A stretch of 36,818 bases of DNA from Gemmatimonadota bacterium (GCA_040389905.1 JAZJZK010000028.1:1-36818), one strand, 5' to 3'. Numbered from the stretch's first letter, positions 1-36,818 are shown. Numbers and translations: made by a program. The notes: generated by a model not told the origin, from the letters alone.

Positions 1-1
1 G

Positions 2-2470
2 AAGAAGAAGGCGCTGTCGGAGCTCGTGTTCGAGAGCTACCGCTTCGCCGGCCTCGCCAGCACCGTGCAGTTCCTCGATCGCCTGAAGGAGTTCGGATTC
101 GCCAACGCCACGCGCGGCGGTGTTTCCATCGGCATCGAAGACCTGCACATTCCGTCCGAGAAGGAAACGCTCCTCGAAGAAGCCACGACTCGCGTCGAGC
201 GCTTCCAGAAGGCGTACCAGACCGGCAACATCACGAACGGTGAGCGCTACAACAAAGTCATCGACACGTGGACCCACGCGAACTCCGACGTTGCCGACGC
301 CATGGTCAAGGCCATGCGCGAGAGCAAGGACGGGTTCAACCCGGTGTTCATGATGTTCGACTCTGGCTCACGTGGTTCACGCGACCAGATCCGTCAGCTC
401 GCGGGTATGCGCGGACTGATGGCGAAGCCGCAGAAGAAGCTCACCGGTGGTATCGGTGAAATCATCGAAAGCCCGATCAAGTCGAACTTCCGTGAAGGTC
501 TCTCCGTGCTCGAGTACTTCATCTCGACGCACGGTGCTCGTAAGGGTTTGGCCGACACGGCGCTCAAGACGGCCGATGCCGGTTACCTCACCCGCCGCCT
601 CGTGGACGTCGCGCAGGATGTGACGATCACCGAGGAGGATTGCGGTACGATCATGGGTCTCGAAGTCGGCGCCCTGAAGGAAGGCGAAGACGTCATCGAG
701 CCGCTGGCGGAGCGTATCGTCGGCAACGTGGCGGCGGAGGACATCGAAGATCCACATGCGATCGACGAGTCGGGTCGCCCGCTGATGCTCGCCGAGTCCG
801 GCGTGCTCATCGACGAAGAGACGGCGCAGGAGATCGAAGATTCCGGTCTGGAAACGGTCAAGATCCGCAGCGTGCTCACCTGTGAGGCGAAGCGCGGTCT
901 CTGCCGCATGTGCTACGGCCGTAATCTCGCCACGATGTTCATGGTGGACATCGGCGAGGCCGTCGGCATCATCGCGGCGCAGTCGATCGGTGAGCCAGGT
1001 ACGCAGCTGACGCTGCGCACCTTCCACATCGGTGGAACGGCCGCCCGTATCGCCGAGCAGACGGCTCGCAAGAGCAAGGTCGCCGGAAAGATCGAGTACA
1101 GCGATCGCCTGGTGTACGTCACGAACCGCGAAGGGCAGTCGATCGTCACCGGCTACGAAGGCGAGATCATCATTCGCGCGTCGAATGATCCGCACTCGGC
1201 CGTCGGCGCGCGCCTGCAGGTTCCGCTCGGCGCTATCCTGACGCTCAAGGATGGCGAGGAAGTCAAGAAGGATCAGATCATCTTCAGCTGGGATCCGTAC
1301 TCGAATCCCATTATTGCCGACGTTAAGGGAACGATTCGGTTCGTGGACCTCGTTGACGATGAGTCGGTCTCCGAGGAGCTCGACGAGCTCACCGGCCTGC
1401 GCCAGCGCGTCGTCATCGCGGATCGCGACAAGAAGCTCCATCCGCATATCGAGATCTGGGAAACGAAGGGCGGAAAGGAAAAGAAGATCCGCGACTTCGT
1501 CATCCCCGAGGGCGCGCAGCTCACGATCGAGGATGGGCAGGAAATCTTCCCGGGCGAAACGCTCGCGAAGCTCGGACGGGAGGCGTACAAGACGCGCGAC
1601 ATCACGGGCGGTCTGCCGCGAGTCGCCGAGTTGTTCGAGGCGCGCAAGCCGAAGGATCCTGCAACGATTTCAGAGATCGACGGCGTCGTTCGCTTCGGCG
1701 ACATCAAGCGCGGCAAGCGCGAGATCTTCGTCGCGCCCGTGCGCGGCGGTTCTGGTGCCGATGCGTTTGCGGTCGACGAGACGGCCGAGGCGCAACTGTA
1801 CGAGGTTGCCTCCGGCAAGCACTTGCGTGTGCACGAAGGGGATCGCGTGCGCGCCGGTGATCGTCTCTCCGAGGGACCGGTCAACCCGCATGACATCCTT
1901 CGCATCAAGGGTGCGCGTGCGGTGCAGGAATACCTGCTCAATGAAGTGCAGGAGGTCTATCGTCTCCAGGGCGTGAAGATCAACGACAAGCACATCGGCG
2001 TGATCGTGCGACAGATGCTCCAGAAGGTCCGCGTGATGGATGCGGGCGAGACGGAGTTCCTCGAGGGCGAGCACGTGGACAAGCAGGTGTTCCGCGACGA
2101 GAACGATCGGATGAAGAAGCGGAAGGAAGCGCCGTCAACGGCGGAGCCCCTCCTGCTCGGCATCACGAAGGCCTCGCTCACCACGCAGTCGTTCATCTCG
2201 GCGGCTTCCTTCCAGGAGACCACCCGAGTCCTTACCGACGCGTCGATCCGTGGCGCGAAGGACGATCTGCTCGGCCTCAAGGAGAACATCATCATCGGTC
2301 ACCTCATTCCGGCCGGTACGGGTATGTACCGCTACCAGGATGTGGAACTCGAAGGTCTGGAAGTGCCGGATGCTCCACTTCCGCCGCTGCCGGATGCATT
2401 GCCGAACGTGTTCTCGATGGCGGATGACGATGAGTTCCCGGCGTCGGCTCGGGCAGGCGTTCAGAAGTAA
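2..2470 (+). CDS. rpoC: DNA-directed RNA polymerase beta' subunit, 5'-truncated by the window edge
   Basis: Frame is open from position 2. Contains bridge helix [32 protein letters not shown], trigger loop [37 protein letters not shown] and C-terminal [17 protein letters not shown]. Confidence 0.99.
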
Positions 2471-2496
2471 ACACGCACCATGCTGGGAATGCAGTG

Positions 2497-2533
2497 AAAC
2501 GGCCCGGGAGACTTCTCCCGGGCCGTTTTCTTC
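2497..2533 (+). terminator. Intrinsic terminator of rpoC
   Basis: Perfect stem aaacggcccgggaga/tctcccgggccgttt followed by tcttc, about 25 nt after the rpoC stop. Confidence 0.9.
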
Positions 2534-2613
2534 ATGCATGTCGTGGCGAAGCACAACATGGAAAGCAGCGTCAAATTGTTCTTACAAAGGCACGTTTTGT
2601 TATTCTGACTCGC

Positions 2614-3606
2614 TCAGAGGTTGATGTCTTGCCGGTGATCGTTCGATACCCGCGCGAGCACGAAGGCAATGACCCCACCGACCAACCCTCCGCACATCAC
2701 GACGGCGGTAAAGACGAGCCCCGTCGCCATTGCCGCGGAGGACGACACGCCGAATGGCTGAAAGAGCAGCACCAACGCACCTTCGCGTACGCCAATGCCG
2801 CCCTGTGTCACAGGGAGAATCGCCGCGATCTTCGCCAGCGGCCACACGAACAGCCACACAACGAACGAGATATCGATCCCGATTACGTCGCCGAGCCGGG
2901 CGTTCAGCAGTACGAGTAGGCTCTGAAGCAACATGCTGAGGAGCAATGCGCCAATCAGGCGTGCCGGCCGTTCGCGCAATGCGCGATACGCCTGGCGGAT
3001 TTTGACGAGCGCTCGCCTCCGCCTGATGGGCAAGCGACGAATGACAGGTGTAAGAAGGAGGATGGCGAACGCGCCGGCCCCCGCGACAAGGAAGAGTCCT
3101 CCCATGCCGAGAAAGATCAATCGGCTGCGCGGATCAAGTGCGGTGGGGAGAAGCAGCGCCCCGATGCCAGCCACTGCCGCGAGGCCAATCGTATCGAGCA
3201 AGCGTTCGGCGAGACTTCCCAGCACAAGCCCGCTGCGCGAGCGAGCGAGCGACATCGCGAGCCCGGCGCGAACGACATCCCCCCCGATGATCGACGGAAG
3301 AAAAAGGTTGCCGAACAGTCCATAGTAGTAGCACCGGACACCGCTCAGGAAACTCAGCTCCGCGCCCGCCGCATTGATGACGAGAAGCCATTTGCACACG
3401 CCGATCAGGTGAAGCAGCAGGTACGCGCCCAACGCACCCACCCACACGAGTGGCGGTACCTGACGAAGTGCCGCAACCAGGTCCCTGAACGGCACGAACA
3501 CGAGCAGCAGCGCGAGAATTGCGGCGCTTCCGAGCACACGGATGGCGAAGACGCGGCCAGGAGATCGCTTCGATCGTTGCCCACGTGCAATTGCGTCACG
3601 ACTCAT
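2614..3606 (-). CDS. Lysylphosphatidylglycerol synthase TM-domain (UPF0104/AglD2-like) flippase-type membrane protein
   Basis: Multi-TM protein with family motifs [24 protein letters not shown] and [13 protein letters not shown]. Start overlaps the upstream GT2 stop (ATGA). Confidence 0.85.
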
Positions 3607-4586
3607 CTCTGATCGCGTCGCGATGTGTCGCTCGAGGTGGCTTCTTGGTCGGGAAGGTCGAGCCGGCGCAGACGGTAGAGTGCCTCTTCCATGATCTTGC
3701 GGCTCGCTGAGAGCACGTCAGCGAGAAGACCGATGAGCATAACCTGGAACCCGATGATGATCAGGATGGCCGCAAGCAGCAGCGACTGGATGTGTCCCGT
3801 CGGGTGTCCGCTGACGAAGAACCACAAAAAACGGATGCCTGGAATAACGCCCAGCACGACGAGTGCCGCACCAAGCAGCGTAAAAACGCGGAGCGGCCGA
3901 TACATGACGTACGCGCGCACGATGGTGGCGCCGGAACTTCGCAGGTACTGGGGAATCCCTCGCATCAGCCGCGATGGGCGCGTGTTCGGATTCACGCGGA
4001 TACGCACAAACTCGACAGGCACGCGGCGCGAGCCTGCCTGAATGAGCGTCTCGAGCGTGTACGAGTAGGTGCTGTGAACCAGGGTTCGCAGCGCGGTCTC
4101 GCGTGTCATGGCCCGGAAGCCACTCGTGGCATCTGGAATCCGTATTCCGGATGCACTGCTCACCACCCGGCTACCCAGGCGTTGAAGTAATCGCTTGTAC
4201 CATGGGAAATGCGCGAGTGTCCCAACGCCGCGATCGCCAACGACGAGCGCGGCACGTCCAGCGACGAGTGGTGCGACGAGCAGCGCGATGTCATCGGCGT
4301 GATACTGGTTGTCGGCATCCGTGTTGACGATGAAATCCGCACCCAGACCAACCGCGGCATCGAGCCCCGTCCGAAAGGCGGCGGCCAGTCCCTGATTCCC
4401 GATGTGTCGCACGACGTGATGCACACCAGCCGCCCGCGCAACGTCAGCCGTGTCATCACTGCTGCCGTCGTCGATGATCAGGTACTCGATGACGTCGATG
4501 CCGGGCAACTCGCGGGGAAGCGCACGAATCGTCTCGCCGAGCGTCGGTGCCTCGTTGAAGCACGGTATCTGGATGATCAGCTTCAT
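3603..4586 (-). CDS. Glycosyltransferase family 2 (polyprenol-phosphate glycosyltransferase/DPM-like)
   Basis: Motifs [20 protein letters not shown] and DATSGFRA, plus two C-terminal TMs. Start placed at MKLII (4586), which overlaps the upstream stop (ATGA). Confidence 0.92.
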
Positions 4587-6073
4587 GGGATGGCCGGCAG
4601 TCGGCACGTCACGATATCACCGTCTCCGACGGTACCCAGAAAACGCGGCGCGTTCCGGCAGTACGTGTTCGCGAGGGTCATGATCTCAGGGGCGGAGCGG
4701 GAGAGATATCGCGGAAACGTGTAGACGAGCCACACCGGCCCCCGCCGCCGCAACTGGTCGACCTCGGCGGCCGTGCTCAGCCTCGGCCAATCGCGCACGA
4801 AATATGTTTGAATCGGGTCTGCCGCGGCGCCGGCGGTGATCACCGCTTCGCCCGGTGTCCGCGTTGCGTCGACATAGCGCACGGCGCCGTCGAAGTCCTG
4901 CTTGGGATGCCGATAGAGCGCGGCCAGCGAGGCCAGTGACAAGACCGAGATGCCGAGCATCACCGCCGTCGCCAACCGCTCTCCCGTCAGAGCGCTCGAC
5001 GCACTGAGTCGTTGGGTAATCCAATCGGACGCCACCATGACGCCCCGCACTCCAATCAGAATGCCCGGCCCGATGAGCGCGAACAGAAATCGGGGATAGA
5101 AGGTACCGCGAGCCAACTGCGCACCAGCGAGGATCACGAAGGCGGGCGCCACGAAAAGCCCCAGCGCGACGGCGTCGTTTCGCGCGAAGCTGCGCAGGCC
5201 GAGCATGAACAGTGCGCCGGCAATCGCCACGACGATGACGCCGACGATGATCGTTCCCGCACCGAACCCCAATGCGAGAACCCGTAGGCCCTCGACGAAG
5301 GCCCAGCCCTTGGTCGATGACGCCGTCAGCGCTGACGGCTTGTCCGCGAAAAACGTATGGACCTGGAGCAGGACCGGTGCATAGAGCAGCAGCGTTCCCA
5401 CCGCGGCGAGCGCGAATGCCGCGAGTACGGGCCGTCCCCATCGGTTCCATTGTGCGCGCGGATTGCCGTGCAACAGCAGCGCTCCCACAGTGACGAGCGC
5501 GTGCGCGACAACGATGAACACCATGGTGAGGTGCGTGTACGCGCCAAGGGCGCCGCACGCCGCATACCAGAGCGCGAGCGACGCAGGCCCGCCTTCGATC
5601 AGGCGAAGAAGGCTCCAGGTGCACGCGATAGTAAAGAATGCGATCATCACATAGCCGCGTGCGTTCGTCGAAAACCACACGTGGTGGTAGGACACGGCGA
5701 GGAGCGCCGCTGAGAGCAGCGCCTCGCGCGTCGACGTGAGATAGCGCGCAAAGCCGTATAACAGGGGAACGGTGGCTGCACCGAAGAGGATGGAGGGAAG
5801 CCGGATCGCCCACGCGTGCTCACCGAACGCCGACATCGAGACATGCGCGAGAATCGAGTACAGCGGGTGGTGATTGTCTTTCGGAAAGCGCGTGATCGTT
5901 TCGACGAGCGTCGGACGGAACGATGACACGAGCGAATAGATCTCGTCGATCCACAGCCCGCCGTTTGCGGCAGGAATTCGCACCAGCAACGCGAGTACCG
6001 TCAGGCCGATCACCGTCGTCCAAACACGGGCGTCACCCCGGCCGCGCGACTCTGCCGCGTCGGGCAACGACAT
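4583..6073 (-). CDS. GT-C fold (family 39/ArnT/PMT-like) membrane glycosyltransferase
   Basis: First TM followed by LWIDE, then HHPLY, IRLPS and STNARGY motifs; many TMs. Start placed at MSLPD (6073), TGATG-coupled to the upstream stop. Confidence 0.88.
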
Positions 6074-7485
6074 CAATCCTCGACCACGTGCGTCGCGAAG
6101 ATCTCGCGGTACTTCGCCCATTTGGCCAGATCGAACGAGCCGTCGACCAGGCAATCCACGGCACTATACGCCATGAAGAGCGCGTGATGCGTATTGTCGT
6201 GTGCGAACAGACCCTGGCGTCCGTAGCTCAGGAAACGAGGCAACGTTGACGTCCACGCTTCGATGGTCGCGAGCGACTTCTCGTACCCCATCGTGTAGAT
6301 GGGGTAGGCTTGCCGCAGTCGACGTGTGAACACGGCGACGGGTGGTCGAGGCACTGGAATCTCGCAACGCGCGAGATCATCGGCGACGAGCCGCCCGAGT
6401 TCCTCGTCGCTCATGGTCCACAGATGATCGTCGACGGCGCACGGTACCTCCGCGCACAGCACGGTGCGGCCCACGGGCTCACTGAGCCCGAAATAGCGCT
6501 TCGGCTCGGAGACACGTGTGACCGTGACATTCCCTTCGGGGAAGTAGTGCGCGTCCGTCGAAGCGGTCCAGAAGTCGGTATCGAGCTCGAGGTAGACAAG
6601 AATCATCGCGCGGAACTCGATGGCCTTCGACGCTTCGACCACATCGGCGGGCGGTCCGGGCACCATGGCCCGTGCTGCCGTCGTCATCGGGATCGTCGAC
6701 CACACATGATCGGCATTCAGCGTCTGGCGCTCTTCGCCCCGACGCACCACGACCCTCCACGGACCGTTTCCCTCCGGTTGCTCGAGCGTTTCTACACCCC
6801 AACCCATCATGAATTCTGCGCCGTTCGCGCGAGTGGCGTCTGCATACGCGCGAGAGATCTGCCCATAGCCCTCGCGCATGTAGTAGAACATGCCAGCACC
6901 TGGTGGCTTCACCAATCGCTTGAGGAGCTTGCTGAACGAGCCCGCGGTCACGCGCTTTCTCGCCTGGATTCCCGAGAGCTGAGTGGGTTCGTGGCCCCAC
7001 AGCTTGCGAGCGTAGGGCAAGTAGAAGTTGCGGTACATCGTCGGTCCGAGATTCGCCTCGAGGACCGACGCGAACGTGTTTCCCTCAGGACGTTTTGGAC
7101 CGAGTGCCTTGCGCAACACGTCGAACGCCATGCCGGCCGCGAAGCCCTTGTCCAGGTGGAGAAGGAGATCCGTCGCCTTGATGGGAAAATGGAGCCAGCG
7201 TCCCCGCAGCCGAATGCGTCCGTGGCGGACGCGATGCCTGAAATCATCGCCGAGCAGTTGCTTGATATCCGCGAGGATGCCAGGGTCAACCGCCGAGTGC
7301 AGCCGGTGACTGCCGTAGTCGAGCCAGAGGCCCTTATACTCGAAACTCCCGGCATTGCCGCCGAGCACCTGCTGCTGCTCGATCACGGTGACGCGCGCGC
7401 GTTGGCGACGACGTAATTCGAACGCCGCCCCACATCCGGCGGGCCCGCCTCCGAGAACCACGATATGAGGCTCTGTCACATTCAC
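6073..7485 (-). CDS. FAD-dependent oxidoreductase (UDP-galactopyranose mutase/protoporphyrinogen oxidase-like, glycan-cluster type)
   Basis: Rossmann motif VVLGGGPAG, LGGNAGS, DYGSHRLH, AYPIY and GRQGLFAHDNTHH. GTG start at 7485 or 7479 is inferred. Confidence 0.82.
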   Translation of the reverse strand: MNVTEPHIVVLGGGPAGCGAAFELRRRQRARVTVIEQQQVLGGNAGSFEYKGLWLDYGSHRLHSAVDPGILADIKQLLGDDFRHRVRHGRIRLRGRWLHFPIKATDLLLHLDKGFAAGMAFDVLRKALGPKRPEGNTFASVLEANLGPTMYRNFYLPYARKLWGHEPTQLSGIQARKRVTAGSFSKLLKRLVKPPGAGMFYYMREGYGQISRAYADATRANGAEFMMGWGVETLEQPEGNGPWRVVVRRGEERQTLNADHVWSTIPMTTAARAMVPGPPADVVEASKAIEFRAMILVYLELDTDFWTASTDAHYFPEGNVTVTRVSEPKRYFGLSEPVGRTVLCAEVPCAVDDHLWTMSDEELGRLVADDLARCEIPVPRPPVAVFTRRLRQAYPIYTMGYEKSLATIEAWTSTLPRFLSYGRQGLFAHDNTHHALFMAYSAVDCLVDGSFDLAKWAKYREIFATHVVED

Positions 7486-7643
7486 TCGCTGAAGGTGGAC
7501 CGCAACGGCGCCGCGGCGACGCAGGTTGTCGGGGTGACCCACTCTAACGTTCGCGAGTTCGCTTGAACAGGCCGGTCGGCACGCCGCTCGACAGTATCCA
7601 TGGCAGAAGAGCGCAGTCGATTGGCGCGCAGGTCGGCGATCAC
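7482..7643 (-). CDS. Possible 53-aa small protein bridging two genes
   Basis: GTG at 7643 overlaps the pyruvyltransferase stop (GTGA), and its TGA overlaps a GTG in frame with the oxidoreductase (GTGA). No recognisable family. Confidence 0.3.
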   Translation of the reverse strand: MIADLRANRLRSSAMDTVERRADRPVQANSRTLEWVTPTTCVAAAPLRSTFSE

Positions 7644-8593
7644 GCCAGACGAAACTGTGCGCGCCATCGTTCTATCGCGTCGAACGGAAGGTTGAGTCGC
7701 GTTTCGAAGGGCGCTTCGATCATCCGAATCAATCGCGCCATGTCGCCGCGCTCCACCGTGGGAAGGTCAATGTCCTCTCCCATTGCGCGCGCACGGTTGT
7801 CGATTTCGACGATGATGCTGCGCCTGCCGAATTGAAGCGCACGAATGCCCGCATGAAGGCGGTTACCAACGTAGTCGAGATCGGGCTCCGACTGGAGTAG
7901 CGCGTCGAACGCCGCAAGACTTGGCCGCAGGAAGACGAGCCCCGGATCGAGCTCGCGGGCATAGGCGGAGTCCTCTTCCGTTTGCGTCCAGAAGAACACC
8001 CGGTCGTAGCGTGCTCGCAGCGTCGTGAGAAGCTCCCGGTCGAGATGCCGATCCTTGATATAGGTGTTCAGCGTGGTCACGACGCTGCCGGCCTTCCGGC
8101 TCGGTACCGCCGTACATCGCTCAGGGGTGAGCGTCCATAATGTCGGGCATCCGGTATTGATAACGTTTGCGATTCCCGCCGCGGTGAGCATCCGCAATGC
8201 CTGACTATCGCGCACCGCGTGCAGGTACCGTCGGCTGAGAAGCCGCTTGAGCAGCAGCCGGCTGTAAAGATCCGCTGGCGATTGGTACTGATACCAACCG
8301 CAACCCATGAGGACGATCTCGCTCCGTCGAATCGCCGCGGCCGGCGAGATCTTCCAGAGCGGTTTGAACCACATTCTGGAGCTGAGCAGGTTCGACCCTC
8401 CGACGATGGCGACGTCCGAACGCTGGAGCAGGCGACGACTCCGCGCGCCCATCCATTCATGACTCACGATGCTGTACTGAAAAGCGTCTGGGCAGAGCTC
8501 GTCGATCTCTCGGCGAACTGCCTCCATGATGATCTGGTCCCCGAGATTCGTGGAGGCCGTCGCCGTGTCCAGAAGGGTTACGCTTCGCATCAT
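7640..8593 (-). CDS. Polysaccharide pyruvyl transferase family protein
   Basis: Motifs NLGDQII, VGGSNLL, AVRD, GCPT and GNRLHAGI. Start placed at MMRSV. Confidence 0.88.
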   Translation of the reverse strand: MMRSVTLLDTATASTNLGDQIIMEAVRREIDELCPDAFQYSIVSHEWMGARSRRLLQRSDVAIVGGSNLLSSRMWFKPLWKISPAAAIRRSEIVLMGCGWYQYQSPADLYSRLLLKRLLSRRYLHAVRDSQALRMLTAAGIANVINTGCPTLWTLTPERCTAVPSRKAGSVVTTLNTYIKDRHLDRELLTTLRARYDRVFFWTQTEEDSAYARELDPGLVFLRPSLAAFDALLQSEPDLDYVGNRLHAGIRALQFGRRSIIVEIDNRARAMGEDIDLPTVERGDMARLIRMIEAPFETRLNLPFDAIERWRAQFRLA

Positions 8594-8627
8594 CGCGGGG
8601 CGTGGGACGTCGCCGTGAATGGCCCAG

Positions 8628-9998
8628 TCACGAATCGCTGCTTGACCGACTGAGGAAGATAGACCCCTCGCGTTCGACCACATGGTATTGCGTCAGGGCG
8701 AAGGCCGCGCAGTGCGAACTGCCATCCGTCAGCGAAAAGGCGACCCCGTGCCCGGGACAATAGATCGACTGATTGTCGTGGTACGCGGCGATCATGTCGA
8801 AGCTGAGGTGTGGGCACACCCGATCGAGCGCGGTCAGCGATCCGTTCGCACGCACGAGAAAGAGCTTCGCGTTTTCGAAGTTGATGCCGAGCTTCGACCC
8901 CTCCGGCAGGTCACCGGTCGCACACACGCGCACCGGTTCGGTACCGATGACACCATCGATGGTGATCAGCGGCGTTTCCGGAGCGGGCTTGCCCGTTTTG
9001 AACGCGAACGACGGCGTACCGCGGTTGTCCTTGGCGGGGAACACCGTGACCGACGAGAAGCGCTTGCGCTCGAGATCATCAGAGGCGTACCAATGCTCGA
9101 AATTCCAGGCGGCCTTGAGATCGAAGCGCGGTTGCCCAGGGTTGAGGCGCGTCGTGATGACGATACGTGTTTTGTCCGAGATGTTGACGTGGGTGCCGTG
9201 GAGCGTTTCGGGGTTGAATACGAGCAGCTGCCCCGGCTTGGTGAGAATTTTGTGTTGCTCCGTGACGGGCACACCCTCGGCGAGATACATGCTCACCGGG
9301 TCAAAGGGATACTGATAGCCGAACATGCCCGGGTACAGGATCACCGTGTTGTACTCATCCACGCCGTCGATGCACCACCACAGGTTGATGCCGTCGTATG
9401 AATGACCGTACCATGTGTCGATGTGCGCGCCGTGCGCACGCGCGACTTCGGGGAGCTGTTGATGGTAGAATTCCGGCTTGTAAGCGCTCTTTTGCTTGCG
9501 CCCCTCGCGCGCCCGTGCGATGGCATTGACCAGCAACTTCCAGTTCTTGAGCGCGGCAAAACCGAGACGCGCTTTCTCCCACAGCGGAAATGCGGGGCGT
9601 TCCACGACCTTCGTCTCGCGCGAGACGAGGAACGGATAGTAGATCCGCATGACGATCAGGTGATCGACATAGAACGTGCCTTCGAGCCCGAGATCATCGC
9701 GCCCGACGCGGTACGACCAGTAGAAGAGATCGCGCTGCAGCGTGTGCATGAGGAAGTCTTCGAGCAGCAGAAGCTTTCCTGCCGGGAAGTGCTCGTGCAT
9801 GCGAGCGAGTCCAACCGCTTCGACGCTTCGTCGAACCGCGGTGCCCGCGATCTCCTCGATTCCGTCGAAGAAGGCACGCGTGACCTTTGCGTACATTTCC
9901 TGTTTGAGCGCATACTCGTCGAGGACGAAGAACGCGCCGTCGCGCAGGATGGCGTCGGTGTCGACGCGTGACGTCGTGGATCGATGCGCGGTGGCCAA
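8628..9998 (-). CDS. 2OG-Fe(II)/PhyH-like dioxygenase fused to a C-terminal Rieske [2Fe-2S] domain
   Basis: HID(TWYG)...GQLLVF...LHG...TR fits an HxD...H facial triad with a downstream Arg. C-terminal CPH-x16-CPGHG is a Rieske signature. TTG start at 9998 has GGAGG upstream; the longer ORF overlaps the flippase. Confidence 0.75.
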   Translation of the reverse strand: MATAHRSTTSRVDTDAILRDGAFFVLDEYALKQEMYAKVTRAFFDGIEEIAGTAVRRSVEAVGLARMHEHFPAGKLLLLEDFLMHTLQRDLFYWSYRVGRDDLGLEGTFYVDHLIVMRIYYPFLVSRETKVVERPAFPLWEKARLGFAALKNWKLLVNAIARAREGRKQKSAYKPEFYHQQLPEVARAHGAHIDTWYGHSYDGINLWWCIDGVDEYNTVILYPGMFGYQYPFDPVSMYLAEGVPVTEQHKILTKPGQLLVFNPETLHGTHVNISDKTRIVITTRLNPGQPRFDLKAAWNFEHWYASDDLERKRFSSVTVFPAKDNRGTPSFAFKTGKPAPETPLITIDGVIGTEPVRVCATGDLPEGSKLGINFENAKLFLVRANGSLTALDRVCPHLSFDMIAAYHDNQSIYCPGHGVAFSLTDGSSHCAAFALTQYHVVEREGSIFLSRSSSDS

Positions 9999-10096
9999 TG
10001 GAACCCTCCGTTCAGAGCCAACCCTGCGGCTGGACGCAGCCGCGTGGGCCAATTTTCGCCCGCGAGGCTGCGCGTGCAAGAGCCAAAATGCCGGAA

Positions 10097-11509
10097 CTAA
10101 ACAGTAAGCTCCGGGAGCGCGCCACGACGAATGCGAATGCCGCGCGTCAGAAAAAGGACGAGCACGTACGCGACGGCGCCCAGGGGAATTGCGGCCCAGA
10201 GCACCGTGACCCCGCTCAGTCGAAGCACGAGTGCCATGACGCAGCCCGCCAGGAGTGCGCGCCAGAAGCGCGTCATGCTCGGTATCGACATCCCGGAAGC
10301 GCGCAGGAACACCAGCATCGGAGCGGTTCGCGCGGCCTCTGTGGCCACGGTGACCGTCGCCGCCGCTGACATTCCCCATCGCGGAATGAGCACAGAATTC
10401 AGCGCCAGGTTCACCAATCCCGCGCCGAGGGCGTACCTGAGCATTCTATCCTGCCGTCCCCGCGAGAGCAGAACGCTCTGTGCAACGTTCCTGACGAGGG
10501 AGATGAACATCGCCCACAGCAGTATTCTGAGCGGGAGCACCGACGCAACGTACGTGTGACCAAACACCAGCGAAATAATCTGCGCCGCGAGGATCGAACC
10601 CCCGATCACGATTGGCAGAATGACCGCGAACACCTGTGCGAGAGACGCGTGGTAGAGCCCGCACTCCGCGGCCGCGTCCGAGCGCACGCGCGTGAGTACG
10701 GGCAACAGCATCAGCTGGTACGTGTAGCCCATGTTCATGAAGAAGCTCACCATGGCATACGCGGCGGCATAGTAGCCAACGGAAGCAGAATCGCGAACGA
10801 CGCGCAGGAAAAGAAAATCACTGTTGAAGATCACGAGGCCCATGAGCGCGTTGAGCACCAGCGGCCACGATCGCCGATACAAGAGCAGCACCTCGTCCGA
10901 CCGGAAAAGCTCGCGCAGCGTGACCGTCACAGCCGGCAACGATCGCATGAGCAGGAACGCCGCCAGCGATTCCGCGGCGATCAAAATGGTGGGAACGGAG
11001 TCGAGAGCTCCAGCATCCCGTATGAGCACGGTAATCAGGAGCGCCGACAGAAGCTCTGCCGACAAACGTGCGATGGAGACGCTCCCCGCGTGCTCCAGTC
11101 CGAGATGAGCCCACTTCGTTCCAAGTGCCAGGGCTGGCAGCATGAACGCGAACGCCGCGACGATCGCGGCGTCCGGCTCCGGCAGGAAGATCAGGCATAC
11201 AAGCGTGAGCAGGACCGTCAGGCAGACCGCGATGAGCAGACGCGCGAGACTATACCGCCGCAGCAACTCCGGCAGATGCTGCGGCGCGGCTGCAACGTCC
11301 GAGATGCCGAGCAGGTCGACTCCACCGTCGACGATTCGGCCGAGGTACCCAAGTATCGTCGTCGAGAGGACGATGATCCCGTAGATATCCGCACCGAGCC
11401 GGCGCGCGAGAAACGCCGTCGCGACAAAGGCGATGACGCGCGCGAACGCTTCACCACCCCCGAGTTTTCGGAAGCCCCTGCCCACGGCAGCGTCGGGCGA
11501 AGCTTTCAC
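10097..11509 (-). CDS. Wzx-type oligosaccharide flippase
   Basis: About 12-14 TMs with LARRLGADIYG, VGYYAAAY and LIPRWGMSAAA motifs of the PST/MATE-like flippase family. GTG start overlaps the DAHP synthase stop. Confidence 0.9.
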   Translation of the reverse strand: MKASPDAAVGRGFRKLGGGEAFARVIAFVATAFLARRLGADIYGIIVLSTTILGYLGRIVDGGVDLLGISDVAAAPQHLPELLRRYSLARLLIAVCLTVLLTLVCLIFLPEPDAAIVAAFAFMLPALALGTKWAHLGLEHAGSVSIARLSAELLSALLITVLIRDAGALDSVPTILIAAESLAAFLLMRSLPAVTVTLRELFRSDEVLLLYRRSWPLVLNALMGLVIFNSDFLFLRVVRDSASVGYYAAAYAMVSFFMNMGYTYQLMLLPVLTRVRSDAAAECGLYHASLAQVFAVILPIVIGGSILAAQIISLVFGHTYVASVLPLRILLWAMFISLVRNVAQSVLLSRGRQDRMLRYALGAGLVNLALNSVLIPRWGMSAAATVTVATEAARTAPMLVFLRASGMSIPSMTRFWRALLAGCVMALVLRLSGVTVLWAAIPLGAVAYVLVLFLTRGIRIRRGALPELTV

Positions 11510-12630
11510 TCCAGTGGTGCCGTTCTCGTCGCGCGCGCGAGGTCAACGCGTCCGTCGGACATGATCTGGCTCTGCCGGCGAATCGACTCGCGGTGAATCA
11601 CATCGTAGATCGCCCTCGCATACTCAGGGTCCAGTCCAAGCGCCTCCGCGCGGCGCATGCGATCGTCGAGGAGCGCCGCCCACCGCGCCACCTGCAGCGT
11701 CGTAATGTTGTTCGCCCGTTTTTCCTCGGCGATGAGTTGCACGACCTGCATCCGCTCCGCCAGGAGTGCGACGATTGTGTGATCCACACCATCGATGCGC
11801 TCGCGCAAGGCCTCGATCGAACCGGCATAGGCGGGGTTCGGGGAATCCGCACGCCGGATCGACAATGCGGAGAGAATGGCGCCGGCGCGTTCCGGCGTCA
11901 CCTGCTGCGCGGCGTCGCTCCACGCCTGATCGGGACGTGGATGCGCCTCGATCATCACACCGTCCAATCCCAAGTCCATCGCGCTCTGTGCGACGCTGGC
12001 GAGCAACTCCCGGTTACCGCAGATGTGGCTCGGATCCGTAATGATCGGCAGCGCTGGCAACAACCGCCGCAACTCGATCACGAAACTCCACATCGGCGCG
12101 TTTCGGTATGGAGCCGAGTTTGCCACGGACACCCCACGATGTATCGCACCGATCGATCGAATGCCTGCCTTCGAGAAGCGCTCGATTGCACCGAGCCATA
12201 ACTGCAGATCGGGGTTGGTGGGGTTCTTGATCAGGATCGGTACGTCCACGCCGCGCACGGCGTTCGCGAGGTCCTGCACAGAGAATGGGTTCACCGTCGT
12301 CCGCGCACCGATCCACAACATGTCGATACCGCATTTCAACGCGGCGTCAACGTGTGCGGGCAATGCTACTTCGGTGGCCGTCTTGAGCCCGTATTCCTTG
12401 CCCGCGTCGCGAAGCCAGGGAAGGGCCGCTTCGCCGATGCCTTCGAAGTTGTCTGGTCGAGTTCGCGCCTTCCAGATACCGGCGCGCAGGTAGTCGACGC
12501 GCGCGCCAGCCAGCCGCTGCGCCGTCTCGAAGACCTGCTCTCTGCTCTCCGCCGCGCACGGTCCGGCGATGACCAATGGCCGCCCTTCGACCCCTGACCA
12601 CTGGACCATCGGCGTGATTGGAATCTCCAT
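11506..12630 (-). CDS. Bifunctional DAHP synthase (class I-beta) / chorismate mutase type II
   Basis: IAGPCAAES, RAGIWKARTRP, WIGART, IKNP, HRG, DPSH, GVMIEAHP and SDAAQQ, followed by AroQ-type domain LRERIDGVD...LLAERM...K. Confidence 0.93.
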   Translation of the reverse strand: MEIPITPMVQWSGVEGRPLVIAGPCAAESREQVFETAQRLAGARVDYLRAGIWKARTRPDNFEGIGEAALPWLRDAGKEYGLKTATEVALPAHVDAALKCGIDMLWIGARTTVNPFSVQDLANAVRGVDVPILIKNPTNPDLQLWLGAIERFSKAGIRSIGAIHRGVSVANSAPYRNAPMWSFVIELRRLLPALPIITDPSHICGNRELLASVAQSAMDLGLDGVMIEAHPRPDQAWSDAAQQVTPERAGAILSALSIRRADSPNPAYAGSIEALRERIDGVDHTIVALLAERMQVVQLIAEEKRANNITTLQVARWAALLDDRMRRAEALGLDPEYARAIYDVIHRESIRRQSQIMSDGRVDLARATRTAPLE

Positions 12631-12670
12631 CAGTCCCCTGAACGCGAGTACGGTGCGCGTCGCCGCACGA

Positions 12671-12685
12671 CCCTATATAATAGGG
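12671..12685. promoter_or_regulatory. Palindromic AT-rich element, probable shared -10 of a divergent promoter
   Basis: ccctatATAataggg contains TATAAT (12676-12681) on + and TATTAT on -, in the 117-nt gap between divergent genes. Confidence 0.6.
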
Positions 12686-12747
12686 GCGCTTGCTGCATTC
12701 CACACCGAGCGTTCGTCGCACGAGCGCAGTCGTATTGGAGAAACGCC

Positions 12748-13458
12748 ATGAAGGTTGGAAAGGATATCGAGACCCGAAGAGGCGATTGGACGTTCGGCGG
12801 AAACGTTGCGGATTCGTTCGTCGACCATGTCCGGCAATCAGTGCCGTACTATGATGACGGTCATGAGCTCGTGTGCAACGTCAGCGACTACTTCTGTCAC
12901 GGCGACAGCATCTGCTACGAGATTGGGGTGTCCACCGCACAACTGCTGCGCAAGCTCGCCGAGCACAACGCGCACAAGCCCGGCATTCGCTGGATCGGCA
13001 TCGACCCCGTTCCTGCGATGATCGAGAAGGCCAGGGAACGATGTGAGGGCGTAGCGAATATCGAGCTCGCCGTCGGCGACGCGATGCTCTACGAATTCGA
13101 GAAGACCGACATGGTCGTCTCGTACTACACCATGCAGTTCATTCCACCACGCTATCGCCAGGATCTCATCAATCGCATCTACGAGCGACTGAACTGGGGC
13201 GGCGCGCTCGTCCTGTTTGAAAAAGTTCGCGCGCCGGACGCACGCTTTCAGGACATGATGGTGGCGCTCTACAACGACTTCAAGGCGAAGAACGGCTTTT
13301 CAGCGGAAGAAATCCTCAATAAGACGGCAAGCCTCAAGGGCGTTCTCGAGCCCTTCTCCACGGAAGGCAACCTTGGCCTCCTTCGTCGCGCCGGATTCAC
13401 TGACATCATGACGGTGATGAAGTACCTGTGCTTCGAAGGCTTCGTCGCCATCAAGTAG
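12748..13458 (+). CDS. CmoA-like class I SAM-binding protein (carboxy-SAM synthase homologue)
   Basis: Colinear CmoA-family motifs GDWTF, SVPYY, AMIE, MVV..TMQF, GGALVLFEK, DFK..NGFS..EI..K, AGF and C-terminal F..FVAIK. Confidence 0.8.
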   Translation: MKVGKDIETRRGDWTFGGNVADSFVDHVRQSVPYYDDGHELVCNVSDYFCHGDSICYEIGVSTAQLLRKLAEHNAHKPGIRWIGIDPVPAMIEKARERCEGVANIELAVGDAMLYEFEKTDMVVSYYTMQFIPPRYRQDLINRIYERLNWGGALVLFEKVRAPDARFQDMMVALYNDFKAKNGFSAEEILNKTASLKGVLEPFSTEGNLGLLRRAGFTDIMTVMKYLCFEGFVAIK

Positions 13459-13462
13459 CCGA

Positions 13463-14752
13463 GTGACAAAGCCAGCGGGCGGGTTGCGCTTCGCCATCGT
13501 CAGTACGTTCTATCCGCCCTACAGCTTCGGGGGCGACGGCAGCGCCATTCGTCGCCTGGTCCATGCCCTCGCTCGCAGGCATCACACCGTCGATGTCATT
13601 CACGACGTCGACGCATTCCACACGCTGAGCAACGCCCTTCCGAGCGTACCGCAACCGGAGCCTCCAGGCGTCCGCGTTCACGCGCTACGGAGCGCGTTCG
13701 GCCAACTCTCTTGTCTCGCGACACAACAGCTCGGCCGGCCAGTCGTCCACGGCGGCGCGATTCGCCGGATCCTGAGCCAGGGCTTCGACGTCATCCACTT
13801 TCACAACATCTCACTGGTCGGCGGACCGGGACTGTTGTCGTATGGAGAAGGGATCAAGCTGTACACGGCGCACGAACACTGGCTCGTGTGCCCATCCCAC
13901 GTGTTATGGCGTCACAATCGCGAATTGTGCACGGGGCGGGAGTGCGTGCAATGCGTCCTGCACTATCGGCGTCCTCCGCAAATCTGGCGCGCTACTGGAT
14001 ACCTCGAGCGACAGACCCAGCATATAGACGAATTCCTCACGCTCAGTCAATTCGCTCGCGCGAAGCACGCCGAGTTCGGCTTCACCAGGCCAATGACCGT
14101 CGTGCCCGCCTTTCTCGCAGAGTCGAGTCAGGAACACCCGGGTGCCCAGCCCGCGGCGGCAAGAGACGACACCGCGCCAGCGTACTTCCTGTTCGTCGGA
14201 CGCCTCGAGAAAATCAAGGGGCTTCAGGACGTCATTCCACAGTTTCACGGCGGCGAAGGCGCGCAGCTACGGATCGCTGGTACCGGCGAATTCGAGCACG
14301 AGTTGCGCGCGCTCGCCGCCGGCTCACCCCGCATTCGTTTTCTCGGCAGGCAGAGCGCCGAGCAATTGAGCACGCTCTATCGCAATGCCATCGCCGTCAT
14401 CCTGCCGTCCGTGTGCTTCGAGGTGTTTCCCATGGTGGTTCTCGAAGCGTTCCGCGAGGGCACGCCGATCATCGCTCGCAGTCTCGGGCCGTTTCCCGAA
14501 ATCGTGGAACAAAGCCAGGCCGGTCTTCTCTTTCGCACCGAGAGTGACCTGCAGGCCGCCATCACTGGACTCGCAAGTGATCTCGAACAGCGCAACCGGC
14601 TCGGCAAGGCAGCGGAAGTCGCGTTTCACACGCACTGGCGGGAGCCCGTGGTGATGGACCAGTACTTCGACATTATTCGCCGCATCGCCGAGCGTCGCGG
14701 GCTCCGCGATGTGCTCGAGCGTCTCGATCGCTCGGCTGCGGCACGACCATGA
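13463..14752 (+). CDS. Glycosyltransferase family 4 (GT-B)
   Basis: YPPYSFGG, HFHN, AHEHWLVCP, FVGRLEKIKG and PSVCFEVFPMVVLEA (EX7E). Confidence 0.93.
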   Translation: MTKPAGGLRFAIVSTFYPPYSFGGDGSAIRRLVHALARRHHTVDVIHDVDAFHTLSNALPSVPQPEPPGVRVHALRSAFGQLSCLATQQLGRPVVHGGAIRRILSQGFDVIHFHNISLVGGPGLLSYGEGIKLYTAHEHWLVCPSHVLWRHNRELCTGRECVQCVLHYRRPPQIWRATGYLERQTQHIDEFLTLSQFARAKHAEFGFTRPMTVVPAFLAESSQEHPGAQPAAARDDTAPAYFLFVGRLEKIKGLQDVIPQFHGGEGAQLRIAGTGEFEHELRALAAGSPRIRFLGRQSAEQLSTLYRNAIAVILPSVCFEVFPMVVLEAFREGTPIIARSLGPFPEIVEQSQAGLLFRTESDLQAAITGLASDLEQRNRLGKAAEVAFHTHWREPVVMDQYFDIIRRIAERRGLRDVLERLDRSAAARP

Positions 14753-16173
14753 TCACGCGCGTGCGACAGGCCCTCGCCGCAGCGCTGATCGTCGTCGCCG
14801 CATGCGCTCCCGCGGCCGACGCGCCGACACGTGTGACGCTCGATGCGCACACACGTTTCCAGACGATCGACGCGTGGGCGACCAACCTCCGCCTCTGGGA
14901 AGAAGACAAGCGGAACGACCGATACAACCACTCGATCGAGCCCGCGCTCGATAACGTCTTTACGTTTCTCGTGGACTCGGTCGGCATCAACGGGGTGCGC
15001 CTCGAGATTCCGAGCGGCATCGAAAACCCGACGAGCCGCTGGGCGGGATATCGGTCGGGAAAAGTCCCGTACAGTGCATTCCAACGCGCGCGCTTCGAGA
15101 AGATCAACGACAACGATGATCCTCGCGTTGCGGACACCAGCGGATTCCAGTTCGACGACCTCGATTTTCGGATCGAGCGGATGTTCCTCCCGCTGAAGCG
15201 ACGATTGGAAGCACGCGGCGAGACACTCCATGTCAACGTGAATTACGTGGACTTCAAGTGGAAGCAAGACAGCCAACAGGGCACGTTGAGTCACGCGAAG
15301 AACCCGGAGGAGTTTGCCGAATTCGTCGTGGTGTGCTTTCAGCACCTTCGCCAGAAGTACGGCATCGTTCCTGACGCCTTCGAGGTGATCCTCGAGCCCG
15401 AGAACACGGAGGCGTGGCGCGGAGAGACGATCGGCCGCGCGCTCGTGGCCGCGGCGGATCGGCTGAAGGCAAATGGCTTCACGCCGGAGATCATCGCGCC
15501 ATCGAATTCGCAGATGCGAAACGCCATCACGTATTTCGACGAGATGATCGCCGTGCCCGGAGTGCTCGACCGGCTTCGGACATTCGCGTACCATCGCTAT
15601 CGTCTCGAACGACGGGATGACGTGCTGGCCATCGCATCACGCGCCCGCGCGCACCACCTCAAGACCGCCATGCTCGAGAAGGTCGGCGCCGGCATCGACG
15701 TCCTGCTCGAAGACCTCGTGGACGGAAATGTCTCGGCGTGGCAACAATGGGCCGCGGCGGGCAGCACTGCGAACGCGGACAACGGCGGCTACTATGCTCG
15801 CGTGGAGCCGTCCGACTCCACCGCGCAACACGTGTTCATGGCGCGACTATCCACGCACCTCGCGCAACTCTTCCAGGCTGTGCGTCGGGGCGCAATCCGG
15901 ATCGGCGCGTCGAGTGACAATCCCGACAAGCGCGTCGTGGCGTTCATCAATCGCGATCAACGCTGGGTCGTGGTCGCGCGCGCAAAGGCGGCGGGGGGGC
16001 GTGTAACCGTCAGCGGCCTGCCGCCGGGTCAATACGGAGTCAGCACGAGTACCGAAGCGCAGCGACGAGTGTACCACGAGCCGATCACCGTCGGTGCCGA
16101 TAGCGCACTCACGACCACAATGGCGGAAGCCGGCGTGCTGGCCATCGTCCGATTGCCGGCGGCGAGACCTTAG
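14749..16173 (+). CDS. Putative lipoprotein glycoside hydrolase, GH30/clan GH-A-like
   Basis: Signal peptide with lipobox VAAC, FQTIDAW start of the barrel, LEPEN in place of NEP, AYHRY, MLE, and a C-terminal VAFINRD..WVVV beta-sandwich. Confidence 0.55.
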   Translation: MITRVRQALAAALIVVAACAPAADAPTRVTLDAHTRFQTIDAWATNLRLWEEDKRNDRYNHSIEPALDNVFTFLVDSVGINGVRLEIPSGIENPTSRWAGYRSGKVPYSAFQRARFEKINDNDDPRVADTSGFQFDDLDFRIERMFLPLKRRLEARGETLHVNVNYVDFKWKQDSQQGTLSHAKNPEEFAEFVVVCFQHLRQKYGIVPDAFEVILEPENTEAWRGETIGRALVAAADRLKANGFTPEIIAPSNSQMRNAITYFDEMIAVPGVLDRLRTFAYHRYRLERRDDVLAIASRARAHHLKTAMLEKVGAGIDVLLEDLVDGNVSAWQQWAAAGSTANADNGGYYARVEPSDSTAQHVFMARLSTHLAQLFQAVRRGAIRIGASSDNPDKRVVAFINRDQRWVVVARAKAAGGRVTVSGLPPGQYGVSTSTEAQRRVYHEPITVGADSALTTTMAEAGVLAIVRLPAARP

Positions 16174-16964
16174 GTGCGGACAATCCCTGACTGAGGAGCC
16201 TTCTGCACTCGTGCGGTTACGATCACCTCGTAGTCCGGGTCGAGATGATTCAACTCGTGATCAGTCAGCTCCTCGGTCGCAAGTCCGTGCAAATACGATA
16301 CAGCCGTCAACACGTTCCCCCGCGTTCCCACTTCGATTAACGCGTTGGGAAATGTCTCGACGAGCACTCGCTCGATGGACTGCGCAGTGAAGTGCCAATA
16401 CTCCCCCCAATCATCTCGGCCGAGTCGTCGCCCGATCTTCGAAATGCCGTGCGTCGTCAGCAAGACGACGCCGCCGGGTTTGAGAATCCGGTGCAACGTC
16501 CGGAGCGCGGCCGTGAAATCGTAGATCATCTGCAGCGACTGCGTGAAGATGATGCAGTCGAACGTGTCGGATGGAATGTGGTCCGCGCTCGTCAGGTCGG
16601 CGATGATCGTCGCGTCCGGGCTGCCGGCGGTGTAGTGCAGCACGTCGATGCGACTGGGCTTGCCGCCACCGAATTTGTCGATGTAATAGGCATCGCCGAG
16701 CTCGAGGCACCGGCCCGTGATATCGACCGCGTGTTTCCGCAGGAATTGCTCGATGTAATATCGGTCGACCGGCAGGCCGCGATCGATCCCAAAGATCGGG
16801 CTGATCGGGCTCACGCGGCGGAGCGCCCCGAAGTTCACCGTGCCGGCGCGCGGCCACTGCAGCCGATGGAGGCGCTGTTGCCGGACGATTGCGGCGCGAA
16901 GGCGAGCAGGAAGCAGGAGCTTGGCGAGCGCGATGGCTCGCTGGCGGAGAGAAATTGGCGGCAT
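16170..16964 (-). CDS. Class I SAM-dependent methyltransferase (glycan-associated), paralogue A
   Basis: FGIDRGLPVDRYYIE, CLELGD, FDCIIFTQSLQ, ILKPGGV. Confidence 0.85.
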   Translation of the reverse strand: MPPISLRQRAIALAKLLLPARLRAAIVRQQRLHRLQWPRAGTVNFGALRRVSPISPIFGIDRGLPVDRYYIEQFLRKHAVDITGRCLELGDAYYIDKFGGGKPSRIDVLHYTAGSPDATIIADLTSADHIPSDTFDCIIFTQSLQMIYDFTAALRTLHRILKPGGVVLLTTHGISKIGRRLGRDDWGEYWHFTAQSIERVLVETFPNALIEVGTRGNVLTAVSYLHGLATEELTDHELNHLDPDYEVIVTARVQKAPQSGIVRT

Positions 16965-16976
16965 CCGACAGGAATG

Positions 16977-17756
16977 TTAACCGTTCGACGCCTTCTGTAC
17001 GCGCGCCGTCACGATCATCTCGAATTCGGGATCGCCGTATTCGAGCTCAGCGCCCGTCAGTTCCTCCGTCGCGATGCCGTGGAGAAATGCCGTCGCGGCG
17101 AGGACGTTCCCCCACACCTTCACCTCGACGCGCGAGCGCGGGAACGTCTCCGCCAGGATGCGCTTCAAGGATTGCGAGGTGAAATGCCAGTACTCTCCCC
17201 AGCCCTCGCGCTCCGGAAGGCAGGCGACCTTGGAGATGCCATGCGTCGTGATAAGGATGACCCCGTCGGGCCGGAGGATCCGGTGCAACGTCCGGAGGGC
17301 AGCCCGAAAGTCGTAAATGACTTGCAGTGACTGCGTGAAGATGATGCAGTCGAACGAGTCCGAAGGAATGTGCGCGGCGCTCGTCAGGTCCGCGACGATC
17401 GACGCGGCAGGATTCCCTTCCAGGTAGTGCAGCACGTCGGAGCGCTCCACCTTCTGGCCGCCGAACATTTCCGTGTAGTAGCGGTCACCGATCTCGAGGC
17501 AGTGGCCGCGAACGTCGTGCGCGAATTCGCGAAGGAAGCGCTCGATGTAATACCGGTCGACGGGCAGCCCGCGCTCGATGCCGAAGATCGGGCTGATCGG
17601 TGTGAGGCGACGCAGATCACCGAAGTCGACGGCGCCGGCGCGAGGCCATTGCAGCCGGTGAACGCGCTGCTGCCGAACGATGGCCGAACGTAGCCGGCTG
17701 GGGAGCACAAGCCTGACCAATCGAAGGGCATGGTCGCGCACGGAGGAGTCGGACAT
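16977..17756 (-). CDS. Class I SAM-dependent methyltransferase (glycan-associated), paralogue B
   Basis: Same motifs as its neighbour: FGIERGLPVDRYYIE, CLEIGD, FDCIIFTQSLQ, ILRPDGV. Confidence 0.85.
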   Translation of the reverse strand: MSDSSVRDHALRLVRLVLPSRLRSAIVRQQRVHRLQWPRAGAVDFGDLRRLTPISPIFGIERGLPVDRYYIERFLREFAHDVRGHCLEIGDRYYTEMFGGQKVERSDVLHYLEGNPAASIVADLTSAAHIPSDSFDCIIFTQSLQVIYDFRAALRTLHRILRPDGVILITTHGISKVACLPEREGWGEYWHFTSQSLKRILAETFPRSRVEVKVWGNVLAATAFLHGIATEELTGAELEYGDPEFEMIVTARVQKASNG

Positions 17757-17812
17757 CTCCCATAATAGTCAGTTCGCGAACAGCGCCTGGCGCCGGGCTG
17801 GTCTGATGCGGC

Positions 17813-18541
17813 TTATGCCCGCTTCCGCCGCACGATCACGATGCCGACGATTCCGGTCGCGAGGAGCGTCAGTGACGCGGGCTCAGGGGTCGGCGTCGGC
17901 TCATCAAATTGCGATCCGAATTGAAACTGTGGGAGCAACTGCTCCACGATCTCGGGGTGCACGTCGATGGAGCCAGTCAAATAGGAATTGCCGATGCCGG
18001 CGAACTGGTCATCGATCGCCATATCGAAGGTTCCGCCCTGATACGAATCACCATCGTCGGTCCCCGACTGCTCGAAGAGCGTCGCAAGTACTGCGTTCTC
18101 GCAGGCCGGGCAGCGCGAGCTTGGCGCGAACCCGATAAAGACCGGGCAGGTCGCGGTGCCATCTCGCAGCAGTCCGACGAAGTAGAGGGAATCTGGAACC
18201 CCTGTCGGCGCGGCGAAATTCAGCTTCACATACAGGTACTCGAGCCTCGAATTGTACCGCGCCGCAACCTTCGCGACCTGAAGCGTGCCGAGGTTCGCCA
18301 CCGCCGTGTTCAGCGCCGCGATACCATCGACCGTCGTGGTGGTGAAGCCCATGCCTGAAATGGTCAGGCCGAGATACGACGCAGTCGGTGCGTAGGCGCC
18401 GAAAATGTCGTCCTGCTGATTCGGGCGACCGAACTTGTACGAGGTCGTCGCAGACAGCGTGATCTGCGCATCAGCCGTGGCAGTCGGCGCGGCGATGAGG
18501 CCGGCGATCAACGCAACGACGAGGATGCGCGAAAGGCGCAT
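17813..18541 (-). CDS. PEP-CTERM sorting-domain protein
   Basis: Signal peptide MRLSRILVVALIAGLIAAPTATADA. C-terminal TPEPASLTLLATGIVGIVIVRRKRA = PEP + TM + basic tail. Confidence 0.9.
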   Translation of the reverse strand: MRLSRILVVALIAGLIAAPTATADAQITLSATTSYKFGRPNQQDDIFGAYAPTASYLGLTISGMGFTTTTVDGIAALNTAVANLGTLQVAKVAARYNSRLEYLYVKLNFAAPTGVPDSLYFVGLLRDGTATCPVFIGFAPSSRCPACENAVLATLFEQSGTDDGDSYQGGTFDMAIDDQFAGIGNSYLTGSIDVHPEIVEQLLPQFQFGSQFDEPTPTPEPASLTLLATGIVGIVIVRRKRA

Positions 18542-18778
18542 CCACTGGCGTGGTAGGAATATCACTCTACTGCTCCGTCGCAGTAATAGGTCTCGATGGG
18601 AACATACCGCATCAGGAGGGGGAGATGCGGTCGATCTGACCGAATCCGCTGTCGCGGCTGCCAGACAAGGTGTAATATATTCTGATATACGGCGAACGCA
18701 AGCATGAAAGCAGCAGTTTTGCCCGAATTGCACCCAGCCTCGCTTGCGACGCCTCGGGGATTCCTTCAGCATTGTCCA

Positions 18779-20173
18779 ATGGCCAGCTACTTCAAACGCC
18801 TTGGGCGCCGCGCGTTACTGCGCTCCCGAGCGCGAATCGACCGGTTCAAGCTGGCCAGCCGGGAGCATGTGCGTGCTCGGCTCATGTCCGACTCGGTGAT
18901 CGCCGACGCGGTCGCGCGCCATGCCACTGAGGCGGGGACGCCGCAGCATGACGCCTGGCGCAAGGTCAACGGCTACATCCGTGAAATCGTCCCGTTCTTC
19001 AATGTGGTGGCCTACTACCAGATCGGGCATCGCGCCGCCGGGTGGCTTCTCAACCTCTTCTACAAGACGTCCGTCGATTTCGAGGACGCCCGGGCGCGCG
19101 AGCGCCTACCACGGGATGCGGTGCTCGTCTACGTGATGAATCACCGGTCCAACGCGGACTACATCCTCGTGAGCTATGCGCTGGCGGGTCAGGTCGCGAT
19201 TTCATACGCGGTCGGCGAGTGGGCGCGCGCGTTTCCGCTGGAAACGGTTTTCAAGGCCTTTGGCTCCTACTTCATCCGGCGCCGCTACCGGGAAGCCCTC
19301 TATCACACCGTACTGGAACGGTACGTCCAACTCATCACCCGCGAGGGAGTGACGCAGGGCATCTTCGTCGAGGGCGGGCTCACGCGCGACGGCCGGCTCC
19401 GCGCACCCAAGATCGGCCTGCTCGACTACGTGCTGGGCATCGGGCGCGATCCCGAGTTCGCGAAACGGCTTCACGTCGTTCCTGTGGCCGTCAACTACGA
19501 TCGTGTCCTCGAGGATCGCTCACTGCTGCGTGAGCTCGACCAGCAATCTGGCGGCCGGAGGCCATCCCGGTTTGTCCAGGCCTCGGAAGTCGGCCACTAC
19601 GTCGGCTGGAACGCCACTCGGCTGTTGGCCCGGCGCTTCAAGCGGTACGGGCGCGCGGCTGTGGTCGTCGGTGCTCCGGTTCCACTGGTCTCCTGGTTCG
19701 AGGCCAACGGCGACCTGTTCTCGCTGGAGAAGCCGGAGCGGCTCGCTCGCGTGCAGGCCCTGTGCGACCAATTACTCGAACGCGTTGGCCGACTCATTCC
19801 GGTGACCCCGGTACCACTGGTGTGCGCGGCCTTTCAGAGCTTCGAGTCGGAATTCGTTTCCCGCGAGGACTTGCTCGAGCGGATCACCGAAATGCGCAGC
19901 GCCCTTGGTGAGTTGAATGCGCGGGTACTCAGTGGCGACGACGGTGCTGCCGAGGTCTTTGCACGTGCGTGGCGCATGCTCAAAATGCGGCGCGTGGTCG
20001 CGGAAGAAGGCAGTGGCTTTCTCGTGCTGCCGCGCGGCCGTCCGCTCATCAGCTACTATGCGAACAGTGTGGCGCACCTGCTCGGACCATTCGTTACCGC
20101 TGTGCAAGCGCGTGATGCGCTTCCTGCAATGTCGGGCTTCAGGGACACCAATGCCTTCGAAGTCATCGGATGA
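18779..20173 (+). CDS. Glycerol-3-phosphate acyltransferase (PlsB/PlsC superfamily)
   Basis: Acyltransferase motifs NHRSNAD (HX4D), GSYFIRR, FVEGGLTRDG and VPVAVNYD. Start could be 18704 or 18779. Confidence 0.85.
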   Translation: MASYFKRLGRRALLRSRARIDRFKLASREHVRARLMSDSVIADAVARHATEAGTPQHDAWRKVNGYIREIVPFFNVVAYYQIGHRAAGWLLNLFYKTSVDFEDARARERLPRDAVLVYVMNHRSNADYILVSYALAGQVAISYAVGEWARAFPLETVFKAFGSYFIRRRYREALYHTVLERYVQLITREGVTQGIFVEGGLTRDGRLRAPKIGLLDYVLGIGRDPEFAKRLHVVPVAVNYDRVLEDRSLLRELDQQSGGRRPSRFVQASEVGHYVGWNATRLLARRFKRYGRAAVVVGAPVPLVSWFEANGDLFSLEKPERLARVQALCDQLLERVGRLIPVTPVPLVCAAFQSFESEFVSREDLLERITEMRSALGELNARVLSGDDGAAEVFARAWRMLKMRRVVAEEGSGFLVLPRGRPLISYYANSVAHLLGPFVTAVQARDALPAMSGFRDTNAFEVIG

Positions 20174-20449
20174 CTTGCGGGGTTGCCGAGTCGTATTACG
20201 ACCAATAGGATAGTCGCCTTGCTTGCTAGCGCGCGCTCGCACCTTGTCGTACAATCTCACTCGGCGAGTCTGTTCTACGCATACGGATCACCTGTCCAAC
20301 ACGCACGCGCCGCGCGCGGCGCGATGACTGCACGAATGTTCGACAAGCCCACCTCTCGGGACTCGACCCTCGGTAACACCGGCCCAATTGTGCTCGAGCG
20401 GGGCCAGTAGCTCGACCAAAGTGTCCACCAAAACCCGGTACCCCTTACT

Positions 20450-23400
20450 ATGAAGAAACGAGTACTCACGGCGTTGATGGGGATATTCCTCGTCGCTGCG
20501 CACGCGTCCGCGCAGCAGCAGAAGACAGTGACCGGCCGGATCACCGACGAGCAGAACATCCCGCTCTCCGGTGTGTCAGTCGTCATCAAGGGAACGACGA
20601 CAGGCACGTTGAGCACCGGCGAAGGGAACTATTCCATCCGCGTCGCCGAGGGACAAACGCTCCGCTTCCAGTTCATCGGCACCACGCCGGCTGAGCGATT
20701 GGTGGGTTCGTCGAACGTCATCAACGTCCAGTTGCACCGGACAGCTATGACCCTCGATGCCGTCGTCGTGACGGCGTTGGGTCAAACGGCGCAGCAGCGT
20801 GCGCTGGGCACCGCGCAGCAAACGGTGCAGGGTACGGACATCGCCCAGACGCAGCGTGAGAATTTCATCAACGCGCTCCAGGGACGTGTCGCCGGTGTGA
20901 ACGTCGTCAGCTCCTCGGGTGTACCGGGCGCTTCCTCGATGATCACGATTCGCGGCATCAGCTCGATCAGCAGCAACAACCAGCCGCTGATGATTATCGA
21001 TGGGTTGCCGATGGACAACAAGACGATGAACACGGGTGTGTTCGCGTCCGATGCGCCCGGTTCGGCGACGGCGTTCAGCAATCGCGGCGTCGACTTTACC
21101 AACCGAAGCGCCGATCTCAATCCTGATGACATCGAGTCGCTCACGGTCCTCAAGGGCCCGGAAGCCTCGGCGCTCTATGGCATCGACGCGGCGAATGGCG
21201 CGATCGTGATCACGACGAAGCGCGGCAAGTCGGGAACGGGCGGCCTGACGTACAGCAACAGCTTCCGCGTGGAGAACACGCGTGGGCGCCCTGAAATCCA
21301 GCGGGTGTACGGCCCGACGAGCGTGAACACCAACGGTACCATCAACAGCTTCCAGTACCTGGGTCTTCCCTATGCGGCCGGCACGACGTTTTACGACAAC
21401 ATCGATGGCTTCTTCCAGACGGGCTTCAAGCAGCAGCACAACATGGCGTTCAGCGGCGCCTCGGCCGACAACAAGGCGACGTACCGGGTGTCCGGCGCGT
21501 TGCTCAAGCAGACCGGCGTCGTTCCGAACTCCCAGTATGACAAGATCAACCTGAGCGGCTTCTCCGGCGGTCAGGTGACGAAGTGGGTGAAGGCCGACCT
21601 CTCGATGCAGTACACGTATGCGAACAACGACCAGCAGCTCAAGGGCGAAGGCAGTGCGCTCATGGGGCTGATGTTGTGGCCGCAGACGGACAACGCGTCG
21701 GACTGGATCTCCCCAGCCGGTTCGCGCCGCCGCATCACTACCGCCGCGGCCACGGGCGAAATCGACAATCCGTATTTCAGCGTTCGCAAGAACTCCAACA
21801 ACACCAAGAACAATCGCCTGGTCACGAATCTCGGCCTCGTGCTGACGCCGTTCTCGTGGGGCCTGCTGCGGACGAACATCGGTGCGGACACGTACACAAA
21901 TCAGGCACAGGTCCTCCGTCATCCAGAAAGTGCGCTCGGCTTCACGTACGGCGGCATTCTCGATGAGCTGAACGACGTGACGCGCAACCTCAACGCGCAG
22001 ACCGTCCTCAGTCTCAACAGCCACGCGCTCACGAACACCATTTCGTTCAACGCGTTCGTCGGGAACGGCATTCAGGACAACAAGTCGACGGTCGACGCGC
22101 TCGCCGGCCGAGATTTCCTCGATCCGAATTTCGTTTCCATCAACAACACGAACACGAGATCGTCGCTCACGACGATCAGCCAGCGCCGGCTGGTCAGCGC
22201 CTTCGGGCAGGCGGTGTTCGACTACAAGCGTTACCTGTACCTGACGCTGACGGGTCGCAATGACTGGACGTCGACGATTCCGGTGCCGCGTAATTCGTTC
22301 TTCTATCCCTCCGTCTCGAGCAGCTTCATCTTCTCCGACGCATTTCCCTCGCTCGGCAAGCACATGACGGGAAAGCTGCGGGCCGCGTACGCGGAAGTGG
22401 GTAAGGACGCCAGGCCCTACGCCTATCGCCCGTCGCTCGAGAACAAGACGACGTCGTACGGTGGTTACGGCTTCGGCTTCACGGGGCCGAACCCCAATCT
22501 GAAGCCCGAATTCGTCCGGTCGTATGAGTTGGGAACGGAACTGAGCTTCCTCGACGATCGTCTTGGCCTGGACGTGACGGTCTATCGCAAGCAGACCAAG
22601 GACCAGATCGTCAACGACATTCGTAACAGCTACGCAACCGGCTTCATCCTGCTCAACCTGAACGGCGCAGAAACGCGGAATCAGGGACTCGAGATCACCC
22701 TGCGTGGCACGCCCGTGCAGACGGGCAACCTCACTTGGGACTTCAACGTGAACTACGAGAGCGCGAGAGGAAAGGTGCTCGCGCTGCCGAACGGGTTGCC
22801 GGAAGCGTACGTATCCGACACGTGGTTGTTCGGCAACGTGCGCAATGGAACCTCACCGGGCATGTCGACGCAGTCGCTCACCGGGTTGTTCTACCTGCGC
22901 ACGGGCGTCGACCGCTTGGTGGGCTGTGCATGCGGGGCACGGGACGGCAAGATCCTCATCGATCCGACGTCGGGACTTCCGCTGCGGTCCAGCCTCTTCA
23001 TCGACGGCGGGTACGATCGCCAGCCGGATTTCACCGTCGGCTTCAACAACACGTTCAAGTACAAGAGCGTATCGCTGAACTTCCTGCTCGACTTCCGGAA
23101 GGGAGGGGATGTCTTCAACGCGACGGAGCAGTACCTGACGGCGCGCGGACTCAGCATGCGGACGCTCGATCGTGAGCGGCCACGCGTCATCGAGGGGATT
23201 ATCCGCGATGGCAAGGAGAACACCGCGAATCCGACGCCGAACAACATCGTCGTCGTGCCGGCGGTGCAGCTCGGCTACTACACCGCAGCGAATTCCGGTG
23301 TCAGCGACGAGCTCTTCATCGAGAAGGACATCAATTGGATGCGCATGCGCGACCTCACGCTCAACGTCCAGGTTCCGGAGCGGCTCGTTCGCGCGCAAAA

Positions 23401-23575
23401 CGCCAGCATCTTCATCACGGCGACGGACCTGTTCCTGATCACGAATTACTCGGGGCTCGATCCAATCGTCAACGGCAATACCGCGGCGGTTGGTGGCTCA
23501 GGCGCTGCCGGTATCGACTACGGCAACTTCCCGATTCCGCGCGGCATCAACTTCGGCCTCCGGCTGGGATTCTAA
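20450..23575 (+). CDS. SusC/RagA family TonB-linked outer membrane transporter
   Basis: Signal peptide, CarboxypepD_reg-like N-domain, plug motifs LQGRVAGV and DIESLTVLKGPEASALYGIDAANGAIVITTK, C-terminal Phe. Confidence 0.96.
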   Translation: MKKRVLTALMGIFLVAAHASAQQQKTVTGRITDEQNIPLSGVSVVIKGTTTGTLSTGEGNYSIRVAEGQTLRFQFIGTTPAERLVGSSNVINVQLHRTAMTLDAVVVTALGQTAQQRALGTAQQTVQGTDIAQTQRENFINALQGRVAGVNVVSSSGVPGASSMITIRGISSISSNNQPLMIIDGLPMDNKTMNTGVFASDAPGSATAFSNRGVDFTNRSADLNPDDIESLTVLKGPEASALYGIDAANGAIVITTKRGKSGTGGLTYSNSFRVENTRGRPEIQRVYGPTSVNTNGTINSFQYLGLPYAAGTTFYDNIDGFFQTGFKQQHNMAFSGASADNKATYRVSGALLKQTGVVPNSQYDKINLSGFSGGQVTKWVKADLSMQYTYANNDQQLKGEGSALMGLMLWPQTDNASDWISPAGSRRRITTAAATGEIDNPYFSVRKNSNNTKNNRLVTNLGLVLTPFSWGLLRTNIGADTYTNQAQVLRHPESALGFTYGGILDELNDVTRNLNAQTVLSLNSHALTNTISFNAFVGNGIQDNKSTVDALAGRDFLDPNFVSINNTNTRSSLTTISQRRLVSAFGQAVFDYKRYLYLTLTGRNDWTSTIPVPRNSFFYPSVSSSFIFSDAFPSLGKHMTGKLRAAYAEVGKDARPYAYRPSLENKTTSYGGYGFGFTGPNPNLKPEFVRSYELGTELSFLDDRLGLDVTVYRKQTKDQIVNDIRNSYATGFILLNLNGAETRNQGLEITLRGTPVQTGNLTWDFNVNYESARGKVLALPNGLPEAYVSDTWLFGNVRNGTSPGMSTQSLTGLFYLRTGVDRLVGCACGARDGKILIDPTSGLPLRSSLFIDGGYDRQPDFTVGFNNTFKYKSVSLNFLLDFRKGGDVFNATEQYLTARGLSMRTLDRERPRVIEGIIRDGKENTANPTPNNIVVVPAVQLGYYTAANSGVSDELFIEKDINWMRMRDLTLNVQVPERLVRAQNASIFITATDLFLITNYSGLDPIVNGNTAAVGGSGAAGIDYGNFPIPRGINFGLRLGF

Positions 23576-23654
23576 GATGACATGGCGACTCGATCTTCCG
23601 GTGGCGCTGCGCCGCCGTGACGCCATCCCATCCACATCGTTCACCAAGAAGGCG

Positions 23655-25235
23655 ATGAAACTTCGACGCATTGCATTGATCGCGGGCTTCCTGACCCTGA
23701 GCAACGGGTGTCAGGACTTCCTCGACGTGAACACAAATCCGAACGCTCCGCAGATCGTATCGCCGAATCTCTACCTGCCGGCGATGATCCACTGGATGGT
23801 GACGGCGCCGCAATACGATGCGCGCTTCATCGGTCGGTACGCGCAGGAATGGTCCCTGTCATTCGCGCAGACCAGCTTGTCCACATGGGATCGCATGGGG
23901 TACGACCCCGCAAGTGACAACGGCGCGGAAACGTGGCGCGATGTCTACTGGTCACTGGGCCAGAACCTCGTGGACATGATCGACAAGGCCACTGTAGAGG
24001 AGCGCTGGGATCTCGTCGGCGTCGGACAGGTTCTCAAGGCGTGGGGTTGGCAGACGCTCACCGATATGCACGGCGAGCTCATCATCAAGCAGGCAGTCGA
24101 CCAGACGAGATTCACCTTCGATTACGACACCCAGGAGTTCGCGTACCAGGAAGTTCAGCGTCTGCTCAACGAGGCGATCAAGAACTTGGCACGCACGGAT
24201 GGCGCCGTTGACGCGACGTACCTGGCCAGGGGCGACAAGATGTATGCCGGCGATCGAGCGAAGTGGACCAAGCTCGCGTACGCCCTGCTCGCGGCGAACC
24301 TCAATCACTACTCCAACAAGGCGGCGTACAAGCCGACCGACGTAATCGCCGCAGTGGATAAGTCGTTCGCGAGCAATGCGGACGACGCGTTGTTCACGTA
24401 TCCCGGTCTCGATCCAGGGTTCGCCGATTTGAACTTCCTCGGACCCCGCCGCGGCAATTTCAATTCCTACCGGCAGACAAACTTCGTGCTCGGCCTGATG
24501 AACGGCACTGAGTTCGGAGGCACAGTCGATCCACGCATGAGCCGCATGCTGGCGCCGTCTCCAGACGGCCAGTATCGCGCGGTGGACCCGAAGGTGGTCG
24601 GTACGGGAGCACTGACCACGACTCAGATCCCGAACAATCTCTTTGGCTATGCTGGTACGGCGGGCGCAGGGTTGCCGGGCCGCTACCTCTTCGCCGACAA
24701 AGCGAAGGTTCCGGTCATGACCTATTCGCAACTCCAGTTCATCAAGGCGGAGGCCGCATACCGGTCCGGCGATAAGCCGACGGCGCTGACGGCATACCGC
24801 AATGGCGTCAGTGCGCACATCGACTTCGTGAATGCACGCAACCTTGACGAAGGTCAGACGCCGACGCAGATCACCGCGGCAGAAAAGGCGGCGTTCCTCG
24901 CCGACCCGAACATCGTGCCGGCCTCGGCAACCGCGCTGACGCTGACGCAGATCATGTCCCAGAAATACATCGCCCAATGGGGTTGGGGGCACTCTGAGCT
25001 GTGGATGGACCTCCGGCGGTATCACTACACGGATATCGATCCGGCCAGCGGCAAGCAGGTCTTTCCGGGCTGGACGCCGCCCACGACTCTCTACCCTGAC
25101 AACAACGCCAAGGTCGGCCAGCGCCTGCGGCCGCGGTACAACTCGGAGTACGTGTGGAACAGGGCTGGCCTCGATGTCATTGGCGGGCTCGCGCTGGACT
25201 ACCACACGAAGCCGCTCTGGATCACCCTTCCGTGA
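23655..25235 (+). CDS. SusD/RagB family nutrient-binding lipoprotein
   Basis: Lipoprotein start ...GCQDFLDVNTNPN, LTDMHG, FIKAEAA, QKYIA and ELWMDLRRY; directly after susC. Start placed at MKLRR. Confidence 0.94.
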   Translation: MKLRRIALIAGFLTLSNGCQDFLDVNTNPNAPQIVSPNLYLPAMIHWMVTAPQYDARFIGRYAQEWSLSFAQTSLSTWDRMGYDPASDNGAETWRDVYWSLGQNLVDMIDKATVEERWDLVGVGQVLKAWGWQTLTDMHGELIIKQAVDQTRFTFDYDTQEFAYQEVQRLLNEAIKNLARTDGAVDATYLARGDKMYAGDRAKWTKLAYALLAANLNHYSNKAAYKPTDVIAAVDKSFASNADDALFTYPGLDPGFADLNFLGPRRGNFNSYRQTNFVLGLMNGTEFGGTVDPRMSRMLAPSPDGQYRAVDPKVVGTGALTTTQIPNNLFGYAGTAGAGLPGRYLFADKAKVPVMTYSQLQFIKAEAAYRSGDKPTALTAYRNGVSAHIDFVNARNLDEGQTPTQITAAEKAAFLADPNIVPASATALTLTQIMSQKYIAQWGWGHSELWMDLRRYHYTDIDPASGKQVFPGWTPPTTLYPDNNAKVGQRLRPRYNSEYVWNRAGLDVIGGLALDYHTKPLWITLP

Positions 25236-25243
25236 TTGGGATA

Positions 25244-26008
25244 ATGAAGACTTTCAGATATGTAGCGATGCTGTCGTGCGCCATGGCGCTGTCGGCATGC
25301 GACAAGAACGCCGTGCAGGACATCACCTCGTCCCCCCCTGGGGCGAGCATCAAATTCTTCAACTTCGGCCTTGGGTCGCCCGGCGTGAACTTCTACGCCG
25401 GCACGACCAAGCTGACGGCCATCAGCTCGACAACGGGTGTCGAGGCCGTCACGGGGGTTGCGTACACGGCCGCCGGTAATGGTGGATTCTATTCGGGCGT
25501 CGCGCCAGGGACGTACGAGCTTTCCGGCAAGATTGCGACGGCGACCGACAAGGATCTAGCCATTTCCAAGGTTTCGACGACGTTGGCCGACGGGAAGTAT
25601 TACTCGTACTACCAGAGCGGCGTCTACAGCACGGCGACCAAGTCCGTCGACGCTTTCGTCGTCGAGGATCCGTTCGTCTCGAAGATCGACTACACGGTCG
25701 CCTACGTCAGGTTCGTGAACGCAATCTCGAACTCGGCGCCGATGACGCTGTATGTCAAGAACACGACGACAGCCACCGAGCTACCCGTGGGTGCAGCAGT
25801 CACCTACAAGTCGGCGGGCGCGTTCACCGCAATACCGAGCGGCGTCTATGACCTTGGCGCTCGTCTGACGGGTGTGGCCACGAATGCGATCAGTCGAACG
25901 GCCGTCTCGTTCGTTGCAGGAAGGGTATACACGATCAGCTCGCGCGGCGACATCACGGTCACGACAGGTACGAACGTTCCGTTCCTGGATAACACAGCGA
26001 ACAGATAA
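25244..26008 (+). CDS. DUF4397-domain lipoprotein
   Basis: Lipobox LSAC and two beta-rich repeats (IKFFN..GSPGVNFY; VRFVNAISNS), typical of the third gene after susCD. Confidence 0.8.
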   Translation: MKTFRYVAMLSCAMALSACDKNAVQDITSSPPGASIKFFNFGLGSPGVNFYAGTTKLTAISSTTGVEAVTGVAYTAAGNGGFYSGVAPGTYELSGKIATATDKDLAISKVSTTLADGKYYSYYQSGVYSTATKSVDAFVVEDPFVSKIDYTVAYVRFVNAISNSAPMTLYVKNTTTATELPVGAAVTYKSAGAFTAIPSGVYDLGARLTGVATNAISRTAVSFVAGRVYTISSRGDITVTTGTNVPFLDNTANR

Positions 26009-26015
26009 GCCCGCG

Positions 26016-26230
26016 GCGCTTGACGGCACACTCGCGTACGCTCGTTTGACGGCACGCTCGCTGGATGCTCGCTTGACAGCCCGCTCGCTCACGCTCGCTT
26101 GACGGCAACCGCCGTACGCGAGCAGGGTAGGCGGGCTGTTTCGCTGTCCAGCAGCCGCGCAGCGGCCTGCGGGCCGTCGAGGGAGCGGAGCGACCGGGCA
26201 GTCAAAAGAGCGCCAGCGACTGGGCCGTCC
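26016..26230. repeat. Four direct plus three inverted copies of a ~26-nt unit forming a large imperfect palindrome
   Basis: Unit ~gctcgcTTGACggcacgctcgc with TTGAC at 26020, 26046, 26073 and 26099. Reverse-complement copies centred on gccgtc/gcagtc at 26173, 26198 and 26224. Confidence 0.85.
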
Positions 26231-26243
26231 GCATGCACGCGCC

Positions 26244-26273
26244 TTGACCCGAGTACTGGTGCCCGGGTAAGTT
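26244..26273 (+). promoter_or_regulatory. Putative sigma70 promoter of rpsL
   Basis: TTGACC-N18-TAAGTT about 70 nt upstream of the rpsL ATG. Confidence 0.5.
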
Positions 26274-26345
26274 ACGGGTCTGTTCCGTGCCGCCTCGTTC
26301 GGAGGCGATCCACGTATGAAGCAGATCGACGAACACTCAGGTTGA

Positions 26346-26747
26346 ATGCCGACGATTAACCAGTTGGTCCGGCAGTCTCGCCGCGACCTCGCCAAGAAGG
26401 AAAAGGCGCCGGCGCTGAAGGCGAATCCGCAGAAGCGGGGCGTCTGCACGCGCGTCTACACCACCACCCCGAAGAAGCCGAATTCCGCCCTCCGCAAGGT
26501 TGCGCGTGTTCGCCTCACCAACGGCTTCGAAGTCACCGCCTACATCCCGGGCGAGGGCCACAACCTTCAGGAACACTCCATCGTGCTCATCCGCGGCGGT
26601 CGTGTGAAGGATCTTCCGGGCGTACGCTACCACATCGTTCGCGGAACGCTCGACGCCTCTGGCGTGAACGGCCGCAATCAGAGCCGTTCCAAGTATGGCA
26701 CCAAGAAGCCCAAGGCCGGTGCCGCCGCAAAGGGAGCCAAGAAATGA
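26346..26747 (+). CDS. rpsL: 30S ribosomal protein S12
   Basis: [41 protein letters not shown]. Confidence 0.99.
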
Positions 26748-27214
26748 GCCGCCGCAAGAGTGCTGTGAAGCGCACCATCCTGCCGGATGCGCGCTACGAC
26801 AGCCAGACTGTTTCCAAGTTCATCAACGTCCTGATGTATCAGGGCAAGAAGAGCACGGCCGAGCGGATCTTCTACGCTGCCATGGACCTCGTGGAAACGC
26901 GTACGAGCCAGCCTGGCGTGAACATCTTCAAGCAGGCGCTCACGAACCTCAAGCCGGTCGTCGAGGTCAAGAGCCGCCGCGTTGGCGGCGCTACATATCA
27001 AGTGCCCGTCGAAGTGCGTCCGGAGCGCCGTACCGCGCTCGCCATGCGCTGGTTGATCAGCTACTCGCGTGACCGGAACGAGAAGTCGATGGCGGAGAAG
27101 CTGGCTGCCGAAGTCATTGCGGCGTCGAAGGGCGAGGGCAACGCGGTCAAGAAGAAAGAAGACACGCACCGTATGGCAGACGCGAACAAGGCGTTCGCGC
27201 ACTATCGCTGGTAG
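26744..27214 (+). CDS. rpsG: 30S ribosomal protein S7
   Basis: [37 protein letters not shown] overlap with rpsL. Confidence 0.99.
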
Positions 27215-27255
27215 TCAACCGCTGGTCGTCAACACCCGAAAGGCACCATACGAAG

Positions 27256-27294
27256 AATCCCGCGCGGCTCCGGCTGCGCGGGATTTCTTCTTTC
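27256..27294 (+). terminator. Intrinsic terminator after rpsG
   Basis: Stem aatcccgcgcggc/gctgcgcgggatt with tccg loop, followed by tcttctttc. Confidence 0.85.
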
Positions 27295-27348
27295 AGTGCC
27301 TGTCGCAGTCCCATCGTCCCGGCCATCCAAACATGCCGGAAACGGGAA

Positions 27349-27374
27349 GAGGGGGCTTCTTTCGAAGCCCCCTC
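27349..27374 (-). terminator. Hairpin terminator of the minus-strand PEP-CTERM gene
   Basis: Perfect 11-bp stem gagggggcttc/gaagccccctc about 25 nt past the stop; weak U-tract. Confidence 0.65.
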
Positions 27375-27398
27375 CCTGAACCCCCCTCCAGGATTCTA

Positions 27399-28316
27399 CT
27401 ACTTCTTGTTGCGGCGGCGCGCTGCGAACACGATTCCGGCGAGGCCCGTTCCCATCAGGACCAAGCTGGCGGGTTCCGGCGTCGGGTCTGGTGCGGGTGG
27501 CTCGTTGTAGACTTCAGCGAAGTTGACGCCACCCTGAATGCCGATGATCGAGGCATTCGTTGCTGCCGTACGCGTCTGCTTGTACGAGATGACCTGGCTC
27601 CAGATATCCATGGTCGTCGCGCTGCCGTTCGACGCAGTCGCATACGAGCAGGCGGTACCGGTCGAGCAGGGTGCCTGGCCATCATTGATGCCGAGGTTCG
27701 TCGCGAAGGCGTTGGAGACACCGCCTGCGCTCACGCTGTAGTAGCTGTTCTTACCCAGTACGTAGGTTGGTGCCGCGCCGCCGTAGCTCATCGTGCCCGT
27801 GGTCGTCGCGATGGACGCACCCGTGCTCAATGTGTCGGCCCGCGATGTCAGCGGCGACAGTCCAGAACGATTGATGCCGAACGTGGCGTTCTTGCTATCC
27901 CACGCGGCCGGATCGTTGTAGAAGATGTTGTACAGTGGCGACACGAAGACGAAGGCGATGTCCGCAGTGGATGAGGCCGTCGTTCCGATGTTCGAGCTCG
28001 TGGTGTAGGTCACGTTGCCGACGCCGGTGGCTTCCGTGTTGAAGTACAGCGCCGTGATCTGCGCCGTAACGGTCGACGCCGTAGGCGTTCCGGTATTCAC
28101 ACCGAAGAAGCCGACTTGCGTGGTGAGGACGGTCGTGAAGTTGCAGCCGAAGTCATACACCGTGTTGTTGATGCGGACAAACGCCTGATAGCCCGCCTGA
28201 ACGAACGGGTTGGCGGCCGATGCCGCAGCGGTGCAGACCTGTGCGGACGCTGCTTGCGGCGCTAGCAGCGCAACGCCGAGCCCGACGATCGAGGCGAATT
28301 TTCGTGACTTGGACAT
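27399..28316 (-). CDS. PEP-CTERM sorting-domain protein (Ser/Thr-rich)
   Basis: Signal peptide MSKSRKFASIVGLGVALLAPQAASA, Thr/Ser-rich body, C-terminal TPEPASLVLMGTGLAGIVFAARRRNKK. Confidence 0.92.
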   Translation of the reverse strand: MSKSRKFASIVGLGVALLAPQAASAQVCTAAASAANPFVQAGYQAFVRINNTVYDFGCNFTTVLTTQVGFFGVNTGTPTASTVTAQITALYFNTEATGVGNVTYTTSSNIGTTASSTADIAFVFVSPLYNIFYNDPAAWDSKNATFGINRSGLSPLTSRADTLSTGASIATTTGTMSYGGAAPTYVLGKNSYYSVSAGGVSNAFATNLGINDGQAPCSTGTACSYATASNGSATTMDIWSQVISYKQTRTAATNASIIGIQGGVNFAEVYNEPPAPDPTPEPASLVLMGTGLAGIVFAARRRNKK

Positions 28317-28364
28317 GTTTGGAATGGAAGAGAGGAGGGGGACTACGCCTTCGCCAATATGAAT

Positions 28365-28380
28365 AGCAAACGACGGGCCG
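28365..28380 (-). promoter_or_regulatory. Putative sigma54 (-24/-12) promoter
   Basis: Minus strand CGGCCCGTCGTTTGCT fits TGGCACG-N4-TTGCW with exact GG-N10-GC spacing, about 50 nt above the PEP-CTERM start. Confidence 0.7.
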
Positions 28381-28648
28381 TGAATCGTGCTGCTGAGCCA
28401 ACTACGTAACTGCTTATTTGACAACATATTACACGGAGGCGCCGCTGCCGTTACTAAACTCGCGCCGACAAACATGTTGCGTTGACGCATCAATCTGTCG
28501 TGCGTGCTCACACACCTGAAAACGAACTGAATGCCTATTCGACACGTCTTGCGCGCCAGCGGATATTATTGAATCATGATTCGCGGCCCCTGCCCAATGC
28601 TGTTCCCGCCTAATCTAGCCGTTCCATACCTCCAATTGCCAGATCCAA

Positions 28649-29164
28649 ATGGCCTCTAGCCTCGAGCTGAACCTCGTTCGGCACGTCCGTATCGTTGCGT
28701 ACCTGATTCTCGGGGCTGCGTTCTTCATGCCCATCGCTGATTTCTTCTTTTCCGTCTGGCCGGTCCAGCGTGAGCTCGCCTACCGCTATGGTGCCGTGAC
28801 GCTCATGGCGTCCACGGTGAGCCAACTCGTGCTGACGCTGCTTTTCATCTATGCCTTGGCCCTGCTCGCCGAAGACCGGAAGATCATCGCGGCCTGTGGC
28901 ATTGCCGGCGTGTTGATCGCTGCGATCCTGGTGGTGTCGTTCGGCGCCTTCGCGATGGACGCGTGGGAGTTGCGGCGGCGGCTCGAAGGCGCGCCGCTCC
29001 TTCGCATGGAAACGGCCACGTTGCAGGCCGCGCTGAAGATCGTCTCCTATGCTGCCGTGTGCGTGGTGTTCACCATCAGCGCCCGACGGGCCCTGACGAC
29101 GCCGAAGGACAATCGGGAACGCGGAGCGAACTCTGGTAGCCGGGCCACCAACACGGCGGAGTGA
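28649..29164 (+). CDS. Hypothetical 4-TM membrane protein, paralogue 1
   Basis: Four hydrophobic segments; shares Y..G..F..P..D...VWP, (Y/W)R(Y/F)G, DRK and FA(M/L)D with the two following ORFs. Confidence 0.8.
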   Translation: MASSLELNLVRHVRIVAYLILGAAFFMPIADFFFSVWPVQRELAYRYGAVTLMASTVSQLVLTLLFIYALALLAEDRKIIAACGIAGVLIAAILVVSFGAFAMDAWELRRRLEGAPLLRMETATLQAALKIVSYAAVCVVFTISARRALTTPKDNRERGANSGSRATNTAE

Positions 29165-29259
29165 GCGCGCCGCCCGCCGACCCTCAGTACCAGCACTCGG
29201 CGCTCCAGCGCCCGGCCCTCTGACCGGTTTCTGGTCCTTCGTTCCTTCCCACGGCTTCA

Positions 29260-29823
29260 ATGGAAATGCTCCGCGAACGCGTGAACACACGACTCCTGCG
29301 GCACGCCAAGGTACCAGGGTACCTCACGCTCGGTGTGGCCTTCATGATCCCCATCACTGACTTCGCGCTCGCGCTGCTTCCCTACGACACCGCGAACATC
29401 GTCTGGCGCTTTGGCGCGTTCTCCTTGCTGGGAACCGCGGCTGGCCCGATGGTCTCCATTCTCCTGTTCGTGGTCTTGATCGCGCACCTCAGCCGTGATC
29501 GGTGGATTACCATCGTCTGCTCCGTCGTCGCCGCGGTGCTCTCGCTGTGTCTCATCGCGTCGGTGGTCCTGTTCGCCCTGGATTTCCTTCAGTACAGGAA
29601 GTTCATGCCCGCAGATGCTCTGCGGAGGATGGACATCGGCAGCCTCCAGACCCTCATGCGCTTAGGCGTGCAGGCGCTGTTGGCGCTGATCCTCTCCGTC
29701 GTCGCGGCCACCAGTGGGAGGCCGCCAAAGATGCAGCTCAAGGCGATTGACGCCGACCTCGGCATGCGCGGTCGAAAAACGATCATCGGGGGAGTAAAGA
29801 AGAAGCCGGCCACGCCTCAATAA
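29260..29823 (+). CDS. Hypothetical 4-TM membrane protein, paralogue 2
   Basis: PGYLTLG...PITD...P...VWRFGA...DR...FALD; same topology as its neighbours. Confidence 0.8.
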   Translation: MEMLRERVNTRLLRHAKVPGYLTLGVAFMIPITDFALALLPYDTANIVWRFGAFSLLGTAAGPMVSILLFVVLIAHLSRDRWITIVCSVVAAVLSLCLIASVVLFALDFLQYRKFMPADALRRMDIGSLQTLMRLGVQALLALILSVVAATSGRPPKMQLKAIDADLGMRGRKTIIGGVKKKPATPQ

Positions 29824-29980
29824 GCGTCACCGACACAGACACCTCTTATTGCGTACCGCACGCGCAACACCCATCTTCTGCGCCTGATCCCCTCTCGGCT
29901 CTGGCCGCTCTTCCGCTGTAACCGAGCGCGCCCGACGATCGTCCAAGCGTAGCTCGACCACCAACTCCTCACTCCGTTTC

Positions 29981-30595
29981 ATGCTGACGACCGCACAGTC
30001 CGTTTACGCTCGGCGGCTACGATTGCCCGGATACTTCATCCTCGGGATCGCCACGCTCCTGCCGATCATCGACCTGATCGTATCGGTGTGGCCGATTCGC
30101 GCCGGTACCGTCGTCTGGCGCTTCGGCTCTGTCGGATTGCTTTCGAGCGCCGTCGGGTCTCCGCTTCTCCTCCTGTTCTTCATCATGGCGCTCGCCCTCG
30201 CCTGCGGTGACCGAAAGGTCATGGTAGTCGTTGCGGCCATTGCGGCGCTCTTCGCCCTCGTCCTCGTTTCCGGCATGGGGGCGTTTGCGCTCGACGCACT
30301 GCAGATGAAGCGGCGCGTGCAGGAGGGAGCGCAGCCGCGATTCCTGATGGCTGCGGGTCAAGCGATGTTCAAGCTGGGCGTGCAGAGTATTGCGTCGCTC
30401 ATCCTGGCCATTACCACAATTCGATCGCTGAAGGTCGCACCGAAGCCGGTTCCTGTCGCGAGTACCAAGGCGGACGCGCGCGCCGCAAACACGATCATGG
30501 GGCGGCAGTCGACGATCTCGAAGCCTGCGGCACCGGCCGCACTATCCGCAGCCGAACCGGCCAAAGTCGAGGCCGAGCCAGACGCGGAAGAGTAG
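29981..30595 (+). CDS. Hypothetical 4-TM membrane protein, paralogue 3
   Basis: PGYFILG...PIID...VWP...VWRFGS...DRK...FALD; low-complexity Ala/Pro/Glu tail. Confidence 0.8.
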   Translation: MLTTAQSVYARRLRLPGYFILGIATLLPIIDLIVSVWPIRAGTVVWRFGSVGLLSSAVGSPLLLLFFIMALALACGDRKVMVVVAAIAALFALVLVSGMGAFALDALQMKRRVQEGAQPRFLMAAGQAMFKLGVQSIASLILAITTIRSLKVAPKPVPVASTKADARAANTIMGRQSTISKPAAPAALSAAEPAKVEAEPDAEE

Positions 30596-30618
30596 AGCCT
30601 GAAGTCGTTGAGAAAGAG

Positions 30619-30648
30619 GGAGCCCGGCCACGTGCCGGGCTCCTTTGT
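30619..30648 (+). terminator. Intrinsic terminator
   Basis: Stem ggagcccggc/gccgggctcc followed by tttgt. Confidence 0.75.
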
Positions 30649-30667
30649 GTAGCGGGAGGTTTTCGCC

Positions 30668-30683
30668 CGGCATCGGGATTGCG
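30668..30683 (+). promoter_or_regulatory. Possible sigma54 promoter of the hydrolase-ligase unit
   Basis: CGGCATCGGGATTGCG has GG-N10-GC spacing and TTGC; lies between the terminator and the ATG at 30699. Confidence 0.45.
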
Positions 30684-30698
30684 ATTGTTCGGCCCGCC

Positions 30699-31577
30699 AT
30701 GACAGGACGTACCCCAGCCTCCCTCCCGGCGCCGCCGCTGCAATCGCCGGTCGAACTGTACGCGCGCTTCGCGGAGCTGCACGCCAGGGTCGGTGCGCGC
30801 GCAATGGCGGTCTCGATCGTCGATCTCGAGACGGGCGCGGATTTCCACTATCACGCAGACCGGTGGTTCCACGCCGCCAGCACGATCAAGGTGGCGATCC
30901 TCGTCGGCGTCTTCGGCGCGATCTTCCGCGGCGAATTGCTCCCGCAGTCTCGTGTACACGTGCGGAACCGCTTCCTCAGCGCGTTCGACGGCTCGCCGTA
31001 TCGTGTTCGCCTCGATCGAGACGCCAACCCCGAGGTGCACCGGGAGGTTGGCCGCACGCTCCGCGTCATGGAGCTCATGGATGCCATGATCACGACGAGC
31101 AGCAACCTCGCCACCAACCTGCTTCTCGATCTCGTGGGCCTCGATGTGCTGCAACGGACGATCGATGCATTCGGGCTCGAGGGAATCGACCTGCGACGCG
31201 GCGTCGAGGACGAGCTGGCGTTCGAGCACGGAATCAACAATCGCGTGACGGCGCGAGGCCTGGCGTCGCTCCTCACGCTCATCGGTGAGGAGCGAGCCTT
31301 CACTCCAGCGCTCTCGCGCCAGATGCTCGACGTACTGCATGCGCAGCAATTCAAGAGCGGCATTCCCGCAGGGCTACCGCGCGGCGCCCGCGTCGCGCAC
31401 AAGACCGGGGAGATCTCAACGATTGCCCACGACGCTGGCCTGGTGTACCTGCCAGATCGCCGGCCGTATGCGCTGACGGTGCTCACCGAGTGGGAGCCCG
31501 CCATTGGTGGACGCTCTGCGGCGATCGCTGCCGCGTCGTACCTGGCGTACGCGGCGCTCATTGGAGACCGCGACTGA
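30699..31577 (+). CDS. Serine hydrolase, class A beta-lactamase-like fold, no signal peptide
   Basis: ASTIK (SxxK), SSN (SxN), HKTG and HDAG. Start placed at MTGRT. Confidence 0.9.
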   Translation: MTGRTPASLPAPPLQSPVELYARFAELHARVGARAMAVSIVDLETGADFHYHADRWFHAASTIKVAILVGVFGAIFRGELLPQSRVHVRNRFLSAFDGSPYRVRLDRDANPEVHREVGRTLRVMELMDAMITTSSNLATNLLLDLVGLDVLQRTIDAFGLEGIDLRRGVEDELAFEHGINNRVTARGLASLLTLIGEERAFTPALSRQMLDVLHAQQFKSGIPAGLPRGARVAHKTGEISTIAHDAGLVYLPDRRPYALTVLTEWEPAIGGRSAAIAAASYLAYAALIGDRD

Positions 31578-32212
31578 TGACCCTTCCACGCGGTGCGCTT
31601 CCGCTTCGGCTCGTCGATGGCCGGCGTCTCGAGCGCCGCTATCGCGATGTACTCATGCCGGGAGGAATCCTCTGTGATCATCGCGGACAGGCGCGCGTCC
31701 TCCCACGCTACTTCTACGAGATCGAATCGTGGGCGCAGGCTCGCGACACCCTTCTTGCTCCGCACTTCGCCGTGTCCGAGTTCATCCACACGGACGTGCG
31801 GGAAGCGCCACCGTTGCGTCTCTTTCCGCGCTATATCCCGTGCGCGACGGCGCTCCTCGCGCTTGCGCTGGAGCAGTTTCGCGCTGCGGTGGGCACGTAC
31901 GTCCACATCGGAGCCAACGGGGGATACTGCTCGCCCCGCCATGCGCGCGTCGGTGGCGCCTCACCCCACTGTTGGGGCACCGCAGCCAACATCTACCGCA
32001 TCGGCGACACGTATCTCGATAACCAGGACGCCATCGCGCGCTATGCGACGATCGCGAAGGAAGCTCTACCGACGGTCTGGACACGACCTCTCGGCCCGGA
32101 ACTCGCCAAGACAGACGATCACCTGCACCTCGATCTGGGCTATGTGGTGAGCGTCCCGCGGGAAGCCGCGGGGGAGACGTACAACCTGAAGCTGGCCGGC
32201 GATCCCTTGTAA
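31577..32212 (+). CDS. Hypothetical protein with peptidase M15 (Hedgehog/DD-peptidase)-like motifs
   Basis: HFAVSEF, GGYCSP, SPHCWGTAANI and DHLHLD resemble M15A HF...EF, SGYR, SxHxxGxAAD and HxD. TGATG-coupled to the hydrolase. Confidence 0.6.
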   Translation: MTLPRGALPLRLVDGRRLERRYRDVLMPGGILCDHRGQARVLPRYFYEIESWAQARDTLLAPHFAVSEFIHTDVREAPPLRLFPRYIPCATALLALALEQFRAAVGTYVHIGANGGYCSPRHARVGGASPHCWGTAANIYRIGDTYLDNQDAIARYATIAKEALPTVWTRPLGPELAKTDDHLHLDLGYVVSVPREAAGETYNLKLAGDPL

Positions 32213-32263
32213 GTGGTGGGGGATGCGCGGCGCGGCGTTGACTGAAGTGGCTGGAGTAGTGCT

Positions 32264-33745
32264 ATGTCAAAACAGATGCTGAAGCGCCCGCGCCACCGTG
32301 ATCGTGCACGGGGAGAGGAAAGCGACCGGTTGAGCCGTGGCTTGCCGGCAATCGGCATGGAAGCCGAGTTCGCCACAGTCGTCGATGGTGTCGCGACGAG
32401 GCCTGAAGACGCGTTTGGTTCGCCGAGGGCAGTAGTTCGTGGCCCGCTCGTCCATCGCACGGGTCGCTCGTATCATCTGCCGACCGGTGGCGCACTCTAT
32501 TTCGATACGGGTGTGATGGAGATCGCCACGCCGATGATCGAAATCGACCGCGGCTGCGGCGCACGCGCCACGCGATCCCTGTGGGAGAGTCTCGGCTTTC
32601 TGCGCCATGAGCTCGATGCCTGGGAAGACGCGCATGCCCGCACCGTGAAGCTCGTGGGTTTCAGCGCGCATTACAACGTGTCGTTCGAACTCGCGCAGCG
32701 CGAGCGGGTCAACGGACGGTCGGTGCAGGAGCTCGCGCTGCTGCTGACGTACGTGCTGGCCGCGCCAGTCATGTTGCTCGCCGCGAACCGGCGATCGACG
32801 GGAGTCGGCGTGCGTCCACGCGGTAACCGGATCGAGATTACCGCCGACTTTACGCCGGATGCTGCGCTCATGGCGGCGACCGCGACGTTGATCGTCGGCA
32901 TCGTCCGGGCGGTCATGCGGTGGCCCGACTATTCGCTCGCGCAACTCGGTACGCACGGGATTCCTGTCGTGCAGGGCTTCGTGCCCCAACCGCACAGCTC
33001 GCGAAAGGGGTGGGTCGCGAAATACAGCAGCTACCCATCGAATCCGTTCACTGCGGACGTGGATGGTGACGCGTGGCGGACGTCATCTGGCCAGCACCTG
33101 TCGCTGCGAGAAATGGCCGGCCGCACCACGCGTCATTTCTGGGACTCGATTCGTGCGCTGGGTGACGCATCGTCGCTGCAACTCATCGCAGCGGTGATGC
33201 GCGGTCGCGCGCCGTCACTGCTGGAGCTCGACGACCGTCCAGCCGCCTACGATGACGTCGGGCGCCTGTGTTCGTGGAACGACCTGTTTCCGATCACGCA
33301 CCTGTCGCGCTCGCGCTACGAACGGGTGATGGGGCACGCGATTGCCGGCCGGCGGGTGCGGATGTCGGGAGCATGGCACCGGCCCGTCGGCGTGAAAGGG
33401 TGGACGCACGTCGTCTTCCGGCGAGAAACCGATGGCGCACGCCTCGTTCGGTCACTCGACGACATGCTCATGCATCTCGACGCGTGGGATCGCGCCGCCA
33501 ACCGGCGCATGGGAGAGCGGCGGGTGGAGAACGTCGCGGTGTTGTCGGAGCGACGTGTCGAGGAACGGCGCATCGAGATTGCAGACACATTAGAGCGTCG
33601 TCGCGAGAACGATGTGCGAGCGGAGGTGGACGGCTCCATCGAGGTCGTTCGCGGCGCGGATCTCGCGATGCCGAAGGAGCCGGTGCCACCCAGCGCGCCA
33701 AACGCGCGGGCAGAATCCCCGCTGGTCATCGTCTCGCGCGTGTAA
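32264..33745 (+). CDS. PafA/Dop-like carboxylate-amine ligase fold protein (proteasome accessory factor PafA2-like)
   Basis: IGMEAEF (GhExE), TGGALYFD..MEIATP (cf. NGxRLYxD..PEY), GFSAHYNVS and NRIEI; Arg/Glu-rich tail. Confidence 0.65.
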   Translation: MSKQMLKRPRHRDRARGEESDRLSRGLPAIGMEAEFATVVDGVATRPEDAFGSPRAVVRGPLVHRTGRSYHLPTGGALYFDTGVMEIATPMIEIDRGCGARATRSLWESLGFLRHELDAWEDAHARTVKLVGFSAHYNVSFELAQRERVNGRSVQELALLLTYVLAAPVMLLAANRRSTGVGVRPRGNRIEITADFTPDAALMAATATLIVGIVRAVMRWPDYSLAQLGTHGIPVVQGFVPQPHSSRKGWVAKYSSYPSNPFTADVDGDAWRTSSGQHLSLREMAGRTTRHFWDSIRALGDASSLQLIAAVMRGRAPSLLELDDRPAAYDDVGRLCSWNDLFPITHLSRSRYERVMGHAIAGRRVRMSGAWHRPVGVKGWTHVVFRRETDGARLVRSLDDMLMHLDAWDRAANRRMGERRVENVAVLSERRVEERRIEIADTLERRRENDVRAEVDGSIEVVRGADLAMPKEPVPPSAPNARAESPLVIVSRV

Positions 33746-33816
33746 GTGCTCGCGGGGAGGATAATGGCCGCACTTCCGGCAGCCGCACCGCGTACTCATA
33801 ATATACCGTTGGTGGC

Positions 33817-33852
33817 CGGATGGCGGATGGCGGATGGCTGACAGGCTGATGG
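33817..33852 (+). repeat. Heptamer tandem repeat (cggatgg)x3 plus degenerate copies
   Basis: cggatgg cggatgg cggatgg ctgacagg ctgatgg read directly. Confidence 0.8.
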
Positions 33853-34156
33853 GGGGCGGGCTTGGGGCTCGGGCCAACCGCGGGCTTGGGCGCGGGCTGG
33901 GGCCAGGGCTGGAGCTTGGGCCTGCCAGCAGGCTGGGGCGCGGGCAGGGGCTTGGGCGAGGGCGAACACCAGTTGATGCGCGCAAGAGTGACGTTGAGGA
34001 CCGCATACGAGAGGCCATCCGGCGCCGGCTGCGGGCTGAGTTTCTGGCTCAAGCCCCGAGCGCGAAGCCGCCCGAGCCATGGCCCCAGCCACCAGCCTGC
34101 AGGTAGGCCCGCGCCCAAGCCCTAGCCCGCCCTAGCCGGGCCCGCGCCCAAGCCCA
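33853..34156. repeat. G-rich gggcNN array and complementary C-rich array forming a long imperfect inverted repeat
   Basis: gggcttgggcgcgggc (33882-33897) is the exact reverse complement of gcccgcgcccaagccc at 34107-34122 and 34140-34155. Confidence 0.8.
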
Positions 34157-34213
34157 ACAGGAGCGAGCAGGCCGGTGCGCCGCCACCGTGATAAACCTGC
34201 GACCCTGCACCAG

Positions 34214-34241
34214 TTGACATGGCCTGTACGTCCAATAAATT
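34214..34241 (+). promoter_or_regulatory. Putative sigma70 promoter for fusA-tuf
   Basis: TTGACA-N16-TAAATT about 330 nt upstream of the fusA ATG. Confidence 0.6.
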
Positions 34242-34249
34242 CATGGGGC

Positions 34250-34514
34250 TACGGGATTTTCGGACCGAATCTGCAATCGGTCTTCCGTACACCGGCTCAC
34301 TGCGGCCGACCTTATGGGCTCCCTCCGGGGAGAGGTTCTCAGACCGGCGACTAAGTTCGCTCCCGAGAAGAAACGCAGGACAACTTGACGTCGAGTCTGT
34401 TTTGATCGGCGCGCCTTGGGTCCCCGTTCGCGCATGAGAGGCGAACACACCCTGGCGAGAGCGGATGGATACCGGCCCAAACTGGGCGCTGGTCCACCCG
34501 CGTTTGTATTTGTT
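34250..34514 (+). ncRNA. Candidate structured leader RNA upstream of fusA
   Basis: Run of about seven hand-folded hairpins ending in gcggatgga...tccacccgc plus U-rich gtttgtatttgtt. No family recognised. Confidence 0.45.
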
Positions 34515-34574
34515 GAATCGATCATGTCGCTGGCGCTGCTGAAGCCGCCTTCGACCGAACCTGACGGGATAGAT

Positions 34575-36698
34575 ATGGCACGCGATACCGCGCTCGAGTA
34601 TTACCGGAACATCGGCATCATGGCACACATCGATGCCGGGAAGACGACCACGACCGAGCGTATTCTTTACTATACGGGCAAGAGCCACAAGATCGGCGAG
34701 GTGCATGAAGGCGCCGCGACGATGGATTGGATGGAGCAGGAGCAGGAGCGCGGCATCACGATCACCTCGGCTGCCACGACCTGTTTCTGGATGCGTCATG
34801 GCCAGTCCGACAAGGAAGGCGCTGGTCCCGAGTTCCGTATCAACATCATCGATACGCCGGGACACGTGGACTTCACCGTCGAAGTCGAGCGCTCACTGCG
34901 TGTGCTCGATGGCGCCGTGACGTTGCTCGATTCCGTCGCTGGTGTGGAGCCGCAGACCGAGACGGTGTGGCGCCAGGCGGACCGGTACAAGGTCCCGCGT
35001 ATGATCTTCTCGAACAAGATGGATCGTACGGGTGCCGATTTCGATCGCTGCATGCGCATGATCAAAGATCGCCTGAGCCGTCGCGCGTTCGCGCTGCAGC
35101 TGCCGGTCGGTTCTGGTGAAATGTTCACTGGCCACATCGACGTCATCGAGCGCAAGCAGTACATCTTCGACGATGCCACGCTTGGCAAGTCGTTCGCCGT
35201 CGTCGACGTGCCGGACGAGTACAAGGACGCCTGCGAAGCGGCGCGTCACGAGGCGGTCGAGGCGGCGGTCGAGTACGACGAAGAGCTGATGCAGAAGTAC
35301 CTCGACGGCGCCGAGCTGTCGATCGACGAAATTCGCCGCGCGATTCGCAAGGCGACGATCGCCATGGAGTTCGTGCCGGTGCTCGTCGGTGCGTCGTTCA
35401 AGAACAAGGGTGTGCAGGCGCTGCTCGATGCCGTCATCGACTACCTGCCGTCGCCCATCGAAGTGCCGGCCATCACGGGTCACCTGCCGCACCACGACGA
35501 AACGTTCGAAGACCGCCAGGTCAACGACGAAGCGCCGTTTGCCGCGCTCGCGTTCAAGATTGCGACCGACCCGTTCGTCGGAAAGCTGACCTTCTTCCGC
35601 GTCTATTCCGGCGTGTTGAAGAGTGGCTCGTACGTCTACAACGCGACGAAGGACAAGCGCGAGCGCGTCGGACGTCTGTTGCAGATGCACGCGAACAAGC
35701 GTGAGGAAATCGAGGAAGTGCGCGCCGGCGACATCGCGGCCGCGATCGGGCTCAAGGATACGCGCACCGGCGACACGATGTGCGATGATGAGCATCCGAT
35801 CATCCTCGAGGCGATGAAGTTCCCGAACCCCGTCATCGACGTGGCCGTGGAACCGAAGACCAAGGCGGATCAGGACAAGCTGGCGATCGCACTCATGAAG
35901 CTGTCGGAAGAAGATCCGACCTTCCGCGTGCACTCGGATCCCGAGACGTCGCAGACGATCATCTCGGGCATGGGTGAGCTGCACCTCGAGATCATCGTCG
36001 ACCGCATGATGCGCGAGTTCAAGGTCGACGCGAATATCGGCCGCCCGCAGGTGGCCTATCGCGAAACGATCAAGAAGCGCGTCGAGAAGGTCGAAGGCAA
36101 GTTCATCCGCCAGTCGGGTGGAAAGGGACAGTACGGCCATTGCGTCATCAACATGCAGCCCTCCGAGCCGGGCCAGGGTTTCATCTTCGAGGACAAGATT
36201 GTCGGCGGTACCATTCCGCGTGAGTACATTGGACCGATCGAGCAGGGCATCAAGGAAGCGCTGGGCAATGGTGTGCTGGCCGGCTATCCAATGGTCGATG
36301 TGAAGGTCGAACTCATTTACGGTTCGTACCACGACGTCGACTCCAGCGAAATGGCCTTCAAGATCGCCGGCTCCATGGCGTTCAAGGAAGCCGCAAAGAA
36401 GGCGCAGCCGGTGATTCTCGAGCCGATGATGAACGTCGAAGTCGTGTGCCCGGAGAGCTACATGGGCGACGTGCTTGGCGATCTGTCCTCGCGCCGTGGA
36501 AAGATCGGCGGTATGACGCAGCGCGGCGAGGCGCAGGTGATTGCCTCGACGGTGCCGCTCTCCGAAATGTTCGGGTACTCGACCAAGCTGCGCTCGATGT
36601 CACAGGGCCGCGCGGTCTACTCGATGGAGTTCGCGCATTACGAAGAAGTTCCGAAGAGCAAGGCCGAGGAAATCATCTCCAAGGTCACTCCGAAGTAA
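34575..36698 (+). CDS. fusA: Elongation factor G
   Basis: [36 protein letters not shown] and [11 protein letters not shown]. True start MARDT at 34575. Confidence 0.99.
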
Positions 36699-36754
36699 TA
36701 GAAGGAAGACGGGAAGACAGGATTCACTGACTCTTTCGCATCGAGATTACAGCA

Positions 36755-36818
36755 ATGGGAAAAGCAAAGTTCGAGCGCACGAAGCCGCACGTGAACGTCG
36801 GCACGATTGGACACGTCG
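36755..36818 (+). CDS. tuf: Elongation factor Tu, 3'-truncated by the window edge
   Basis: Translates to MGKAKFERTKPHVNVGTIGHV; directly after fusA. Confidence 0.97.
   Translation, partial: MGKAKFERTKPHVNVGTIGHV

Follow-up and report, generated by a model that had tools for sequence, protein, structure and literature searches.

A putative carboxy-SAM pathway with its own prephenate supply in a surface-glycan gene cluster of a Gemmatimonadota bacterium

We found a gene cluster in a Gemmatimonadota bacterium that may carboxymethylate a surface glycan. The cluster lies in a 36,818-nucleotide stretch of DNA (the window). In the proposed pathway, a CmoA-like enzyme would convert SAM and prephenate to carboxy-SAM, an adjacent spare DAHP synthase-chorismate mutase would boost the supply of prephenate, and two tandem SAM-fold proteins (MT1 and MT2) would carboxymethylate a sugar in the surface glycan that the cluster assembles. 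On comparative sequence evidence, the balance tips slightly in favor of this pathway as a whole.

Known uses of carboxy-SAM are in tRNA, a peptide thiol, microcin C-like compounds and phage DNA. We found neither a natural carboxymethylated glycan nor an enzyme for one in the literature surveyed at the level of abstracts. If the proposal is correct, the cluster would provide a new glycan substituent, together with a natural carboxymethyltransferase for sugars that would be useful to biocatalysis, and would tie cell-surface chemistry to the shikimate pathway, given a high demand for prephenate in this lineage.

Glycan tailoring with locally supplied prephenate had been proposed in a sequence-only reading of this DNA. 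That idea was strengthened by the spare aro copy, the recurrent pairing of the two genes and the non-tRNA context. The roles it gave to a pyruvyltransferase and an oxygenase did not hold up.

The cluster and its optional genes

The gene arrangement described in the sequence-only reading was confirmed (Table 1). The TGA stop of the DAHP synthase-mutase gene and the GTG start of the flippase gene overlap by 4 nt, the CmoA-like gene ends 4 nt ahead of the GT4 gene, and 117 nt separate the divergent pair. Inspection of this gap for a sigma-70 promoter consensus found none. The MT1 and MT2 genes converge on the rightward operon. Among the 29 open reading frames scanned in the window there was no cmoB and no further shikimate gene. 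The oxygenase probably starts near 9998, in agreement with a gene caller, and not at 10379; the orthologue in locus L008 aligns over 449 aa. Searches of Pfam, NCBIfam and PDB sequences with the 474-aa protein gave no match.

Table 1. Features of the cluster. Co-occurrence was counted over 80 CmoA-like loci, with neighbors within 10 kb.
Feature	Coordinates	Strand	Remarks
LPG-synthase-TM flippase-like protein	2614..3606	-	
GT2, polyprenyl-phosphate glycosyltransferase-like	3603..4607	-	
GT-C (PMT_2) membrane glycosyltransferase	4583..6154	-	same cluster
FAD protein, distantly related to UDP-galactopyranose mutase	6073..7542	-	same cluster, outside the range first noted
Polysaccharide pyruvyltransferase family protein	7640..8593	-	travels with oxygenase
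2OG-Fe(II) oxygenase-like domain fused to Rieske ferredoxin domain; apparently optional module	8628..9998	-	
Wzx-type flippase	10097..11509	-	GTG start overlaps DAHP synthase stop
DAHP synthase (I-beta) with C-terminal AroQ chorismate mutase	11506..12630	-	PF00793 E 3e-39, PF01817 E 8e-21
Divergent gap, 117 nt	12631..12747		
CmoA-like protein, 236 aa, Arg199-less subfamily; predicted carboxy-SAM synthase	12748..13458	+	
GT4 glycosyltransferase	13463..14752	+	orthologue within 10 kb in 26/80 loci
474-aa ORF, hydrophobic N-terminus	14749..16173	+	orthologue in 6/80 loci
MT1, class I SAM-fold protein, CmoA-linked clade, Lys176; predicted carboxymethyltransferase	16170..16964	-	
MT2, MT1 paralogue, 67-70% identical	16977..17756	-	

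The pyruvyltransferase and oxygenase genes seem to make up an optional module of their own. The pyruvyltransferase matches PF04230 at 82.9 bits (cut-off 25.3), and an R and an R-x-H are invariant in 16 rows; we take RD and RxH to be motifs of polysaccharide pyruvyltransferases. The oxygenase domain conserves HxD...H and R. The sequence-only reading had offered the first as a possible transferase and the second as a hydroxylating step. Of the 80 loci, only 16 had the pyruvyltransferase and only 13 the oxygenase close to the CmoA-like gene, and the two travel with each other. This co-occurrence ruled out both as core parts.

A CmoA-like protein without Arg199

The best family match of the CmoA-like protein was TIGR00740 (CmoA), at 155 bits, below the curated cut-off of 193. 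Its top match in a phmmer sequence search was E. coli CmoA (4gek; E 1e-33), to which it is 33% identical, and it keeps the equivalents of Y39, D89, D117, E164, K165, Q136-F137 and K198. We compared a structural model with known folds, a check raised by the sequence-only reading. Foldseek ranked 4gek first (TM 0.71), and the model has the CmoA fold, with SAM-binding residues and a helical lid predicted at low confidence. Residues 162-170 and 187-203, exactly the lid, had pLDDT below 50.

Arg199 of E. coli CmoA is described in the available text of two reports as the only residue contacting the carboxylate (PMC3663124, PMC4482062). It aligns with Thr193 of the window protein (QKRS vs NKTA), and N132-F133 is replaced by Tyr-Tyr. 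Across 81 subfamily rows, position 193 is T in 49, S in 11, A in 10, E in 7, R in 2, D in 1 and N in 1. Relative to E. coli CmoA, the window protein has new, near-invariant lysines, Lys197 and Lys225; these and Arg161 are candidate replacements for Arg199. No replacement could be placed on the model, because the prediction of the lid is unreliable.

We nevertheless consider it probable, from the genomic distribution of the subfamily, that the protein makes carboxy-SAM from SAM and prephenate. In a survey of 50 genomes for cmoB and CmoA homologues, 16 had cmoB. The Arg199-less-type subfamily was the sole CmoA homologue in 13 of these 16, and in 11 of the 13 its protein lacks the Arg. The CmoB proteins of such genomes kept K91, Y200 and R315 in all 11 examined, and K91 is described as the residue that selects for carboxy-SAM (PMC4482062). 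In four loci the subfamily gene stands head-to-head with cmoB, with trhO no more than 10 kb away; the Arg is missing from two of the four (Thr in L059, Asn in L077). In the tree, these cmoB-paired, tRNA-type members are interleaved among glycan members. CmoB is reported to work weakly with plain SAM (PMC4482062), and cmoB could therefore occur without an active CmoA. The Thr-for-Arg substitution, raised as a caveat by the sequence-only reading, is real; its force is weakened by the lack of the Arg across the subfamily and by the replacement of CmoA by Arg-less members in cmoB genomes.

The subfamily also occurs in a cluster resembling that for 3-thiaglutamate synthesis (TglE/TglF). Locus L076 encodes TglH, a TglI-like protein, a PEARL, an MFS protein, a subfamily member (Thr), a methyltransferase with weak resemblance to CmoB (E 6e-5) and a membrane protease, and the subfamily gene occupies the synthase position. 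The window protein is 57% identical to this member and ~53% identical to relatives from P. syringae and P. cannabina, which read KTRSLK. Motifs EKVRxPDARFQD and KTxSLK are common to the window protein and the tgl-type members. We infer that P. cannabina P0244 is probably TglE, with the same Arg-to-Thr change. TglF, whose acceptor is a peptide thiol, unlike the sugar predicted here, was assayed with synthetic carboxy-SAM; the available text describes no TglE assay (10.1101/338681, PMC9016710).

It is unlikely that the CmoA-like protein, MT1 and MT2 are ordinary methyltransferases acting on the glycan or its precursors, with the DAHP synthase-mutase as a passenger of a single lineage. Loss of Arg199 would fit this alternative, as would methylating relatives (CysG and BelI, at ~25% identity), the wide occurrence of the MT family without CmoA, and the lack of a specific CmoB match to MT1 among the matches listed. 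The cmoB genomes and the position of the gene in L076 argue against it, and reuse of the subfamily next to transferases of no fewer than five unrelated types fits a supplier of cofactor. One member alone had 3348 matches at E <= 1e-60, indicating a large subfamily. If its members make carboxy-SAM, Arg199 is not a defining residue of such synthases, which affects annotation of the subfamily. The Arg199-less class has possibly been freed from product inhibition.

Carboxy-SAM synthesis outside tRNA modification, as proposed in the sequence-only reading, is backed by these comparisons. The E. coli CmoA/CmoB pathway (CmoB, 4qnu) makes cmo5U34 in tRNA. In contrast, the context here is a glycan cluster with a linked prephenate-making gene, and cmoB was not found in the 85%-complete source genome (best PF08003 match 23.9 bits, partial) or in any of 21 genomes bearing the MT family or the DAHP pair. 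Phage CmoA-CmoX-CmoY (PMC12783734) and MccS (PMC10491745) are likewise reported to join a CmoA homologue with a new transferase outside tRNA. Identity to the phage homologues does not exceed 38%, and cytosine is the acceptor in the phage system. The available text of either report mentions no gene for prephenate supply, and the former poses prephenate availability as an open question for phage DNA carboxymethylation.

The linked DAHP synthase-chorismate mutase

The DAHP synthase-mutase is probably a dedicated prephenate supply for the CmoA-like enzyme, as judged from its copy number, linkage and conserved residues. Other contigs of the source genome carry two more DAHP synthases, a mutase, a chorismate synthase and a prephenate dehydratase. 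The gene is not the sole copy, a possibility that the sequence-only reading had raised, and these housekeeping copies ruled out a relocated aro gene. Other DAHP synthase-family genes were present in 5/5 linked genomes tested, and a test of mutases for the AroQ type alone found another one in 3/5.

Nor is the linkage confined to the source genome. Six further loci have the divergent pair, its genes 97-346 nt apart, and because of this recurrence we regard the pairing as more than chance. Gene order in the seven loci is otherwise shuffled, and no adjacency apart from the head-to-head pair is preserved in all of them. Among 300 other genomes of the phylum, three have the DAHP synthase-mutase and two the subfamily gene; both of these two carry the divergent pair.

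The evidence for the prephenate-supply link comes from one lineage and one clearly independent case. The DAHP pair forms one lineage in the tree, and no chorismate mutase was found near the CmoA-like gene at 75 of the 80 loci. Two genes of this DAHP type, in L178 and L122, have no CmoA-like neighbor. The independent case is genome G144, in which an unrelated, Arg-bearing cmoA (241 bits) comes after DAHP synthase and chorismate mutase genes of its own; it recruited both activities separately. That synthase is of the ordinary KPRT type, and a search of G144 for cmoB found none. A metagenome scan with the DAHP synthase gave no close copies: the 27 loci found matched at 50% or less over the full length, with no homologue of a window gene alongside.

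The domain order of the window enzyme is that of the Bacteroidota DAH7PS-CM enzymes (Prevotella nigrescens, Porphyromonas gingivalis), and it shares 47-50% identity with aro-operon copies. The mutase domain matches PF01817 at 74.5 bits (cut-off 27), and R276, R293, K304, R316 and Q353 are the same as in housekeeping copies. We assume catalytic roles for these Arg, Arg, Lys, Arg and Gln residues by analogy with E. coli PheA. In the synthase domain, C25, H202, E228 and D239 align with the P. furiosus enzyme and are presumably the Cys, His, Glu and Asp metal ligands of DAH7P synthase.

Prephenate is reported to inhibit the synthase of Bacteroidota DAH7PS-CM (10.1101/2021.03.29.437529, PMC12202928). 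A prephenate-consuming neighbor would therefore be expected to switch the synthase on. The linked gene provides independent genomic evidence for prephenate as the substrate of the CmoA-like enzyme.

The window enzyme differs from Bacteroidota DAH7PS-CM in being an extra copy within a glycan locus and in its aldose-binding motif, KPR(S/T), which reads KART in 9/9 copies; KPRT was found in 10/10 readable Bacteroidota-type housekeeping rows. Because of this replacement, the synthase may have another role. A literature search on the KPRS/KARS motif returned nothing relevant. It could be that carboxy-SAM is used on the glycan and that the DAHP synthase-mutase does something else, condensing another aldose phosphate to give an ulosonic sugar or providing an aromatic substituent. 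We consider this rather improbable. The KDO8P synthase of the source genome reads KANRS, Pro55 binds E4P in the P. gingivalis enzyme, a second copy lies in a sister glycan locus that lacks the CmoA-like gene, and most CmoA-like loci do without the enzyme. Against these observations stand the intact mutase domain, the conserved adjacency in the seven loci and the ordinary KPRT synthase beside the independent cmoA in G144.

The tandem SAM-fold pair and the acceptor

The MT1/MT2 pair is likely the transferase of the locus, in keeping with a suggestion of the sequence-only reading: its clade is the recurring partner of the CmoA-like gene. An MT-family gene was within 10 kb of the CmoA-like gene in 25/80 loci and elsewhere in the genome in 17/43 further genomes. 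The linked proteins form one clade (SH-aLRT 89) that tracks the CmoA-like gene over five phyla. K/R176 was present in 44/44 linked rows, in 4/22 unlinked relatives (4/15 and 0/7) and in 0/3 second paralogues. MT2 retains the Lys, and its following loop has diverged. If the synthase is active, there is a good likelihood, judging by this residue pattern, that the Lys176 clade transfers carboxymethyl to a glycan.

Searches of MT1 and MT2 for PF08003, the CmoB family (K91/Y200/R315), gave no match. Fold searches with the MT1 model (pLDDT 90.5) brought up class I methyltransferases with none standing out (best Z 16.0 at rmsd 3.2 over 154 aligned). One genome with the DAHP pair, G079, has no MT of the MT1 family and has a different methyltransferase ~1.5 kb away.

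A deacetylase acting with an MT to yield an N-carboxymethyl amino sugar was considered as a route. The deacetylase orthologue was near just 14/25 MT loci and is absent from the window; a 35% relative is on another contig.

Transfer of the carboxymethyl group to an acceptor other than a sugar (a lipid, a protein or a small molecule processed by the GT-C and lipid-carrier genes) is quite improbable. In its favor, the groups so far known to be modified belong to nucleosides, a peptide thiol and DNA; a Burkholderia cluster for peptide modification holds the closest named relative (76%); and canonical cmoA in this phylum pairs with a PEMT/ICMT-type membrane methyltransferase. Against it, MT-family domains are fused to GT2 and deacetylase domains, and ABC-transporter glycan loci (L067) again contain the minimal pair.

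More tentatively, with confidence a little short of even, we suggest that at least five phyla enzymatically carboxymethylate a surface glycan, using an Arg199-less synthase class, a lysine-gaining MT clade and, in one lineage, a prephenate-sensing DAHP synthase-mutase. As part of this suggestion, a clade of sugar methyltransferases is predicted to have gained a lysine that binds the carboxylate.

The gain of K/R176 in the MT clade was a single evolutionary event.

Cultured carriers include Croceibacterium salegens, Polymorphobacter arshaanensis and Defluviimonas sp. D31, and the proposal is therefore directly testable.

The glycan cluster and the aro and cmo genes of its genome

The gene layout described in the sequence-only reading held at all coordinates. 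The DAHP synthase-chorismate mutase gene and the CmoA-like gene diverge across a 117-nt gap; the former overlaps Wzx by 4 nt and the latter ends 4 nt before the GT4. The cluster lies between rpoC and a PEP-CTERM gene and also encodes a flippase-like protein, a GT2, a GT-C and an FAD protein distantly resembling UDP-galactopyranose mutase. The nearest related loci carry a Gemmatimonadota label, among them L014, from the same class as the source genome.

Coordinates of the features discussed
Feature	Location	Coordinates	Strand
rpoC	window	26-2470
Glycan cluster	window	2614-17756
Pyruvyltransferase-family gene	window	7640-8593	-
2OG-Fe(II) oxygenase-Rieske fusion	window	8628-9998	-
Wzx	window	10097-11509	-
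DAHP synthase-chorismate mutase	window	11506-12630	-
CmoA-like gene	window	12748-13458	+
GT4	window	13463-14752	+
474-aa ORF	window	14749-16173
MT1 (SAM-fold)	window	16170-16964	-
MT2 (SAM-fold)	window	16977-17756	-
EF-G gene	window	34416-36698
Second DAHP synthase-mutase copy of G001	L178	5161-6276
MT match with internal TGA	L132 (G010:C3)	64361-65101
Arg-bearing cmoA + PEMT/ICMT-type (G144)	L098	701-3433
Arg-bearing cmoA + PEMT/ICMT-type (G144)	L179	7057-9789
Arg-bearing cmoA + PEMT/ICMT-type	L099, L100, L101
Arg-bearing cmoA + PEMT/ICMT-type	L029	2761-3231
Subfamily gene + radical SAM enzyme	L088	6799-12944
B12 radical SAM gene (Scalindua)	L012	8587-9918

At 57%, the G+C content of the CmoA-like gene is below that of the genome (63%) and of the adjoining DAHP synthase gene (64%). 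The 474-aa ORF product has a hydrophobic N-terminus, is kept in 6/80 loci and matched no family or PDB sequence. Directly after rpoC come the glycan cluster and ~30 kb of accessory genes, including two PEP-CTERM genes, a SusC/SusD-like pair and a PlsB-like acyltransferase, ahead of the EF-G gene.

Separate housekeeping aro genes are present in the source genome (85% complete). Besides the window copy it has two further DAHP synthases, one adjoined by a mutase, one KDO8P synthase, a chorismate synthase and a prephenate dehydratase, which makes the DAHP synthase-mutase of the window a spare. We found no convincing cmoB in this 85% complete assembly, and thus no tRNA partner for the CmoA-like gene, and no second CmoA homologue.

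Probable carboxy-SAM synthesis without Arg199

Alignment confirmed that the E. coli CmoA Arg199 is replaced, by Thr193, in the window protein. This protein belongs to a tight subfamily (best 120 matches, 71-100% identical), with genes at 80 genome loci whose products are 53-81% identical to it. Position 193 in 81 subfamily rows is Thr (49), Ser (11), Ala (10), Glu (7), Arg (2), Asp (1) or Asn (1), so the absence of Arg is subfamily-wide. Three other conserved residues differ from E. coli: Lys197 (80 Lys, 1 Arg), and Lys225 and Tyr127 (81/81 each). Lys197 lies four residues from position 193 on the same predicted helix, in a region where the structure model is unreliable.

We searched 50 of the 80 genomes for cmoB and cmoA, leaving out short contigs and near-duplicates. 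cmoB was present in 16, three of which also had canonical cmoA. The subfamily gene is the sole CmoA homologue in the other 13 (three of them chromosome-level assemblies), and lacks the Arg in 11. In two of the 13 (G024 and G035) cmoB is reported in two pieces (possibly broken genes or assembly errors); in the 11/11 other CmoB proteins examined, Lys91, Tyr200 and Arg315 are kept. Four loci place cmoB and the subfamily gene head-to-head and also carry trhO no more than 10 kb off; residue 193 is Thr in a gammaproteobacterium, Asn in Halothece and Arg in two cyanobacteria. Proximity of yceA (trhO) to cmoA in cyanobacteria has been described (Sakai et al., PMC6599085).

In a quick tree, tRNA-type members were interleaved with members from glycan and peptide clusters. 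One Thr-bearing member (L076) lies inside a thiaglutamate-type cluster. Relatives from the P. syringae group have the motif KTRSLK, and P0244 is inferred from species and family to be TglE. Evidence against a synthase comes from reports that Arg199 is the sole carboxylate contact in E. coli CmoA and that CmoB is weakly active with plain SAM (PMC3663124, PMC4482062). On balance, we predict that the Arg-less protein probably keeps carboxy-SAM synthase activity.

In seven marine gammaproteobacterial members (L052, L054, L056, L057, L058, L066, L070) the residue matching Arg199 is Glu and residue 161 is Gly. Six of these seven genomes were searched, and in each of them this gene is the only cmoA, alongside cmoB.

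Proposed prephenate supply and transferase candidates

The neighbourhood survey found the divergent DAHP synthase-mutase/CmoA-like pair at six further loci (L008, L009, L010, L011, L014, L120). All other neighbours vary among the seven. They group in a single clade, within which a Burkholderia protein also falls, and therefore count as one event. We saw no mutase close to the remaining 75/80 subfamily relatives. In a set of 300 further genomes from the phylum, this DAHP synthase-mutase type occurs in three and the subfamily gene in two, in both as the head-to-head pair. Two window-type genes, in G001 and G247, have no CmoA-like neighbour; that of G001, a second copy, is divergent from Wzx within a sister glycan locus that has no CmoA-like gene. 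In genome G144, where no cmoB was found, an Arg-bearing cmoA directly follows genes for a DAHP synthase of ordinary type and a free-standing mutase, a linkage independent of the window lineage. At L029 a prephenate dehydratase-DAHP synthase fusion, which may be housekeeping, is directly upstream.

The window enzyme has the Bacteroidota-type architecture, in which both domains are reported active and the synthase inhibited by prephenate (10.1101/2021.03.29.437529); by analogy, a prephenate-consuming neighbour would lift this inhibition. Alignment shows mutase-domain residues kept. However, the barrel motif is KART in 9/9 copies (including the second G001 copy) versus KPRT in 10/10 readable housekeeping-type rows, and the Pro55 of the P. 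gingivalis enzyme is described as binding E4P (PMC12202928). A different role for the synthase barrel is therefore conceivable, and the window enzyme may have one.

MT1/MT2 homologues occur within 10 kb of the subfamily gene in 25/80 loci and elsewhere in 17 of another 43 genomes; for the four in which positions were compared, the distance is 13-31 kb. There were none in 6 cmoB genomes or 3 peptide-cluster genomes. An MT gene adjoins the subfamily gene in Omnitrophota and Opitutales, where the remaining cluster genes are missing. Linked MT members from five phyla form one clade in a quick tree (SH-aLRT 89; L103 omitted as a duplicate of L014). In two samples of ~300 genomes this clade was confined to genomes with the subfamily gene, three genomes in all, two of them centres of the searches. 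MT position 176 is Lys or Arg in 44/44 linked rows, 4/15 unlinked rows of this phylum, 0/7 from Sphingomonadales and 0/3 second paralogues. Since a single lysine is reported to decide the carboxy-SAM selectivity of CmoB (PMC4482062), this pattern, from one evolutionary event, fits residue 176 as a candidate selectivity determinant. Fold searches gave generic class I matches only. In G079 we found no MT1/MT2-family gene; a different methyltransferase is near the subfamily gene. The L132 match has one internal TGA (possibly a broken gene or assembly error).

The oxygenase and pyruvyltransferase had been proposed to act in the carboxymethyl pathway. Both are in the window cluster. At the majority of MT-linked loci, neither lies within 10 kb. 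They accompany each other (pyruvyltransferase at 13/13 oxygenase loci, oxygenase at 13/16 pyruvyltransferase loci) as two parallel sequence pairs, and we read them as a putative separate tailoring module. At the window locus the oxygenase could conceivably create the acceptor hydroxyl.

In the pathway that we somewhat favor, the spare DAHP synthase-mutase would feed the shikimate pathway and turn chorismate into prephenate. The CmoA-like enzyme would yield carboxy-SAM and phenylpyruvate, MT1 (perhaps also MT2) would carboxymethylate a sugar of a lipid- or nucleotide-linked precursor, and Wzx or a GT-C route would export or attach the product. Reuse of carboxy-SAM outside tRNA has been described. 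We found no case of glycan use in the literature searched, which reached few subscription papers. The window locus adds a putative prephenate-supply gene and a residue-level transferase candidate.

Other cmoA-homologue neighbourhoods

In four genomes of the phylum, with no cmoB found, an Arg-bearing cmoA is followed by a PEMT/ICMT-type membrane methyltransferase, a candidate system for adding carboxymethyl groups to a lipid or a membrane protein. In G144 the DAHP synthase and mutase directly precede this pair.

Subfamily genes (76% identical in Burkholderia stagnalis) accompany a radical SAM enzyme at L088, L055, L068 and L083. A DUF692 oxidase is also present at the first three loci and an 870-aa methyltransferase at the first two. 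A carboxymethylated peptide is a possible product.

At L012 a B12 radical SAM gene is directly upstream of the subfamily gene, and asparagine-synthase-like genes lie within 10 kb in 10/80 loci (downstream of the match at L037 and L042). By analogy with phage CmoY, such enzymes could extend or amidate a carboxymethyl group.
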